The notes: generated by a model not told the origin, from the letters alone. Numbered from the stretch's first letter, positions 1 through 64,000 are shown. The stretch: DNA of 64,000 nt from a virus (IMGVR_UViG_3300010399_000040:3427-67426), one strand, 5' to 3'. Made by a program: numbers and translations.

Positions 1-198
1 AATCTTGTCGCCGATGTCGAATCCCTCCTCCTTCGCTTTCGGACCGACCGCCAGGACGGTGGCCCAAAGTGAATACGTCACGCTAACGTCAGCTAACACG
101 ATGCTGCCGACTTTGGTCGTCGGCTTATCGCGCTGCGCCACGATGCGGTTCATGTGAGCTTCAAACTTCGGCGCCTTCTTGTTTATCTCGGGTCTCAC
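1..198 (-). CDS. groES: GroES-like co-chaperonin (partial, runs off window start)
   Basis: Manual translation from GTG at 198, overlapping the upstream TGA: MRPEINKKAPKFEAHMNRIVAQRDKPTTKVGSIVLAD...ATVLAVGPKAKEEGFDIGDKI; matches the Cpn10 pattern. Not in the ORF track. Confidence 0.75.
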   Translation of the reverse strand, partial: MRPEINKKAPKFEAHMNRIVAQRDKPTTKVGSIVLADVSVTYSLWATVLAVGPKAKEEGFDIGDKI

Positions 199-1403
199 AA
201 TATCTCCTTGAAGGTCGGTAGTGGCACTATGAACTTCCCACCGCGAGCTAGCCACTCACGCTCGCGCAGGAGGAACTCGCTGATGAACGCGTAAGGGAGG
301 ATGAGGAAGCGCTGCGCGCGCCTCCGTCCGAACTCCTCGTCGTGTATCGGTATGTCCGTTCCGACCGTCTTGCGGCCGTGCTTCTCCACGCTCTTGTCGA
401 CAGCTCCGTCGATGAGCGACCTGTCGAACCCGTACCACTGGAGGATCGTGTTGCCCTTCGTCGATGCGCCGTAGACCCACACAAGGTGATGTCGGCTGAC
501 GTAGTCGACGCATCTGTCCCGTTGCTCGCACAGCCGACGGAACCAATCCTTCCACATGCGAGGTTGCGTAATCTCTTGCTCGACACCGCGGGCGAGCTGC
601 ACGTTCAAGCTTTCAGGTCCATCGCCTCCAGCGTGCCTCACGAACAACCTGTAGCTCTGCCCGTTGCAGTCGTTCGTTTCGACGTCAAATATCTCCAGAC
701 CATGCGATGCAAAGAGTCGGTCGAGCGAGCGCAGTGTGTAGAACTCCAGATGTTCGTGGCACAGGTTGCCTACGTCCATCATCTGGTACATGTTGTACGC
801 GCACATGAGCTGCGCGATGAACACTCCGTCCTTATGCAGGACGTGTGCGACGTCGCGTATGAATTGGTTCGGGTCTTCGAGGTCGTAGAACATGCCGAGC
901 GCCGTCACGACCTTGAACTTCGTGTCCGCGAAGCTACCGAGAGCTCCGACGCTCCAGAAGTCGCTCACGAGCATGCTTAGCCCGCGCCGACCGTCCTCCA
1001 CAAGGTTGAGAGCGGGCTCCACGCCCACCCTCACTGTGTCAGGTCGCATGTATCCGAGCTGACGCAGGAACGTACCGTCGTTGGAACCTATGTCGAGGAT
1101 GCTGTCGCCGTCAGCGAGGTACTGAATCGAGACGCTCGCGAGGTCGCCTAGATGCTTCCGCATCCAGTCGGTAGTGCCGCTGCGATACCAGTAGTGACGC
1201 GTGTACATGAAGTCGCTTGGCGCGGTGTGGAGCTGCTGCACGAGCGTGCAGTCGCTGCACATGACGACGTCGATGGGCACCTTAGCGTCGTCAGGTGGCT
1301 GCGTTTTGACGAAGTCGCTGACATGCTGAGCACCTAGCGAGAACAACTCCTGTAGCGAGCGCGAGCCGCACGCCCTACACGTGCTACGAGTCGTGTACGT
1401 CAC
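195..1403 (-). CDS. NDP-hexose C-methyltransferase-like SAM-dependent methyltransferase
   Basis: N-terminal CRAC...CSDC zinc site, LDIGSNDG SAM motif, HEH, YGASTKGNT C-terminal domain; GTG start at 1403 overlaps upstream stop (track start 1424). Confidence 0.85.
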   Translation of the reverse strand: MTYTTRSTCRACGSRSLQELFSLGAQHVSDFVKTQPPDDAKVPIDVVMCSDCTLVQQLHTAPSDFMYTRHYWYRSGTTDWMRKHLGDLASVSIQYLADGDSILDIGSNDGTFLRQLGYMRPDTVRVGVEPALNLVEDGRRGLSMLVSDFWSVGALGSFADTKFKVVTALGMFYDLEDPNQFIRDVAHVLHKDGVFIAQLMCAYNMYQMMDVGNLCHEHLEFYTLRSLDRLFASHGLEIFDVETNDCNGQSYRLFVRHAGGDGPESLNVQLARGVEQEITQPRMWKDWFRRLCEQRDRCVDYVSRHHLVWVYGASTKGNTILQWYGFDRSLIDGAVDKSVEKHGRKTVGTDIPIHDEEFGRRRAQRFLILPYAFISEFLLREREWLARGGKFIVPLPTFKEIL

Positions 1404-1591
1404 TTTAGAAGTTTCTCCAACCATCGCTCAGCCTCCTCCGCACCCTGTCTGAGCACGCGCCGAGCCCACGCGTCCAACGCGTTCAACTTCGCTCTGCGCT
1501 CCTCGCAGCAGCAGTCGCCGATGAGCGCCTTCACTCGCTGCTCAGTCACGCCCGCAAGCGAAAGCGCCTTCTGCACGTAGTCTCCGAGCAT
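1400..1591 (-). CDS. small Cys-containing hypothetical protein
   Basis: MLGDYVQKAL...DCCCEERRAKLN; stop coupled to next gene start. Confidence 0.55.
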   Translation of the reverse strand: MLGDYVQKALSLAGVTEQRVKALIGDCCCEERRAKLNALDAWARRVLRQGAEEAERWLEKLLK

Positions 1592-2015
1592 GCTCCACCA
1601 GAGCTCCATCGCCGGAAGTCAGTTCGGTACATCCGAAGCACGCGAGGCCGACGACGTCAACGACGTACGGACCGACGCCCGGTAGGTCGCGCAAGTCCTT
1701 CCACGTGTCGGTGAGGAACACCTGCGAGAAGCGGACGAGTCGCGTCGCGCGAGTGTGTTGGAAGCCGAGTGGTCGGAGCAGATCAGCGAGCTCGCGGCGG
1801 TCAGCCTTCGCGAGCGACGGAGGGTCGGGGTAGCGAGCGAGGAGCTTCGCGAGCACCGGTTGCATCGCTACGCGCCGCGTGCGGTTCAGCAGAATGCTCG
1901 CGACGCACACGCGCCACGGGCATCCGCCGAGCCCACACTGTATAGGGACGGCGTCGAAGTCCAGCTCGTCCGTCGTAGCGAGCGTCAGCACGCGCTCGCG
2001 GGGCAGAGGTATCAC
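1542..2015 (-). CDS. HhH-GPD family DNA glycosylase (endonuclease III/MBD4-like)
   Basis: PWRVCVASILLNRT, LLRPLGF, LRDLPGVGPYVVD helix-hairpin-helix motif; GTG start overlapping upstream TGA. Confidence 0.8.
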   Translation of the reverse strand: MIPLPRERVLTLATTDELDFDAVPIQCGLGGCPWRVCVASILLNRTRRVAMQPVLAKLLARYPDPPSLAKADRRELADLLRPLGFQHTRATRLVRFSQVFLTDTWKDLRDLPGVGPYVVDVVGLACFGCTELTSGDGALVEHARRLRAEGAFACGRD

Positions 2016-2437
2016 CGTAGCTCCTTCAGCACTTGGAGGTGCTTGCACGCGCCGTTGGTCTTGAACTGCCAGCAGGAGCACGCACCGCCGACGACAGTGT
2101 GCTCCTCCGCGTCGTCGTGGGTGCCGATCACGCTCCAAGTGTCGGGTCCTACCTTGCAGACAGCGAAGGTCTGCGCGTTACACACCTTCAGCACGCGCCG
2201 ACCCTCGACCACGTCGAGGATCACTTTGCGCTGTAGCGGCGTCAGCTGCGCTGCCTTCTTCGCTATCCTGTGGAGCTTCGGCGGCTTCGGCTTCCTCGGT
2301 GGCACCGGCACCTCGCCGAGGTAGGAGTTCGCGTTGACTCTCGCGAGCAACTCCCCGATCGTCTCCTTCGGCTTGTGCCCTGTCGTGTAACTGCTAGCGA
2401 GCGTCCTACCTTCGCTGCTCGGGTCGTGGTTAGCCAT
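2012..2437 (-). CDS. SWIM zinc-finger protein
   Basis: CSCWQFKTNGACKH; start moved to ATG 2437 because the upstream part of the track ORF is a ribozyme. Confidence 0.7.
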   Translation of the reverse strand: MANHDPSSEGRTLASSYTTGHKPKETIGELLARVNANSYLGEVPVPPRKPKPPKLHRIAKKAAQLTPLQRKVILDVVEGRRVLKVCNAQTFAVCKVGPDTWSVIGTHDDAEEHTVVGGACSCWQFKTNGACKHLQVLKELR

Positions 2438-2454
2438 CGCGACGTCTCTCAGAG

Positions 2455-2515
2455 CGACCTGGCTCATCAGCGTGCGGCGGTCAGCACGCACAGACGCCCT
2501 TGCGGGCGTTTCGCC
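2455..2515 (-). ncRNA. type II hammerhead ribozyme HHR1 (GUC, cut 2493/2492)
   Basis: GGC-GAAA-CGCCC(GCAA)GGGCG-UC|UGUGCG(UGCUGACCGC)CGCACG-CUGAUGA-GCC-AGGUCG; loop UGACC pairs with tail GGUCG. Confidence 0.92.
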
Positions 2516-3421
2516 TCACTTGACAATCGCAGGTATCGCAGCCTTCGCGTGGTAGTTAAGCGAGGTCGGCTCCTCCTTGCGCCATGCGTTCCACGCGTGG
2601 AGGCACTTAACGTACATCTCACGGGAGGCGACAATCTTACGTTCTATTCCGGATCGCCTCGTCATTGAAGCTCTTACGAGGAACCGTGCGAGCACCCTCG
2701 TCGGACACATGTTGTCCGGCGCAGACTCGTCCTTCACTTTCGCCCAGAACTCCGTCGCAGCTCCTCGCGTCGAAGAGCGATCGAAGGTCGCCATCATCGC
2801 GCGCACTACAGGTTCGCGGAGCATATGCTTCGCTGGAGACATAGCAGACTTCGTGTCGCTGCTGCCGCAGAGCTTCTTCAGCCAGAGGCAGAAATCCTGA
2901 CGCTCGATGAGCTGCTCAGCTCTCTCCGCGTGGGGCACGCGCGCTATCTCTGCATCAGACCACTTCAAGTTAGCTGCCGCCGACACCGTGAGGTTGATGT
3001 ACTTCGTACCGACGTCTTTCAGCTCCGGGATCGTAGCAGCGAACGACAGGTTGACGTCGCTATGCGTCCTGCTGGACAAGTTGCTGTCGTAAGTGGCGTA
3101 CAACATAGCCGCGTCGTTCAACGTGTCGCACTTCCACCGCTCCAGGATAACGTAGAAATCAAGAGGGAGCTTCTCCTGTGAGCCCAGCATAACTGACGTG
3201 TGCTTGCCGTTCACTCGGTACGTGCAGTTAGTCTCCTTGCAGAGCACCGACGCCCACGTGACAGGGCGAAAGTTTCCGTCCTTCAAGATGCGGCGGTACA
3301 CCAGCAACCGTCGTTCGCTCAACGGACGATCGTGCGGCGCCGGTTCCATCTCCACGAACTCCTTGACCAGCGCCTGCGTAGGCAATATCGTCCTCGGTTT
3401 CTCCATCTGCGACCATGCCAT
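2516..3421 (-). CDS. ParB/DGQHR-like N-terminal domain protein
   Basis: DRPLS...RVNGKHT resembles the DGQHR motif; GAGG RBS. Confidence 0.5.
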   Translation of the reverse strand: MAWSQMEKPRTILPTQALVKEFVEMEPAPHDRPLSERRLLVYRRILKDGNFRPVTWASVLCKETNCTYRVNGKHTSVMLGSQEKLPLDFYVILERWKCDTLNDAAMLYATYDSNLSSRTHSDVNLSFAATIPELKDVGTKYINLTVSAAANLKWSDAEIARVPHAERAEQLIERQDFCLWLKKLCGSSDTKSAMSPAKHMLREPVVRAMMATFDRSSTRGAATEFWAKVKDESAPDNMCPTRVLARFLVRASMTRRSGIERKIVASREMYVKCLHAWNAWRKEEPTSLNYHAKAAIPAIVK

Positions 3422-3440
3422 TGCAATCTACCTCTGCGAG

Positions 3441-3501
3441 GGAACTGCCTCCTCAGCAGCGAGAGTTCATCCTCGCTGGACGCCCTTTCGGGCGTTTCGG
3501 C
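3441..3501 (-). ncRNA. type II hammerhead ribozyme HHR2 (GUC, cut 3479/3478)
   Basis: GCC-GAAA-CGCCC(GAAA)GGGCG-UC|CAGCGAG(GAUGAACU)CUCGCUG-CUGAGGA-GGC-AGUUC; pseudoknot GAACU/AGUUC. Confidence 0.93.
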
Positions 3502-3705
3502 TCACTCCTCGTCGGTGTCCTCCGTCACTACCATCTCGTTGATGGACTCCCTCAACTGCACGACCTCATAGTCGTCGATGTTTGGCTCGCCGTCGAACTC
3601 GCTCAACTTATCGTTGAGAGCATCGTTCGCGGCGTCCTCCGTGTCGTAACTGCCGTACACGCAGCAGGCGCTCACGTGGTTGATGCCGTACTTCATCGCG
3701 ATCAT
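3502..3705 (-). CDS. small acidic hypothetical protein
   Basis: ORF with GGAGG RBS; stop abuts HHR2. Confidence 0.6.
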   Translation of the reverse strand: MIAMKYGINHVSACCVYGSYDTEDAANDALNDKLSEFDGEPNIDDYEVVQLRESINEMVVTEDTDEE

Positions 3706-3716
3706 CCTCCGGGGTT

Positions 3717-3746
3717 AAGATACTGTCTCTTATATGCGAAAGTCTA
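3717..3746 (-). promoter_or_regulatory. candidate internal sigma70 promoter
   Basis: TAGACT-N18-TATCTT in an AT-rich intergenic gap. Confidence 0.35.
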
Positions 3747-4349
3747 CCTCACACCTCCGATCAGCTGAGCCACGATCCGGTCGGCGCACACAGGGCCGAT
3801 GCCACGTGTGACGCTCTCCGGCGTAGTCAGAGGCCGACCGCAGCATCCGCATCGGCCCTCGTGGTGTATCCTGAAACCGTTCGCTTCGATTACGTCGAGT
3901 TCGTCGGCGAACAGACGCTTCAGCACCTTGTTGAGCAACTTCACAGGGAAGCTGTCGAGGGAGTAGCTGCTCCTCCCAGTGACTCTGACTTGGCCGTCGA
4001 CCAACTTGCCGACGTACGTGTAGTCGGCCGTGTTGTTGGGGCCCGTCAAAAGCTTTACGAAGTAGGCCACTGGCCAGTTACCGTTCGCCTCCACGCGTTG
4101 CGCCCTGTAGGTGTAGTGTCGTGCTTCCGTCGCGCGGTAGCGCTCCGGTATCTCGACGGTGAAGATAGCGTCACCAGCTAGGAGCCAGCTACTGGAGAGT
4201 CGAAAGCTTTCGGTTGAGCTCTCTGGCCTCGGCGTGGGCTCGCTGACGGTCTCCTGTGACGAAGACGACGTCGAACCATCCGTCAGCGCAGACGAACCCG
4301 ACGAAGAACGCTCTTTCGTCTGGGCATACAACGACTTGGTACACGACAT
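3744..4349 (-). CDS. DUF6011-like zinc-ribbon protein
   Basis: C-terminal CGCCGRPLTTPESVTRGIGPVCA. Confidence 0.75.
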   Translation of the reverse strand: MSCTKSLYAQTKERSSSGSSALTDGSTSSSSQETVSEPTPRPESSTESFRLSSSWLLAGDAIFTVEIPERYRATEARHYTYRAQRVEANGNWPVAYFVKLLTGPNNTADYTYVGKLVDGQVRVTGRSSYSLDSFPVKLLNKVLKRLFADELDVIEANGFRIHHEGRCGCCGRPLTTPESVTRGIGPVCADRIVAQLIGGVR

Positions 4350-4369
4350 GGTACTCTCTTCCAGCGAGG

Positions 4370-4429
4370 GAACTGCCTCATCAGTGCGGAGAGTTCATCC
4401 TCCGCAAACGCCCGTGAGGGCGTTTCGGC
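4370..4429 (-). ncRNA. type II hammerhead ribozyme HHR3 (GUU, cut 4407/4406)
   Basis: GCC-GAAA-CGCCC(UCAC)GGGCG-UU|UGCGGAG(GAUGAACU)CUCCGCA-CUGAUGA-GGC-AGUUC. Confidence 0.93.
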
Positions 4430-4639
4430 TCAAGTTTTTATTGTCGATTCCAACAAGAAGCCTATTGAACTCTTCTTCGTCCGCTCCAGACACTTGTCAC
4501 ACACTGCCAGGCCGCTACCCCTTGGTCCGCCTACATTCTCGCCGCCGAACTCAAATCCAGCTGTGAAAGGTTCATCGCAAAAATCACACATAGGCCATTC
4601 ATCTTTGACAGATAGCCTCCGTATGCGTCGAATCTGCAT
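4430..4639 (-). CDS. small zinc-finger protein
   Basis: CDFC...CDKC; GGAGG RBS. Confidence 0.6.
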   Translation of the reverse strand: MQIRRIRRLSVKDEWPMCDFCDEPFTAGFEFGGENVGGPRGSGLAVCDKCLERTKKSSIGFLLESTIKT

Positions 4640-4787
4640 GCTTCACCTCCTCTCCTGTGAGGGTATATGTCGGAGCTTCCTCTCCTTCCACCCACGTGTA
4701 GAAGTTCGGTAGGTTGTTCATCCGCAGGAACTCCTGCCGCTCCTCGAACGGCAGGAGTTCCGCGATCTTCTCAAGCTCGGTCCGCAT
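4599..4787 (-). CDS. hypothetical protein
   Basis: ORF MRTELEKIAELL... overlapping neighbours. Confidence 0.45.
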   Translation of the reverse strand: MRTELEKIAELLPFEERQEFLRMNNLPNFYTWVEGEEAPTYTLTGEEVKHADSTHTEAICQR

Positions 4788-4980
4788 TCGCCACCGCCTC
4801 GTGGAACTCGCCACGGTAGTAGGCCGCCACCACCTCGTTCAAGGCGTCAGCTACCATCGCAGCGACGTCGCCCAACGGAACGTTGCCTCCGCCGGCGTCA
4901 GCTTGGTCCACTTCCAACTCGCCGGAGACGATTAGCGTCCTATCCGGCCTCATGGAAGCAGTGAAAGGTCTCGGGTACAC
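4771..4980 (-). CDS. hypothetical protein
   Basis: GTG start after GAGGAG RBS, downstream of HHR4. Confidence 0.55.
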   Translation of the reverse strand: MYPRPFTASMRPDRTLIVSGELEVDQADAGGGNVPLGDVAAMVADALNEVVAAYYRGEFHEAVANADRA

Positions 4981-4996
4981 ATTGCTCTCCTCATGT

Positions 4997-5067
4997 TGAG
5001 GGGACTGCCTCATCAGTCGGAAGCATTTCAAGCTTCCGAAACTTGGAGCAGAGCTCCAAGTTTCGGC
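4997..5067 (-). ncRNA. type II hammerhead ribozyme HHR4 (GUU, cut 5040/5039)
   Basis: GCC-GAAA-CUUGGAGC(UCU)GCUCCAAG-UU|UCGGAAGC(UUGAAAU)GCUUCCGA-CUGAUGA-GGC; loop UUGA may pair with downstream UCAA. Confidence 0.9.
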
Positions 5068-5068
5068 G

Positions 5069-5479
5069 TCAGATCGCGAGAATCTGCTTGAACTTCTTAA
5101 TCGTGTCCATGTGAGGATTGCGATAGAGCACGTAATCACCGTCTCCGACCTTGACGAGCAGATCGCGTTCGTACTCACAGCCCCGCCACGACCCGTGCAG
5201 CCAACCGACGACGTTCTTGTTCATCCACGCGCTGAACGAAGGTTTACTCGCCAACTCTTGGGCTTCCTGCCGCTCTTCCTCAGTTGCACCACTGGGAGTC
5301 GAGTACTTCGCTTCGATGCTCTTGAGACGTTGCTCCTCAACTGGCGAACGGAGAGCGACTGGAATGAGCGCCTGCAGATCGCTGAAAGTGCCGATCGACC
5401 TCATCTGCTTGAGGATGCTCTTGGTGAGCTTACAGGTCCGCAACTCCGCTTCGCCAGTCCGGACAATGACATCTGCCAT
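5069..5479 (-). CDS. hypothetical protein
   Basis: ATG after AAGGAG RBS (MADVIVRT...). Confidence 0.6.
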   Translation of the reverse strand: MADVIVRTGEAELRTCKLTKSILKQMRSIGTFSDLQALIPVALRSPVEEQRLKSIEAKYSTPSGATEEERQEAQELASKPSFSAWMNKNVVGWLHGSWRGCEYERDLLVKVGDGDYVLYRNPHMDTIKKFKQILAI

Positions 5480-5568
5480 GGTAAAACTCCTTGTTGAGCT
5501 CTGCTCGGATTGAGTCAGTAGCTCGTGTAGTGCTGGCTCCGGGCTCCAGCACAGCGCGAGACACTGCG

Positions 5569-5787
5569 TCAGTGCCACCAGCACACCTCGCAGATCGGGC
5601 ACACGAGGGTGTGACCATGCTGCGTGATGACTACCTTCTCATGGGCGTCGTCGTACCTCCAGCACTTCGGGCACTCGTGACCTGGGTCGTGACCCAAATC
5701 AGCGAGTCGCCGACCAGACTCAGTGAACATCGCGCAGTGGAACTTGACCCTGTCGCACAGGGCGGGTAGAGAGTCCATCTCTTTCAT
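5569..5787 (-). CDS. small Cys/His-rich zinc-binding protein
   Basis: HECPKC...CPIC. Confidence 0.55.
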   Translation of the reverse strand: MKEMDSLPALCDRVKFHCAMFTESGRRLADLGHDPGHECPKCWRYDDAHEKVVITQHGHTLVCPICEVCWWH

Positions 5788-5798
5788 TCTTCGCGAGG

Positions 5799-5860
5799 GA
5801 CCTGCCTCGTCAGGCGACGGAGGTCGTACCGTCGCGACACCGCTTGTGCGGTGTTTCGGC
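5799..5860 (-). ncRNA. type II hammerhead ribozyme HHR5 (GUC, cut 5836/5835)
   Basis: GCC-GAAA-CACCGC(ACAA)GCGGUG-UC|GCGACGG(UACGACCU)CCGUCGC-CUGACGA-GGC-AGGUC; pseudoknot GACCU/AGGUC. Confidence 0.93.
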
Positions 5861-6429
5861 TAGAACTCACCTGTGTAATTCCTGAGCTTCATCGCATCGG
5901 CCTCTCGGCCGTTGTCGCTGAGGTAGTCGCAGTACACGTCTATCGGCAATCGTTCGTCTGGGTTGTCGAGGATCGCTTCCAAGAGAGCGTAGTGGTCGCG
6001 CCCAGCGAACGATCCGGCGTTCTTCGCTTGGGAGTAGAGTAGAAGCAACTTGAGGAGGTCCTTGCGGCACTCTTTGTCGGTCACTGAGTAGTTGTCGCAG
6101 TCGGCGTTCGCCCTCGCGACACCCGCGGCATTGAGCTGCAGTCGTACGGGAGCTAACCACTGCCTCAGTTGCGCCTCATCAAGTCGCTTAGTCTCGGCGG
6201 AAGCTAACTCGGGAAGGCGAGCTACGATGTGCATCACTGCCTCGAGCACTTGAGCGCGCCTGAACCGACGCCCCAAGAACACCGCTGTTCGGGGACCGCG
6301 GAGGTTGACGTATATCTCGACTCTGTTTCCGACGTGTATCGTTGCGCTGTAATAACCATGCGCTTCTAACCTCGCGTTCACACCTCCGGCGTTGAGCGAC
6401 TGGACGACGGCGTCCAAGAAGTCCTGCAT
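5860..6429 (-). CDS. protein with C-terminal TIGR02996-like domain
   Basis: ALLEAILDNPDERLPIDVYCDYLSDNG; ATG 6429 after GGAGG. Confidence 0.65.
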   Translation of the reverse strand: MQDFLDAVVQSLNAGGVNARLEAHGYYSATIHVGNRVEIYVNLRGPRTAVFLGRRFRRAQVLEAVMHIVARLPELASAETKRLDEAQLRQWLAPVRLQLNAAGVARANADCDNYSVTDKECRKDLLKLLLLYSQAKNAGSFAGRDHYALLEAILDNPDERLPIDVYCDYLSDNGREADAMKLRNYTGEF

Positions 6430-6446
6430 GAACTCTTCCTCCGGAG

Positions 6447-6513
6447 CGACCTGGCTCATCAGCACGTGGAGGTCGTTCCACGTGGACACCGGGCTCTCAC
6501 CCGGTGTTTCGCC
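6447..6513 (-). ncRNA. type II hammerhead ribozyme HHR6 (GUC, cut 6485/6484)
   Basis: GGC-GAAA-CACCGGG(UGAGAG)CCCGGUG-UC|CACGUGGA(ACGACC)UCCACGUG-CUGAUGA-GCC-AGGUCG. Confidence 0.93.
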
Positions 6514-6960
6514 TTACTTCGTGATACCAAGCGCTTTGAGTTGCTCCTTGACCCGCTCGGCTTCCGCCGGGTTGGTCGCGAGCAGCGTCTTGAGCATCTC
6601 GGTCACCGAATCGGCCGTCACGGCCTTCGGAGCGCGAGGCGCCTTGCCGATCTCCTCCGCAGTGCCACCGAGGTGGTGGAGCAGCGGAGTGCCGACAGTC
6701 ATGAAGTTGTGACTCACGACAAAGTAGGTCTTTCCATGGAGGTCGACCTTGAACGCTCGCCGTGGCCCGCTGTCGCGCGCGCTCGCCGCCTTCACCGCCT
6801 CCTCCGAAGTGGCGAAGATCGCTGGAAGGTCCTTCCAGCTCGTTTTCTTCTCCTTCTTCGGAGCGTCACCGGCCACCGGGACCTTCGCGTCCCCACCCTT
6901 GTGGGTGGTGGGAGCGGTCTGGGCTTTCGGGGAAGCGGGGGCCGTCTTGACATCTGCCAT
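6514..6960 (-). CDS. Ala/Lys-rich hypothetical protein
   Basis: ATG after AGGAG (MADVKTAPASPK...). Confidence 0.6.
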   Translation of the reverse strand: MADVKTAPASPKAQTAPTTHKGGDAKVPVAGDAPKKEKKTSWKDLPAIFATSEEAVKAASARDSGPRRAFKVDLHGKTYFVVSHNFMTVGTPLLHHLGGTAEEIGKAPRAPKAVTADSVTEMLKTLLATNPAEAERVKEQLKALGITK

Positions 6961-7014
6961 TGTAGAGCTCCTGAACGCAGCTTCAGTGGGTGCTGCTGGA
7001 CCCGTACCGAGGAA

Positions 7015-7079
7015 AACCTGCCTCGTCAGAGTGGGTAGGTTAACTCCCACCTACACTGCACTATATGCAGTGTTTCGGC
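7015..7079 (-). ncRNA. type II hammerhead ribozyme HHR7 (GUA, cut 7052/7051)
   Basis: GCC-GAAA-CACUGCA(UAUAG)UGCAGUG-UA|GGUGGG(AGUUAACCUA)CCCACU-CUGACGA-GGC-AGGUU; pseudoknot AACCU/AGGUU. Confidence 0.9.
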
Positions 7080-7084
7080 TCGCA

Positions 7085-7303
7085 TCACTTGATCGAGAAC
7101 TCCTTAGCCGTCTCCTCGCGGTACTTCTTGTAGAGGATGGAGTACGACGGGGAGTAGTGGCAGCTCAACTCGGGGAACACTTCGCGATCGATGTCACGGA
7201 AAGTCGCGCCTTCGAGTCGCTTCTGAGCGACCTCGTCGGTCAAGTACTTCTGGACACCGCTAGGGAGCTTGTTGAAGTCGCGGAGAATGGACTTAGTCTG
7301 CAT
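7085..7303 (-). CDS. hypothetical protein (first gene of early operon)
   Basis: ATG after GAGGTG RBS (MQTKSILRD...). Confidence 0.6.
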   Translation of the reverse strand: MQTKSILRDFNKLPSGVQKYLTDEVAQKRLEGATFRDIDREVFPELSCHYSPSYSILYKKYREETAKEFSIK

Positions 7304-7330
7304 AGAGCACCTCGTGTATTTGAGTGAGAG

Positions 7331-7392
7331 GAACTGCCTCATCAGTGCGGAGAGTTCAACCTCCGCAGAGCAGTCACGAGACTGCTTTCGGC
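7331..7392 (-). ncRNA. type II hammerhead ribozyme HHR8 (CUC, cut 7368/7367)
   Basis: GCC-GAAA-GCAGUC(UCGU)GACUGC-UC|UGCGGAG(GUUGAACU)CUCCGCA-CUGAUGA-GGC-AGUUC; G15.2-C16.2 covariation. Confidence 0.92.
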
Positions 7393-7609
7393 TAGATGTG
7401 GGTGGCCGCTCAGGATCGACCCGTAGGTCGCTCACCCGTCCACCTTGTGTCGGCCTCGGTCGTCGCTGCCCACTTTCCGTCGTGGGTCTTGCCCAGCGCG
7501 ACTCCGACCCGAATTGTCAAAGATATGTCATCAAGGAGTTAGAGGGTCGAGTCAGCAGAAGGATTCTTCGTCTCTTCTCGCTCTCTTTCTCGCTCCATAC
7601 ATTAGATAC

Positions 7610-7637
7610 ATCATAGCAGTGAAAGTTTCAGAGTCAA
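7610..7637 (-). promoter_or_regulatory. sigma70-type early promoter
   Basis: TTGACT-N16-TATGAT with extended -10 TG, upstream of the ribozyme-punctuated operon. Confidence 0.65.
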
Positions 7638-7803
7638 CAGTTATTTTTAAGTCTTGACTTGCAAACGACTTAGGTCTCGTTCTCCAGGTTCAATCCTGGT
7701 ACCGCCGATCCGGGGATGATATAAACCCCGACCCGCCGGAGATATCAGTCCATGGATCATCCAGGGAGAACTGGGATTGATACCGTGTACCGCTAGAGGT
7801 GAT

Positions 7804-8397
7804 CTATCGACCAGCACCTAATAGCGCTGCCAACTTCGCCTTCCACTCCAGGAGCTGACCCTCGCTGTGCTGCAGAGCGCGGACGAGGGCAGCTCGTTTG
7901 GCTGCGATCACTTCCTTCGGAGAGGAGTAACTCCTTCCTCGTTGCTTATGGCGCCGCCCTTTCAGCTCCGCATCCCTCACGTTGTCGGTGTTGGAGCCCC
8001 AGAACACGTGGTCGACGCGGGCGCACTTCCTGTTGTCGCACCTGTGACACACGACGAGGCCACGGCCGATGGGAGCACCTAGCGCTGCGATCCAAGCTCT
8101 GCGTCGGTCGCGGAGCTCCTCGTACTCCTCGCACGGAGTCGTAGCTTTCTCGCCAAGCTTCTGCCCGAGGCTTCCCACTGTGTACGTCTCAAGCTCCACC
8201 AGCTGCAGGGACACCACCTTCACCTTGTCCTCGTGGAGCCTCACTTTCAGCAAAGCCGATCTGAGCTTCGGGTGGGCGTCTTTCAGCGCCGTCTGCATCA
8301 CTCTCCTCTCTATGTAGAGAGTCCAGTGGAGCACGTTGCTCGCTACCCTCTTGTCGCAACCTCTCAGTTTCGCTCTCAGCTTCGTGAGCGATCTCAT
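7804..8397 (-). CDS. HNH endonuclease
   Basis: VCHRCDNRKCARVDHVFWGSNTDNVRD. Confidence 0.85.
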   Translation of the reverse strand: MRSLTKLRAKLRGCDKRVASNVLHWTLYIERRVMQTALKDAHPKLRSALLKVRLHEDKVKVVSLQLVELETYTVGSLGQKLGEKATTPCEEYEELRDRRRAWIAALGAPIGRGLVVCHRCDNRKCARVDHVFWGSNTDNVRDAELKGRRHKQRGRSYSSPKEVIAAKRAALVRALQHSEGQLLEWKAKLAALLGAGR

Positions 8398-8528
8398 CCA
8401 GCCTCCTCAGCACGACGTCCTTAGGTAACCACACTTCCTTCACCACGAGGTCGACGTCGCCGAGTCGGTCGTACGCCTCTGCTACGTCCTCGCGCTGCCT
8501 CCTGCGTACTTCCTCCAGGAGCGAATCC

Positions 8529-9038
8529 TCACATGGGATCATCGCGGCCGCCGACTACGCCTTTGACGACGTCAATGAGCTCCTTGATGGGTCTGCTGGC
8601 GTCCAATCGGATGTACCTGTACTTCCGCACTTCCTCCCTGTATATCTGGACGAGCCTCTCGTATTTCGCCATGTCGAAGAGCGGATCGGGAGAGGCTGTC
8701 CAGCGTTGCTTCAACGTAACTAGTGGACAATCGAGGTAGAGGATGACGGACTGACGCCGCCAGAACGACTCATTGTGCGTGGAGACAGGACGACCGTAGA
8801 GGCGACCGTAGACGACGTTCGTCAAGCTCATGTGGCGGTCCACGATGTACGTCTTGGAAGGATCGTAGAGCGATATCCACAGCCTCTCGAAGCACCGTTC
8901 GACTTGGTCGACGATCTTGAGTATGTCGGACGTCATAGGAAGCGTAGGTACGAACGTGGCGTGAAGCCGACCTTGCAGAGCTTGAAAGAGCGTCGTCTTT
9001 CCGCTCTTGTCCGGCCCTTCGAGAGACACTATGGGCAA
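8529..9038 (-). CDS. P-loop nucleoside monophosphate kinase (thymidylate kinase-like)
   Basis: EGPDKSGKTT, IVDR motif. Confidence 0.8.
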   Translation of the reverse strand: MPIVSLEGPDKSGKTTLFQALQGRLHATFVPTLPMTSDILKIVDQVERCFERLWISLYDPSKTYIVDRHMSLTNVVYGRLYGRPVSTHNESFWRRQSVILYLDCPLVTLKQRWTASPDPLFDMAKYERLVQIYREEVRKYRYIRLDASRPIKELIDVVKGVVGGRDDPM

Positions 9039-10012
9039 CTGAGTATCCTCCGGATGTCAGCGACTGCGGTCTTGGCAGCCTCGTCGAAGCTGAAAGAGAG
9101 CATCTGCTTGAGGGGAACTTGCGCAGGGGCTTGCAACGCTCCTTCGATGCTAGCCACTAGATCAGCTCTGTCGGCGAAGTGCGGCCACTTCGGACCGATC
9201 ACCTCCGTGTACTCGTGCTTCCGCAGAACCACTGGACAGCAGCCAGCGGCGCACGCTTCGCGGAAGCTGACAGTGCTACCGACATTCTCAGTGAGGTGCA
9301 CAGAGACTTCGCACGTAGCTAGCTGCCTCTCGTACGATTCGGAAGTCGACCACGACGCCGGTACGATGCCTTTACGTCGTCCGTACCCAGTCGGATCGCT
9401 CACGTACACTCGGACCCCGCGGAGCTTCTTAGCGGCCGCTGCAAACATCGCGTAGTTCGTGTAGTCTGGATCGCTGATGCGACCTGAGAACAGAATCGAG
9501 CGGGGCACTCGCGCGGAGCTCCGTAGCTGTAGCAAGTTAGTTTCGTACCCGAATGGCCACACGTCGTCGCGGAGCTTCGACGACAGCGCGTACACGAAGT
9601 TCGCGCAGTTCCACCCTTCGCTGTACAGCGAAAGCTGCTCTGGCTTCGCTGGAAGCGTAGCTTCGACGATCGTCTTGACGTGAGGATGCAAGTGACGCAT
9701 GGGTATAGGTAGGAACTCGTTCGACGTGACGACGACGCCTCCGTCGCCAGCTAGACGAGCAAGCTCGCGCAACCGCGACGGGTCCCAGTGGAACTTCCTC
9801 TCCAGGTTGCTGACGTAACTCGTCCAAATCCTGTATACAGCAGAGGTGTCTACGTTGCCCTCGCACGCGCCGCGTTCAGGTAGGACCAGCAAAGAGTCGT
9901 CGATGAGTTTCGCTAAGTGCGCGTAGATGCGCACGCACGAATCGCTCATAAGGAACTTGTCGGTAACTTTGTTCTGCTGGGAGCAGAAGGGGTAGAATAC
10001 TACTCTCGGCAT
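9029..10012 (-). CDS. GT-B fold glycosyltransferase-like protein
   Basis: ILFSGRISD...VSFREACAAGCCPVV resembles the GT4 EX7E region; ATG 10012 after GAGG. Confidence 0.55.
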   Translation of the reverse strand: MPRVVFYPFCSQQNKVTDKFLMSDSCVRIYAHLAKLIDDSLLVLPERGACEGNVDTSAVYRIWTSYVSNLERKFHWDPSRLRELARLAGDGGVVVTSNEFLPIPMRHLHPHVKTIVEATLPAKPEQLSLYSEGWNCANFVYALSSKLRDDVWPFGYETNLLQLRSSARVPRSILFSGRISDPDYTNYAMFAAAAKKLRGVRVYVSDPTGYGRRKGIVPASWSTSESYERQLATCEVSVHLTENVGSTVSFREACAAGCCPVVLRKHEYTEVIGPKWPHFADRADLVASIEGALQAPAQVPLKQMLSFSFDEAAKTAVADIRRILSCP

Positions 10013-10503
10013 CGCACTTCCTCCCACGTGGTCGCGATCGCTTGACGAAAATCGATGTTCCACGTCTCGCAGAGACGGAGCAAATGCGCCACGTAGTACA
10101 CGATCGCACCGCGCTCTCGCGGGTCCTCGCACACGTACGCCGCTTGCCCGCAGAGCTTCGCTGCCATCAGGAAAGCCTCCTTCGGCTTTGGGAGCACAAG
10201 CGACGCGTCAGCGACGACTTTAGCGAAAGCTAAATTGTTGGCGGAGCACAGCGAGCAGACGAAGATCGCGCAATCTCCGACGGCGTCAACTAACATCGCG
10301 TTGAAATCAGCGTCTACGTAACGTCGCTCCGGATGCTTACCTCCGTTCGCTTGCTGGCACTTCAGCAGAGCGCGCATCAGCTCTCCTGACTCCTCGACGA
10401 GCCCTGCTGCCGGAAAGACTGGGAGCTGATCTGGGTACAACCTATCAAGCCACGCTCTGTGGTCGCGTTGGAACAGCTCTAACTCAGTAGCGACGACGCC
10501 CAC
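10000..10503 (-). CDS. MazG-like nucleotide pyrophosphohydrolase
   Basis: LVEESGEL...DAVGD. Confidence 0.7.
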   Translation of the reverse strand: MGVVATELELFQRDHRAWLDRLYPDQLPVFPAAGLVEESGELMRALLKCQQANGGKHPERRYVDADFNAMLVDAVGDCAIFVCSLCSANNLAFAKVVADASLVLPKPKEAFLMAAKLCGQAAYVCEDPRERGAIVYYVAHLLRLCETWNIDFRQAIATTWEEVRCRE

Positions 10504-11237
10504 GGGTAGGCCTCCGGGTTACGCAATGCGTCGAAACAGGTGTCCCTCGACGCGTCGCTTGGTACTAAGATGGACTCGTTACGGGAACCGCTCTCGAACG
10601 CAGGGTTCGGCTCTATACTGTGCAGCGAACCGAACGTCCAGAACAGTGAACCGACGCTACGACCGAGCGTTTCCGCAACGCGGATCAACACGTTCGTCAG
10701 CACGACGAGGTCGTACGGCATCACCTTCGTGAAGTTGCAGCTACGCTGGTAGACGAGCAGATCGAGTCCGTAGCGCCCGAACAAGAAGTGGAGATGTGAC
10801 CAGCACGCCGGTCTGTTGACGTCACGCGGAATCGGGCCACCCATCTGGACCACCGCCGCACGCGTGAAAGGGTCGAGCTGAAGCGCTGCGATGCACTGCT
10901 CTATCTGAGGCACCGCGATCGCTCCGTATGCTCCGATCCACCTGTCACCCGTGAGGTACTTCCCGGCGCGAGCGTTGTACTTACGCAGCACACCTGCTTC
11001 CTCCGTCGCTGCGAAGAAATGGAGCACGTTCGCTAGCGCCCATCTCCTGTCGATAGGACGCTCCGTGACGACGTTGAAGAGCGGGTTAGTCAGCTCGAAC
11101 GTAGTGCCGGGTTTCGCTTCGAACGTGAAGCCGTCGCACGCAGGCGAACTCTCCACGCGACGCACGTACTTGTGCTCACGTATAGCACTCCACATCCCCC
11201 TGTAGAGTTCGCAGGCGTTCGCGCATCTAAGCATCAC
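10479..11237 (-). CDS. thymidylate synthase-fold enzyme, probable dCMP hydroxymethylase
   Basis: GAYG, DPFTRAA, PAC catalytic Cys, YQRSCN...PYD, GSLH. Confidence 0.75.
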   Translation of the reverse strand: MMLRCANACELYRGMWSAIREHKYVRRVESSPACDGFTFEAKPGTTFELTNPLFNVVTERPIDRRWALANVLHFFAATEEAGVLRKYNARAGKYLTGDRWIGAYGAIAVPQIEQCIAALQLDPFTRAAVVQMGGPIPRDVNRPACWSHLHFLFGRYGLDLLVYQRSCNFTKVMPYDLVVLTNVLIRVAETLGRSVGSLFWTFGSLHSIEPNPAFESGSRNESILVPSDASRDTCFDALRNPEAYPWASSLLS

Positions 11238-11806
11238 AGCCTCCTGAGCACCGCTTGCTTACCGAGCTCCAGCACCTCGTACGAGTCAGCATACGCTCGG
11301 ATTAAGAAGTCGATAGCTTCCTTCGGTTGCACGGCTACACGTTTGAAAGGGCGCGAGTAATCGTCGAAGATCACGGTGCAACCTTCATTGAGCAATCGGT
11401 GCACCAACACGAAGTCCTGGACGACGCTACGTCCCTCGTGGTCACCGTCTATGTAGACGAAGTCGTAAGGTCCGCTGTGCCACAGGAGATATGCCTCGCT
11501 CCGCATACGTCTGATAGTGACCTGTCTGCGACGCGCATGTTCAGCGATGTTTCGCGTGAACACCTCGTACGTGTCGCGGAGCGTCTTCTCGCTCTCTGCG
11601 GTCCCCGTGAAAGGATCAACGCACGTGAGCCGAGCATCGCTGTGTGTCAGCAGATTATCGAGCATCCATACAGCGCTTCGCCCTTCGAAGGAGCCAATCT
11701 CCAGGCACTTGCACTTAGTACCTGCCAAGTGAAGGAGATACTTCTCCCACGTCGGGACGTGCTCGCTGAACCAGTCGACAGTGAAGTTCACAGTATCCTC
11801 CCGCAC
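11234..11806 (-). CDS. class I SAM-dependent methyltransferase (Methyltransf_24-like)
   Basis: LEIGSFEGRS, YIDGDH, IFDDY. Confidence 0.85.
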   Translation of the reverse strand: MREDTVNFTVDWFSEHVPTWEKYLLHLAGTKCKCLEIGSFEGRSAVWMLDNLLTHSDARLTCVDPFTGTAESEKTLRDTYEVFTRNIAEHARRRQVTIRRMRSEAYLLWHSGPYDFVYIDGDHEGRSVVQDFVLVHRLLNEGCTVIFDDYSRPFKRVAVQPKEAIDFLIRAYADSYEVLELGKQAVLRRL

Positions 11807-13851
11807 ATCGCATCCATCTTAGCCCACCCTCCGGTGTTCTTGCTCCACATGGTGGCTGTGGTGCCTTCGGCTAACAAGGGGAAATCCGGCGCCCACGCTG
11901 GGCACTCGGACATAGCGATCATGAACTCGCGAAAATGCTTCGGGCCCTTCTGACAACCGCCTTCGTCGTGTACGTGGAAGACGGGGTCAAGTCCTAACTG
12001 CTCGTGACGGACTAACGCCATGCCGAGGAAGTCCGCGCATATCCCTTGACAGATGTTCTCGACGGCCTTCGACCCATAGAGAAAGCCCGTATAGCCACGC
12101 GGATGGTCGTAGACGAACGTCGGGATCGCCTTCTCCGGCATGTTGTACATCTTGCAGTACGCCGGGACCATGTCAGCTATGCGTGAATTGCGGTACACGA
12201 TGGGTCTGCCACTCGGCAGCTCTATGTGCAAAGAGTTCTGCTTCACGTAGAACTTGCACTTAGCTACCTCCGACGACACGCCGTGCACGGCGTTTATAAC
12301 AGCGTCGCCCACCGTCTTCCACAGAGCAGGAACTTCCGGGTACGTCGAGCGGTAGAACTTGACTGCCTCGTCGGCGGTGTAGCCTGCGTCGTACATCGCT
12401 TGCAGCATATCGAACTCACCACGAGCCCTGTTAGTGAACTCGAACTTCGCACCGGACATGCCGTATCCGCACCCGAGGATCAGAGCTTTACAGAGGTTGT
12501 ACTTGTCAGCTTCGTCCTTCTTGGAGACGCGTCGTCCGAATATCTTCTCACTGAGGTCGATGTACAAACTCTGCTTCACGTCAGCGAACGTCGCGAGCAT
12601 CTTCTTGGAGTCGGCGATCCACGCGAGGCACCGCGCTTCGATCTGAGCGTAGTCAGCGATGAGGAGATCGCCCTGCACGATGTGTCGGATCATGCCGTTG
12701 AGAATCTCGGAAGGTGCGATGTGTCGCTTAGCTTTCTCGCTAGCGTGCTTCGCAGCTGCTACCACCGCCTCGTATTCAAGCTCCACGCCGCGGATGTCGG
12801 TCTCGCGAGCGAGCACGGAAGGAAGGTTGTGAGGTTGGAGACCACGTCCAGCCCAACGACCTGGACCTGCGCCGTACACGACGAACGCGTCTCGTATGCG
12901 ATCGTCAGCTTCGAGGACACCCTCGTACCTCGCTCCCTTCCTCTCGTAGCCAAGCACCGCGTCGAGCTTGCCTACGCCAATGCCTACGAGCTCCTTGCGG
13001 TGCATCAGAGCTTCCTGCGCGACCTTCAGCATCTCGCCGAGAGATCCTTCCCCCGTGAAGAACGTCTCCGGAGAGTCGTTGAACTGCTTGAGCGTGGCTT
13101 TGTTCACGCCGTCAAGCTTGAAACCCAACGTCTCCATCCACTCTTGCACCTGCTTCGACGAGCGCGGGTTCACTTTCTCTCCGTCGTTCTCGTACTCGTC
13201 GAAAGCGTCGGCGGAGCGCCGACGGTTCTCGGCAAACAGAGCTTTCAGCTTCACAGCGAACTCGCGGTTCACGGGGATGCCTCGTTGGTTGATGATGCGA
13301 TCGACCGTCATGACGTCGGCTATGCCGTACCCCGCCACGTGCGAGTGTATCTGCTCCAGCAATACTACGTCGCGGACGTTATACTCCATCAGCATGGCGT
13401 GAGCGGGACCGACGGCAGGAACGCCCAACCGACCGACTTTGCACAGCATGTCGATCAGCCGAGCGCCGTTCTTGTCTTTGCCCTCCCCTGTGAGCGCCAT
13501 ACCGAGCTTGTCGAGGCCTCCGGGGAGGCCAGCGGCGTGGGCCATCGGAAGAGTGTCGCACCACGTCGCTTCAGGTAGTTTCAGCGTGTGCTCCCATATC
13601 GCAGCGTCGAAGGCGGCGTTGTGCGCCACCAACGTGTGTTGCTCTGCGATACGTTGCAACGTCTCTCTGTGCTCCGGCGTGAGGTACGGGCCCATGCGGT
13701 GGATCGCGTCGCCGACCTTGACTACGCAAGTGAGCACCTTAGTCGACGGGTCCTTGGCGTACTTCTGCGCAGTGGAGCCTTTGAGCTCGTGCGAACTCTG
13801 AGTCTCGAAGTCGATATACGCAGGGTTCACTGGCGACCAGTCACACTTCAC
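11788..13851 (-). CDS. family A DNA polymerase with 3'-5' exonuclease
   Basis: IDFET, AHNAAFD, YN..DV exonuclease motifs; ADYAQIEAR motif A, K...LG..YG motif B, HVHDE motif C. Confidence 0.93.
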   Translation of the reverse strand: MKCDWSPVNPAYIDFETQSSHELKGSTAQKYAKDPSTKVLTCVVKVGDAIHRMGPYLTPEHRETLQRIAEQHTLVAHNAAFDAAIWEHTLKLPEATWCDTLPMAHAAGLPGGLDKLGMALTGEGKDKNGARLIDMLCKVGRLGVPAVGPAHAMLMEYNVRDVVLLEQIHSHVAGYGIADVMTVDRIINQRGIPVNREFAVKLKALFAENRRRSADAFDEYENDGEKVNPRSSKQVQEWMETLGFKLDGVNKATLKQFNDSPETFFTGEGSLGEMLKVAQEALMHRKELVGIGVGKLDAVLGYERKGARYEGVLEADDRIRDAFVVYGAGPGRWAGRGLQPHNLPSVLARETDIRGVELEYEAVVAAAKHASEKAKRHIAPSEILNGMIRHIVQGDLLIADYAQIEARCLAWIADSKKMLATFADVKQSLYIDLSEKIFGRRVSKKDEADKYNLCKALILGCGYGMSGAKFEFTNRARGEFDMLQAMYDAGYTADEAVKFYRSTYPEVPALWKTVGDAVINAVHGVSSEVAKCKFYVKQNSLHIELPSGRPIVYRNSRIADMVPAYCKMYNMPEKAIPTFVYDHPRGYTGFLYGSKAVENICQGICADFLGMALVRHEQLGLDPVFHVHDEGGCQKGPKHFREFMIAMSECPAWAPDFPLLAEGTTATMWSKNTGGWAKMDAMCGRIL

Positions 13852-14015
13852 TTCACGTCCTCTGGAGGCGGTATCTCACCGACGTAAAGCCAGTGAGTGT
13901 AATCCTGACAGCACTCGCGATACTCATTAGGCAATATGTAGCGTTCCCAATGCGTGTCTGTGTGCCACATGACGTTGAACTTGACAGGTAGCACAGACAC
14001 AGGGTGCCAGTTCAT
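13848..14015 (-). CDS. small hypothetical protein
   Basis: MNWHPVSVLP...THW, coupled to both neighbours. Confidence 0.45.
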   Translation of the reverse strand: MNWHPVSVLPVKFNVMWHTDTHWERYILPNEYRECCQDYTHWLYVGEIPPPEDVK

Positions 14016-14404
14016 AGCTTCGGCCACACGTAAGGAAGGGTGGAAGGTTCGGACCATCCGAACTGACTGTAATGCTCAGGAAACTTCCGGAGCAGGTTGG
14101 ACCTGTGGCTCGCGTGGAAAGTTTCGTCACCGAACCATGGAGGCAAAGGACGAACGTCGCTAGCGTATGCTTCTATCTTGTCGTAGCAGGTGTCGCGATA
14201 CCCGCGACTCTGCCACTCGACGCATACGTAGAGGCCGTACACCGCTAGGGCCGCTTCGAAGCCACGCCACATCTTGGAAGCGGGATGGTGAGGCCTGCTA
14301 CCTCTGAGCAGCTGCAGGACTTCGACACGTTGCTTGCCCAAACGCGCTCTATCGAGACAGGCGGCGCTGCGCGCGAAATCAGCGTGAGGTAGGAACGTGT
14401 TCAC
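14012..14404 (-). CDS. pyrimidine dimer DNA glycosylase-like protein (MSMEG_6728/DenV family)
   Basis: TFLP...LDRARLGKQRVE...HPASKMWRG...HASHRSNLLRK. Confidence 0.85.
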   Translation of the reverse strand: MNTFLPHADFARSAACLDRARLGKQRVEVLQLLRGSRPHHPASKMWRGFEAALAVYGLYVCVEWQSRGYRDTCYDKIEAYASDVRPLPPWFGDETFHASHRSNLLRKFPEHYSQFGWSEPSTLPYVWPKL

Positions 14405-14625
14405 TGGTGAAGCTCTCGCGCTACACGGTCTAGCGACCAACCTTCGAAGATCGCACGAAAAGCGATGGCTGGACGACGGTAGAGCCTCACAGCGAGTTCA
14501 GCTCTCTCGACGTCGCTCATCGACCAACCTACTTCCTTTATGAGGCCCACGTGGTGGACGATGTCTCGCCCGCAGTCGACGAGCTGCTCACCGTCTACGC
14601 TCACAACTTCATCCCCGTGTACCAC
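14401..14625 (-). CDS. hypothetical protein
   Basis: short coupled ORF. Confidence 0.4.
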   Translation of the reverse strand: MVHGDEVVSVDGEQLVDCGRDIVHHVGLIKEVGWSMSDVERAELAVRLYRRPAIAFRAIFEGWSLDRVARELHQ

Positions 14626-16748
14626 TTACCAGTGGCGTCGCAGGAGAAGCCTAACTTCTCCACTATCGCTCTGAACGTCTTAATGTTCACTTGGTCCAGG
14701 TTCTGACCCATCGACCATCCCTTATATGCAGAGTAGACGTCAGCTACTTTACATTTTGCTCCTTCTGCTCGCTCCAGACGATCCGATGCGAACAGCGAGA
14801 CGCTGTCCTGAGTTCCTTTGTACTCCTCCGTCGCTCTGCTGACTTCAGGAGTGTCACCAAGCCCTTCGCGCTGCCACAGGAAGCACCCCTCGACCATCCA
14901 GCTGAGTATACCCGGAGCTTCGTTCTGCAGCTGAGCCGCTAGCGACGTGTCCTGTTTAGCGCCTTCGAAGACGCGAAGGAACGGAACGAGCTTCAACCGC
15001 GACCAGATGGCTATATCGACGCCCTTCACTTTAGGCTCGCAGTTGGTGCAGAGGATCAGCTTGTGCGACGGTTCGAAGTACCAAAAGTCTTCGTAGAGCC
15101 TGCGCGCTTTGATCTGGTCGCCACCTGTCACGCGCTTGACTAGCTCCTCGTCTAGGCGCGCACCGTCTCCTGTCTCAAGGTCAGCGACGAAACGCTTGCC
15201 GTAGAGGCTCACTAACTTCGTAGGGTGCTGCTCACCCCTAGCTACAGTGAGGAAGCCGGAGGGAGTCGTACCGCTGTAGTCCTGACCGAGCACGGTCATG
15301 ATGGCTTTGACGAATGTCGACTTGCCGTTGCGCCCGACGCCGTGGAAGATCGGAAGGACGTGCTCCTTCACGACGCCCGTGAGGCAGTAACCCATCAACT
15401 TCTGCACCCACGACACAGTCAGACGGTCGGAGAAGACTTCGTCGAGGAACTGCATCCAACGCGGCGCCTGCGCGCCTTCGACGTACTCGGTCGGGCATAG
15501 GTTGGTGACGCGGTCGGATGGGTCGTGGTCCAACAGCTCTCCGTTGCGTAGGTTCAGCTTACCGTTCGCGCAGTTCAACGTCCACGGGTCTTTGTCGAAG
15601 GCTCTGTAATCGACTGAGAGAGTCGGTTCGGATTCAGCTAACGTACGCGCTCCGCGTATGCTCCGCTCATCCTCGTGGCGTCGGATGGCTTGCATGAAAG
15701 CCAGCTTCGACTTACGTCGTCTCTGCACATCCTCGTCGTCGCTCTTGGCTAGCTTGCTCATAGACTCGCACGCCTTCGCCATCCGGTGCTCAAGGACTTC
15801 CTTCTGAAGCTCCACTACGTACTTCTCTGCTTCTTCGCGAGTCCAGTGAGTGCCCGTCCAGCGGAGCCATCCCCACACCGCTGAGTGGAGTATGCGACCC
15901 TCCCCCATGCGAGCGAGGATGCGAGCGTTCCCGAGCTCAGTCAGCGGTTCGTGACGGTTGAGCGGTCGGTACCCGTACGGCTCAGCCCAGTAGAGTATAG
16001 TCCGGGTCGTGAGGCCTCCGTCAACGAACGTATTCCAGCGCTTCTTGCACTCCCCAGGAACGTACTTCTCTACGCACGTCGCGCTCCACTTGTCCCAAAG
16101 CTCCAACATGGAAGTGTCACCCGAAGCGTTGTGGAGCGCCATCCCGACGCCTATCCACTTATCGTATTCGTACGCTGGGAGGAAGCCAAGAGCTTCTGTG
16201 ACTTGTTGAACGTCAGGTAGCTTGAGAGTCGGGCGAAGCTCCTTCTCCAGTTGCTTTATCATCAACCCGCTGTAGTAGTCGAGCAACCACACAGGGAGCT
16301 GAGCTGGAGGAGATTCGTTGATCCAGGAATAACCCGGAGAAGGAGGCAGAACTGTGTACGCACCCGTCGACTGCAAGCGGAGCTCGTTGTGCTCCCCCTC
16401 GCCCGTCCACAGTGTGGAGGTAGTCACGCCGTCGCACCATTTGAGGAGCCAACCACGCCCACCTGACTGAGTGGCGAACTCGGACGTGTCTGGGCATCCG
16501 CCGAGCTTCTGGAACTGCTCCAGCCCACCAGGTCCGTCCACGTCGATGCGGACTACACCCGAGACTCCACCTAGAGCTAAGCCGATGAAGGCGTCCGGCC
16601 AGTCCGACCACCACTGTTTGACCTGAGCTTCGTCTGCTCTCTCCGTCTGGTACTTCTTCCATGGGACGTGGGGCCTTCTCTTGTCGTGGAGCGGGAATAC
16701 GCTCCATCCGCGCTGACAGTAAACCAGCGCCGCTTCCTTGAGCGACAT
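14601..16748 (-). CDS. Prim-Pol/PriCT-2/D5-type SF3 primase-helicase
   Basis: GWSVFPL, IDVD, YDKWIGVGMAL, NCANG, GVGRNGKST Walker A. Confidence 0.92.
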   Translation of the reverse strand: MSLKEAALVYCQRGWSVFPLHDKRRPHVPWKKYQTERADEAQVKQWWSDWPDAFIGLALGGVSGVVRIDVDGPGGLEQFQKLGGCPDTSEFATQSGGRGWLLKWCDGVTTSTLWTGEGEHNELRLQSTGAYTVLPPSPGYSWINESPPAQLPVWLLDYYSGLMIKQLEKELRPTLKLPDVQQVTEALGFLPAYEYDKWIGVGMALHNASGDTSMLELWDKWSATCVEKYVPGECKKRWNTFVDGGLTTRTILYWAEPYGYRPLNRHEPLTELGNARILARMGEGRILHSAVWGWLRWTGTHWTREEAEKYVVELQKEVLEHRMAKACESMSKLAKSDDEDVQRRRKSKLAFMQAIRRHEDERSIRGARTLAESEPTLSVDYRAFDKDPWTLNCANGKLNLRNGELLDHDPSDRVTNLCPTEYVEGAQAPRWMQFLDEVFSDRLTVSWVQKLMGYCLTGVVKEHVLPIFHGVGRNGKSTFVKAIMTVLGQDYSGTTPSGFLTVARGEQHPTKLVSLYGKRFVADLETGDGARLDEELVKRVTGGDQIKARRLYEDFWYFEPSHKLILCTNCEPKVKGVDIAIWSRLKLVPFLRVFEGAKQDTSLAAQLQNEAPGILSWMVEGCFLWQREGLGDTPEVSRATEEYKGTQDSVSLFASDRLERAEGAKCKVADVYSAYKGWSMGQNLDQVNIKTFRAIVEKLGFSCDATGKWYTGMKL

Positions 16749-16765
16749 GCATCTACACCCTGTTG

Positions 16766-16837
16766 TAGTGGAGCGGACGGGAGTCGAACCCGTTTTTCTT
16801 CAGCCTACTGGACTGAATAATACGACCGGTACACCCC
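16766..16837 (-). ncRNA. tRNA-Ala/tmRNA-like element lacking D stem and canonical anticodon arm
   Basis: GGGGUG.../CGCUCC-A acceptor with G3:U70, T arm ACGGG-UUCGACU-CCCGU, central 7-bp hairpin. Confidence 0.5.
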
Positions 16838-16939
16838 AAGTGGAGCGGTTCCCACGCTCCTTCCGGTTTTAGCCCCGGATGGCGTTCCTTCGCGCCGATT
16901 GCCTTGCTTAGAGGTTAGGTGCGAAGGATCGGCGGGAAG

Positions 16940-17230
16940 TCACGGAGCCGGCGGAGTCGCGTCGGCTTCAGCTTGGCTGAAGTCTGCGTCGAGCTTCGTC
17001 ACGGCGTCGACGACGGCTTGCGGAACGGCGGGAGTGGCACCGATGAGAGCTTTGATGGCCTTGATGTTGGCGTCGAGAGCCTGGAAGCGAGCGTCGTACG
17101 ACTGCAGCTTCGCAGTGAGTTCGTCGATAGTCATGAACGTAGCATCTCCGAAGAAGTAAGAAACTGACAGGGTGACGATAGCGACCAACAAGGTCGCGAT
17201 CGAGGTAGCTAAGATGGCTGTGAGCATCAT
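16940..17230 (-). CDS. membrane-anchored coiled-coil protein
   Basis: N-terminal hydrophobic helix; TGATG coupling. Confidence 0.55.
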   Translation of the reverse strand: MMLTAILATSIATLLVAIVTLSVSYFFGDATFMTIDELTAKLQSYDARFQALDANIKAIKALIGATPAVPQAVVDAVTKLDADFSQAEADATPPAP

Positions 17231-17994
17231 CAGGAGGCTTTCATGAGTGCGTCGAGCTTGGCTGCGCGGAAAGCGAAACGCTCCGCACACTTGTTCATCA
17301 GAGCAACGCTCTCGGGGTCCTGGTTGAAGGTTGCGATGAGCTTCCACTCATCCGGACCGGTCGGGAAGACGTCGGCGCGGGTCGGGCGGTACGGATATCC
17401 ACCTCCCTTCGGCGGACGCGGTGGAAGGACTTCGTACTTGGCGTAGAAGCGCCAGAACGGCTGCTGGAGTTGGAGCGTCTGCTTGTACAGCTCACCCTTG
17501 GACGCCCACTCGTTCGTCGACGCCAGATGCAGAGCGTCGTTGATCGTGACCATCCCGGAGCACTTCGCTTTGCGACACTCGATGGTCGCTGGAACGATGC
17601 GGTCGGAGAGGTACACGAGGATCGCAGCATCAATCACTTCAGCGAATGGGGAGGGCATCTCCACGGCCGAGACTTCAGCAGGTTCGAACACGCCGTTCTT
17701 CTCGACAGTGCGCACCCACCTCTGCTGAAGCTTGAGGATGGTGCACTTCATCACAGGGAGCGGTGTGACCGTCTTCGCTTCCATGAGGAACATGTCGTGG
17801 TCGTCGGGCGCACGTCCGATCGCTTGGACGATGCGTCTGTACTCGTCAGCGCGCTTCGCGTGAGCGAAGCACACGTACGTGCCCCAGTCCTTCGCCTTGA
17901 TGTCCTCAGCGGGCCCGCCGAAGATGGCAGGCAGCTTCGTCTCCGAGTGCTGCAGAGCACCAGATTGGGCTGCGAGGGACGTTTGCTTAGCCAT
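17230..17994 (-). CDS. hypothetical replication-region protein
   Basis: ATG after GGAG (MAKQTSL...); lies between nuclease and primase. Confidence 0.55.
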   Translation of the reverse strand: MAKQTSLAAQSGALQHSETKLPAIFGGPAEDIKAKDWGTYVCFAHAKRADEYRRIVQAIGRAPDDHDMFLMEAKTVTPLPVMKCTILKLQQRWVRTVEKNGVFEPAEVSAVEMPSPFAEVIDAAILVYLSDRIVPATIECRKAKCSGMVTINDALHLASTNEWASKGELYKQTLQLQQPFWRFYAKYEVLPPRPPKGGGYPYRPTRADVFPTGPDEWKLIATFNQDPESVALMNKCAERFAFRAAKLDALMKAS

Positions 17995-18011
17995 GCGACT
18001 AGTCTCCAGTG

Positions 18012-18848
18012 TCAAGTGACGGAAAGTTCCACTGCGGGTGCGGTGGTTCGAAGCTCCTGCTTGAGCTGCATGAGTTTGGGGAAGCAGATGTCGGGGTGAC
18101 CTTGGTGACAATACTTGCACCCGTTCGGATCGGGGAAGTGGTGGATCGCACCACGTCGTACGTCTGCGACTGCTCGGCGCAGCGGCCACACTAACTCGTC
18201 TATCCACGCTGCCTTGTAGTTGAACAGGTAGAACACCGGTGCGGAGCTGGGATCGACCCCTGGCTTGTAGTTGCGCGGCATGATGAGGCCACCTGGTTCG
18301 ACGAGTTTGCCGAGCTTGATGCTCGCGCCTACACAGTAGAGCCCCATCTGGTACCAAGACTCCGACATGACTTCGACGGGAGACCGTTTGGACGTCTTTA
18401 TGTCGTAGCACTTGTAGCGGTAGCCGTCGAAGCGGACTTGGTCGGTGGTAGCTACTACCTCGATTCGCTCTCCCGTCGGATCGTCTGGCGCGGCCTCGAT
18501 GGAGAAGGCGAGGGGCTCTTCGCAGAGGACGAGGTTGGCGTCTCTGTTGCGAGAGTCGCAGGAATATCCGAGAAACATCTGCGCCGCTTCGGCTAGGACA
18601 GCGAGAGGGTACTTGCGCACCTGCTCCCTCATGCCCACGATAGCCTCAGCGACGCTCGCTCCTTTGTGGAATAGTTCCGCTGCTTTGTGCATCGCCGACC
18701 CAGTGTCGGCCGCCTGCCCACTGCTGTCGTCCTCCGGCACGAGTCCGAGGTAGGGCATCACGATGCGCCACGGACACATGATGAGGACGCGGGCTCCGGA
18801 AGGGTGCACCGGCCACTCCTTCGTCCCGAACTTACGTAGATCGCGCAT
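18012..18848 (-). CDS. Cas4-like PD-(D/E)XK exonuclease
   Basis: CP...GSAMH...D...DIKT...QMGLY...CKYC....C Fe-S Cys pattern. Confidence 0.8.
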   Translation of the reverse strand: MRDLRKFGTKEWPVHPSGARVLIMCPWRIVMPYLGLVPEDDSSGQAADTGSAMHKAAELFHKGASVAEAIVGMREQVRKYPLAVLAEAAQMFLGYSCDSRNRDANLVLCEEPLAFSIEAAPDDPTGERIEVVATTDQVRFDGYRYKCYDIKTSKRSPVEVMSESWYQMGLYCVGASIKLGKLVEPGGLIMPRNYKPGVDPSSAPVFYLFNYKAAWIDELVWPLRRAVADVRRGAIHHFPDPNGCKYCHQGHPDICFPKLMQLKQELRTTAPAVELSVT

Positions 18849-19111
18849 CCTACCTCCATGTTCGTGAAGTCTTTATATGAGAGAGTTATCTCTACGTGAT
18901 ATCCTCCGGAACGACCTCGACGCGTCACCGGACCTTGCGCCGCATGCTGTGCACGGAACGCCCGCGCTTTAGCTTTGAAGTACTTCGTGGACGGACCTGC
19001 ACAGTAGTATGGTATCGAGTCGATCCAGAACTGTAAGTCAGTCTCGCGAGGGTAGAAACGTAGCTTATCGAGCTCCGCTCGCACTCCGTCCGCGAACTCC
19101 TTACGAGTCAT
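18758..19111 (-). CDS. hypothetical protein
   Basis: ORF coupled to upstream stop; 3' end overlaps the nuclease. Confidence 0.4.
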   Translation of the reverse strand: MTRKEFADGVRAELDKLRFYPRETDLQFWIDSIPYYCAGPSTKYFKAKARAFRAQHAAQGPVTRRGRSGGYHVEITLSYKDFTNMEVGCAIYVSSGRRSGRCTLPEPASSSCVRGAS

Positions 19112-19314
19112 TGTATCACCAAGGGTGTGGAGACAGCACGTTCAGCGACGCGTAACTTCGTGAGCACGCGGAAGATTCTCGCCATGTCGCATCCGCGGAG
19201 CGCGGCTGCCTTGATGATGCTGGCCACGACCTCCTCAAGAGGTACGTCCCTCGGGAATTGAACGTCGATTGATCCATCGTCACGTACCAGAGCAAGTAGA
19301 GCTAATTCATCCAT
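19108..19314 (-). CDS. hypothetical protein
   Basis: coupled ORF. Confidence 0.5.
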   Translation of the reverse strand: MDELALLALVRDDGSIDVQFPRDVPLEEVVASIIKAAALRGCDMARIFRVLTKLRVAERAVSTPLVIQ

Positions 19315-20801
19315 CAGTCAGGCCAGCCGCCTACGTTAGAGAGGACGGGCAAGATGGTGAAGTTCTTCTTAGTCACAGGTTGATTGGGGTCGATGCCGTA
19401 CCGACGGGCGCCAGTCGGCTTCGTCCACCATGCGCTCTGCTTGGGCGATACTTCCTTCGGAGGAACGCTAGCGAACCCAGAGAGTCCATCAGGAGCGGGG
19501 CATAGCAACCACGTTCCCCAATCGCGCGTGCGGTCCTCGTTCACCTTGCTGATCTTGGTAGCCCACAGCGGCTCCGCTCGCATCGGGTGGACGATGCACG
19601 CGTACTCGTGCACGATCATGTCGCGCAGGACTGACATGGTGTACACGTCGACGGTAGCACCGTCGAGCATCTTCACAGACGTAGGCTTGAAGCGACCCAC
19701 CGCCTCCATGCCGAGCACTCGGACGTTGCGCCGAGTCGTCGGCGGGAGCATCGCTTCGGCTTCGACGATCGACGACACAGGGACCATTCCATCCAACGCG
19801 TAACAGTGACGCAGGAGGTTGCGATTGGTGCACCAATACTCGGGTGGTGCGTCGTCGGCGGGGCGGGTGATGCGACCGAGCTGCTGCACCCACTTCACAG
19901 GGGACATAGTGGGGGACAGGTCGACCAGCCTACGGAAGGGTTCGTCGACACCTTCGCTGACGATGTTGATGTGGAGCAGAGCGAATATGCGCTCACGGCA
20001 AGCCTGAAATATCTGCCTGCGAGTCGCGGTGGGCGTCTCGGCGGATATGATGGCCGTCGGTACGCTGAGCCGCGCGAGCTCCTGCTGGAGACGGAGGCTG
20101 GTCGTCGAGGATGGACACGAAAAAACAGTTGAGCGATCCCACCTGTCGCCGTCGTACCACCGTTTCGCGTGCTGCGCGAGATCGCCGAGGCGGTCCACAG
20201 TGACGCTGTCGATGGACTTGACGTCGAAGTCTCCACCGGACGTGACTGACACTACGTCGTCATCGACTAACGGGAGCTGCGCGAACGTCGGCAGCCTGAT
20301 GAACTTCTCAGCGACAGCTTCCTTGAACGTGATGAGCCAAAGGGGCTCTCCCCACATCTCAAGCCACTCGCGCGTGCCCTTCGGTGAGCCACGGTACGGA
20401 GTCGCCGTGTAAGCGACTGACGGCGCGAGACCAGTCAGGAGGTCGAGCTGCTGCCACGTCTCCGCGTTGTGGTGGTGAGCTTCGTCGAAGATGAGCTTGC
20501 CCGGACGCACATGACCCTGCATGAGCATGTTACGCAGCTTCACAGGGGTGCAGATGCGGTGCGGGATCGGATCGCAGCACGGATCGACGCCCAACTTGTC
20601 GAGGAGGCCGTAGATTATCTCCTCCCGCGGCGTGACTATCCACAGGTCCGGAAAAGCTTCGCGCACGAGAAGCTCCACGACGCTCTTGCCTACTCCGGTA
20701 GGAGCGGCGTAAGCTTGCTTCCGTCCGGGCGCAGCTTCGCTGAGGAACGCTATCGCGTGCTCGGCTGCTACCTTCTGGAAAGGGCGCGGTGCGAACTTCA
20801 C
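19314..20801 (-). CDS. superfamily 2 (DEAH) helicase
   Basis: APTGVGKS, DEAHH, TATP, EGVD, QQLGRITR. Confidence 0.9.
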   Translation of the reverse strand: MKFAPRPFQKVAAEHAIAFLSEAAPGRKQAYAAPTGVGKSVVELLVREAFPDLWIVTPREEIIYGLLDKLGVDPCCDPIPHRICTPVKLRNMLMQGHVRPGKLIFDEAHHHNAETWQQLDLLTGLAPSVAYTATPYRGSPKGTREWLEMWGEPLWLITFKEAVAEKFIRLPTFAQLPLVDDDVVSVTSGGDFDVKSIDSVTVDRLGDLAQHAKRWYDGDRWDRSTVFSCPSSTTSLRLQQELARLSVPTAIISAETPTATRRQIFQACRERIFALLHINIVSEGVDEPFRRLVDLSPTMSPVKWVQQLGRITRPADDAPPEYWCTNRNLLRHCYALDGMVPVSSIVEAEAMLPPTTRRNVRVLGMEAVGRFKPTSVKMLDGATVDVYTMSVLRDMIVHEYACIVHPMRAEPLWATKISKVNEDRTRDWGTWLLCPAPDGLSGFASVPPKEVSPKQSAWWTKPTGARRYGIDPNQPVTKKNFTILPVLSNVGGWPD

Positions 20802-20929
20802 TGCAACCTCGATGCGTCAGGAAAGACTACGTGTATAGCGCCGGAGCGGTACACGTAGCGGATGAGCCCTACCTTGTGCCATTTGTCAAGGAGGGCTAAG
20901 CTGTACGTGGGGCGAGAGAGCACGTACGT

Positions 20930-21293
20930 GAGCGACAGTATACGCATGGTAGGTACATTGGGTTTCTAGATAGAGGAGCGAGTTTCGCCGGTTTTCACGA
21001 TAGCGATGCGGTACCCAGAATCGCCAACACCGCACTGCAGCAACAGGCCGTTTTCGTGCATGATAACTAACTTAACGTAACACGAGTCTCCGACACCGAT
21101 GCAAGCGAGCACCTTTCCACGCCATGGTGCACCCTTGTCTATGTAGCGAACAGGCTCTTCCATAGTCCCTTTGTACTCAGTATCGCGAACCCGTTCCTGA
21201 ACGAGCACTTCCGCTCCGATGAGGATAGAACTGACGTTACTCATCTTAGCTCCTTCAGCATTTACCAGCGAGCGACAGTATACGCATGGTAGG
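20930..21293. repeat. 24-bp exact direct repeat pair (20930-20953, 21270-21293)
   Basis: GAGCGACAGTATACGCATGGTAGG occurs twice, flanking one small gene. Confidence 0.9.
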
Positions 21294-21313
21294 CTGTATA
21301 TGGAGACGTCCAT
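20966..21313 (-). CDS. hypothetical protein (probable start near 21244)
   Basis: AAGGAG precedes MSNVSS; lies between the direct repeats. Confidence 0.5.
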   Translation of the reverse strand: MDVSIYSLPCVYCRSLVNAEGAKMSNVSSILIGAEVLVQERVRDTEYKGTMEEPVRYIDKGAPWRGKVLACIGVGDSCYVKLVIMHENGLLLQCGVGDSGYRIAIVKTGETRSSI

Positions 21314-21314
21314 T

Positions 21315-21593
21315 CTACGTCTTCTCGGGTGTCAGCAGGACTTGCATGGTCATCCACACGTCGCGGATGCCGCGTAAGCACGCCTCGTAGTCGGGGTCCA
21401 CGTGGCTACACACGATGTTCCGCGACGCAAAGCCGCTCGGAAACGTGTGGATCGCAGCGTAGTAAGCGAAGGAGCCATCTTTCCTCTTGATATGGGAGAG
21501 GATGAGGCTCGGTGCCAGCGGGTGCTCAGCGTAAGCTTTGCTGAGCATCTGGAGGAACTCGGGGACGTTCATTTGCGTTGCTCCTAGTGCCAA
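21315..21593 (-). CDS. hypothetical protein
   Basis: ORF with AGGAG before MNVPEF. Confidence 0.5.
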   Translation of the reverse strand: MALGATQMNVPEFLQMLSKAYAEHPLAPSLILSHIKRKDGSFAYYAAIHTFPSGFASRNIVCSHVDPDYEACLRGIRDVWMTMQVLLTPEKT

Positions 21594-21648
21594 AACAGTG
21601 CGATACGTGTGTCGTCTCCGAGCTCTGCGAGGTACGCGACGCCCATAA

Positions 21649-21918
21649 TTAGCCCCTTTGTTTGCGTAGCATACGTTTTAGGTGCCTGTGTATCTGCTCC
21701 AGCGTGGCTTGGGCGGGATCGTGAGGCGGCCACACTTCAGCCTTGACACAGGGGGACAAGGCTGATTTGGGTACGGGCACGTACTTTCCGCGGCCGAAGA
21801 TCGTGCGTCCAGTCTCGGTGTCTACGTAGTCCCACTCCACTATTGCGACCGTCTCAGTCTCCGAGACGACGTCGCCGTGGGCGGTACCAGTCACGTCAGC
21901 CCACGTTACGCGCGACAT
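21649..21918 (-). CDS. hypothetical protein
   Basis: coupled ORF. Confidence 0.45.
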   Translation of the reverse strand: MSRVTWADVTGTAHGDVVSETETVAIVEWDYVDTETGRTIFGRGKYVPVPKSALSPCVKAEVWPPHDPAQATLEQIHRHLKRMLRKQRG

Positions 21919-22090
21919 TGTCTTTGGCCTCGGTTACTTCGCGACGGTCGATGATCACGTCCGCGGGAGCGTCGAAACAGAGGCGAATCTTGTTGCGGTC
22001 GAGGTCCGATACAGTGATGGAGAACTGGACGTCGCCGACCTTCACGTCGACGATCTCGCCCTCTCTGCGAGTGAGCACTAGCTTGGGCAC
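21896..22090 (-). CDS. csrA: carbon storage regulator CsrA homolog
   Basis: LVLTRREGE...ITV...KIRLCFDAPADVIIDRRE. Confidence 0.85.
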   Translation of the reverse strand: MPKLVLTRREGEIVDVKVGDVQFSITVSDLDRNKIRLCFDAPADVIIDRREVTEAKDNVARNVG

Positions 22091-22608
22091 GGCTTCTCCT
22101 TGATGGCTAGAAACAGGAAGTACTTGTCAGTGCGTAAATCCACTTGGAACTTCCGGCGTAAAGCAAGACCTAAGTCACGCTTAGTCACCCACTTACAGTA
22201 GTAGTGTCCAGCGAACCATTCGTCCCACGCTTCAAACACTCGCTTCTTCAGCACGTGAGTCGTCGCGGCGTAGAGGCGCGCTTCTACAAACTCGCCCAGA
22301 AAACGTTTGACGATCTTCATTCGGTATTGAGTCAACGTGCGGATAGCGATGTAGCTGCCGACGTTTGCGAGATTCTGCAATTCCTCCACGCTCGGGAGCT
22401 TCGGATAAGGACTCTTCTGAGGCGGTGGAGGGGCAGGTGGACACAATAATTCTCTCGTTGTAAGCGATAGACCTACAGCACGTAGCATCTGTCCGTGTTT
22501 GGGGCATGTGTACGTTATCTCGGTGTCGGTAGCTGAGTGTACCTTGACTTCGCGGAGGCATCTCAACTGCGCACCGAGTTCGATCGGACATCGGGGAGGC
22601 ATCTTCAT
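22078..22608 (-). CDS. hypothetical protein, possible C-terminal winged helix
   Basis: VFEAWDEW...KRDLGLALRRK resembles primase C-terminal wHTH. Confidence 0.4.
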   Translation of the reverse strand: MKMPPRCPIELGAQLRCLREVKVHSATDTEITYTCPKHGQMLRAVGLSLTTRELLCPPAPPPPQKSPYPKLPSVEELQNLANVGSYIAIRTLTQYRMKIVKRFLGEFVEARLYAATTHVLKKRVFEAWDEWFAGHYYCKWVTKRDLGLALRRKFQVDLRTDKYFLFLAIKEKPCPS

Positions 22609-22767
22609 CGGAACTCTATATGCTGAAGTTTTATGAGCGTATCATTGATTTCCTGAGTCTGACACTTTCTTGCCATTGCAGGTTTCAAATTATAGGCATA
22701 TCTCTAAGAGGTATGCATACATTTTAGTTTTCAACCCTGGAAAAAGATTTAAACTCAAGAAAATACC

Positions 22768-23049
22768 TCATGTGAATAGAATGGCAGTCAATCGAAACGT
22801 TTTGATCGCTTCTGCTTCGCCGAACCAACTGAACAGTTTGTCGTCGTCGAGCCACATCTTCCACCTGTTGAGTACGTCCGCGAGCGAGTGTCGACCTCTG
22901 AGCAAATCGTTGTTGTCGCAGACAAATGCGAGCACAAACTTGCTGAGATCGTTGTCGAGTTTCTTCTGGAAGGCGTCGCCTGCTTTCATCTTAGGCATTA
23001 AGTCGTAGTAAGCGTCGTAGCACAGCTTGAACTTCTCTTTGTCGCGCAC
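22768..23049 (-). CDS. hypothetical protein
   Basis: ORF after GGAG. Confidence 0.45.
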   Translation of the reverse strand: MRDKEKFKLCYDAYYDLMPKMKAGDAFQKKLDNDLSKFVLAFVCDNNDLLRGRHSLADVLNRWKMWLDDDKLFSWFGEAEAIKTFRLTAILFT

Positions 23050-23050
23050 G

Positions 23051-23569
23051 TCATTTCTCCATAGCGAGTGAGAGGGCGTAACCGACGAAATCTTCGGTAG
23101 GGAAAGCTCTGACGAACCTGGACAGCGCTTCCTTGACGCGTCTCTTAGCTCCTGCGACAGTGATGCAGTAGCGTTTCGCTACTACGTCCCAGGCCCAGCC
23201 GTCGATGTACTTTTCGCACAGTATCTGCCAATCGGCGGGTGAGCACTCGAAGTCCGACGGTTCCGGATCGTAGGTGCACACCACCGACTCCCACCACCCG
23301 TCAGTGCGTTCGTTGCTCCTCTTCTTAGTGCAGTGGAGCTTCCGCCACTCGCCCTGGATGCCCTGAGTGACGTGCATCGCGATCCAACCTTCCTCCGTGT
23401 AGTTGCCCCACTTCAGCGTGGGCTCTCGGTAGGAGGAGTAGGCTCTCCAGGCGGCTTCGTTTGCGATAGACTCCGCTTCCGGGTCGTCCCACAAGCGTTT
23501 CGCGACTTTGCTCGCGAACGCAATGTACTCTTCGAGCGTCTTTCTGGTTCCGTGGGCAGGCGCGTCCAT
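23051..23569 (-). CDS. ECF/sigma70-like transcription factor
   Basis: region 2-like AESIANEAAWRAY; region 4-like DGWAWDVVAKRYCITVAGAKRRVKEAL. Confidence 0.55.
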   Translation of the reverse strand: MDAPAHGTRKTLEEYIAFASKVAKRLWDDPEAESIANEAAWRAYSSYREPTLKWGNYTEEGWIAMHVTQGIQGEWRKLHCTKKRSNERTDGWWESVVCTYDPEPSDFECSPADWQILCEKYIDGWAWDVVAKRYCITVAGAKRRVKEALSRFVRAFPTEDFVGYALSLAMEK

Positions 23570-23832
23570 TCCTTCTCCGTATTGCGCAGGTAAGTGAGCA
23601 TGAGCCTAAGGACAGTCTTAGCGCCCATCACTCGGTACTTGACACCGTGCTCCAACCACGATATGTAGCACTGGTTCGTGTCGCACAGCTCAGCTACTTC
23701 GTCCTGGCTACGCGATCCTCGCATCTCCATCAGCACTTCAGGATGCTCCCTGACGTACGTTTCGAGAGTAGCTAGCGCGTCCTCCTGCTTGAGCTGTCGA
23801 TCCAGAGCTTCTACGTAGTCGACGATAGTCAT
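23413..23832 (-). CDS. XRE-family HTH regulator
   Basis: SQDEVAELCDTNQCYISWLEHG. Confidence 0.75.
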   Translation of the reverse strand: MTIVDYVEALDRQLKQEDALATLETYVREHPEVLMEMRGSRSQDEVAELCDTNQCYISWLEHGVKYRVMGAKTVLRLMLTYLRNTEKEWTRLPTEPERRSKSTLRSRAKSRNACGTTRKRSLSQTKPPGEPTPPTESPR

Positions 23833-23838
23833 AGGCTC

Positions 23839-23867
23839 ATTATATCAGATTCATAGAGAGACGTCAA
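23839..23867 (-). promoter_or_regulatory. consensus sigma70 promoter for leftward arm (leaderless)
   Basis: TTGACG-N17-TATAAT with extended TG; ATG 6 nt after -10. Confidence 0.75.
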
Positions 23868-23920
23868 TCCTGGAGGAGTTCATGATAACTCCACTAAGCA
23901 AAAAATGTTCAAAATAATTC

Positions 23921-23948
23921 TTGACTCCTTGGATTATCTCAATAGAAT
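23921..23948 (+). promoter_or_regulatory. rightward promoter of virion operon
   Basis: TTGACT-N16-TAGAAT. Confidence 0.6.
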
Positions 23949-23957
23949 GCCTCGACA

Positions 23958-24644
23958 ATGCAGCCTGAGATAACTGCCGAAGACATCATCGACAAGGCTC
24001 GCCACTTGTCGCGCATCGAGCGTGACTACCTCCAGGACACGCTCGACGCGCTCAATGGCGTGTACGAGGACAAGCTCACTGACTTCGAACACCGCATAGT
24101 CGACGACATGGCGATCGAGTGCGACATAAAGCGGACTGCTAAGAACTTGGGCTACAAACCTCGCGAAGTCCGTGCGGCGCTCAGCAAAGCTGACGTGCAA
24201 GATGCGCTCACTGAGAAGCTACTGCAGCATGCTGAAGAAGCTGACCTCACCGCAGTGTACGTCCGCAAGTACGTCAAGGACATCCTCGACCTCAGCCCTG
24301 TCGACTACTACGAGGTCCTCGCAGACGGTCGGGTGGTCGTCGACTTCGACACCGTCAAGGAGGCGCCTCGCGAGGTGAAGCGACTCATCGAGTCCATCGA
24401 GACTCGATACGAAAAGCGTACTGGCGAGTGCGTGACGATCGTCAAGTTCGTGAGCAAAGCTGCCGCGCTAGCTCTCGCAGCGAAGTACACGTTGGTCGAG
24501 GAGCACACTGTCAACGTCAACAACGTGCCGTGGGCTGAGGTAGCGGGCAAGACTATCAAGGAGCTTCCTGCGCACGAGGCCAAGATCGACGACCTTCTGA
24601 AGGAGGCTGACGCTGGACTGGCGCCGACTCCGGGGGTGGCGTGA
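23958..24644 (+). CDS. terminase small subunit (probable)
   Basis: position before TerL; HTH-like N-terminus; SKAAALALAAK C-terminal pattern. Confidence 0.65.
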   Translation: MQPEITAEDIIDKARHLSRIERDYLQDTLDALNGVYEDKLTDFEHRIVDDMAIECDIKRTAKNLGYKPREVRAALSKADVQDALTEKLLQHAEEADLTAVYVRKYVKDILDLSPVDYYEVLADGRVVVDFDTVKEAPREVKRLIESIETRYEKRTGECVTIVKFVSKAAALALAAKYTLVEEHTVNVNNVPWAEVAGKTIKELPAHEAKIDDLLKEADAGLAPTPGVA

Positions 24645-26169
24645 GTGCGTCAGCTTCTGCTGGCCTCACTACACGCTCTACGACAAGCAGTGTGAGGTGT
24701 TCCAGAGCGTCTGGGACAACCGCTTCTCAGTGGTGCCCGCTGGACACAAGCTCGGAAAGGACTTCGTCGCGCCGCTCATAGCGTTGGTCGTCTTCCTCAC
24801 GAGGCACCCGTGTCGCATACTCACGACGTCAGTCGATGGTAAGCAGCTGGAAGGCGTGCTCTGGGGCGAGATGAAGCGGCACATACAGGAGAGCAGAGTC
24901 CCGCTGCTGGCGGAGAAGGGTGGTTGCCTCCGCGTCAACCACATGATGATACGTAAGGTGTACGACGGAGAGGAGTGCGGACTCAGCTACATAATGGGAC
25001 GTGTCGCTGAGTCTCCTGAAGGACTCTCCGGCCACCACATCGCGCAGACGGGAGACGGAATCTTCCGAACTCTCGCGATCGCTGACGAGTGCTCGGGCAT
25101 CGACGAGCAGTGCCTCGATAAGATGACGGAGTGGAGCCAACGTAACTTGTGGATCGGCAATCCGTACGAGTGCCAGAACGAGTTCCGCTACGCAGTGAAG
25201 GGCAATCCGAACACGAACGATCCTGGTGGAGACCTCCGCGATCCTGACACAGGGAAGCTTATCCGCAAGATCATCCGCATAACTGCCGAGGATTCGCCCA
25301 ACGTCAAGTACGCGCTGCGCGAGATCGCTAACGGAAAGAAGCCGAGCGGTCGCATCATCATACCTGGCGTACTGCCCTACGACGACTACGCGTGGGCGCG
25401 GAAGTACTGGAACGCCAAGAAGCAGTGCGCGGGACTCGACGCCGACTGGTACACCGGCTCCGAAGTCCTCATGTTCCCGCCGGAATGGCTCAATCGCGCG
25501 GAATCGCTCGCGGCAGCTTTGTCAGGAAAGCGACGCGCTGGAAAGGGCCTCGGCATCGACCCAGCGGAGGGTGGAGACAACACGTCGTGGACGATCGTCG
25601 ATGAGCTCGGCGTACTCGAGCAACTGTCCATGAAGACCGTCGATACGGAGCCCATCGTGAGCCGGACTTTGGCTCTCATGCGGGAGCACAACGTTCCGGC
25701 CGACCGAGTGTGCTTCGACCGTGGAGGCGGTGGCAAGGAGCACGCCGATCGTATGCGGAAGATGGGTCACCCAGTCCGCACTGTGGGTTTCGGCGAGAGC
25801 GTCGCGTTGGAGATAAAAGCGGGTAAGAACCCCGTGTCTCTGCGACGCGAAGTCAAGGAGGAGAAGTACGCCTTCGTGAACCGTCGCGCGCAGATGTACT
25901 GGGAAGCGCGAGACCTCCTCAACCCTGTGTCGAAGGTCGGTTTCGCGATCCCGAAGTCGCTGTCGCGCCTCCGGCATCAGCTTAGCGTGATCCCTCTGAC
26001 GTACGATCGCGAGGGGCGTTGCTCGCTCCTGCCGAAGCACGATCCGGACCCGAAGAAGCCATCGTTCACGAAGCTCGTCGGCCACTCCCCGGACGAAGCT
26101 GACAGCTTCGTGTTAGCGTTGCACGCGATGCTGCACAAATCGCATCGCGCCGTCGCAGGAGCCGCATGA
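24613..26169 (+). CDS. terL: terminase large subunit
   Basis: AGHKLGKDF Walker A, IADECSG Walker B, IGNP, GIDPA nuclease, SPDEADS; open frame extends to a CTG 6 nt after AGGAGG (track start 24697). Confidence 0.9.
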   Translation: MDWRRLRGWRECVSFCWPHYTLYDKQCEVFQSVWDNRFSVVPAGHKLGKDFVAPLIALVVFLTRHPCRILTTSVDGKQLEGVLWGEMKRHIQESRVPLLAEKGGCLRVNHMMIRKVYDGEECGLSYIMGRVAESPEGLSGHHIAQTGDGIFRTLAIADECSGIDEQCLDKMTEWSQRNLWIGNPYECQNEFRYAVKGNPNTNDPGGDLRDPDTGKLIRKIIRITAEDSPNVKYALREIANGKKPSGRIIIPGVLPYDDYAWARKYWNAKKQCAGLDADWYTGSEVLMFPPEWLNRAESLAAALSGKRRAGKGLGIDPAEGGDNTSWTIVDELGVLEQLSMKTVDTEPIVSRTLALMREHNVPADRVCFDRGGGGKEHADRMRKMGHPVRTVGFGESVALEIKAGKNPVSLRREVKEEKYAFVNRRAQMYWEARDLLNPVSKVGFAIPKSLSRLRHQLSVIPLTYDREGRCSLLPKHDPDPKKPSFTKLVGHSPDEADSFVLALHAMLHKSHRAVAGAA

Positions 26170-26540
26170 TGCCGCGAGCTGAGCTAGTCAAAGGTGGAGT
26201 TAAAATCTTCTGCCCTGGGTGCAAAGAATACCACGTGCTAGACGCTCGGTGGGCGTTCAACGGCGATCTGGAGAAGCCTACGTTCAGTCCAAGTGGCCTG
26301 GGGAAGACTTGCTCACTGTTAATTCGCACTGGACACTACTCGCAGTTCCACAAGCAAGGCGATGGTTGCTGGTGTACGTTCAAAGAGAGGTACGGATACG
26401 ATCCGGGCTTCGTATGCAAGCAGTGCCATTCGCACATAACGGACGGTCGCATAGCGTTTCTTGCTGACTGTTCGCACGAGCTTCGTGGCCAGACAGTTGA
26501 CTTACCTGACATTGCGACAGGAGCTGCGCTGGAGATATGA
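26166..26540 (+). CDS. DUF6527-like Cys/His protein
   Basis: FCPGC..H..WAFNGD..PTFSPS...CHSHITDG..FLADCSH. Confidence 0.7.
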   Translation: MMPRAELVKGGVKIFCPGCKEYHVLDARWAFNGDLEKPTFSPSGLGKTCSLLIRTGHYSQFHKQGDGCWCTFKERYGYDPGFVCKQCHSHITDGRIAFLADCSHELRGQTVDLPDIATGAALEI

Positions 26541-26752
26541 GCGATCCGTTGACGTTCCTCTACGTCGTGTTCTTCTCGGCGCTAGCGCTGCTGATCGTCT
26601 ACGACGTCTACCGTTACGCGAGGTACGGCGTGCCCGGTACGATCTCGCATTGGATGTACGTCAAGGGTACGACGCGACCGTTCTACGCGTTCATGGTGGG
26701 CGTGTTCATCGGTGGTCTGGTCTTCGGGCTCGCTGCCCATTTCTGGAGCTGA
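26537..26752 (+). CDS. small 2-TM membrane protein
   Basis: two hydrophobic helices. Confidence 0.6.
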   Translation: MSDPLTFLYVVFFSALALLIVYDVYRYARYGVPGTISHWMYVKGTTRPFYAFMVGVFIGGLVFGLAAHFWS

Positions 26753-26766
26753 CAAGGAGGTAGAAA

Positions 26767-27216
26767 ATGAGGTCGAAGTTCGTCCTGATTGCGTTATCGG
26801 TGCTGACCCTATCGACGGTAGCCCAAGCTGGTCCGCGAGCGAGGCGAGGCTACTCGCAAACGCCGCTGATTCAGTGTTCAGTTCCGGGACCGTACACTCC
26901 GGCGGTGGAGGCTCTTAGCGAAGTCAACGCCGCGAGAGCAGCTCGCGGCTTGCCGCCGTTCGCTTTTGATCCGGGCCTCTGCGACGCGGCGCGGGTGTGC
27001 GCCAACCACCGTGCCGCAACTCTCAACACGGGTCACACCGCTAACGACTTCGCAGCGCTGGCGCCCGGAGTTTACGCTTCCGCCGCGGGGTGCGGCGGAT
27101 TGGAGTGGAGCTGGGGCTGGGGGACCTGCTGCACGTACGACAACTACAGGTACGCCGGTGCGGCGTACGCTGTTGGTAGGGACGGTAAGCGCTACATGCA
27201 CATCTTCGTGCGGTAG
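26767..27216 (+). CDS. secreted CAP/SCP domain protein
   Basis: signal peptide; EVNAARAARGLPPF..D..L..AA..H. Confidence 0.7.
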   Translation: MRSKFVLIALSVLTLSTVAQAGPRARRGYSQTPLIQCSVPGPYTPAVEALSEVNAARAARGLPPFAFDPGLCDAARVCANHRAATLNTGHTANDFAALAPGVYASAAGCGGLEWSWGWGTCCTYDNYRYAGAAYAVGRDGKRYMHIFVR

Positions 27217-27237
27217 CTAACTCCAAGGAGGTTCGGT

Positions 27238-27483
27238 ATGTTTCGCCTGGCCCTGTTAGTTCTGCTGATCGCGTGCTCCGACGTGTTCGCTCAGTGCCCG
27301 AACGGCCGATGCCCTGCTCAATCGAGCGGCATCGTACGCTCCCGCACTGTGCAACGCGTCCGCCTGCAGCAAGCGCCGCCAGTGGTCGCTCCCGTCGCTG
27401 TCACTGTCTCTGGTTGCGCGTCGCAAGGTTGCGCATCGCAGAGCACCTCGCGTCGTTTCCACATCCTTCCCTGGCGCCGATGA
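27238..27483 (+). CDS. small secreted Cys-containing protein
   Basis: signal peptide then CPNGRCP; strong RBS. Confidence 0.6.
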   Translation: MFRLALLVLLIACSDVFAQCPNGRCPAQSSGIVRSRTVQRVRLQQAPPVVAPVAVTVSGCASQGCASQSTSRRFHILPWRR

Positions 27484-27929
27484 GTCGGCGGATCGTAGTA
27501 CGCCTGGACTGGCGCGCCTACTTCGCTAAGTTCTGCGAGGAGCACGGTGAGCCAGTCAACTACCGCGGAAGGCTCCTCTTCCGCGATGGCTACATGTACT
27601 CAGCAACAAACCACGCCGGCCCGGAGTATTCGCCTCCGGTCGGCGAGGCTCTGTCGCAGCTCCAGAGCGAGTATTGGACGCTGCGACGGCGCATGATACA
27701 GGAGCAGATCGACGACCTGACTTACGTCGCGGAGAGCGTGTTCCAGATGCAAGCAGGTCGCAGCGTCAAGCTCCAGCAAGTCACGTCGTACAAAGATGAC
27801 GAAGGGCGTGTCAAAGTCGAGATAGGCGACGTCGACAGGGAAGCTCTTGTGGAGCGCATGAAGTGGCTAGTCGCAGAAGCTAAGTCAGCAGATGAGATGC
27901 TTCGATCCTTAGCACCGGTGACAACATGA
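27480..27929 (+). CDS. hypothetical protein
   Basis: ATGA coupling at 27480. Confidence 0.55.
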   Translation: MSRRIVVRLDWRAYFAKFCEEHGEPVNYRGRLLFRDGYMYSATNHAGPEYSPPVGEALSQLQSEYWTLRRRMIQEQIDDLTYVAESVFQMQAGRSVKLQQVTSYKDDEGRVKVEIGDVDREALVERMKWLVAEAKSADEMLRSLAPVTT

Positions 27930-28129
27930 TGACGATTAAACTTATTACTGACGACGGAGAAGTAGCTGAGTTTACAGTTCAGGATAGCTTCGAATTGTGT
28001 AAGGCAATTCGCGATCTTGTTACGGAACGAGGTGGTTGGTTGAGCAATTTTGCGTCGCCTGGCATGCAAGAGAGCGAAGTGCCTCTGATGAGCATTCAGT
28101 TCGTTACGGAGGTTGAGCGATGCCCGTGA
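27926..28129 (+). CDS. hypothetical protein
   Basis: coupled ORF. Confidence 0.45.
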   Translation: MMTIKLITDDGEVAEFTVQDSFELCKAIRDLVTERGGWLSNFASPGMQESEVPLMSIQFVTEVERCP

Positions 28130-28311
28130 GGAGTAACGTAGGTCGCCGTGACGGGCACGTCGCGACGAGCGACGTCGTAATCTACACCGACGAGGAGTTC
28201 GAGTTCCTCAAGGCAGTCGACAAGTACAAGCGCGAGAAGCGCAGACCCTTTCCAACTTGCTCCGAGATACTCGCTATCGCCCGTGCGCTGGGCTACAGGA
28301 AGGTGGCGTGA
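28120..28311 (+). CDS. small conserved protein
   Basis: YTDEEFEFLKAVDKYKR..RPFPTCSEIL..LGYRK. Confidence 0.55.
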   Translation: MPVRSNVGRRDGHVATSDVVIYTDEEFEFLKAVDKYKREKRRPFPTCSEILAIARALGYRKVA

Positions 28312-31300
28312 TGAACCGCCTCTGGGTTAACGATCCGATACTCGTCAACAAGCTTGAAGAGATGGAGAAGCGTATGATCGCGAACGAGACGGGCATGTCT
28401 CGCGTCGCGTTGTTGGCGCAGATGTTCGATCCTCGACGTGACATCGACAACGAATGCGGATACCCGAAGAACACGTTCTGGAGCGCCGACCAGTACCAGG
28501 ATTTGTACGAGCGTGAACCCGTCGCGAACCGTGCGATACAACTCTTCCCGAAGGAAGCGTGGCAACGCTTACCGAGCATCTCCGAGGACGAGGACAGTCG
28601 GCACTTCACGAAGTTCGAGCAGGCGGTGCAGGACTTCTCTCAGAAGCTCAGCGCCAGTTCGTGGCACTCTGACACGACCGGCGTCACGTTGTGGGAGCAT
28701 TGTCACCGCATCAACACACTGTGTAGGGTCGGTTCGTTCGGTCTGCTGCTGATCGGCCTCGACGACGGCAAGGACTTGAGTGAACCCGTCGACGGCATGG
28801 TCACGGTCAACCGCCGCTTGGAGCCCATCTACAGGGTGGACGCAGAGGGCGATCCTGTGCTCAACTCCGCGGGAAAGCCTACGCAAGCCGGCGTGCGAGT
28901 AGTGAAGGAGGGTGATGCTGTCCCAGCTTTTCCTGATGGGCCGATCCTCCGCAACGAGCTCACTGCGCTGCGCAACCCTGTCAAGCTGACGGAGGACCAA
29001 ATCAAAGCGGGCGTGCGTCAGACGCCCGCTCTCAACGATGCGGAGGCGGCGGTCGTCGCTAAGTGGGAACGAGGCTGGGTCGAGGACGCTCCTGTATACG
29101 CGCGGCGTGAGGAGGTCGTCAACAAAGTCGCGACGACGTTCAGCGACTTGACTGCGACGGGGCAGCAGAGCATCCAGGGCACCGACCAGCAGTACTTCGG
29201 TGTGCAGTTCGGTCCGACCCAGCAACCTGCTCAGAAGCCAGTCAAGGCGGGTGACGTCATCTTCATGCAGGAGTTCGGTGAGCCCCTGGTGCAGATCGTG
29301 CGGTACGAGTGGAACATCCGGAATCCGCGCTTTGGCATGCCAGTCATGTACCGCGTGACGCTCAATGATCCCAGGCAGGTGCACAGCGGCGTCGGCTTGC
29401 CTCTCGCGACCGTCTTCGTCCACTGGAGTCGCGTGATCCACGTCCACGACAGCTACTCCAACCCCGGGTCGTCGCGCATCTTTGCTTACCCGGCGCTCAT
29501 GCCGATCCTTAATCCCGTGCTCGACATAAAGAAGGTGCGCGGGGCCAGTGCGGAAGCTTACTGGAAGAACTGCCTCGCGTCGCTCAGTCTTGAGACGCAT
29601 CCGCAGCTCGGTGGCGACGTGGACGTCGACAAGCAATCGCTGAAAGACATGCTGGAGCAAAAGAACAACGGGCTCCAGCGCGACATCATCCTCACTGGAA
29701 TGACAGCCAAGACGATCGCTCCGCAGGCGGTCGATCCGACGCCGTACATCGCTACGCAGATCGAAGCCATCTGCATCCAGCTAGGGTGTCCGATACGCGT
29801 GTTCAAAGGCGCGGAGCGTGGTGAGTTAGCCAGCTCCCAGGACGACGCTGATTGGAACGACCGGATCATGGGATACTGCAACGGGTTCTGCACACCCTAC
29901 ATCATCGCGCCGCTATTCGACAGGCTCATCATGTTCGGTTCGCTGCCCGAACCCGAGTCGTACACTGTTAAGTGGCCGGACCCGGAAGCTCTCGGCGACG
30001 CTGAGAAAGCGACCGTCGGGCTCACGCTCACTCAAGCGATGGCGGCGTATAACCAGGGCGACGTCAAGATGCTCGTCGGCGTTGAGGACTACATGGTGGG
30101 CGTGCTCGGCATGGACCAGGACAAAGTGGAGGAGTGGGTCAAGAACGCGCAGAAGGCGGCCGAAGACGAGCAAGCCGATCAGCAGGCTCTCGCTGACGAG
30201 CAAGGTTTCGAGCCTGCGCCTCCGCCGGGTTTTCAGACGCCCGTCGACGACAGCGAGACGCCCGTCGACGACAGCGAACCATTGGCGAACCTCCGCAGCG
30301 CTTGGAACGCGTTCTGCGCCACAGGCGAAGGCGGTGGAGTCGATCCTACGTGCTCTTCATCCGAGCATTCTTCGGCAGCTGACTCTAGCGAGAAGCTAGC
30401 CAGATCGCTGACTCAGCAATCTAAGGCGGCCGCTTCTCAGGGCGTACACGAAGTCGCCGACGCCTACGCGCACGCTGCTCAAGCGACTCGTGAGGTAGCC
30501 GGCAAGCACCGCGAGCTAGCTCAGGAACTCGCTAAAGACGAGCGAGTGGCTGCTTCACAGAGTAAAGTGGCTGCGGCGGAACGTCGAGTCGCTGAGGCGA
30601 AGCAGAAGGAGGCTGATGCGCGAAGGAAAGTCGAGGCGCTCCGTCAGAAGTACGGTATAGCTGCCAACGAGTGGAGCGATGCTGCGCGCGAGGCGGCGCT
30701 AGAAGCACGGCGGGCGAAGATGGCGGGCAAGGAAGTTCCGGAGCACCTCATGGAAGCGGAGCATTTGCTGCACCTGGGTCACCTCAGCACCGAGGTGAGA
30801 GAGGTCGCGGAGCACCTCGCGACCGGCCACTTCGGCGTCGAAGACATCGCTACCGTCGTCGGTTCCGCTCTCAAACCTCTTGCGCTCAAAGTCGGCGAAG
30901 CTTTGCAGCGGGTGCCTGGTGCGAAGGCTGCTGGTCACGCGTTGGTCGCTCTCCACGACAAGTGCAGAGACATCGCTCACGCCGCGATTGTTCGCGCTAT
31001 AGAGAGGTACGGGCACGGGGCAGTCAGCGCGGCGATCGGCGTCGGCGGGTTCGCATCGACGATGGCGGCGAAGAGCGTCGGACTTGGCGCGGCTGAGGCG
31101 GTCGGCCACAACGCTGCGAAGTACGTGGGGGCGATGCCGATCCTCGCGCTCGCTGAGGTTGGCCACCAATTGGGCGTCGTAGCGCCTCACACGAAGCTCG
31201 ACAAAGGGTTGACGTACACCGCCACCAAGTTGTTCGTGATGAGGGAGGCGGCGCACATCATCGCGCGGAGCGCCGTCAGCAAGGTGATCAGTAAAGTGAC

Positions 31301-32240
31301 TGGAGGCAAGGCGCCTGTGGGCAACGCAGATATCGTCGGCGAGATACTCAAGGAGGTCGGAGACAAGTTCACGCACGAAGCGAAGGCGGACTCGCTCCTG
31401 CTTCAAGGCGACGGCGCGGACCACATGTTCAGCGCGTTGGAGTCGCTTACGACCAACGCGTTCTGCGCTACAGGCGAAGGTGGTGGAGTCGATCCGACCT
31501 GCAGTCCAAGCGGTGGCCGCGGCGGCGGTGGCGACGCTGCGAAGGGGCTCAAGGGCAGCGGTACGAAGGAGGATCCGTACCAGTGCGGTGCTGACATCGA
31601 GAAGGCAGCGGTGCTCCTCGCGGGTGGACACCACATCACGCTCGCTCAACCGGACCAGGTGTCTTCGCTCCTCGACAAGATCGCTTCCGTCGTGAGCCAA
31701 GCGAAGGCAGCCGGCAAGGAGGCTCCGAAGTACAACCTGTGCAACGTTAGCGTGCCGAAGACGAACCTCTTCTGCCAGGACAGCCTCGGCATACCGCGCA
31801 TCAAGATGCCTCAGCTCGACGGTAGCCCTCTCTCTGGAACTAAAGCTGCCGGTATGCCGCGCGAGAAGAATGGCAACGTCGACGTGGGCCCGGCGTTCAT
31901 CGAGTACATGGCCTCGAAGGGAGTGACGCACACCGACGAGATTGTCTCAGCGTCGCACCTACGTGCGTCGCAGGGTGAGCTGGTCGGGAGCAAGGTCGCG
32001 GGCATGGTGAGGGCGGCGGAGGAGCACAAGTTCGATCCGACGAAGGGAGCGATCTACGTCACGAAGGACAACTACATCATCGACGGGCACCACCGCTGGG
32101 CGACCATCGTGGGCTTGTCATATGCAGAACGTAAAGACATACGGATGCCAGTGCGTCGGTTGAACATCGACATCGGTACCGCGCTAGATCACGCGAACCA
32201 GTTCACTAAGGACATCGGGATCGCGCCGCAAGCAGGATAA
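28311..32240 (+). CDS. portal protein (DUF1073-like) with long multi-module C-terminal extension ending in a ParB-like domain
   Basis: LYEREPVA.RAI, RFGMP.MY, VHWSRVIH, GCPIRVFKGAERGELAS; C-terminal IIDGHHRW. Confidence 0.8.
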   Translation: MNRLWVNDPILVNKLEEMEKRMIANETGMSRVALLAQMFDPRRDIDNECGYPKNTFWSADQYQDLYEREPVANRAIQLFPKEAWQRLPSISEDEDSRHFTKFEQAVQDFSQKLSASSWHSDTTGVTLWEHCHRINTLCRVGSFGLLLIGLDDGKDLSEPVDGMVTVNRRLEPIYRVDAEGDPVLNSAGKPTQAGVRVVKEGDAVPAFPDGPILRNELTALRNPVKLTEDQIKAGVRQTPALNDAEAAVVAKWERGWVEDAPVYARREEVVNKVATTFSDLTATGQQSIQGTDQQYFGVQFGPTQQPAQKPVKAGDVIFMQEFGEPLVQIVRYEWNIRNPRFGMPVMYRVTLNDPRQVHSGVGLPLATVFVHWSRVIHVHDSYSNPGSSRIFAYPALMPILNPVLDIKKVRGASAEAYWKNCLASLSLETHPQLGGDVDVDKQSLKDMLEQKNNGLQRDIILTGMTAKTIAPQAVDPTPYIATQIEAICIQLGCPIRVFKGAERGELASSQDDADWNDRIMGYCNGFCTPYIIAPLFDRLIMFGSLPEPESYTVKWPDPEALGDAEKATVGLTLTQAMAAYNQGDVKMLVGVEDYMVGVLGMDQDKVEEWVKNAQKAAEDEQADQQALADEQGFEPAPPPGFQTPVDDSETPVDDSEPLANLRSAWNAFCATGEGGGVDPTCSSSEHSSAADSSEKLARSLTQQSKAAASQGVHEVADAYAHAAQATREVAGKHRELAQELAKDERVAASQSKVAAAERRVAEAKQKEADARRKVEALRQKYGIAANEWSDAAREAALEARRAKMAGKEVPEHLMEAEHLLHLGHLSTEVREVAEHLATGHFGVEDIATVVGSALKPLALKVGEALQRVPGAKAAGHALVALHDKCRDIAHAAIVRAIERYGHGAVSAAIGVGGFASTMAAKSVGLGAAEAVGHNAAKYVGAMPILALAEVGHQLGVVAPHTKLDKGLTYTATKLFVMREAAHIIARSAVSKVISKVTGGKAPVGNADIVGEILKEVGDKFTHEAKADSLLLQGDGADHMFSALESLTTNAFCATGEGGGVDPTCSPSGGRGGGGDAAKGLKGSGTKEDPYQCGADIEKAAVLLAGGHHITLAQPDQVSSLLDKIASVVSQAKAAGKEAPKYNLCNVSVPKTNLFCQDSLGIPRIKMPQLDGSPLSGTKAAGMPREKNGNVDVGPAFIEYMASKGVTHTDEIVSASHLRASQGELVGSKVAGMVRAAEEHKFDPTKGAIYVTKDNYIIDGHHRWATIVGLSYAERKDIRMPVRRLNIDIGTALDHANQFTKDIGIAPQAG
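30235..30276 (+). repeat. 21-bp tandem duplication (TPVDDSE x2)
   Basis: AGACGCCCGTCGACGACAGCG twice. Confidence 0.85.
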
Positions 32241-32266
32241 ATAACAACACCCAGCGAGAAGCCAGC

Positions 32267-33040
32267 ATGAGACTACGTTTCGAACAACTCGAATCGCGAA
32301 CCAACCCCTCGACCGACGTGTTCGGCATCGACCACGCGGCTTTGTATCCCGGCGTCCCCGAGGTCATCGCGTACGGCGATTACAACGGCGACGGCCGGCA
32401 GGACGAAGCGATCGTCGCCGGTCGGGGTGGCGGGCCAGCCTCCACGGTCATCTCCGACGCGGGTAGCGGACAGAACTCGCCGAACCCCGACCCATTGTCG
32501 CCGTTCGTGCTGTTCAAGGATTTCGTGATGGAGCCGTCAGCCCGCATGGGCATCACGGTTGCCTCGATGCGCTCCGCCGACAACACGCATGACATGCTCG
32601 TGTACGCTTCGGATTTCGGCGGCGGCCCGCGCGTCGTCGTGCAAGACCTCATGAAAGGAACGATTACCTCGTTCTTCGTGATGGACCAGAATTACTACGG
32701 CGGCATCCATCTCACCGAGGCCGGGCCGAATTACTCCATCGTCAACGGCTTCCCCGTGGCACTGCCCGGCCACGTCAACGATATGGTTGTCGCGTTTGCC
32801 GAGGTTGGCGGCGCTCCGGAATGCACGCTGTTCAACGCGAACGGTCTGGTGAATTCGTTCTTCGCGGGGCCGCAGGATGATCGCTCTGGCGATTACCAGC
32901 CAGCGCCCGCAGCAGTCGGCGCTACGATCCTTGACGGCACACACGCGGACGGAATGATCGTCAGCAATCCGGATGGATCGAGCACGTTCTACGACATGCT
33001 GGGACGGGTGCATGCTGATCCGTTCGCGGGGACGGATTGA
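32267..33040 (+). CDS. planctomycete-type extracellular FG-GAP-like protein
   Basis: N-terminal RLRFEQLESRTNP leader, GDYNGDGRQD, GGGPRV. Confidence 0.7.
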   Translation: MRLRFEQLESRTNPSTDVFGIDHAALYPGVPEVIAYGDYNGDGRQDEAIVAGRGGGPASTVISDAGSGQNSPNPDPLSPFVLFKDFVMEPSARMGITVASMRSADNTHDMLVYASDFGGGPRVVVQDLMKGTITSFFVMDQNYYGGIHLTEAGPNYSIVNGFPVALPGHVNDMVVAFAEVGGAPECTLFNANGLVNSFFAGPQDDRSGDYQPAPAAVGATILDGTHADGMIVSNPDGSSTFYDMLGRVHADPFAGTD

Positions 33041-34872
33041 TGAAGCACGTACGCAACTACACGCCCGATCAAGCACGCGATGAGCACGGGAGGTGGACTT
33101 CCGGTGGTGGCGGAGGCTTCGCGAGCAGACCGAACCTCAAGTCGTTCACTGTCTTCCACGGCACCGCAGAGTCGCTCCTGTGCCGAAAGAAGCTCACCGT
33201 CAACCCGTTCGTCAGCGAAGCACAGCGCAAGGCTTGCTACGCAGGTGCGATGCCCGGCGTCGACTGCGACGAGTGGAATCGCAAGACGAAGGGCAAGCTG
33301 ATACGCAAGAAGCGTCACGTCAACAACGTCAGCACGCTGAAGTACGATCCTTCGCGCACGCTCCACCTCCGTCGCCAACTGTCTCTGGAGCTCAAACGAC
33401 GCTTCTCCAAGCTCCGAGGTAAGTTGCGCAAGCTTATCGTAGTCGACGACGCTTTCGGCCTCGTCGCGAACTGCGGCGGACCCGGAGGCAAACCTGGTCC
33501 ATGTCCGGAGGAAGGTCGTCTGCACTACCTCGTGGCGGGAATGAAGGCGAAGATACACGAGAAGTACGTGAAGCTTGAAGCGAGGTACGGTCCTAAGTTC
33601 GCGAAGGCTATCATCGGAGCGGCATTCGCGGGCCTGCCCATTCCTGTGCCCGGAGCGTCGATCCTGGCAGCAGCGCCGATGCTGGCGCTCGCTGAGCTCC
33701 ACCACCAGCTGACGCGCAACGCTGATTCGGCGATGATCGCGGGCATCGCTTTGCAGGCGGTCGACACCCGACGCGTGCTGATGCTCCAACGAAGCGACAC
33801 GAAGGAGTGGGAGTTCCCTGGCGGGCACGTCCAGACGGGCGAGACGATCGAGCAAGGTGCGATCCGCGAGTGGCAGGAGGAGACGGGGCTCAATTTCCGC
33901 GGCAAGCTCCTCCCCATGTGGCGGTGGACGACCCCGACGTACAACGGGCACTACGTCGGCATGCTGGCTGAGTGTCCGAGCGAGCTGACGTTCGGCGCTC
34001 TGCCAGCGGAGACTTCCGCGTTGAAGTGGGTGAAGCCGAGCGAGCTGAAGGACCTCGATTTGAGGCCGAGCGTGCGAGCGTCGCTACCGACTTTCCTCCC
34101 CATGCTGAGGATGGACGCAAGCGAGCGTGGGACGTTTGAGGATGCGCTCATTCGTGAGGAGGCGAGGGCTTTGCTGCAGTCGCTGACTGTCACTGTCAAC
34201 AAGACGTACGCGTTCGTGACGGATCCGGAGAAAGTTAGGCAGTTCCAGGCGTGGCTCAGGACTCAGATCAGCGTAGCCGGCCTCTCCGACGAGCAACTGT
34301 GGCGACGCTACGCCGCGGCTGGATTTCGGAAGGGCGCCGCACGTAGCTACGACGACGTATCTGCGAAGCAATTACGTGCGGAGAGCGAGGACTTTTACAA
34401 AGGCGGTCGAGCGCAGTTCTTGGAGTCATCGTTCAACCGACCCGAGACGGTCGACAAGGTGAAGCTTCTCGCCGGTCGCAGCTACTCCGACATGAAGGGA
34501 GTGACGGACGTGATGGCGACACGCATGTCTCGCAAACTCGTCGACGGGCTCGTGGAAGGAAAGAACCCGCGCGAGATCGGCGGCGACATCGACGACGAGC
34601 TTGATCTCGCGGAGGGCCGTGCGACCACCATCGCGCGGACGGAGATCGTCAGAGCTCACGCCGAGGGTCAGCTCGACTCCATGGAGCAACTCGGCGTGGA
34701 CGAGATCGGTGTCGAGGTCGAGTTCGCTACCGCTGACGACGGAGACGTCTGCGACGAGTGCGACGACCTCGAGGGCGACACTTACTCCGTCGACGATGCC
34801 CACGGTGTGATCCCAGTTCACCCCAACTGTAGATGCGCTTTCATCCCAACGGGGGACGCCCTGAAACTGTGA
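33037..34872 (+). CDS. MuF-like minor head protein with internal NUDIX domain
   Basis: NUDIX box GGHVQTGETIEQGAIREWQEETG; RATTIARTE...C..C...IPVHPNCRC. Confidence 0.85.
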   Translation: MMKHVRNYTPDQARDEHGRWTSGGGGGFASRPNLKSFTVFHGTAESLLCRKKLTVNPFVSEAQRKACYAGAMPGVDCDEWNRKTKGKLIRKKRHVNNVSTLKYDPSRTLHLRRQLSLELKRRFSKLRGKLRKLIVVDDAFGLVANCGGPGGKPGPCPEEGRLHYLVAGMKAKIHEKYVKLEARYGPKFAKAIIGAAFAGLPIPVPGASILAAAPMLALAELHHQLTRNADSAMIAGIALQAVDTRRVLMLQRSDTKEWEFPGGHVQTGETIEQGAIREWQEETGLNFRGKLLPMWRWTTPTYNGHYVGMLAECPSELTFGALPAETSALKWVKPSELKDLDLRPSVRASLPTFLPMLRMDASERGTFEDALIREEARALLQSLTVTVNKTYAFVTDPEKVRQFQAWLRTQISVAGLSDEQLWRRYAAAGFRKGAARSYDDVSAKQLRAESEDFYKGGRAQFLESSFNRPETVDKVKLLAGRSYSDMKGVTDVMATRMSRKLVDGLVEGKNPREIGGDIDDELDLAEGRATTIARTEIVRAHAEGQLDSMEQLGVDEIGVEVEFATADDGDVCDECDDLEGDTYSVDDAHGVIPVHPNCRCAFIPTGDALKL

Positions 34873-35084
34873 CGCCCACAGAGCAACGCATCCTGTCTAT
34901 GCTCGAGGCGCGGCCGTGCACCGCTGCCGACTTGCATCGCTGCTTACCCGACGAGCTGACGAGCGTTGCAGCAGTGAAGATGCACGTGAGCAACCTTCGC
35001 AAGCGGTTGAGCCTGCGCGGTGGCGACGTGGTGTGCCGCAGCGGGACGTACATCCTCGTGCGTATGCTGTGCGACGACAGCTGA
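34869..35084 (+). CDS. small OmpR/PhoB-type winged-helix protein
   Basis: TPTEQRIL.ML...AVKMHVSNLRKRL. Confidence 0.65.
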   Translation: MTPTEQRILSMLEARPCTAADLHRCLPDELTSVAAVKMHVSNLRKRLSLRGGDVVCRSGTYILVRMLCDDS

Positions 35085-35151
35085 ATCTTTACCTTGTTAG
35101 ACGTGAGTACGAGCCTCTTCACTCCAGGTCTATTCTCGATAGAATGCCGTC

Positions 35152-36846
35152 ATCGAGACAATATCTCTAAACTCCGTCGGCAGAGCACGACGGGAGACGC
35201 TCAACGGACGAGAGTACTTCGTGGCGCCTATGACCACGATAGTGCCTGGCGTGCTCAACGGCTCGCAGGGTCCTTTGCACTACGAACCTGAGGAGATCGC
35301 GAAGGCAGTCAAAGCGTGGGACCAAGTCGACATCTGCGTCAACCATCCTTACGATGAGCTAGGCAATCCCATCTCCGTGAAGCATCCGAGCGCACGGAAG
35401 AACGTGATCGGCTTCCTCCGGAACTCTCGCTTCGAGGGCAAACTCCAGCACGAGGGCTGGTTCGACGTCGAGAACACGAAGCGAGTCGACCACCGGGTGT
35501 ACAACGCCCTGGAGCGCGGTGAACCGATGGAGCTCTCCACGGGACTCCACACCGACAATGTGGACGAGGATGGTAAGTCTTACGCCCGCAACCATCGCCC
35601 TGACCACCTCGCGGTCCTTCCTGACCACAGGGGCGCTTGCTCCATCGACGACGGTTGCGGAGTCCTCGTCAACGTGGAGAAGCGAGGCATCTGGGAGAAG
35701 CTGAAAACGCTGCTCGGCATCGCTGACAACTCCCTCGGACGAGGCAACCACGGTTACGCGAAACTCAAAGCGCACGCGGAGTCCCTGTCTGCGTCGGCGA
35801 GCACCGCCGACGAGCACAAGGCAGCCGGTGATGCACACATGGAGGCTTCGCAGGAAGCTGCCCAACCGAAAGCGACGGGTGGCGAGACGAATTACAGCGC
35901 CTCAGGTGCTCACAAAGTGAAGGCGCAGGAACACTACGACAAGGCGGCCGCCATGACTAACAACGCGATGACGGAAGCTTACAAGACCGATGCGGAGAAC
36001 GCCCGCGGAGCGTCGCAGAAGGCTGAGAAGGCTTCCGACGCTGGCGACCACTCGAAGGCTGCCGACGCTCATTACGATGCTGCAGTTGCTCAGCGTAAAG
36101 CTGCCTCCCACGACAACGAGCATGCGCAGACGCACATGGAAGCGGCCTCGCAGCACTCGAGCAAGGGCGACGACCACTACATGCAATCCGTCGGGCTCAC
36201 CCGCAATAACTCCAAGGGAGGTTCCACCATGACCGCTGCTGAGAGGAAGTCCACGGTGGCCTTCCTGACGACCAACTGCAAGTGCGAGGAACCGTCGCTC
36301 AATAAGTTGAGTGACGAACGGTTGCTCGCGCTGAAGGTGGCCCACGAGTCGCACGCGAAGCGCGTGAAGAAGCTTCTGGCGAACGTGAGCGACGACGAGG
36401 ACGATGAAGACGATGAAGACGACTCCGAGATGGAGGAGGAGAACCGCCGGCGCATGAAGGGCAAGAAGACCAACAACCTGTCTGCAGACGACAACGAAGC
36501 CCTTCAGCTCGCTCGCGAACTTCGCGACGGAGAGAAGCGTCAACTCATCGAGAGGCTCGTCGCCAACGTCAAAGACAAGGACCTCCGCGAAGCGAAGGTA
36601 GCGAAGTACAACGGGAAGACGGTCGCCCAGCTCCGGGAGTTCGCGGAGCTCCTCCCGGAGCCCGCCCGCAACACCGATCCGCGGTACATCGGCGCGGTCG
36701 GTGGCCCAGCGTCCATGGCGGCTCCTGTCGCCAACTTCGACAAGAGCGACGACCTGCTCGACCTGCCGACGTTCAATCTGGACATCGACGACGAGACGGG
36801 GGAACCGACTAGCGCCGCGGCGACCGCCGCAGGGGGTGACAAGTGA
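35152..36846 (+). CDS. prohead protease/scaffold (DUF2213-like) with His/Ala-rich insert
   Basis: RETLNGREYFVAP, GVLNG, NHP, ELSTG, PDHLAVLP..GACS..DGCG; acidic scaffold C-terminus (track start 35221). Confidence 0.8.
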   Translation: METISLNSVGRARRETLNGREYFVAPMTTIVPGVLNGSQGPLHYEPEEIAKAVKAWDQVDICVNHPYDELGNPISVKHPSARKNVIGFLRNSRFEGKLQHEGWFDVENTKRVDHRVYNALERGEPMELSTGLHTDNVDEDGKSYARNHRPDHLAVLPDHRGACSIDDGCGVLVNVEKRGIWEKLKTLLGIADNSLGRGNHGYAKLKAHAESLSASASTADEHKAAGDAHMEASQEAAQPKATGGETNYSASGAHKVKAQEHYDKAAAMTNNAMTEAYKTDAENARGASQKAEKASDAGDHSKAADAHYDAAVAQRKAASHDNEHAQTHMEAASQHSSKGDDHYMQSVGLTRNNSKGGSTMTAAERKSTVAFLTTNCKCEEPSLNKLSDERLLALKVAHESHAKRVKKLLANVSDDEDDEDDEDDSEMEEENRRRMKGKKTNNLSADDNEALQLARELRDGEKRQLIERLVANVKDKDLREAKVAKYNGKTVAQLREFAELLPEPARNTDPRYIGAVGGPASMAAPVANFDKSDDLLDLPTFNLDIDDETGEPTSAAATAAGGDK

Positions 36847-37340
36847 AGGGCAATGAGATACTCCTCTCGTTCACTGGCGGCGAAGGCCGTCAGCGGATCG
36901 AAGGCGTAATCTCCGGCACGCCGAAGCCGGGGACTATCATGGAGCTCGTCCCTGCGACAGCTCCAATCGGTGGGCGCTTCACGTACCGCGTGTGGCAACC
37001 GGGCACCGGTGACGGCACCCCCGGTGCGATGTACATCCTCGACACCGACCCCGACCAGGGTAAGCTCTTCAGCGACGCGTACGTCAGTGGCACGCGCGGA
37101 TTCTTGCATCAGCTCCTGCCAGGCGACGAGGTCAACGTCCGCAAAGCAGACATCTCCGGTACCGGTTCTGCGACCGAAGACGTCGCGATCGGCGACAAGT
37201 TCTACGTCGTCGACGGCACGGGCATGATCAGCAAAGTCGCTGTGGGCATACTCAACGCCAGCGCTGTCCAAAAGTTCCAATCCCAAGAGGCCTTCGTGGA
37301 TCAGGCGGCGGAGACGCTCGTCTGGTGCCGAGTGATCTAA
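36843..37340 (+). CDS. head decoration protein (probable)
   Basis: position between scaffold and capsid; beta-rich. Confidence 0.6.
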   Translation: MKGNEILLSFTGGEGRQRIEGVISGTPKPGTIMELVPATAPIGGRFTYRVWQPGTGDGTPGAMYILDTDPDQGKLFSDAYVSGTRGFLHQLLPGDEVNVRKADISGTGSATEDVAIGDKFYVVDGTGMISKVAVGILNASAVQKFQSQEAFVDQAAETLVWCRVI

Positions 37341-37350
37341 GGAGACCACC

Positions 37351-38664
37351 TTGTTCGTCGACAACTACATTCCGCTGCCGCGCGAGGCTGGCGTCCAGAG
37401 CGACGCCGCGCCTCTCTCGCTCAACATGTTCGCGGGTCGTTCGTTCGACCCGGGCCTCCGCCGACCGTACTACGACAAGTACGACCGGCCTTGCGTCACT
37501 GTGAACACAGGGCGCTGGACGGTCGAGAAGGGCGTGCGTCGTCCGATCCGCGAACGTCGTCTCCTCCGCGACATGATCCTGGAGGGCGTCGTTCCTCCTG
37601 TGTTCAACGCGACGGCGCTCCGTAAGGAGGAGTGGATCGAGCTCGACAAGAAAGTGGTGCGTGCGACGCGCTACCGACTCCGCGCGGTGGGTGACCTCCA
37701 GGCGGCGTCGAGCTACGGTGGGTTCAACGGCATGGGCAAGATGCTCCTTGAGCACGAGACTATGTCGGACCCGGGCGAAGCGATCGTCGACATGGACGGC
37801 ATGACTCAGGGTCGGAACGACTCTCCGAAGTTCCAACTCGAAGGTCTGCCGTTGCCTATCACTCACGCGGACTTCTTCTACGACGCGCGGCGATTGGCCA
37901 TCAGTCGGAACACCGGCACTCCGCTCGACATGACGACGAGCGAAGCTGGCGGACGTCGCATCGGTGAGATGCTGGAGAAGACGCTCATCGGAGTCAACAC
38001 CGGCATCACGTACGGTGGTAACTCGACGCAGATTGGCGGCTACGGCCGCACGTCGGCGGTGTACGGATACACCAACTTCCCGACGCGCATCGTGAAGAAC
38101 AATCTCACGCAGCCGACTGGTTCCAACGCCAGTTCGACGCTCGCTGACGTCCTTGCGATGCGCGATTCGATGTACGCAGCGAAGTTCTTCGGCCCGTTCA
38201 TGCTGTACCACAGCAACGACTGGGACCAGTACCTCGACAACGATTACATCTTGTCGGGAGGAAACGTCGCGACTCAGACGCTCCGCAACCGTCTACGGAG
38301 CATCGGTGGGGCGGCTGACGGAAAGGGTGACGGCATACAGGACGTGCGCCGTCTCGACTTCCTGTTCGGCACCGCTCCGCAGACTAACCCATACTACACC
38401 TCCTCGACGGTCGGGACGACCGGCATCGCGGTGTACAAGGGACCCGGTGGCGACGTCGACGCTTCGCTCAAGCCGTTCACGATGATCCTTGTACAGATGA
38501 CGGAGGAAGTCGCGCGGTGGGTGAACGGCATGGACATCACCACTCTGCAGTGGGAGTCCATGGGTGGGATGCGCGTGAACTTCAAGATCATGTGCATCCA
38601 GGTCCCGCAGCTCCGCGCTGACTTCTACGGTAACTGCGGCATCCTCCACGCCACCACGAGCTGA
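37351..38664 (+). CDS. major capsid protein (HK97 fold, encapsulin/linocin-like)
   Basis: LRKEEWIELDKKVV, LPLPITHADF..DARRLA.SR..GTPLD. Confidence 0.85.
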   Translation: MFVDNYIPLPREAGVQSDAAPLSLNMFAGRSFDPGLRRPYYDKYDRPCVTVNTGRWTVEKGVRRPIRERRLLRDMILEGVVPPVFNATALRKEEWIELDKKVVRATRYRLRAVGDLQAASSYGGFNGMGKMLLEHETMSDPGEAIVDMDGMTQGRNDSPKFQLEGLPLPITHADFFYDARRLAISRNTGTPLDMTTSEAGGRRIGEMLEKTLIGVNTGITYGGNSTQIGGYGRTSAVYGYTNFPTRIVKNNLTQPTGSNASSTLADVLAMRDSMYAAKFFGPFMLYHSNDWDQYLDNDYILSGGNVATQTLRNRLRSIGGAADGKGDGIQDVRRLDFLFGTAPQTNPYYTSSTVGTTGIAVYKGPGGDVDASLKPFTMILVQMTEEVARWVNGMDITTLQWESMGGMRVNFKIMCIQVPQLRADFYGNCGILHATTS

Positions 38665-38689
38665 ATCACCTTTCGCCCGGAGTACTCCG

Positions 38690-38866
38690 ATGTCGAAAGG
38701 CCTCATATTCTGGTTGCTGATGCTGCTGTGGTTCCTGTTCGGCATTTACTGGGCTTGGCCTGAGCTCCGGATCGGCAGCTACGGGTTGGCAGGTAGCAAC
38801 TTAGTGCTGTTCATCCTTCTGGTGCTACTTGGTTGGCGGACTTACGGTCCGCCAGTCAAAGACTGA
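38690..38866 (+). CDS. small 2-TM membrane protein (holin candidate)
   Basis: manual translation MSKGLIFWLLMLLWFLFGIYWAW...LVLFILLVLLGW; GGAG RBS. Confidence 0.6.
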   Translation: MSKGLIFWLLMLLWFLFGIYWAWPELRIGSYGLAGSNLVLFILLVLLGWRTYGPPVKD

Positions 38867-38884
38867 CTTCACGGAGGAGCGATT

Positions 38885-39301
38885 TTGGAGCTCTCACCAA
38901 AGTCGGCGTTGATCGGTGTAGTAGTCATCATTACGGTCGCAGTATTCGGCGCAGTGGAATCGCCCACCAACGCTACGCAGATATTCGGCTTCTGTACGAT
39001 GGCGGTACTGACGTTGCTAGGCATCGTCAACCAACAACGCTTAAGCAAGAAAGCTGACAACCTCGACAGGAAAGTCGACCAGAACACCCAGCTCACTGTC
39101 GAAGCGAAGCAGGAGGCGAAAGCAGCCAAGCAAGCCTTGGCTATCTCGGACGCCGACAAGAGCAAGAAGTTCGACGAGCTGAAGAAGGCTGTCGACACCG
39201 TCGTCAAGCAGACGAACGGTCCGCTGACTGAGCAGCTCCACGACATCAAGGCGACCGTGGAGGAAGTCAAGCAGAAACTACCTGATCCTCCCGCCCCGTA
39301 G
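38885..39301 (+). CDS. 2-TM plus coiled-coil protein (lysis module candidate)
   Basis: two hydrophobic helices then coiled coil; GGAGGAG RBS. Confidence 0.55.
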   Translation: MELSPKSALIGVVVIITVAVFGAVESPTNATQIFGFCTMAVLTLLGIVNQQRLSKKADNLDRKVDQNTQLTVEAKQEAKAAKQALAISDADKSKKFDELKKAVDTVVKQTNGPLTEQLHDIKATVEEVKQKLPDPPAP

Positions 39302-39383
39302 ACGGTGTTTGCTTTTTCGGGGAAGCCGACTCTCCTACGTGGGCGGAGAGGGCTTCCCCGCCTCAACCCGAAGAGGTATCCGA

Positions 39384-40208
39384 ATGCGTCACGTTCTACT
39401 CATGTGCCTGCTGGCGGTCCAACCGCCTGCTCCGCCGATTCCAGGATTGAAGTTCCTGGACGTCGTACCAGTCAACCCTCCGAGCCCTAAGCCGCCTGCC
39501 CCGCCGGACCCGTCCGTCGTTCCGACGCTCACGTCCGATCAGCTCTACATACCGATCACGTCAGACCAGCCGTTCCTCCTGGTGGCGTCGCCTTCGGGCG
39601 TCGTCTCCATCACCAAGGAGGCGGGGCCGATGCGGGTGCGGGCGAAGTTCAGCGACGGGAACGGCAAGTCGGAGACTCGCAACATCACTGCGAAGTACTT
39701 CGCGACGGTGGAGGCTGTGAGTACCGGCACCGTGGAGCTGATCGCGGTACCTGTAGGCGCGACGGACGAATCTGCGATCATCCGCAAGACGATCAACGTC
39801 AACGCGGGGCAGGCTCCCCAACCTCCGCCACCGCCGAAACCCGTCGACCCTGCAGTGCCGAAGGCTTCGAAGCTGAAAGTGCTCATCATCGAAGAGACGG
39901 GCGACCGGACGAAGTTACCGAAGACGCAGTTGAATGTGCTCTTCAGCAAGACGCTGAGGGACTACCTCGACACAGTGACTCCTGTAGGTAGCGACGGTAA
40001 GACTCACGAGTGGCGCATCTGGGACAAGGACAGCGACGCATCGAGCGAACCCGCTTTCTGGCAGGGGGCGATGAAGCTAGCGGGGTCGACTCCTTGGATA
40101 GTGGTCGGCGACGCTGACACCGACAAAGTGCTGCTGAGTCAGAAGCTCCCACTCACTGTCGCTGACACCCAAGCCCTCCTCGCTACCACCCTGACTGGAG
40201 GGAAGTGA
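39384..40208 (+). CDS. secreted proline-rich protein
   Basis: signal-like MRHVLLMCLLA, Pro-rich linkers. Confidence 0.6.
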   Translation: MRHVLLMCLLAVQPPAPPIPGLKFLDVVPVNPPSPKPPAPPDPSVVPTLTSDQLYIPITSDQPFLLVASPSGVVSITKEAGPMRVRAKFSDGNGKSETRNITAKYFATVEAVSTGTVELIAVPVGATDESAIIRKTINVNAGQAPQPPPPPKPVDPAVPKASKLKVLIIEETGDRTKLPKTQLNVLFSKTLRDYLDTVTPVGSDGKTHEWRIWDKDSDASSEPAFWQGAMKLAGSTPWIVVGDADTDKVLLSQKLPLTVADTQALLATTLTGGK

Positions 40209-41119
40209 ACATGCTAAGCGAGAACGAACTCATCATCGACGAACTGACGCCGGAAGAAGTCCACGAAGCTCCCGACGGTCGGAAAAAAGGGCTCATCCCG
40301 CGCGACTACGAGGCGCATCCGCGAGGCTTCTACGCCAGCGTGGCAGCGGTGGACGTGCCGCTCATCGACAGGTCGGAGTGGCCCGAGCGGATCGCAGACA
40401 AAGTCGCGAACGAATCTCGGCTCAGCGATATCCGACTGCGAGGCAATGGTGGGCAGATGATCCCGTCGCGAGACCAGGACGGCAAGGGTTACTGCTGGGC
40501 TCATAGCTCCACCGCCGCAGTTATAATCCTGCGGGCGCTGCAGAACCTTCCGTACTCGTCGCTCAGCGCCTATGCGGTGGCTTGCATCATCAAGAACTTC
40601 CGTGACGAAGGCGGATGGGGTGCTCAGTCCCTCGACTTCATCACGCAGCGAGGAGTACCCGACGAGAAGTACTGGCCTCAGCAATCCATGTCTCGCGCGA
40701 ATGACAACCCTCAGACGTGGAAGAACGCTGCTTTCCACAAGGTGACGGAAGGTTGGATCGACCTCGCTGTCGCGCAGTACGACCGGAAGTTATCCTTCGA
40801 CCAGGAAATAACTCTCTTGTTGAGCGACGTCCCCGTCGTGAAGGACGAGAACTGGTGGGGACACTCGATCCTTGGGCTCGACGCCGTCGACGGGAACGCA
40901 CTGAAAGACACGATGCGCGCAGAGAGTGGTAAACTCATGGCTCCCGCTGAGTTCGCAGAGCGGTGGGGCATGGACGGCGTCACTGGTGGCATCGGAGTGC
41001 GCATCTGGAACAGCTGGGGAGACAGTTGGTCCGACCGTGGCATGGGCGTCCTCACGGGGAGCAAGGCGGTGTCCGACGGCGCCGTCGCTCCCCGCATGGC
41101 GACCATCTCGGAGGTGTGA
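40205..41119 (+). CDS. papain-like (C1) cysteine peptidase
   Basis: DQDGKGYCWAHS, GHSI, WNSWG. Confidence 0.85.
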   Translation: MNMLSENELIIDELTPEEVHEAPDGRKKGLIPRDYEAHPRGFYASVAAVDVPLIDRSEWPERIADKVANESRLSDIRLRGNGGQMIPSRDQDGKGYCWAHSSTAAVIILRALQNLPYSSLSAYAVACIIKNFRDEGGWGAQSLDFITQRGVPDEKYWPQQSMSRANDNPQTWKNAAFHKVTEGWIDLAVAQYDRKLSFDQEITLLLSDVPVVKDENWWGHSILGLDAVDGNALKDTMRAESGKLMAPAEFAERWGMDGVTGGIGVRIWNSWGDSWSDRGMGVLTGSKAVSDGAVAPRMATISEV

Positions 41120-41433
41120 ACGTGCGATCGCTCCTTATCACACTGTGTCTGGCGTCAATCGGAGCGTTGCCACAAGCTCCGAAGTTACCGCAGGCGCCCA
41201 CTTCTACCGTGTGCGACTGCGAGGCTACGCGCCGGTGCGCGTGTTGGGACACCCAGTGCGTGTGCAGCGCTTGCAAAACTATTGTCCCTGCTCTGCGTTA
41301 CAACGCTGACCACACGTGCCCGAACTGCCGATACACTTCGCCGCCGGGGCAAGGCACGTGGGTCGTCAAGCGATTCACTGCCGGCGGCCACGTACACTCC
41401 TGTCCTAACTGTGGGACTGAGTGGTTCCACTGA
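41116..41433 (+). CDS. small Cys-rich secreted protein
   Basis: signal-like N-terminus, multiple CxC/CxxC. Confidence 0.55.
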   Translation: MNVRSLLITLCLASIGALPQAPKLPQAPTSTVCDCEATRRCACWDTQCVCSACKTIVPALRYNADHTCPNCRYTSPPGQGTWVVKRFTAGGHVHSCPNCGTEWFH

Positions 41434-41447
41434 CCCGAGGTGAACCG

Positions 41448-41741
41448 ATGTCTCTGCTGACTGACCTGCTGAAGCTTGAGCAAGCGATCACTGCGAGCCC
41501 TCGCAGCGCGAAGGATATCTGGGCGGCGTTGAAGGTGGTCGGCGACGACTTCCTCGGCGGAACGGCTCCGCTGACTTTCGCGGCGCAAGCTGGCGCCCAA
41601 GAGGACGACTGCCGAGCGTGCGTCGAGCGCATCCGCGAGGCGTGCGCGCCACGCGCCGGCGAGGCGTCGCTCGGCGACGGTAAGATTCTGCAAGCAGTGA
41701 TGCAGATTCTTCCGATCATCCTCTCACTGTTCGGATTGTGA
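41448..41741 (+). CDS. hypothetical protein with C-terminal hydrophobic helix
   Basis: GAGGTG RBS. Confidence 0.55.
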   Translation: MSLLTDLLKLEQAITASPRSAKDIWAALKVVGDDFLGGTAPLTFAAQAGAQEDDCRACVERIREACAPRAGEASLGDGKILQAVMQILPIILSLFGL

Positions 41742-41742
41742 C

Positions 41743-42015
41743 ATGAAGAAGCGATACCGCCTCCTCTTCGGGATGTTCCAGACTACCATGGACATCAACG
41801 GAGTGCCGACGGAGTGCACCTTTAAGGCGGGCGACGAGTTCGAGACGGAAGCCGACCTGCTGTCGTTCAACGGGAAAGGTGGCATGACGCCGAAGTTCCA
41901 GTTGATCGACAGCACGGTGATCGACGAGAACTTGGAACTTCGAGCGGAGATCGCTCGGTTGAAGGCTGAGCTCATGGAAGCCCGCGAAGGCGTCCCCGTT
42001 GGAGCAGAATCGTGA
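41743..42015 (+). CDS. hypothetical protein
   Basis: coupled ORF. Confidence 0.5.
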   Translation: MKKRYRLLFGMFQTTMDINGVPTECTFKAGDEFETEADLLSFNGKGGMTPKFQLIDSTVIDENLELRAEIARLKAELMEAREGVPVGAES

Positions 42016-42269
42016 AGATCGCTCTGCACGAAATCCGCGACGGTCAGGAGCACGAGGTGCTGAAGAGCCCTCACGTGCTCGTGGCTACCGACGGGACTGA
42101 GTACCCGATCGTCGAAGCGAGGGTCGGAGTTCCTTTCGACACTCGCTTCCCCGCAGTCCACTGCAAAGTGACAATCGACGGCAAACCGGCTCAGCTCTCC
42201 GATCTGCATCAGGGTCTGGAGTGCGAACTGACGATCGTCGACGGTAAAGTGCTGGAGGTGACGGCGTGA
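42012..42269 (+). CDS. hypothetical protein
   Basis: coupled ORF. Confidence 0.5.
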   Translation: MKIALHEIRDGQEHEVLKSPHVLVATDGTEYPIVEARVGVPFDTRFPAVHCKVTIDGKPAQLSDLHQGLECELTIVDGKVLEVTA

Positions 42270-42919
42270 CACCGCGTGGGCATCCTATCGCCGAGCAAGC
42301 GAATGCGGAAGGCGTCTACGATGTGCAGTGCGTCGGCCCTCGCACGGAGGCTGAGGGTCGTCGCATCGTCGAGTACGTCCGTGACCATCCGGAGCTAGCT
42401 GCCGAGTTCGGCGGCATGTGCAACATGGAGGCAGCGGAGCGACTCGGCATCCCACTCGTTGAGAAGTGGACGGACCTCGTTCCGAACACCGTAGTCACTG
42501 TAGGCAAGAACTTAGCTCTGGACACGTTCCTCGCAGGAGCGTCGTACACCGTGACCGGGCCCTACATGGGGCTCATCAGCAGTGTAAGTTACTCGTCCAT
42601 CTCTGCGACCGACACTATGTCGAGCCACGCGGGGTGGTTGGAAGCCGGATCGGCGAATGCTCCGACGTACGCGAGGCCTCGCCCGACCGCTGCGTGGAGT
42701 TCAGCATCGGCTGGTTCCAAGTCGCTCAGCGCCGCTCTGTCGTTCGCCATCACTAGCGCAGGAACTGTCAAGGGTGCGTTCCTCGTCTTCGGCAGTGGTG
42801 CACTGACGCAGATCGACTCCACACCTGGTACTCTGTACTCCGCCGGCCTCTTCACTGGTGGCGACAAGGTCGTCGGCAGTGGCGATACACTCAACGTCTC
42901 TTACTCAGCGAGTATGTGA
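42266..42919 (+). CDS. virion structural protein
   Basis: NTVVTVG, F..GDKVV.SGDTLNVSY pattern of fibre-associated proteins. Confidence 0.55.
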   Translation: MTPRGHPIAEQANAEGVYDVQCVGPRTEAEGRRIVEYVRDHPELAAEFGGMCNMEAAERLGIPLVEKWTDLVPNTVVTVGKNLALDTFLAGASYTVTGPYMGLISSVSYSSISATDTMSSHAGWLEAGSANAPTYARPRPTAAWSSASAGSKSLSAALSFAITSAGTVKGAFLVFGSGALTQIDSTPGTLYSAGLFTGGDKVVGSGDTLNVSYSASM

Positions 42920-43224
42920 TGGCCTATTCAGCAGACAAGAATCTCACCACGTTCCAACGCATGAAGAACCTGTGCGTTGCCCTGCAAAACATCCGCGAAG
43001 AGGCGGTTCGATTGCAGAACGTCCACGATCAGGAAGCGAAGCCTGGCGGTGTCGCCGATGCCGCTTACGTCGATACAGACATCGCAACCGTGGCCGAGTT
43101 TGAGGTGATGTACAGCTATCTCACCGAGTTCCGCGAGTTCAACGACGGCAATGGCCCGACCGCAGGTCTACAGGTCGCACGGTGGGGCCAACTCGTGCCA
43201 TTCATCGACACGACTCCGGCGTAA
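42916..43224 (+). CDS. hypothetical protein
   Basis: coupled ORF. Confidence 0.5.
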   Translation: MMAYSADKNLTTFQRMKNLCVALQNIREEAVRLQNVHDQEAKPGGVADAAYVDTDIATVAEFEVMYSYLTEFREFNDGNGPTAGLQVARWGQLVPFIDTTPA

Positions 43225-43231
43225 ATAAATC

Positions 43232-44533
43232 ATGGCAACGTGGTTCGTCAACTCGAACGCGACCGGTACGAACGCCGGCACGTCCTGGCTCAACGCCTGG
43301 ACGAGCATCGCGTCGGCGACCGGCGTTGCGGCGGGCGACATCGTCAAGGTTGAGTATCGACACTCGGAGACTACGCTTGCTGCGAACGTGAACTTTGCGA
43401 ACGGTACACTTACGTCGCCGGTTCAGATCATCTCATGCGACAAGGACAATTCGGATGCGCTGCGGGCGGGAGCGGTGATCGGCTGGGGCACGTCGGGCGT
43501 CGGTGTACTCGGCAATCTCTACACGTATGGCTGCACGATCCAATCGTCAGCAAATTCGTTGCGGCTCGTTCCGCCGAGCAATGGCCAGCAGGAGCACGAA
43601 AACGCAACCTTAAAAGTGACTGGAACGACTGGCATTTCGCTGGGCGACGGCAGTGCAGCCCGCTGGAAAATGAAGTGGACGAACGCGACATATGACATTT
43701 CCGGCGCGTCGGGAACCGGGGCAATTCTGACCTTAAACCCCAGCACTCAGGGGATTTTCGAGTGGGTCGGCGGAACGTATATTTGCCGATCATCGCAGGT
43801 CTCTCTATTTACCGCGAATGTCCCTTGTGACATTATCTGCCGTGGTGTCAATTTCAGTGGCACCGTGACGAACCTATTCGCCGGAAGCATCAACTCGCCC
43901 TCTCACGTCTGGATGATTGGCTGCGTTCCGCCGACCTACACCAACGTGTTTGGCGCCGCCCCGACGAGCTATTGCGGCCGCATCAACCTCGACGGCTTCC
44001 AGTCCGGCACACTCACCGCGGCGCTGCTTCCGCCGACGCTCGAAGTGGACGTGACGGGCACCATCGCCGCCGACCTGACGCGATACCGCACGGGCGGTGC
44101 AAACGATGGCAGCAACGCCAACGCCTACTCATGGGCGTTCAATACCAACTCGAATGCCGCTCAGTTCACCACGCCGATAACGTCTCCGCCCATCTCTCGC
44201 TGGGTGGCGGCGGGCAGTCACACGGTCACCGTGTACGTCGCGAGCGGCGCAACGCAACACAATGACGATGTTTGGCTGGAGGTGATGAGTCCAAGCGAAG
44301 CAGTCTCGGCGACGGGACAGGCCCGTTACCAATCGACTCGCCGGGCGCCGCTCGCGACTCCGGCCGCGTTGACGACTGACGGCGTGAGTACCTGGACGGG
44401 AACCGGCGTTGGAACATTGCAGAAGATCAGTGTGACGATTAACCCGACCGTAGCGGGTGTCGTGAGCGTGCGGGTGAACGTCGCTGATCCGAGCGTGTCG
44501 GTTTACATCGACCCCAAGCTGGACGTGTCCTAA
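43232..44533 (+). CDS. spike/receptor-binding-like beta-rich protein
   Basis: WFVNSNATGTNAGTSWLNAW start typical of beta-helix proteins; T/G/S-rich. Confidence 0.55.
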   Translation: MATWFVNSNATGTNAGTSWLNAWTSIASATGVAAGDIVKVEYRHSETTLAANVNFANGTLTSPVQIISCDKDNSDALRAGAVIGWGTSGVGVLGNLYTYGCTIQSSANSLRLVPPSNGQQEHENATLKVTGTTGISLGDGSAARWKMKWTNATYDISGASGTGAILTLNPSTQGIFEWVGGTYICRSSQVSLFTANVPCDIICRGVNFSGTVTNLFAGSINSPSHVWMIGCVPPTYTNVFGAAPTSYCGRINLDGFQSGTLTAALLPPTLEVDVTGTIAADLTRYRTGGANDGSNANAYSWAFNTNSNAAQFTTPITSPPISRWVAAGSHTVTVYVASGATQHNDDVWLEVMSPSEAVSATGQARYQSTRRAPLATPAALTTDGVSTWTGTGVGTLQKISVTINPTVAGVVSVRVNVADPSVSVYIDPKLDVS

Positions 44534-44545
44534 AGGAGCGTCCAC

Positions 44546-45196
44546 ATGAGCGCGGAGCGATTCTACGATGGGGTGCAGGTCGGTGAGACGGGGACTGCGG
44601 ACCGGTTTTATCATGGCGGACAGGTTGGGGAGACTGTTAGCGGTGGTACGACCTACAATGTATCGGTTAACGAGAGTGCGTCAGCGACCGACACTGCTAA
44701 CGTGGTAGCGATATACGTCTCCACAGACATGGAAACAGCCGTAGGAACGGATACGTTGAGTGCGTTAGCGACGTACGTCGCATCGCTGAGCGAAGCAGCA
44801 GTCGCTGATGACTCCGTGTTCAACGGTAGCATGGTGTCAGTCGACGTAGCAGAGAGCGTCGCAGCCGCTGACATGGCTAGCGGTACTGCGACGTACGTTG
44901 ACTCAGTTAGCGAAGGTGCGAACGTCAGCGAAGCGATTTCGGCGCTGAGCACTTACGTCGGAGCTATAGCTGAAGTCAGCGTCGCTGACGACGCGGCGTC
45001 GGCAGTCGCGACCTTCGTCGCGACGCTAGCTGAATCTGCCAACGCTGTTGACGTCTACACCCTTACGTCGGGTACTGTCGTCGGCCGAGTGATCGACGTG
45101 ACGGGTGTCGACAGCACGAGCAAACGTACGAGCGGTGTGCGCACGACGCTCAATGTGAAGGGCTTCGACACGACAGACATGGCGGTGGTAGCTTGA
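44546..45196 (+). CDS. repetitive fibre-like virion protein
   Basis: about 19-aa repeats (ATYV..L.E.A.A.D). Confidence 0.55.
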   Translation: MSAERFYDGVQVGETGTADRFYHGGQVGETVSGGTTYNVSVNESASATDTANVVAIYVSTDMETAVGTDTLSALATYVASLSEAAVADDSVFNGSMVSVDVAESVAAADMASGTATYVDSVSEGANVSEAISALSTYVGAIAEVSVADDAASAVATFVATLAESANAVDVYTLTSGTVVGRVIDVTGVDSTSKRTSGVRTTLNVKGFDTTDMAVVA

Positions 45197-45522
45197 CGAA
45201 CCCGCAGGATTTAGAGTGCTCAGCCTTCGAGAGCATCGTCATAACTATGACCATGTCTCCCGTGGAGGACATCACAGGGTGGACGCTGGAAGCGCATTTC
45301 CGCGATCGCCCTGTTGGCAGCACGCCGACTCTGCTCTTGACACGCTCTGGCGTACTCAGCGACCCGACCAACGGCGTCGCGACGTTCGCGATCGTCAGCA
45401 GCGAGACGGGCACGACACTAGGCGCCGGAGACTTCGACTACGACATATGGCGCATAGATGCAGGCTCCGAGAAGCGACTGGTGTGGGGTGAGCTCAGCGT
45501 GAGGGACCAGCAATGGCAGTGA
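45193..45522 (+). CDS. BppU-like fibre adaptor protein
   Basis: DITGWT...DPTNG...FDYDIW...LVWG.L.V. Confidence 0.55.
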   Translation: MTNPQDLECSAFESIVITMTMSPVEDITGWTLEAHFRDRPVGSTPTLLLTRSGVLSDPTNGVATFAIVSSETGTTLGAGDFDYDIWRIDAGSEKRLVWGELSVRDQQWQ

Positions 45523-45950
45523 GGACGAAGGAGAAGGACGTCATTGACTTGCTTGGGGACAACTACGGATTGAAAGCCGACGGTTCGGCGCCAGTAATGA
45601 GGGGCTTCATGCTGACAGCCAATTCGCTCGTCAACCAGATGCTGACGTGCGCCTCGCGGAAGGGCGTGACAGTGAGCGTGAGCGATCAGGAGATCATCGA
45701 GCGTATGCTCTCCGCCCACATGTACATGATGAGCGACAAGGCGTACCAGAGCAGGACCACCGCCGGACGTTCAGGAACTTTCCAGGGGCAGACTGGAATG
45801 CGATTGGAAGCGACTGACTACGGCCAGCAAGCGATGGTCGTCGACCCGTCCGGATGCTTGGAGAACATCAACAAGAGGCAGAAGGCCGGAGGTGCATGGC
45901 TCGGTAAGACCAACGCGGAAGCTCTTGACTACGACCAGAGGATGAGCTGA
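45513..45950 (+). CDS. head-tail adaptor
   Basis: IERMLSAH...T.YGQ.A..DPSG.L. Confidence 0.7.
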   Translation: MAVRTKEKDVIDLLGDNYGLKADGSAPVMRGFMLTANSLVNQMLTCASRKGVTVSVSDQEIIERMLSAHMYMMSDKAYQSRTTAGRSGTFQGQTGMRLEATDYGQQAMVVDPSGCLENINKRQKAGGAWLGKTNAEALDYDQRMS

Positions 45951-46342
45951 TGCCTCCGTTCGAGTCGATGGGGCGGTACACGAGCTTCGTCCTGTGGCCG
46001 GCGATCGGTGTGGGCCCGCGTGGCGAACCGATCGTGTCGGCAGTCCCTCAAAACATCAAGTTGAAGGTCGACGACTCTCAGCGTCGCATGCTCGACGCCA
46101 AAGGAGACGAGGTCGCGCTCGACGGGACAGCGGTAGCGGGACAGAGCATCCCCGTCGGCTCCATCCTGTGGAGGGGCTCGACGGACGACATAAGTGGCAC
46201 TGGATCAGCGGCGTATCCACCCAGTGGATTGCTGCAAGTGAAGCTGTCGTCAGCGAAAGACGACCTCAAGGGACGCAACATCGCGTACGACGTCGGCTAC
46301 ATGAGGTACAACAGCGTGATGCCGTGGAGCTGGAATGGCTAA
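45950..46342 (+). CDS. head closure protein (probable)
   Basis: synteny in neck module. Confidence 0.55.
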   Translation: MPPFESMGRYTSFVLWPAIGVGPRGEPIVSAVPQNIKLKVDDSQRRMLDAKGDEVALDGTAVAGQSIPVGSILWRGSTDDISGTGSAAYPPSGLLQVKLSSAKDDLKGRNIAYDVGYMRYNSVMPWSWNG

Positions 46343-46694
46343 AGTGATGGGCGTACCGAAGCTCGTGGAGCAGCTGAGAGCGAAAGCTGCCGCCGCTCGC
46401 CGCGACGAGGACGTGGACGTCGAAGTGGGGTACACTGCATCGTACGCGATCTACGTCCACGAGAACTTGCAGGCTCACCATCCTCACGGACAAGCGAAGT
46501 TCCTGGAGGCGCCACTGCGAGCGCTCCGTGACGAGCTTATACAGTTAGTGCTCCGAGCGAGGATGCAGGGCCGAACGATGGCACAAGCTCTGCTTATAGC
46601 GGGCCTGCGACTGCAACGCGAATCGCAGCTCCTGTGCCCCATCGACACCGGTAATCTGCGCGCGAGCGCGTTCACGAGGTTGGTGCCCAAGTGA
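46335..46694 (+). CDS. HK97 gp10-like tail completion protein
   Basis: YAIYVHE, GQAKFLE, PIDTGNLRAS. Confidence 0.75.
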   Translation: MAKVMGVPKLVEQLRAKAAAARRDEDVDVEVGYTASYAIYVHENLQAHHPHGQAKFLEAPLRALRDELIQLVLRARMQGRTMAQALLIAGLRLQRESQLLCPIDTGNLRASAFTRLVPK

Positions 46695-47137
46695 GCGACA
46701 CGCTCCTCCACAACCCGAGTCGGATGCTAGTGCAGCTCCTCCTGGACGCTGCGCTGGTCGCGGCGTTTGATGCGACCTCCGGCTGGCCGGCGTTCTGGGA
46801 GGGCATGGCAGACTCGCCCGACGACGCTATCAGCATCACCGACACTTTAGGCATCGCGGAAGGCGTGACGATGCCGGACGGAGCTATACAGGAGCACCAG
46901 GGTTTCCAGCTGCGAGTGAGGAGTTCGCGCCCGCATGACGGCTACACCAAGATAGCGCAGCTGCGTCAGTACTTGTCGGAGAGCGTCGCCAATCAGTTAG
47001 TGAACGTTGACGGCACTCAGTACACCGTCCACGCTGTCACGAAGCTCGGTCCGATACTGCCGCTCGGCAGAGAAGTCCCCGGTTCCAGACGATCCGCCCA
47101 CACTGTGAATGGGCTCGTATCCGTGACAAGGAGATGA
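46691..47137 (+). CDS. tail terminator (probable)
   Basis: PDDAISITDT.G, FQLRVR; synteny. Confidence 0.65.
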   Translation: MSDTLLHNPSRMLVQLLLDAALVAAFDATSGWPAFWEGMADSPDDAISITDTLGIAEGVTMPDGAIQEHQGFQLRVRSSRPHDGYTKIAQLRQYLSESVANQLVNVDGTQYTVHAVTKLGPILPLGREVPGSRRSAHTVNGLVSVTRR

Positions 47138-47141
47138 ACAC

Positions 47142-47618
47142 ATGTCAGCACCTGTAGCGACCCCGCGCGGAGCTCCCTCCGGCATCAAGCTGAAGGAAGG
47201 TCACGCGATAAAGCACACGTTCGGTCGCAACGCCACGATCGAGCTGTGGGAGAAGGGCGTGAAGCCTCCGTCTGTAGATGGTGGCGAACCCGTAGACCAG
47301 ACGACTCAACACAACGTGACGTACGAGACGATGGCGCCTCGCACGCTCATCAAAAACGGACCTGTCACGTTCAAGTGTGCGTACGATCCTTCGATCTACA
47401 CCACGATCATGAACCACGTCAACGTCGAAGACACGTGCACTGAGACGTTTCCCGACGGGTCGACGCTCGCTTACTTCGGCTTCTTGCAGAAGTTCGAGCC
47501 CGACGACGTGGAGATCGGCAAGCAGCCTGAAGCGACCGTCACTATCATCGTGACGAACTGGGATTACGTCGGGAAGGTCGAAGCAGGTCCTGTGATGACG
47601 TCCGTCGCGGGCACTTGA
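47142..47618 (+). CDS. major tail tube protein
   Basis: FPDGST..YFGFL..F.P; synteny. Confidence 0.7.
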   Translation: MSAPVATPRGAPSGIKLKEGHAIKHTFGRNATIELWEKGVKPPSVDGGEPVDQTTQHNVTYETMAPRTLIKNGPVTFKCAYDPSIYTTIMNHVNVEDTCTETFPDGSTLAYFGFLQKFEPDDVEIGKQPEATVTIIVTNWDYVGKVEAGPVMTSVAGT

Positions 47619-47644
47619 CTTCCGCTTCTCCACCCGTATACAAT
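47615..47644 (+). promoter_or_regulatory. internal sigma70 promoter for moron-like gene
   Basis: TTGACT-N18-TACAAT. Confidence 0.5.
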
Positions 47645-47665
47645 GTAGGGTGGAGGTACTACGTC

Positions 47666-47863
47666 ATGAAGAAGTTCTTTCTTGGTCTGTTAGCGAGTCT
47701 GTTGGTCGGCGCGTGGCCGGCTTACGAACTAGCACGGTACTTACGCGAAGCGCGCGATGCGCGTCGCGAACTCGACGAATCGTACGAGCGTGGCGACGAA
47801 CTGTCACGAAAGCAGTACGAAGCGCAACACAGGAGAGTGCAACGTGCCATCTACAGTCCTTAA
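47666..47863 (+). CDS. small membrane-anchored moron-like protein
   Basis: MKKFFLGLLASLLVGAW; GGAGG RBS. Confidence 0.55.
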   Translation: MKKFFLGLLASLLVGAWPAYELARYLREARDARRELDESYERGDELSRKQYEAQHRRVQRAIYSP

Positions 47864-48227
47864 CTTCGACGACTTCGAGGAGATGGTAGTCGGTCCGTTC
47901 TCGCTCCCACGCAGCACGAGCAAGTTCGTGCTCAAAGAACCGTCCGCTGCAGGCAAAGCAACGTTCCGCGATGCGCAGCTGGCGTGCGTCACTTCGCGTG
48001 ATGAGGACAAGCTCTACTTCGGAGCTGGCATCGCTAAGACGGAGCTCGTGCTCGTCCGCGAGTGTCTGTTCGAAGTGCTGGAGAGTGGCGAGCACCGTCC
48101 GGTGTCCAAGGAGTTCGTAGAAGGCCTACCTGACAGAGTGACATCGAAGCTCTACGACGCGATCAAGGAGATGGAGAAAGTCGACCCAAAAGCTTCGTCG
48201 ATCGTAACTACGGATGGTTCCGAGTAG
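47844..48227 (+). CDS. tail assembly chaperone (gpG-like)
   Basis: between tube and tape measure; ends near slippery CCCAAAA. Confidence 0.7.
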   Translation: MPSTVLNFDDFEEMVVGPFSLPRSTSKFVLKEPSAAGKATFRDAQLACVTSRDEDKLYFGAGIAKTELVLVRECLFEVLESGEHRPVSKEFVEGLPDRVTSKLYDAIKEMEKVDPKASSIVTTDGSE

Positions 48228-48553
48228 CAGCGGCGTTGCACTGCACCGTGCGTGAAGCTAAGAAGCGCATGGGTTACAGGGAGTACCTTGGGTGGCTGGA
48301 GTTCCTGGACAGGGAGGTGCGAAGTCCTTGGCGTGCTACGGACTTGTACTTGGTGTCTTTGGCGAGGGAAGTTCGGCAGAAGTTGAGTTCGCGAGTCGTG
48401 CCATTCAAAGAGATGCTCCTCAGACACGAGGAGCCTATCACGGAAGTTCACGTAGCGGATCTGACGCGACACGCTAAGAACGTCGCTCTTGGCAGGTTGC
48501 AAGGCATGCAGGTAACGGAGGTACGAGTGCGGAGGTCCGAGCTTGGCAGCTGA
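48191..48553 (+). CDS. tail assembly chaperone -1 frameshift extension (gpT-like)
   Basis: open -1 frame W.RVAAALHCTVREAKKRMGYREYLGW. Confidence 0.7.
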   Translation, partial: SFVDRNYGWFRVAAALHCTVREAKKRMGYREYLGWLEFLDREVRSPWRATDLYLVSLAREVRQKLSSRVVPFKEMLLRHEEPITEVHVADLTRHAKNVALGRLQGMQVTEVRVRRSELGS

Positions 48554-50834
48554 CACTGAACTTGAGAGCATGGTCGTCCGGCTCGTCGGAGACGGGTCGT
48601 CGTACGTCAAGATGCTGCAGGACGCTCAGGCGCAAGCCACGCGCACGGCTCCTGTAGTCGAAGAACTTTTCCAGAAAATGGAGCGAGCAGCCAAGAGTGC
48701 ACTCGGCGTGGTAACTCAGCTAGGCGTCGGTGTCGGCGTGTGGGAAAGCTTCATGAAGTCCGCCGAAGCCGAGCGGAACATGGTGAAGCTCAAAGCTGCC
48801 ATCGAAGGTAACGGAGCCGCAGTCACTCGCACGACGGAGGATTACCTCAAGTTCGCCAAGGCTATGAGCGAGACGACGCTCATATCCAAGGGTGAGACGC
48901 TCGCGATGCTCAAGAAGGCCGAAGCTTTCGGCCTCACCGGAGAGGCAGCTAAGAAGGCGGCGCAGCAGGCGATACAGTTAGGGGCTGCTGGCGACGTCGA
49001 CGCGGAGAGCGCCTTGCGAGTGACTGCTGCGCTCAACAAAGGGGACATCGAGCGAGCCATGCACATGGCGAGGCTCATCCCTCAGCTTCGCGGCATACGC
49101 GACTCCACGGAGTTCCTCACTGTAGCCAACAGGTTGTTCGCCACCGGGCAGAAGACTCTGGCCGCCGAGATGGAGACTAGCAGTGGTCAGTTGGAGCATA
49201 TGGAGCACCAACTCGCTGCCGTCACGAAGGAGTTCGGAGCTTCGTTGGCGATAGGCATCAAACCCGCTGTCGGCTACGCTAAGGAGCTGACGGAGAAGTG
49301 GACGGAGCTCGATGATCGCACGAAGAAACTCGCTATGAACCTGCTGGCGTTGACCGCCGGCGTCGGCGGGTTGTCCAAAGTAGCCCCCATCGCAGTCGCG
49401 CAGATGCGCGCTCTGGCGCTCGCTTGCGCCGCTAACCCCTATGTCGCTCTCGCAGCTGTCGTGGTAGGCGTCGGCGTAGCGATGCATGCTCTGGCTATGG
49501 AAACATCCGGAGCGAACAAAGCTTTGGACGAACTGAACGCTTCACTCAAGAGGGGTAAGGAGCTACGGGATGCGGCTGCTTCCTCACGCGACACTCTGAT
49601 ACAGGAGATGGTGACTAAGGCCAAAGTCACTGGAGACAAATCCGGTCTAGAAGCGATGGCTAAGGACGTCGACAAGAGCATAGCGCAAGCCGAGCGCGAC
49701 ATAGAGAAGTTTAAAGCTAAGGTAGACGAGATCGGCAAATCCGGTGGAGCGATCGGTCGCCTGCTAGGTATACGCAGCGAAGATCGCGACGAAGCGAAGC
49801 GTGCGATGGATGAAGCGAAGAACCGCCTCGAACAAGCGCAGAAAGACAAGAAGGAATTGGACAAAGGCATCAATCCGCTCGGCATCGACAAGTCACAATC
49901 GCTCGAAGTTCGCAACGCTGTGCTGGACACCACTAAGAAGCTCAAGGACATGCGCGATGCACTCGGTCTGACCGCTGAGCAAGCTGAGGTGTTCAAGCTT
50001 AAGCAGATGGGCGCGACTGACGCCCAACTCCGAGAAGCAGAGGCTATACGCAAGGAGATAACTGAGTATAACAGGCTCAACAAAGAGACGGAGGACATAA
50101 TAGCGCGACGTAAGGCTATCGTCGACAGCATCGTAGAAGTGCAGCAAGCGACGACGGAGGAGATAGCTACGATGTACATGTCAGCGTCGCAGATCGCGGT
50201 GTACAAGTTGCAAGTGAAAGGAGCGACCGACGGGCAGTTGGAGATGGCGAAGTCGCTGCTAGCGACCCGCGACGCTTGGAAGGCTTACCACGACTTGCAG
50301 GACAGAGCGAAGCAACTGACTGAGCAATTCGCGTCACCTCTCGACAAGTACAAGCAGAAGGTCCAAGAGCTGCAGAATGTGTACGAGCAAGGCATGGTCA
50401 CGACGGACATCTTCAACGCTGGACTCAAGAGCGCTAAGGACGACCTGGACAGCGCGACGAAGGCTGCCGAAGGGACCAAAAGCGCGATGGACCATCTCGA
50501 CGCGACTCTCAACCACACGGCAGCATCGCAAGCTAAAGTCGAGGACTTCCTGTCTAAGCACCGCGAGAACGTGCTGGCTACTCGCTCGGCTGATCGGCTG
50601 ACGAGCGAGCTTTTCCCGAAGTCCGCCGGACCTGCTAACATAGGACCTCAGTACCCTCCTGGGTACGGGCATTACGACGCTCATCCGCCGGTCGGACAAG
50701 GGCGGATCGGTAAAGAGATGGTGGAAGCTCTGCTCCCATGGCTCAAGCAGATCGCAGGTGGCACTGGCGACACCGCGAAATCGCTGTCGAGTATCGGAGC
50801 TCAACCTCTACTGGACCTCGTAGGTGGCAGCTAG
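48543..50834 (+). CDS. tape measure protein
   Basis: 763 aa Ala-rich helical protein with central hydrophobic segment; synteny. Confidence 0.85.
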   Translation: MAADTELESMVVRLVGDGSSYVKMLQDAQAQATRTAPVVEELFQKMERAAKSALGVVTQLGVGVGVWESFMKSAEAERNMVKLKAAIEGNGAAVTRTTEDYLKFAKAMSETTLISKGETLAMLKKAEAFGLTGEAAKKAAQQAIQLGAAGDVDAESALRVTAALNKGDIERAMHMARLIPQLRGIRDSTEFLTVANRLFATGQKTLAAEMETSSGQLEHMEHQLAAVTKEFGASLAIGIKPAVGYAKELTEKWTELDDRTKKLAMNLLALTAGVGGLSKVAPIAVAQMRALALACAANPYVALAAVVVGVGVAMHALAMETSGANKALDELNASLKRGKELRDAAASSRDTLIQEMVTKAKVTGDKSGLEAMAKDVDKSIAQAERDIEKFKAKVDEIGKSGGAIGRLLGIRSEDRDEAKRAMDEAKNRLEQAQKDKKELDKGINPLGIDKSQSLEVRNAVLDTTKKLKDMRDALGLTAEQAEVFKLKQMGATDAQLREAEAIRKEITEYNRLNKETEDIIARRKAIVDSIVEVQQATTEEIATMYMSASQIAVYKLQVKGATDGQLEMAKSLLATRDAWKAYHDLQDRAKQLTEQFASPLDKYKQKVQELQNVYEQGMVTTDIFNAGLKSAKDDLDSATKAAEGTKSAMDHLDATLNHTAASQAKVEDFLSKHRENVLATRSADRLTSELFPKSAGPANIGPQYPPGYGHYDAHPPVGQGRIGKEMVEALLPWLKQIAGGTGDTAKSLSSIGAQPLLDLVGGS

Positions 50835-51843
50835 CCTTCAGAACACCACCGGTGTGCGTACCTACTCCGCTAAGCGAGACAAGGACGGGTACACCGATTA
50901 CAAAGTAGTCTTCCGCGTCAACGTCGACAAGGACGACGGACCCGGCGTAGCTATGAACTGCCCAGGTCTTCCGATCCCGGGTTCAGCGTGGGACTTCGAA
51001 GGCGACAGCGACGAGTGGGCGTACTGCACGTGGGAGATGACTGCGAGTCCGGTGCAGAAGCCAGATGACATAATAAAGCAGTTCGACGTGGAAGTGATGT
51101 TCACTACGCGACCAATGTCGAAGTACTGTCGCGAAGTCCGGTTCGAGGATCCGCTGTTGGAACCGCCTCGCATCTCAGGAAGCTTCATAAAGTACACCGA
51201 AGAAGCGTCGTACGATCGCTTCGGTCAGCCGATCGTGAACAGCGCTAACGAACGCATGCGAGGTCCGCAGACGGAGTTCGACAAGAGCCGCAACGCTATC
51301 AGCGTAGAGCAGAACGTGCTCGACTTGGAACTCGACCTCTTGTCGCAGATGAACGACACTGTCAACGAAGCTCCCATGTGGGGACTCCCTGCCCGTTGCA
51401 TAAAGCTCACTGTCGGCCCATGGGAGAAGAAGTACATCGGAGCTTGCTGCGCTTACTACACGCGCAAGTTCGACTTCGAGACTAACGTCGTGGTCGACCC
51501 CGAGACAGGAGAAGTCAGCTCCGGCTTCGACCGCGACTTGCTGGACGAAGGCACCAAGTGTCTGCGCGGAGATTGGGACCGCGATCCAGCGTCGCTCACG
51601 TACGGCGCTTTCAAGCTAGCTGACGGCGTCGACGGCACCAAGTCGTCCGACTTCATGCGGTTCAAGGATTGGAACGGGGAACTCGGCAAGGTCATACTCG
51701 ACGGATTCGGCAAACCTATACACGAGGCTATCGGCACTGGCAGCGGCACCGGGGACGCTGTACCGACTAGCCCAGGAAACGTCCACGTCGAGAAGTACGA
51801 CGAGTCGGACTTCTTCCTGTTGGGCATACCTACGGAGTTTTAA
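50824..51843 (+). CDS. tail tip protein
   Basis: follows tape measure. Confidence 0.55.
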   Translation: MAASLQNTTGVRTYSAKRDKDGYTDYKVVFRVNVDKDDGPGVAMNCPGLPIPGSAWDFEGDSDEWAYCTWEMTASPVQKPDDIIKQFDVEVMFTTRPMSKYCREVRFEDPLLEPPRISGSFIKYTEEASYDRFGQPIVNSANERMRGPQTEFDKSRNAISVEQNVLDLELDLLSQMNDTVNEAPMWGLPARCIKLTVGPWEKKYIGACCAYYTRKFDFETNVVVDPETGEVSSGFDRDLLDEGTKCLRGDWDRDPASLTYGAFKLADGVDGTKSSDFMRFKDWNGELGKVILDGFGKPIHEAIGTGSGTGDAVPTSPGNVHVEKYDESDFFLLGIPTEF

Positions 51844-51845
51844 CT

Positions 51846-52292
51846 GTGTCCAAGGAGATAACTGTACGTACTTCGCTCCGCGTCAGCAACGGGGCGATGG
51901 TGTACCAGCAGCCGTGTCCTACGCAGTACCAAGTAGATCAAGCGAACTTGGGCGGTGCGACGCCTGGCCAGCTCAACGTCACTGTGAAGGGCGTCGCTGT
52001 CGACTTGTCAGAGCTGACTTTACCGGGCGTGGTGCTCATGGTCAACCTCGATCCGACCAACTATGTAGAGTTCGGTATCTACTCACCCTCTATTTTGGAG
52101 TTCTTCCCGCTCGGAGAACTTCGTCCTGGCGATCCACCGGCATTGTTCCGGCTGAGTCGCAACCTCTCGGAGCAGTACTATGGCACAGGAACAGGAACTA
52201 CCGGAGGAGGAGAGTCAAATCAGCTCTACCTCAAAGCGAACGGACCGACGGGGACTATCTGCAAAGTCATCGTCGACGCGTTCGAAGCTTAG
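51846..52292 (+). CDS. tail-region protein
   Basis: synteny. Confidence 0.5.
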   Translation: MSKEITVRTSLRVSNGAMVYQQPCPTQYQVDQANLGGATPGQLNVTVKGVAVDLSELTLPGVVLMVNLDPTNYVEFGIYSPSILEFFPLGELRPGDPPALFRLSRNLSEQYYGTGTGTTGGGESNQLYLKANGPTGTICKVIVDAFEA

Positions 52293-52680
52293 CATCGTCG
52301 AGAACATCTATTTCCACGAACCGAATGCGCAGCCTACTGGCGTGACCAGCAGGTTCCAGCGAGAGTTGGAGTCCGATGACTTACCGTACGGACCTCGACG
52401 GATGAAAGTCACTGAAGAATGGCAACCACTGGACACAGGGTGGATCGACTCGCCGTCGCTCATCCGCATCGAGAACTTGGAGGGCGTGTTCCAGCAGCGC
52501 ATCCCCACCGTCGAGCAAAGGACAGTCGCCGCCGAGAAAGTAGTCGAGGTAGGTCGCGACGGTGTAGCGTACGCGTTGGTGCGACCGACGTGCGTAGAAC
52601 GTATCGTTCCAGCGACTGTGCTGTGCGTACGATGCCGCAGAGGTGAAGCTTCCATCTTAGTCACTGCGTATCCGAGGTAG
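52180..52680 (+). CDS. tail-region protein (start uncertain)
   Basis: synteny; IRIENL motif similar to LMVNLD of the previous gene. Confidence 0.45.
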   Translation: MAQEQELPEEESQISSTSKRTDRRGLSAKSSSTRSKLSIVENIYFHEPNAQPTGVTSRFQRELESDDLPYGPRRMKVTEEWQPLDTGWIDSPSLIRIENLEGVFQQRIPTVEQRTVAAEKVVEVGRDGVAYALVRPTCVERIVPATVLCVRCRRGEASILVTAYPR

Positions 52681-52681
52681 G

Positions 52682-53227
52682 ATGGCGTTCACTGAGGAAT
52701 CCGTAAAAGCGTTACAGGAGCTCATCTCGTGGTGGCGCCGACAACGCGTCAACACGCTCAATCGTCCGCACGTCGAAGATGAGCAAGGCGGTTCGCCGGA
52801 AGTCTACGTAGCTCGTGTGCCGACTGATGGCATTCCTGCTTGTTCGCACCCAGGGACTGGCACAGCTCCCCCTGTGGCGGAAGACGGTGAAGTCCCTGGT
52901 ACTGCCGACTGCCTTATCTACTACATAGACGAGCTGGGGACACTCCAACCGATAGGCGAGCTCAAGCAGACTGTCCACAACTTGTCGTTCGTCGACGTGC
53001 CTGGAGACACGTGGTGCAGCGTCCACCGCGACAAGTTCGGACGCTGGCTCGCTGCCACCGTCGGGAGCAGCGGCAGTTCGCTGACATCTGCGTCATTCGA
53101 AGTCATATCGGACGTTTCAGTGTCCATCGTCATCGACATGGCTACGTGTTTAGCTACAGCGACTGTGACTAAGACGTTCTCGACTGTGACTTTGACAGGG
53201 GACAACATCAGCGTGGTGTTCTCGTGA
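52682..53227 (+). CDS. tail-region protein
   Basis: GAGGTAGG RBS; synteny. Confidence 0.5.
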   Translation: MAFTEESVKALQELISWWRRQRVNTLNRPHVEDEQGGSPEVYVARVPTDGIPACSHPGTGTAPPVAEDGEVPGTADCLIYYIDELGTLQPIGELKQTVHNLSFVDVPGDTWCSVHRDKFGRWLAATVGSSGSSLTSASFEVISDVSVSIVIDMATCLATATVTKTFSTVTLTGDNISVVFS

Positions 53228-54096
53228 GGACTACGACTGACGTCACTACGCAGACGCTGGCCTGTCCTTGTACTAACTGCTTCGGCGGTTGCGAGATGTG
53301 CGCCGGCACAGGATCGGGTGCTGGCCCGCTTCCTGACGTGCTCCACATAACTATCTCTGGCAACACCTGGGTCAAGCGTGCTGGTGACTCTAACGACCAC
53401 CCTTGGATAGACGAATTAAATCCAGGTACTCAGCTACTCTTCAACGAAGTTACTAACCAGTTCGACATTGCTGCCTCATGTCCGACTCCTCCTCCGTACG
53501 ACTCGCCACCCTCCACAGGGGGGCTTCTCGATCCTATCTCCTTTCGACTAGTGTGGGACCCTAACTGGACTAACAGGGACGTCTCCGGAACTGGCTTAGG
53601 TAACGGAGCCTGGGTATACAAGCAATACGGTGGCGGAGGCTACGTTTACGGTAGCAACTATTCGGCTTTTATCATCAAGCTGGTATGCGTCAATGTCGGC
53701 GTAGAGGAGACTCCCAGCCTAAAGTGCTACATCTCTTGGTACACCGACGAGACTGGCTTCAGTGGCACAGGGACCGGTACCGGTACATCGCCGGGTACAG
53801 GCGAGGGCGACCCTGTAGGCGCACCTTACGCGAGGATATCGTCCATCACGACCGTAGGGACGAAATCAGGTTTTCGCTGGCCCGATCAGAAGGACGTCAC
53901 TTATACGAACGAGTGTAATCCACCGTTCTTCAAGTTCCCCGATCCAGGCTCGCTGATTTTTAACGCCGAAACGTCCAATGGCGCTCCTGATCAGCATTTC
54001 AGCGGCAACTACATAGGTGCTCCCGGTACGGGTATCGAGCCACTCAACTTCTACACGGGTGCTTACGCTTTACTGAGCGCTACGGTGACAGCATGA
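53224..54096 (+). CDS. Cys/Gly/Thr-rich putative receptor-binding protein
   Basis: N-terminal CPC..C..C..C, GTG repeats. Confidence 0.45.
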   Translation: MRTTTDVTTQTLACPCTNCFGGCEMCAGTGSGAGPLPDVLHITISGNTWVKRAGDSNDHPWIDELNPGTQLLFNEVTNQFDIAASCPTPPPYDSPPSTGGLLDPISFRLVWDPNWTNRDVSGTGLGNGAWVYKQYGGGGYVYGSNYSAFIIKLVCVNVGVEETPSLKCYISWYTDETGFSGTGTGTGTSPGTGEGDPVGAPYARISSITTVGTKSGFRWPDQKDVTYTNECNPPFFKFPDPGSLIFNAETSNGAPDQHFSGNYIGAPGTGIEPLNFYTGAYALLSATVTA

Positions 54097-55136
54097 GGCA
54101 GTGCAAGTGCGGAAAATGTAGGTTATGTTGGCTCACCGACAACACTGTCGAGTATGCCAAGAAGTTCGGCGAACCTGAACCTATCCACCCTAGGCCGACT
54201 ATTGAGGAAGCTCCTCCACTCCCTGTAGAGTTTCCTTGCGTACACAGGCTGGAGAGGACAGCGCAGAGAGTCGCTTGCGACGAATGTCAAGAGGGCGCTA
54301 GACTCCCTGTTTTAGGCTGCGAACTGTTTGGTACCTGTACCTACTCCAAGCGAGGTGTCGGAGTCGCTAGCTGCTGCAAATACTGTAAGTCTCGCATGAT
54401 CCTGGACAAGACGAAAGGCGCTTCGACCGACGGTGTCGGTGTTGTACTCGGAGCCTACAAGTGGCCCGAACTGATACGCTTGCAGATACGTCTCGTCCGA
54501 CACACGTGCGGCGCGGTGCCGATCCTCGTGTCCGACGACATGCAAGGTTCTCCTGTGGACAGGTCAGCTGAGCTAAGAGTTGTGTGCGAATCTGAGAGTG
54601 CGGAGTACGTCGGGGGACCGCACATAGGACACGGCGGCGGCGACGTGGCCGCCTTCCACAGGGGCGTGCTGTGGGCAACGCGTAAAGAACTGCGAGTATT
54701 AGCTAAGCTTTCGCAGAGGTTCTTAGTGCTCAAAGGCGACTGGTTACAGAAGGGCGCAGCGCAGTTGCTGGACAGCGGTCTACCTCTCGCCACGCGGCAC
54801 GCACGTCCTTCGTTTCCTCTGCGTACCGAAGCGTGCTTGCTGGACGTCGCAGCGTGGGGAGCATCGCTCAACAAGATCGAACCCAAAGCTTACTTCTCAG
54901 CAGAGAGACTGCACTCGGAGAGCGTGATCCGCAGAGCGCTGGATTCGCTCGGAGGAAAGTACTGGCCTTTGACCCTATTCGGGCCCGTGCGACGGCAGCC
55001 TTACGACGGTACAGTGTGGCACAACTCGCACGGTCGCGAAGCTTACGAGACGATCGCTAGCCTCCTCGGTGTGACTCTCGACGAAGACTTCCACACTGAC
55101 GGCTGGCAGAACGAACCGGAGTACAGCATAGGATGA
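54093..55136 (+). CDS. Cys-rich domain fused to GT-A-like domain
   Basis: N-terminal Cys clusters; PILVSDD, GHGGGD, LAKLSQR. Confidence 0.45.
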   Translation: MRQCKCGKCRLCWLTDNTVEYAKKFGEPEPIHPRPTIEEAPPLPVEFPCVHRLERTAQRVACDECQEGARLPVLGCELFGTCTYSKRGVGVASCCKYCKSRMILDKTKGASTDGVGVVLGAYKWPELIRLQIRLVRHTCGAVPILVSDDMQGSPVDRSAELRVVCESESAEYVGGPHIGHGGGDVAAFHRGVLWATRKELRVLAKLSQRFLVLKGDWLQKGAAQLLDSGLPLATRHARPSFPLRTEACLLDVAAWGASLNKIEPKAYFSAERLHSESVIRRALDSLGGKYWPLTLFGPVRRQPYDGTVWHNSHGREAYETIASLLGVTLDEDFHTDGWQNEPEYSIG

Positions 55137-56386
55137 AACTAAGCCTAGTCGTACCAACTATAGGTAGGCCAAGTATCGCAAGGACGCTCGCTTCTCTGGT
55201 CGCTCAGGAGTGGCGATCTGGCGACGAAGTGCTGCTGGTCGGCGACGGGCATCTACCGCACGTAGAAGAACTGTGGCACCAGTTCTCGCTGCCAGGGAAG
55301 TACGTAGAGGTAGATGGGCCTCACGGAGACTGGGGGCACAGCGTGCGTAACCTCGTGCTCCCTCGCCTCGTCGGCGACTACGTAATGGCGTTGGACGACG
55401 ACGACGAGATGGCGCCAGGAGCGATCAGCGTAGTACGGAAAGCGCTGAGTGCAACGCCAAGTAAGTGCCACATGTTCCGGATGCAGTGGGCCGGTGGACT
55501 ACTGTGGAAGGATCGTGAATTGCTCCACGAGAACGTCGGCACGCCTATGTTCGTGCACCCGAACGACGGTAAGTTCGGAAAATACGCCCCTGTGAGGGGC
55601 GGAGACTGCCAGTTCGCTCAAGAGACGGTCTCGCTTCACGGAGGTGAGCTCGTCTGGCGCGAGGAGATCGTGTGCCACGTACGACCGCGATCGTGGGCAT
55701 CGAAGCCGATCGTTGCACCGCCTCCGCCTCCTACCGCTCGTCCTACCTGGGCTTACGGCGTCACGACGGTACCCAGCCGACGCGAGACGACGCTGCCACG
55801 GACGCTCGCTTCCCTCGCTGCCGCCGGGTTCGCCTCCCCTCGGCTGCGCGTGGACGACGTGGAGAACGATCGGCTGTACGCGCCTGGGAACTGGTGGTTG
55901 CTCCTCCACGAGCTTTGGATTCGCAGCGAAGGTGGAGCCGACTTCTACGCCATATTCCAGGACGACGTGATAGCTGCGAAGGGCTTGCGGGAGCACATCG
56001 AGCGTAGCAGTTTCCCGGAGAAGGTGTACCTCAACCTCTACGTGGACTTCAAGAACGCTCCTCTGGCGCGGGGCGACGGCGGATGGTTCTACAGCAACCA
56101 GATGGGCAGAGGTGCGCTGGGTCTGGTGTTCACTCGCGACGGCGCTAAAATGCTGCTCTGTTCCAACTACATGGTGGAGAGGTTCGTACCTGACCCTAGG
56201 ACACCCGGGAGGCACCGTGAAGCTCTCGACGGAGGAGTAGTCACGGCCATGAAACGCGCTGGATACAAGGAGATGTGCCACAACCCTTCGCTCGTCGATC
56301 ACATCGGTACTCACTCGACCATGTCGAGCAAAGTGTGGCCGACGGGATCACCCCTGTGGAAAGGGGAGGACGTACTTGTCAGCTAA
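55133..56386 (+). CDS. double glycosyltransferase (GT2 plus second GT-A domain)
   Basis: LSLVVPTIGR, ALDDDD; IFQDD, PSLVDHIG. Confidence 0.8.
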   Translation: MKLSLVVPTIGRPSIARTLASLVAQEWRSGDEVLLVGDGHLPHVEELWHQFSLPGKYVEVDGPHGDWGHSVRNLVLPRLVGDYVMALDDDDEMAPGAISVVRKALSATPSKCHMFRMQWAGGLLWKDRELLHENVGTPMFVHPNDGKFGKYAPVRGGDCQFAQETVSLHGGELVWREEIVCHVRPRSWASKPIVAPPPPPTARPTWAYGVTTVPSRRETTLPRTLASLAAAGFASPRLRVDDVENDRLYAPGNWWLLLHELWIRSEGGADFYAIFQDDVIAAKGLREHIERSSFPEKVYLNLYVDFKNAPLARGDGGWFYSNQMGRGALGLVFTRDGAKMLLCSNYMVERFVPDPRTPGRHREALDGGVVTAMKRAGYKEMCHNPSLVDHIGTHSTMSSKVWPTGSPLWKGEDVLVS

Positions 56387-57334
56387 GTCGACAGCGAGTT
56401 CCATATATCTGCGGTGTTCGTCGACGGACTCCATCAAGTCCAGCGGGAAATAGAGCACCTCTTGCGACGCCTCCCTCGCTCCAGGACACGCCTCGCGTCT
56501 GAACTCCGCTTGCATGGACATCGGTTTGAAGCCGCACCTCGCTTGCACACCTCGTTTGCGAAGCTCCGCAACCAACGCGTCGACGTCGGTGTACTCCACT
56601 TTGACGTCGTACACCCAATGAGCATTGCGAGGCGGCATCCGCCACTCCGGAGGCGTCGCATTGCTGTACGCGAGCACGCGACGCGTCCGACAGTCAACGT
56701 TGTGCACGTAGTTACGCAGAGACTCTCGCACCTTCACCGCGAGCGAATCCGCCAACCTGTAGTTGTGCCCGCGCGGCACGTGCCTGTAGTCGTGCGCATC
56801 AGTGAATCCGAGGCACCTGAGTTGCCTGGCCAGGTCAGCTTCGCGGGGTGAGTAGAAAGCGACGGCGCCACCTTCCTCCCCCGCCACGATCTTGTTCCTG
56901 TAGAAGGACCAACACGCGGCGTCTGTGTACTTGTGCGGTATCACGCCGTGAGCTTCAGCGAGGTCCTCCACAACGACGGTGGACGTACCATCTACGATGT
57001 CGTGTAACGCATCCACGTCGCACCGCCGTCCGTAGATGTGCGTTGCGAGGATCGCTACGGTGTCGCCAGTGATCGCTCGCTCAACTTTGCGTACGTCGAT
57101 GAGGAGCTTCTCGTCGCAATCGACGAACACCGGCTTGAGACCAGCCATGACGACCGCCCGCGGGCAAGCCACCATGTTGAAGTCGCACATTATGACTTCT
57201 CCACCTCTGCGTAGCTGCAGAGCTTCGAAAGCGAGGTGGAGTGCCGCTGTACCGGAGTTGCAAGCTACGACCTGCGACGCTTCCACCCCGTTGAACTGCG
57301 CCCACTCCGCCTCCAACAACCTGACCTGTTCCAT
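56348..57334 (-). CDS. DegT/DnrJ/EryC1/StrS PLP-dependent sugar aminotransferase
   Basis: NSGTAALH, VEDLAEAHG, SFYRNK, GEEGGA, GHNYRL. Confidence 0.9.
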   Translation of the reverse strand: MEQVRLLEAEWAQFNGVEASQVVACNSGTAALHLAFEALQLRRGGEVIMCDFNMVACPRAVVMAGLKPVFVDCDEKLLIDVRKVERAITGDTVAILATHIYGRRCDVDALHDIVDGTSTVVVEDLAEAHGVIPHKYTDAACWSFYRNKIVAGEEGGAVAFYSPREADLARQLRCLGFTDAHDYRHVPRGHNYRLADSLAVKVRESLRNYVHNVDCRTRRVLAYSNATPPEWRMPPRNAHWVYDVKVEYTDVDALVAELRKRGVQARCGFKPMSMQAEFRREACPGAREASQEVLYFPLDLMESVDEHRRYMELAVDLADKYVLPFPQG

Positions 57335-57418
57335 GGCTGCCACCCTCCTGCCTAGTTCGATCCCAGTTCTTCCAGGTTCGATCCTGGTACCTCGGGACGG
57401 GTCGATATGGGGTATTCA

Positions 57419-57880
57419 TCATCCCAGATTCGGCGGTCCCAGTCTTGATCCAGGGAGATAAGTCTTATCCGCGCTACCGACGTACGGACCCTGCTTCACT
57501 TCCAGGAACACCGACTCAGCTACCATGGTCAGCGAATGCGCTCCAGAAAGGAGTATCGCTACGTCGCCGTGGTAAAGTCGAACAGTCTCGACGTGCTCAC
57601 CCGAGCTGGCGTACACGTCGAGGTCGATGATCCCCGCGACGCAGATGAGCACCTCCTGCGTGCCTACGATGCTTCGCTTAACAGGGTTGTGCACGTGCGG
57701 AGCGATGATGTGACCCTTGGGTCGACGGAACTCCGCGAACTGCAGGGTGGCATCCTCCGGCGTCACGAAGCCCAGAGGCTTCTTCGCTAGGTTGGGTACG
57801 TTGTCGCACACTACGAGAGCGAGCAGACCCTCGCCGCCATCCGGGCTGACGTGCTCTATGCGTCTGAGTCTAGCGTCCAG
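57419..57880 (-). CDS. cupin-fold (WbuC-like) protein
   Basis: PHVH...QEVL...GAH...EVKQGPY; CTG start 6 nt after GGAGG. Confidence 0.75.
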   Translation of the reverse strand: MDARLRRIEHVSPDGGEGLLALVVCDNVPNLAKKPLGFVTPEDATLQFAEFRRPKGHIIAPHVHNPVKRSIVGTQEVLICVAGIIDLDVYASSGEHVETVRLYHGDVAILLSGAHSLTMVAESVFLEVKQGPYVGSADKTYLPGSRLGPPNLG

Positions 57881-58562
57881 GGTAGTCCTCCAAGACTGGA
57901 ACGATGCTGTCGTCGCATATGAACTCCCACGTTCCGTAGGGATTGCGACCGTCACTGTGCGAACCGTAGACTCTGTCCCAACGGGCTTTGTGCTGTCGGC
58001 GCAACTCCGGAGTCTTGTAACCGTGGTGTATGCAGTGGACGTCCGAAAGGTACTCCGGCGTCACATCGACGGAGACGCCGTTACGCAAGAGCGTCGGACC
58101 GTAGACTACGGAACTCCGGAACACCCAACGACCGTGGCGTGGCGGCCTCCTGTAGAACTTCGTACGCTTGCGCGACTCCTCGCTGAACATCCCGTCTACG
58201 CGAATGTGCTGATCGTCTCCCCACAGGTTGACCCACCTAACGTCGAGAGCTAACGCGTTCGGCATCTCCGTCGGCAATCTGCTCCACGTCTCGTCGACGT
58301 CCCAGTGCATCGCCCATTCGGCTTGCGACAGTGCCACGTCCATCGCTCCCTGCTTCATCGTCTCGTCGTACTCCTTGCTCCGATCGTCTTGGTACGTCGC
58401 GTGCAAACACAAGCGCGAACCTCGCATCCGACGCTGCGTATCGAACGAGCACCTGTCGAAGTGCACCACGAACGGTACGTTCAACCGCTCGACTTCGGAT
58501 AAGTACTGAGGTATCCAGTGGACGTCATCCTCGCAGATCGGAGTGAACGCGCAGATCAGCAC
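57870..58562 (-). CDS. GT-A fold glycosyltransferase-like protein
   Basis: WAMHWDVDE DxD motif, HHGY; GTG after GGAGG. Confidence 0.6.
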   Translation of the reverse strand: MLICAFTPICEDDVHWIPQYLSEVERLNVPFVVHFDRCSFDTQRRMRGSRLCLHATYQDDRSKEYDETMKQGAMDVALSQAEWAMHWDVDETWSRLPTEMPNALALDVRWVNLWGDDQHIRVDGMFSEESRKRTKFYRRPPRHGRWVFRSSVVYGPTLLRNGVSVDVTPEYLSDVHCIHHGYKTPELRRQHKARWDRVYGSHSDGRNPYGTWEFICDDSIVPVLEDYPGR

Positions 58563-58674
58563 AGCAGACCTCCCAGGACGATTCCCAACGCGATGCCAGC
58601 GATGGACCCAACGAGCAGGCCCCAGCAGAAACCCCAGGCCATGTCTTGAAAGGCAGACAGTCCGCAGCGCCCGC

Positions 58675-59613
58675 TCACACGAAGCATGGGTCCACCACGT
58701 CACGAGCGGCGATCAACTGCTTGTTGACTTCGTGGAGTTTGCAGCAATGCTGACACTCGCGCACCACCTTCACGCCGCTTTCTAGCATCTTCCGTCGGCG
58801 CTCGCCCTTCCAGACGGCGTCCCATCCGTCTCGGATGTTGCCGAACGTGAACTCGGGTTTGCCGAAGTGATACGCGCACACTGCGAAGTCGCCATTGTAC
58901 CACATGAACGGGACGAACGTGTGCCCGAGGCAGACGTCGTACCCGTGCGGCTTGAGGTAGTCGTCCCACTTGTAGTCAGTGAGGACGATGCGGAACTCCT
59001 GCGTGTCGAAATCCATCAGCCAGTCAGGGCGCTCGACTGGCTTCTGCAGGTCCTCGCGATCGGCAAGAGCTGGCCTTACCTGGAAGTAAGCGACGCCGGC
59101 ATCTCGCGCCGCCTTGACCATCTCCGGAAGCTTCGTTTCGTTCTCGGCGCAGAGATTGAAGTTGACGCCGACCTTTGTCGCTTTGGCGTACTCCGCGACG
59201 TGTTTCGTGATGACGAACTTCTCCGTCACTGTCACGCGTATCCAGTCTAGCATATCCGGACGTGCTATTCGCTTGTAAGCGTTCGTGAACATGCCTTGCT
59301 TAAACTTGAGCGTATGTGCTAAGTCCACTGCGGCGTCGATGTGGCTGTAGACGCTCGGATCGCCTCCGCCCGTCCACGTGATCGTTTGGACGCCCGCGTC
59401 TTTTGCTTCCAACAGGAAGCGACCTAACACCGCCTCGTCTAACTCCTCGTCCGTGTGGTGCTGCTTGTACTCGCTCGCGACGTAGAAGCACCACGGGCAC
59501 TTCGCGTTGCAGCGGTTGGTCGGTGCTATCTCGACGTTGACTGGAGGGTCGTACCATTCGCGATCTGCGAGAGCGACGTTGAGAAGCTTAGCGGCGGGTG
59601 CGAACTCGTTCAC
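58675..59613 (-). CDS. radical SAM/SPASM protein
   Basis: CNAKCPWC, GGGDP, C-terminal C...C...CQHCC. Confidence 0.9.
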   Translation of the reverse strand: MNEFAPAAKLLNVALADREWYDPPVNVEIAPTNRCNAKCPWCFYVASEYKQHHTDEELDEAVLGRFLLEAKDAGVQTITWTGGGDPSVYSHIDAAVDLAHTLKFKQGMFTNAYKRIARPDMLDWIRVTVTEKFVITKHVAEYAKATKVGVNFNLCAENETKLPEMVKAARDAGVAYFQVRPALADREDLQKPVERPDWLMDFDTQEFRIVLTDYKWDDYLKPHGYDVCLGHTFVPFMWYNGDFAVCAYHFGKPEFTFGNIRDGWDAVWKGERRRKMLESGVKVVRECQHCCKLHEVNKQLIAARDVVDPCFV

Positions 59614-60524
59614 ATGGCCTCCTTCATCTGCTTCAGCATCTCCTCCACCCTGTGTCTGTACAGGTGCCTCGACAACGTGTACTCGTGCTGGAGTCGACGA
59701 TGCGCCTCCCTCAACGAGTCGTTGGAGAGGTATAGATCGACGTATTCTTCACACTGATCCCTGTCTACGTACATCGGAAGTATGCTCTGCGGGTACTGCT
59801 CAGCGAGCCCAGCGCAATACGGATGGACGATGAAACCTCCTAACCCTGTAGTGAGGTAGACTCTGTTGCTCCAGTAGCGGTCGGTCGACGGCCCGTCTGG
59901 CGCGACCACGACTTTAGTCGAAGCGAACACCTGAGCTAGCTCACGCCCGTGCACCCGTCCACGGGGACCACGGTTGCCTACAATAATGAAGTTCTCGCCG
60001 TACTTCGCCTTCAGCCTTTCGATGTGCTCGACACGTTTGCATCCGTGGTTCACCATCCCTGTGAAGAGCACCTGCGGCGCCATCGACGCTACGCTCCGCT
60101 CCAGCAAACATGCCTTGCGACCGTCGAAACCCTGCATGAGGTGGCGCAATGGTCCGCCCATCTTCGCTACCCAGTCACCGTCCGTGCAGAAGCCTAACTT
60201 GATGTGTGGCATCACGTCGAACATCCACTGCACGCGAGAGAGACTCCTAGTTCTCAGCGAAGGATCGCCCTCCACTGACTCCACCATGTCGAAGTAGTAG
60301 AAGAAGCACGGCATGCGTTTCGACGTCTCTATCAGCTCACTCACTGTAGGCCACTTGAGGAACAAGCAGAAATCAGCTTCGCACGATGCTAGAAGCTTCG
60401 TACGTTTCCACCGTTGCTCCTGCAGGCACTCGACTTCGTGGCCAAGCTCGCGGAACGCGTGGGCGATCGCACCTTCGTCGTCGTTATCTCCGCTGTCATG
60501 TTTAGCTACGAACAGAACTCTCAT
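59610..60524 (-). CDS. glycosyltransferase (CgeB/Glyco_trans_1_2-like)
   Basis: FRELGHEV, YWSNRVY...GGF, HLYRHRV. Confidence 0.8.
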   Translation of the reverse strand: MRVLFVAKHDSGDNDDEGAIAHAFRELGHEVECLQEQRWKRTKLLASCEADFCLFLKWPTVSELIETSKRMPCFFYYFDMVESVEGDPSLRTRSLSRVQWMFDVMPHIKLGFCTDGDWVAKMGGPLRHLMQGFDGRKACLLERSVASMAPQVLFTGMVNHGCKRVEHIERLKAKYGENFIIVGNRGPRGRVHGRELAQVFASTKVVVAPDGPSTDRYWSNRVYLTTGLGGFIVHPYCAGLAEQYPQSILPMYVDRDQCEEYVDLYLSNDSLREAHRRLQHEYTLSRHLYRHRVEEMLKQMKEAM

Positions 60525-60767
60525 TGTGAACTCCTAGGTTCCACTTCTTCACCGAGGCCTAGCGTTCGCGAAGCACGTACTCCACTGGCCCCTCACGCAC
60601 TGCGAACGGGTGAGAACGAACTCGGCAATCGTGGTTCGGTCGGCCATGACGCTCCAGACCTGTTTCTTTCCGGTAATCGCGTCGGGATGTTCGGATGGGA
60701 ACATCAATCCCGCAGTAACGGGCGATTCGCGTTCGGCCAGTGTTGACGTTAGCGGCCATCGGCATTC

Positions 60768-61109
60768 TCACCGCTTCCTTCCCGCCCATTTAATCGAGTG
60801 GAACGGATGCCATTCGACTCCGAGCCAGCTTCGCAAAGCGATTGATGGAGTCGGCTTCCAGTATGGCCAACCATCGTACATGCCAACGTCGATAATTGGG
60901 TTTTGCACGCCATAGCACTCGGCAACCCATTGCTCGCCGCGCTCGATACCCGAGACAATTTCACGCAATCGTTCGACATGCTTCCGGCACTCTTCGTCAC
61001 GTCCTTCATCGCTCAGGCAATGATTGTTGAAATGCGACCGGAAATCGTAGGACCAATCAATCGGCCCCACGTTCTCGCCGATCCGCTCGATGACGGTTCT
61101 GGTTTTCAT
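60768..61109 (-). CDS. hypothetical protein
   Basis: ORF after AGGA. Confidence 0.5.
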   Translation of the reverse strand: MKTRTVIERIGENVGPIDWSYDFRSHFNNHCLSDEGRDEECRKHVERLREIVSGIERGEQWVAECYGVQNPIIDVGMYDGWPYWKPTPSIALRSWLGVEWHPFHSIKWAGRKR

Positions 61110-61130
61110 CAGTAGATTCCTGTGAGTGAA

Positions 61131-61943
61131 TCAAACGGTCGCCACTTCTCGCGGCAGGCCCCAGTGTTTCACTGACGGCCATCGTGAGCGGAGCCATGCC
61201 CAATGCCGTCCTCCATCTAAACCGATAGTTGCTGTCGGCGTCGGCCACGTCGTCAGCGTAACCTCGGTGATGGGTTGCATCGCGAGCGTGACGGGTCGTG
61301 GGATGCGGCCGATGCCTGAGCATGTTTTGCATTTGTTGGTGTAGCATGTTGGTCCAGATAGCCCCGGCTGCTTCCACGGTCTGTCCGGGCAAGTATCCGT
61401 CGCCCCCGGCAGTTCGCCTTCCGTCCTAAAGCATTTCTCGCATTTTACCTTTATGACATTGCCATTTAATTGCTGACACTCGCACTTCCTCGCCGGCCAC
61501 CACGTCAGCTTATCGGCGTGGGCCTGCCAGTCGGCGCATGACATTCCGCATTCATTCGCGAAGCCTCTACCGAATCGGATGAACTCCCGATAGGACCAAG
61601 AGGCTTTCTTTACTACCGTCCCATTGCCTACAACTAAGAGGTCTGGCCATGATTTAATCAATTCTGAAGGCAACCAATGTCGCACGTTCTTTGCAAGAAG
61701 TTGTCGCTGGAGGTCATCCATGTCAACCTCATTCTGGTTCATCGCGCGCACCCATATCTGTCCCGGAGTGCCGGTTGGTCCGGAAAACGGACGTAATCTC
61801 GCCAACTCCATCTGAACCCTGATGAACGCCGCCCGTTCGCCGTCCCCGTTTTCCTCACACCAATCCGCGTACTTCATGCGCGGCATATCGTCCTCGGGGT
61901 CGGAGAGGATCGCGGTGAGCAGGGAGCGTTGGTCGTGGGTCAT
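61131..61943 (-). CDS. TIGR02996 domain protein
   Basis: LLTAILSDPEDDMPRMKYADWCEENGDGERAAFIRVQMELAR; RFGRGF. Confidence 0.85.
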   Translation of the reverse strand: MTHDQRSLLTAILSDPEDDMPRMKYADWCEENGDGERAAFIRVQMELARLRPFSGPTGTPGQIWVRAMNQNEVDMDDLQRQLLAKNVRHWLPSELIKSWPDLLVVGNGTVVKKASWSYREFIRFGRGFANECGMSCADWQAHADKLTWWPARKCECQQLNGNVIKVKCEKCFRTEGELPGATDTCPDRPWKQPGLSGPTCYTNKCKTCSGIGRIPRPVTLAMQPITEVTLTTWPTPTATIGLDGGRHWAWLRSRWPSVKHWGLPREVATV

Positions 61944-61959
61944 GAGGGGTTAGCGGGCG

Positions 61960-62289
61960 TTAATGGGCGATATACCTGTAGAAATCCATCACACCGCTAT
62001 CAAACTCCCAGACCCATCGTTGCAGGGCTCGTGCGAGTTGTTCATTTTGGACGCCTTCGACAATCACCAGGTCGAAATCGAGTTTGCACAAGTCCTCAAT
62101 GAATCGTTTGCAATGGCCCTGCCGCCGGTGTGGTTCATAGACCTCGATAGACTCCAGCACTGCTGCATGCCATACCGGAGCATCCTTGAATCCGCACTCG
62201 AAGTCGCATGAGATTCGAAGGTTGTCCTTTCGTACCCAGCATTCGCGGAGCCGCGCGTAGAGAATGTCGCTTTTGTGCACCTGAATCAT
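61960..62289 (-). CDS. GNAT-like protein
   Basis: LESIEVYEPHRRQGHC resembles the acetyl-CoA motif A. Confidence 0.5.
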   Translation of the reverse strand: MIQVHKSDILYARLRECWVRKDNLRISCDFECGFKDAPVWHAAVLESIEVYEPHRRQGHCKRFIEDLCKLDFDLVIVEGVQNEQLARALQRWVWEFDSGVMDFYRYIAH

Positions 62290-62311
62290 CGCATTCCCCC
62301 ACGCCATGACG

Positions 62312-62629
62312 CTATCCGATCCCGCGACAGTCCGCACCGCACGCGCGGCAAACGCCTTCTTCGTTAAGCCGCTCGTGCCTGCACGCCCGCCGCCACTCAT
62401 GCTCCAGTTTCAGGGCAAGCAAAGCCCTATCAAGAGCGTGCATTGCCGCCATCTCGGTTTCGTATGCTTTGACCATTTTGTTGACTCGTGGGTTGTCCCG
62501 TGGAATGAACCCGTCAAGCCGGTCAAACGCGTCTTGCGGAAGGTAGTCGTATTGGCGCTCGTCTGGCGCATCTGCTGGTTGTGGATGCCAGAGGAACTGT
62601 CCCTCGAACTTCAACGGTCGCATGTCCAT
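62312..62629 (-). CDS. hypothetical protein
   Basis: GGAGGG RBS; C-terminal CxH/CxxC. Confidence 0.5.
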   Translation of the reverse strand: MDMRPLKFEGQFLWHPQPADAPDERQYDYLPQDAFDRLDGFIPRDNPRVNKMVKAYETEMAAMHALDRALLALKLEHEWRRACRHERLNEEGVCRACGADCRGIG

Positions 62630-62633
62630 AACA

Positions 62634-63005
62634 TCACCCTCCCGCGTCAGTCACGAGCCGAGCGTGGTCGGTTTTCTCGACCCGGTCGATGTCTGGTGCT
62701 CTGGCCCATATATCCATTTCCTCATCCATTTTCTTTTGCTTCTCAACCATCGCATCGACCATCTGCTCCACGCTCAGACCATCGGCAGCCGAGATGCGGC
62801 CAGTGCCTCGGCACTGCGAGCAGTTAATTCGCGGACGATCCTTGCCCGCGTCGAATGTCTTGTCGCCATTGCAGCCTTCACACTCCTTGTCCCCTAACGC
62901 CTCGCGGAGTTTCGCGGTGATGGCAGCGAGTTGTTCTTGATGTTGCGATGTAACAAGTCGCTCTCGTTCTCTAGTCATTTCAAGCAACCGTTTCTCGTGA
63001 GTCAT
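62634..63005 (-). CDS. DnaJ-type zinc-finger-containing protein
   Basis: CEGCNGD...CSQCRGTG. Confidence 0.55.
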   Translation of the reverse strand: MTHEKRLLEMTRERERLVTSQHQEQLAAITAKLREALGDKECEGCNGDKTFDAGKDRPRINCSQCRGTGRISAADGLSVEQMVDAMVEKQKKMDEEMDIWARAPDIDRVEKTDHARLVTDAGG

Positions 63006-63011
63006 CGTGCA

Positions 63012-63404
63012 TCACTCCTTCTGGGGTTCGGTCGCGGCGAGGGCGGCGCGAGCAGCAGCGCAATCGTCGTGTTCGCAGGACTCGAAGCAGATTCCCGAAT
63101 GAGTGCTCAGAATCTCCCGCAACATCGCCACCTTCGCCCGCTCATCGTCGAGAGCATCGCACAGGGCGAGGATGGTCTGAGGATCGCACGCGGCGATGTA
63201 CTGAGCGTCGAGAATCTGTTGCTCTATCCACATATCGTTAGGAGACGTTTCAGCGATTGTGCCGTAGCCTGGACCTTTCGGACCCCAAACCATATCAGCG
63301 CCACTAGTGCCATACATCGGATGCGAATAGAACCATTGCCACGGTCCGGGCGTCGCCTTCTCAGCTAACTCCCGTAGCCGCTCAAGATGTATTCGGTGAT
63401 TCAT
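63012..63404 (-). CDS. Ead/Ea22-like protein
   Basis: LRELAEKATPGPW...DAQYIAACDPQTILAL. Confidence 0.7.
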   Translation of the reverse strand: MNHRIHLERLRELAEKATPGPWQWFYSHPMYGTSGADMVWGPKGPGYGTIAETSPNDMWIEQQILDAQYIAACDPQTILALCDALDDERAKVAMLREILSTHSGICFESCEHDDCAAARAALAATEPQKE

Positions 63405-63545
63405 TCCTTCATCCGCATCCAAAGCTGACCGAACGCTACCCCATGAGCAAACGAATCGGAGCGGTCCAGGAACGGGCATATAAGACCCCAGCCCGGCAAG
63501 CTCAGTCTCGTACGTGCCGATCTGGTCGATGCGAAGGATCATGGT

Positions 63546-63803
63546 TCACATTCCGGTAACGGGATGAGGGCCGTTGAGCAATGCCCCTTCGAGGCGGTTA
63601 TAAACATCCTCGCCCCGAAGGTTCACAGAGGCGTCGGAGAAGCATCGCCACAGGAAGCACACCCAGCAATCGGGGTCGTACTCGGCGTGCTCGCAGGCAT
63701 CGCAAAGCGTCTGGAGGATTTCCTCGCAGCCGTCCTCGATGAGCCCGACCTTCCGCCGAATGGCGCGGAGGATGTCCGCTTGCTCATTGGTTAGCCTGTT
63801 CAT
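63546..63803 (-). CDS. hypothetical protein
   Basis: GGAG RBS; CxxC motifs. Confidence 0.45.
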   Translation of the reverse strand: MNRLTNEQADILRAIRRKVGLIEDGCEEILQTLCDACEHAEYDPDCWVCFLWRCFSDASVNLRGEDVYNRLEGALLNGPHPVTGM

Positions 63804-64000
63804 GATTCACGCTCCGAAAAAGATTCGTCTTCCGGTTTTTCGTCATCGCTCACGTTTGGCTTCTCCTGTTTTGAATGAGCATAGCGCCCCGGCCACCATC
63901 ATTAGCGACCGGGGCGAAGTTATATCCGCGCTTTCTCCATCGCGCAAGTTGTACAACCACAATTGATGGGGTGCATTACACATCACCTTCCTCTCCGTTG

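Follow-up and report, generated by a model that had tools for sequence, protein, structure and literature searches.

Eight type II hammerhead ribozymes as predicted intercistronic processing signals in a complete phage genome

Organization of the ribozyme-bearing operon

The locus analysed here belongs to a complete, uncultured phage genome of 67,426 bp (67.4 kb) with direct terminal repeats, and coordinates refer to a 64,000-nt window of this genome. No integrase domain was detected among the 93 phage ORFs scanned. Within 4.9 kb of the minus strand (7394-2451), the genome carries eight type II hammerheads in gene orientation, and no further hammerheads were found beyond these eight in the 67,426-bp genome. 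The elements of the locus are listed below in gene order, with scores from the Rfam model and from R1, a model built from the eight sequences themselves.

7610..7637, minus strand: candidate sigma-70-like promoter, TTGACT-16 nt-TATGAT with TG extension (consensus scan, 10 of 12 matches)
7326..7394, minus strand: HH1, type II hammerhead (Rfam 44.4 bits; R1 66.3 bits; rule-based finder), predicted cut 7368 (C17)/7367
7085..7303, minus strand: g1, 72 aa, segment 1 (316 nt), without family match
7010..7081, minus strand: HH2, type II hammerhead, H17 = A (rule-based finder, full core and stems; R1 69.7 bits), predicted cut 7052/7051
6514..6960, minus strand: g2, 148 aa, segment 2 (567 nt), without family match
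6443..6515, minus strand: HH3, type II hammerhead (Rfam 34.5 bits; R1 74.8 bits), predicted cut 6485/6484
5860..6429, minus strand: g3, 189 aa, segment 3 (649 nt)
5794..5862, minus strand: HH4, type II hammerhead (Rfam 37.7 bits; R1 79.3 bits), predicted cut 5836/5835
5787-5569, minus strand: g4a, 72 aa, Cys-rich, segment 4
5479-5069, minus strand: g4b, 136 aa, segment 4
4997..5069, minus strand: HH5, type II hammerhead, H17 = U (Rfam 26.8 bits; R1 58.7 bits, the lowest score), predicted cut 5040/5039
4980-4771, minus strand: g5a, 69 aa, GTG start, segment 5
within 4814-4599, minus strand: g5b, segment 5
4639-4430, minus strand: g5c, 69 aa, segment 5
4365..4431, minus strand: HH6, type II hammerhead (Rfam 47 bits; R1 81.2 bits), predicted cut 4407/4406
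4349-3744, minus strand: g6a, 201 aa, C-terminal DUF6011 (Pfam PF19474, E=8.8e-14); phrog_20259
3705-3502, minus strand: g6b, 67 aa, segment 6 (928 nt, ORFs 3502..4349, shared with g6a)
3437..3503, minus strand: HH7, type II hammerhead, core CUGAGGA (Rfam 43.2 bits; R1 78.6 bits), predicted cut 3479/3478
2516..3421, minus strand: g7, 301 aa, segment 7 (986 nt), without confident family
2451..2517, minus strand: HH8, type II hammerhead (Rfam 34.2 bits; R1 72.3 bits), predicted cut 2493 (C17)/2492
2012..2437, minus strand: g8, 141 aa, first ORF past the last ribozyme

The eight ribozymes delimit seven segments of 316, 567, 649, 796, 633, 928 and 986 nt, which together hold 11 ORFs (one ORF in four segments, two in two and three in one). 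This confirms the seven doubly flanked segments described in an earlier note on this DNA, whose cut sites were reproduced exactly; the limits it gave, 2493 and 7367, are themselves cut sites, corresponding to C17 of HH8 and to the first nucleotide past the HH1 cut. Segment 4 (796 nt; ORFs 5069..5787) is bicistronic, without a ribozyme between g4a and g4b, and segment 5 (633 nt; ORFs 4430..4980) is tricistronic. The C-terminus of g3 weakly resembles TIGR02996 (27.3 bits, under the 29.05 cut-off).

The operon is presumed to start at the sigma-70-like promoter at 7637-7610, about 210 nt ahead of HH1. This candidate is the only minus-strand site returned by the consensus scan in 1-9000, and it is a consensus match only, with two sites seen against 1.8 in shuffles. 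No ORF of at least 50 codons ends at HH1, and we infer that this ribozyme would remove the promoter-proximal leader.

Detection and covariation of the ribozymes

Searches with the Rfam model RF02276 (Hammerhead_II; gathering threshold 37 bits) returned three matches at gathering score in the whole window. In E-value mode, the search of positions 1-14000 yielded six matches, four of them scoring at least 37 bits (47, 44.4, 43.2 and 37.7) and two below (34.5 and 34.2), and the search of the whole genome at E<=1 yielded seven, adding HH5 at 26.8 bits. The Rfam threshold is hence reached by four of the eight elements and missed by three (34.5, 34.2 and 26.8 bits), while HH2 was reported neither in 1-14000 in E-value mode nor in the whole genome at E<=1. 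A rule-based finder involving no training on these sequences, which demands the motifs GAAA and CUGANGA, pairing in stem II, closure of two hairpins, the A15.1-U16.1 pair and an H17 other than G, identified exactly the same eight elements in the 64-kb window. With the R1 model they reach 58.7-81.2 bits and the next match only 12.1 bits, but these high scores hold by construction, because R1 was built from the same eight sequences.

The catalytic core (C3-U4-G5-A6-N7-G8-A9 with G12-A13-A14, A15.1-U16.1 and an H17 other than G) is complete in all eight elements, with H17 being C in five, U in two and A in one, and N7 being U in five, C in two and G in one. [quoted passage not shown] In the alignment, 91.3% of cells are paired, versus 32-42% when partner columns are slid, and compensatory changes occur in 12 of 20 pairs; the observed values were reached by none of 500 shuffles. 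Loop I forms a pseudoknot of four to six Watson-Crick pairs with the bases that directly follow stem II on its 3' side in seven of the eight ribozymes, HH5 having none at this usual position, and one of its pairs is A-U in four sequences and C-G in four. Evidence from covariation extends to all three stems as well as to the loop I-tail pseudoknot. By core and fold, the eight elements are canonical type II hammerheads, for which self-cleavage is predicted. Three type II hammerheads are described as cleaving in vivo in Desulfovibrio vulgaris (PMC8782182), and the prophage clusters reported by Perreault 2011 (PMC3088659) as cleaving in vitro and in E. coli.

Geometry of the predicted messages

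The 3' products of cleavage would begin at 7367, 7051, 6484, 5835, 5039, 4406, 3478 and 2492. From HH1 to HH8, the distances from cut to start codon are 64, 91, 55, 48, 59, 57, 57 and 55 nt, values identical to those reported previously when read in plus-strand order. Each 3' product opens with a flush stem I hairpin within a ribozyme remnant of 37 nt in seven cases (38 nt in HH5). A short spacer of 11-54 nt (the longest after HH2) comes next and carries a Shine-Dalgarno (SD) sequence, with GAG/GGAG-type motifs. At the other end of the segments, the stop codon of the upstream ORF begins 2-8 nt before stem II in seven of the eight ribozymes, HH1 lacking an upstream ORF, and the 3' UTRs span 23-33 nt. 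Like the ribozymes and their covariation, this geometry is read directly from the sequence.

The "uniform leader" is hence largely the ribozyme itself, a 37-38 nt remnant with an SD spacer of 11-54 nt. The earlier note had proposed that each gene cassette receives such a standardised leader; hairpin, remnant and SD spacer bear this out, but the leader does not reach every gene, as only eight of 12 ORFs, including g8 after HH8, directly follow a ribozyme.

Two samples of viral type II hammerheads were drawn from IMG/VR with patterns that fix stem II, and are therefore neither unbiased nor phylogenetically independent; they provided 234 other unique hammerheads among the matches listed. A stop codon adjoins the ribozyme (starting at -6..-2) in 136 of 226 of the matches listed, compared with seven of 375 random positions. 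The cut-to-start distance has a median of 57 nt (IQR 52-63) among the matches listed, and falls within 45-70 nt in 162 of 225 of them versus 95 of 375 controls. The leader geometry is thus the norm of the class and not peculiar to this phage.

The likeness to the RiboJ insulator put forward earlier holds up, since the layout is functionally that of RiboJ as described in PMC6206723, and the same geometry recurs in other viral contigs. RiboJ combines the sTRSV hammerhead with a 23-nt hairpin and is reported to raise transcript about 2-fold and protein 2-10-fold, an effect credited to its terminal hairpin and to the ribosome binding site (RBS) becoming exposed (PMC6206723). As in RiboJ, predicted self-cleavage would strip upstream RNA and leave an identical hairpin-bearing 5' end before the RBS. 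RiboJ is, however, an engineered type III satellite-RNA ribozyme used once per gene, after the promoter, whereas the elements reported here are natural type II ribozymes located between cistrons, which would define the 3' end of the preceding mRNA as well.

A stabilising role had also been attributed to the 5'-OH end of these leaders, on the grounds that such ends resist decay. This is only conditionally true and depends on the host. In the bacterial glmS system, self-cleavage in the 5' UTR likewise leaves a 5'-OH on the coding fragment, and this end is the entry point for RNase J1, which degrades the product and destabilises the mRNA (PMC3997798). A 5'-OH is therefore not protective in itself, and a stabilising effect is not assured, because such ends mark an RNA for degradation in settings where RNase J acts. 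Unlike in glmS, the 5'-OH nucleotide would here be base-paired in a flush hairpin.

As mosaic copies of one another, the eight ribozymes have stretches in common: nearly the whole 3' half in HH1 and HH6, stem III in HH6, HH7 and HH8, and 20 nt at the 3' end in HH3 and HH8. Moreover, searches by tblastn with the 12 cassette and two flanking proteins against 127 other hammerhead loci gave no match, indicating that flanked genes are unrelated between phages, and no close relatives of this phage were found. Gene identities are also inconstant in the clusters described by Perreault 2011 (PMC3088659). These features could be accounted for if the repeats were mainly DNA-level cassette boundaries, providing homology for the recombination of accessory genes between phages, with RNA cleavage being secondary. 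We regard this as very unlikely, since the stems vary by compensatory change while every catalytic nucleotide is kept, which denotes selection on a folded, active RNA that recombination sites would not need, and the fixed geometry of stop codon, ribozyme and start codon is a feature of the transcript. A boundary role at the DNA level is compatible with transcript processing.

A tail mirroring stem II

Just past the pseudoknot strand, all eight ribozymes carry an NCUC tail that is the reverse complement of G8-A9-10.1-10.2. It is a mimic of the stem II 5' strand and covaries with the 3' strand of that stem in all eight cases, including a concerted change in HH3, where the middle stem II pair is flipped (GGC/GCC) and the tail reads GCUC, and in HH8, with the same stem II and tail. 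Elsewhere, among the matches listed, stem II 3' strands reading GCC are accompanied by 24 GCUC tails and no CCUC tail (n=112), and those reading GGC by 15 CCUC tails and one GCUC tail (n=108), an association in other viral contigs with a Fisher p = 4e-10. The tail agrees with stem II in 39 of these 40 tail-bearing hammerheads, whose stem I occurs in 17 distinct sequences in one class and 16 in the other, and it is carried by about one sixth of viral type II hammerheads and absent from about five sixths, again among the matches listed. In the 3' products, the predicted probability of the tail hairpin is only 0.13-0.78 (thermodynamic ensemble, ViennaRNA; the pseudoknot is outside its model).

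By virtue of this complementarity, the tail would give the cleaved leader a new fold and hinder religation. We tentatively propose, as a possibility of somewhat less than even chances, that phage type II hammerheads obey a fixed "punctuation grammar" consisting of a stop codon abutting stem II, the ribozyme, about 20 nt with an SD sequence and the start codon, to which about one sixth of them and all eight here add an NCUC tail that captures G8-A9-G10.1-N10.2 after cleavage, parting the products, blocking religation and trans-ligation and leaving a two-hairpin leader. Unlike in RiboJ, the ribozyme core would itself supply the second hairpin, together with the tail. If so, the tail-bearing hammerhead would represent a natural, self-locking counterpart of RiboJ, and the tail would block trans-ligation between the many compatible fragments. 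No description of the tail or of the stop/start statistics was found in the text of the literature searched; in the text covered of Perreault 2011 (PMC3088659), the term "stop codon" does not occur, and neither a stem II-mimicking tail nor geometry statistics are mentioned.

The tail might instead act as a switch, making the ribozymes conditional. In one version, it would mask the SD sequence before cleavage (CCUC with GAGG) and shift to the core afterwards, so that translation of each cassette would depend on cleavage; in another, binding of the 30S subunit beside the tail would free the core, and cleavage would therefore depend on translation initiation. The tail is indeed anti-SD-like and can pair with a downstream GAGG in some leaders (for example CCUCA/UGAGG in HH5 and CCUC/GAGG in HH7, in spacer-only folds), and in six of eight cases it precedes the start codon by 11-21 nt, within reach of an initiating ribosome. 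Cleavage-dependent translation has been described for 5' UTR hammerheads of fungal RNA viruses (PMC13725137), and regulated cleavage was suggested for some phage hammerheads by Perreault 2011 (PMC3088659). The tail-SD hairpins are nonetheless weak (3-5 bp), with spacer folds of -1.8 to -7.4 kcal/mol that partly involve other pairs, and the SD region has a predicted unpaired probability of only 0.38-0.66 in the cleaved products. The downstream GAGG, furthermore, contributes no independent covariation, because it is expected anyway as a ribosome binding site, and about five sixths of viral type II hammerheads lack such a tail among the matches listed. Either form of switch hence appears unlikely.

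Fate of the cleaved ends

The predicted chemistry at both ends of the seven segments, a 5'-OH and a 2',3'-cyclic phosphate, fits the suggestion, made by Perreault 2011 (PMC3088659) and again in the earlier note, that the segments could become circular mRNAs. Closure would fall to an RtcB-type ligase of the host, or to the reverse hammerhead reaction acting on a hybrid ribozyme assembled from both ends of a segment. The hybrid stem II would be fully complementary in four of the seven segments here and in 41 of 52 segments of other viral arrays among the matches listed, with a G.G or C.C mismatch in the remaining three of seven and 11 of 52, respectively. The stem II formed in cis, by contrast, is intact in all eight ribozymes here and, among the matches listed, in 51 of 52 for the flanking ribozymes on either side elsewhere. 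The mismatches in the hybrid, set against an intact cis stem, therefore argue for selection on cleavage and not on end joining.

Other observations also weigh against circles. Once cleaved, the ends of a segment would be bridged only by the 3-bp stem II, for whose 3' strand, as for G8 and A9, the NCUC tail competes, and complementarity between cognate ends does not exceed that between non-cognate ones (-32.7 versus -31.7 +/- 5.4 kcal/mol). The Pfam scan of 93 phage ORFs detected no RtcB, RNA ligase or polynucleotide kinase. In comparable clusters, circular or spliced products were sought and not detected, as stated (data not shown) in Perreault 2011 (PMC3088659), and the hammerheads linked to circular RNAs in the review by de la Pena 2020 (PMC7761336) are of types I and III. 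Retrozymes and viroid-like circular RNAs share with the present array hammerhead-bounded segments with ends of a chemistry that RNA ligases can join, but they are described as type I or III, non-coding or replicating, with ends held by extended structure (PMC7761336), whereas the units here are type II and protein-coding, with a 3-bp stem II bridge that is mismatched in three of seven segments. The analysis hence yielded no sequence evidence for circularisation, and we consider circular messages highly improbable; the sequence does not support them, and ligation by a host RtcB may still occur.

Processing of a phage transcript

These observations point to linear products. We consider it probable that the eight hammerheads are constitutive intercistronic processing signals, which would cut one transcript into short linear mRNAs with standard hairpin-bearing ends and uncouple each cassette. 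Under this model, for which we infer the promoter, cleavage in vivo, the fate of the ends and the benefit, a single transcript, probably initiated from the candidate promoter at 7637-7610, would carry all eight ribozymes and be cleaved into a discarded leader of about 230 nt, seven mRNAs of 316-986 nt with one to three ORFs each and the downstream remainder. Each mRNA would open with the stem I hairpin, whose first nucleotide bears the 5'-OH, continue with the rest of the remnant and the SD spacer, and end in the stem III hairpin with a 2',3'-cyclic phosphate, 23-33 nt past its last stop codon. With only the 3-bp stem II joining them once cut, the products would remain linear, and the NCUC tail would take the place of the departed stem II 5' strand by pairing with G8-A9-G10.1-N10.2, fixing the fold of the leader and rendering cleavage irreversible. 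The likely benefit is that each cassette would be translated and degraded independently of the adjacent cassettes and of the leader upstream, with no need for a host nuclease.

This kind of array, including the clusters, their processing role and the possible circles, was already described in 2011. In Perreault 2011 (PMC3088659), hammerhead clusters flank prophage genes and processing into gene-length mRNAs is proposed. Those clusters share with the present one the type II fold, the loop I-tail pseudoknot and the occurrence of several ribozymes in a row on one strand of phage DNA, flanking single genes or short blocks of varying identity. Unlike the three arrangements tested there, which were triple or tandem, the array reported here comprises eight ribozymes in a complete 67-kb phage genome.

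The proposed role may be compared with that of RiboJ in synthetic circuits and with that of the host RNase III sites in the early transcript of phage T7. Processing in T7 relies on host RNase III, which leaves 5'-phosphate and 3'-OH ends. The T7 precursor, of about 7000 nt, bears five RNase III signals (PMC3867540). Several intercistronic signals divide the long early transcript of T7 into gene-length mRNAs, as would be the case for the transcript of the present phage. Unlike in T7, the RNA would here cut itself, independently of the host, and generate predicted 5'-OH and 2',3'-cyclic phosphate ends.

Eight type II hammerheads in a complete phage genome

The source IMG/VR record, a tailed phage of 67,426 bp with direct terminal repeats that is rated 100% complete and of which the window covers bases 3427-67426, carries an array of eight minus-strand type II hammerheads (HH1 to HH8 in order of transcription). 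Searches with the Rfam Hammerhead_II model returned minus-strand matches between positions 2458 and 7393 of the window, with three matches at the gathering score over the whole window, six in E-value mode on positions 1-14000 (four of them reaching 37 bits) and seven over the whole genome at E<=1. HH2 (7081-7010) was absent from every Rfam report, though the full consensus is present, and a separate pattern-rule scan (the rule-based finder), written without reference to these sequences, identified exactly eight hammerheads in the 64 kb, HH2 included. A covariance model built from the eight copies (R1) scores them at 58.7-81.2 bits by construction; its informative part is the absence of further matches, with the next match at 12.1 bits and no further hammerhead in the genome under the R1 scan.

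All eight copies present the core C3-U4-G5-A6-N7-G8-A9, G12-A13-A14 and A15.1-U16.1, with C, U or A at H17, and combine an open stem II of 3 bp with two closed stems, stem III (6-9 bp) and stem I (6-8 bp). Pair counting over the eight copies yielded 91.3% paired cells, versus 32-42% with partners slid, and 12 of 20 pairs showed compensatory changes. In seven copies loop I pairs in a 4-6-bp pseudoknot with the five or six bases that follow stem II; none was found at the usual place in HH5. By eye, HH5 (4997-5069, minus strand) presents a possible 4-bp substitute, pairing UUGA in loop I with UCAA a few bases downstream, after its CCUC tail. In HH4 and HH7 alone, inspection by eye suggested that stem II could be lengthened with sequence preceding the stop codon; not being conserved, this extension was rejected.

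The ribozymes are real, and the observation made in the earlier note is confirmed; the limits it had assigned to the array (2493 and 7367) are the outermost cut sites and were reproduced. The finding as stated is not new, since the phenomenon and both of the proposals attached to it, circular mRNAs and standardised leaders, were already in the 2011 literature. Perreault et al. 2011 (PMC3088659) describe multiple hammerheads flanking single genes or short gene blocks in prophages, and report that three clusters cleave in vitro and that one does so in E. coli. Three type II hammerheads have also been reported to cleave in Desulfovibrio vulgaris (PMC8782182), and the purpose of genomic hammerheads in bacteria and phages is described as still undefined by Weinberg, Weinberg and Hammann 2019 (PMC6765202). 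The locus offers a clean and complete example, with eight predicted, active-looking ribozymes in one putative operon of a complete phage genome.

Genomic context of the array

Features surrounding the hammerhead array
Upstream of the array, minus strand: helicase, PD-(D/E)XK exonuclease, primase-polymerase, family A DNA polymerase, methyltransferase
Upstream of the array (continued), minus strand: thymidylate-synthase-like, MazG-like and dTMP-kinase-like proteins, HNH endonuclease
7741-7726, minus strand: terminator-like hairpin, preceding HH1
7637-7610, minus strand: putative near-consensus sigma-70 promoter (consensus match), preceding HH1
~24-56 kb, plus strand: structural genes (terminase, portal, MuF-like protein, tail terminator)
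~55-56 kb, plus strand: glycosyltransferase-like gene, after the structural genes

In this context the array resembles an independent operon of small accessory genes, putatively read by the host polymerase, a reading based on consensus matches. The seven segments flanked by ribozymes span 316-986 nt and encompass 11 ORFs, with four segments holding one ORF, two holding two and one holding three; counting g8, the ORF following HH8, a ribozyme directly precedes 8 of 12 ORFs. Searches against Pfam, PHROGs, NCBIfam and PADLOC assigned DUF6011 to one cassette ORF (g6a) and otherwise returned only weak sub-threshold matches. The 12 cassette proteins and two flanking proteins did not return any tblastn match in the 127 other hammerhead loci listed, indicating no relationship among the flanked genes of different phages.

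The leader at 7394-7603 (minus strand, ~210 nt), which would be cut off by HH1 if active, folds somewhat better than shuffled sequences (z = -2.25; 5 of 200 shuffles fold as well) and lacks an ORF of at least 50 codons ending at HH1.

Stop and start codons are set at fixed distances from the ribozymes

The distances from cut to start codon given in the earlier note were reproduced exactly (64, 91, 55, 48, 59, 57, 57 and 55 nt, from HH1 to HH8). They break down into a ribozyme remnant, 37 nt long except in HH5 (38 nt), and a spacer holding the Shine-Dalgarno motif, of 27, 54, 18, 11, 21, 20, 20 and 18 nt in the same order, and the "uniform leader" is therefore mostly the ribozyme itself. The layout of the catalytic core and stems implies two kinds of end after cleavage. 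The 5' products would end in the 5' strand of stem II (stem IIa), GAAA, the stem III hairpin and then H17 with its cyclic phosphate, at predicted positions only 23-33 nt past the final base of the upstream stop codon, and the 3' products would begin with a base paired in stem I.

For comparison, two IUPAC pattern scans of IMG/VR yielded at least 127 and at least 132 loci, in which the rule-based finder, with the window excluded, identified 234 unique type II hammerheads among the matches listed, a sample biased by patterns that fix stem II and drawn from loci that are not phylogenetically independent. Of the 226 usable cases among these listed matches, 136 have the stop codon of an upstream frame, open for at least 50 codons, starting 2-6 nt ahead of stem II, versus 7 of 375 random positions drawn from these loci. 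Measured from the cut, the first start codon that opens 50 codons or more lies at a median of 57 nt (interquartile range 52-63) among the matches listed, falling within 45-70 nt in 162/225 versus 95/375 controls, and the remnant measures 36-39 nt in 211/225 of them. The numbers observed in the window are therefore the norm for the class, and the standardised leader put forward in the earlier note is supported both for the eight copies and, as a class-wide rule, in other viral hammerheads. The A preceding stem II was considered as a by-product of the stop codon, and this was rejected, since hammerheads lacking an abutting stop retain it in 49 of 71 and 16 of 19 cases. Arrays as large or larger were also detected, with 10 hammerheads in 7.6 kb of one 18-kb fragment, 7 in another record and 9 matches (7 at E<=1e-4) in one 4-kb locus.

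A tail that mimics stem II

Right after the pseudoknot strand, all eight copies present a (C/G)CUC tail that is the exact reverse complement of G8-A9-G10.1-N10.2. This helix was assessed by exact reverse-complement matching, the MAFFT alignment having set HH1 and HH2 out of register. In HH3 and HH8 the middle pair of stem II is flipped (GGC/GCC, not GCC/GGC) and the tail reads GCUC instead of CCUC, so that three positions have changed in concert; this may be a single event, because the two copies have 20 identical bases in common. Among the viral matches listed, hammerheads with GCC as the 3' strand of stem II (stem IIb) carry a GCUC tail in 24 of 112 cases and CCUC in none, and those with GGC carry CCUC in 15 of 108 and GCUC in one (Fisher p = 4e-10), with 17 and 16 distinct stem I sequences among the tail-bearing hammerheads listed in the two classes. 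The wider viral sample gives independent support for the covariation of tail and stem II.

With stem II and the core in place the tail would have no strand to pair with, and after departure of the 5' product it could replace stem IIa and extend into the core. We read it as a candidate post-cleavage lock, which would fix the fold of the leader and oppose religation. ViennaRNA assigns the tail hairpin a probability of 0.13-0.78 in the 3' products, and the support for the tail is therefore comparative, not thermodynamic. The tail might instead act as a switch, pairing in turn with the Shine-Dalgarno sequence and the core, but the tail-Shine-Dalgarno hairpins are weak. No description of the tail or of the stop and start statistics was found in the literature searched, figures and PDF supplements lying outside the search. 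Comparison with the 234 viral hammerheads among the matches listed turns an anecdote into testable rules, namely that a stop codon adjoins the ribozyme, that the start codon lies ~57 nt past the cut and that stem II faces competition from a covarying tail. What deserves follow-up is the geometry of this punctuation together with the stem II-mimicking tail; if it works as proposed, the tail would provide a ready-made design element for ribozyme insulators.

Fate of the cleavage products

The formation of circular mRNAs, also proposed in the earlier note, would require the two ends of one segment to meet, and finds no sequence support. With type II ribozymes these ends share only the 3-bp stem II, and the resulting hybrid stem (downstream IIa with upstream IIb) is mismatched in three of the seven window segments and in 11 of 52 segments of other arrays, whereas 51 of the 52 cis stems on either side are intact in those arrays. 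The ends are moreover non-specific, the complementarity of cognate ends not exceeding that of non-cognate ones (-32.7 versus -31.7 +/- 5.4 kcal/mol), and the tail competes for the same stem II strand. The phage has no recognisable ligase, with none of 93 ORFs matching RtcB, RNA ligase or polynucleotide kinase in Pfam; ligation by a host RtcB is possible, with nothing in the sequence for it. Perreault et al. 2011 (PMC3088659) mention, as data not shown, that spliced or circular products were undetected from comparable clusters, and the hammerheads tied to circular RNAs in the review by de la Pena 2020 (PMC7761336) are those of types I and III.

The rules on stop codon, start codon and tail argue for irreversible processing into linear, end-capped mRNAs over circular RNA. 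We consider it likely that the array cuts a single operon transcript, constitutively and independently of the host, into linear mRNAs with a hairpin at both ends. Both the 2',3'-cyclic phosphate and a terminal hairpin are known obstacles to polyadenylation and to 3' exonucleases. The stabilisation that the earlier note attributed to the 5'-OH stands only as a host-dependent effect, a glmS product with a 5'-OH being reported as degraded by RNase J1 (PMC3997798). A flush 5' hairpin is a more general protective feature than the 5'-OH, and the higher transcript and protein levels obtained with RiboJ have been credited to such a hairpin and to exposure of the ribosome-binding site (PMC6206723). The functional analogues of the array are RiboJ and the five RNase III signals reported in the early precursor of phage T7 (PMC3867540).

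Other features of the phage, relatives and host

At 22001-24000, where minus-strand replication genes give way to plus-strand structural genes, GC content falls to 0.52 (0.56-0.63 elsewhere), and this stretch is probably a divergent control region. A CsrA homologue of 64 aa is encoded at 21896-22090 (minus strand; PF02599, E=1.3e-10). Proteins of the CsrA family recognise GGA motifs in the leaders of mRNAs, and GGA occurs inconsistently in the stem I loop or Shine-Dalgarno region of some ribozyme leaders. Among the structural genes, 33037-34872 (plus strand) encodes a 611-aa protein with two joined domains, NUDIX hydrolase (E=3.8e-19) and phage Mu F-like head protein, and the sole Pfam match of the 1327-aa ORF at 28257-32240 (plus strand) is a portal domain at residues 353-595; this ORF may represent a portal fused to other virion functions. 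No integrase match came from the 93 ORFs searched against Pfam.

A sugar and modification gene set (window 195-1424, minus strand, and 55133-60524; genome bases 2468-3493) includes a C-methyltransferase, a DegT-type aminotransferase, a radical SAM/SPASM protein, two glycosyltransferases and a GDP-mannose-dehydratase-like epimerase. The phage also has a divergent thymidylate-synthase-like gene (10479-11237) and dTMP-kinase-like and MazG-like genes. Together, the sugar, modification and nucleotide genes suggest DNA hypermodification or glycan modification.

Searches with the DNA polymerase and the cassette ORF g7 identified no relative of the phage in IMG/VR; the best named-phage match to the DNA polymerase is 28% identical, and relatives of the primase in bacterial genomes (~30% identical) are scattered over unrelated groups. 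No tRNA genes were detected in the phage sequence scanned. The exact 3' half of the ribozyme with a CCCUC tail was found in nine bacterial genomes or MAGs of very different phyla, including Dehalococcoidia, Lewinellaceae, Psychrobacillus and Aminicenantes, indicating that this ribozyme subtype is widely spread. The only host clue is the C-terminus of the cassette ORF g3 (5860-6429, minus strand), which hints, with a match of 27.3 bits under the cut-off of 29.05, at TIGR02996, a domain that we take to be typical of proteins of Gemmata (Planctomycetota).
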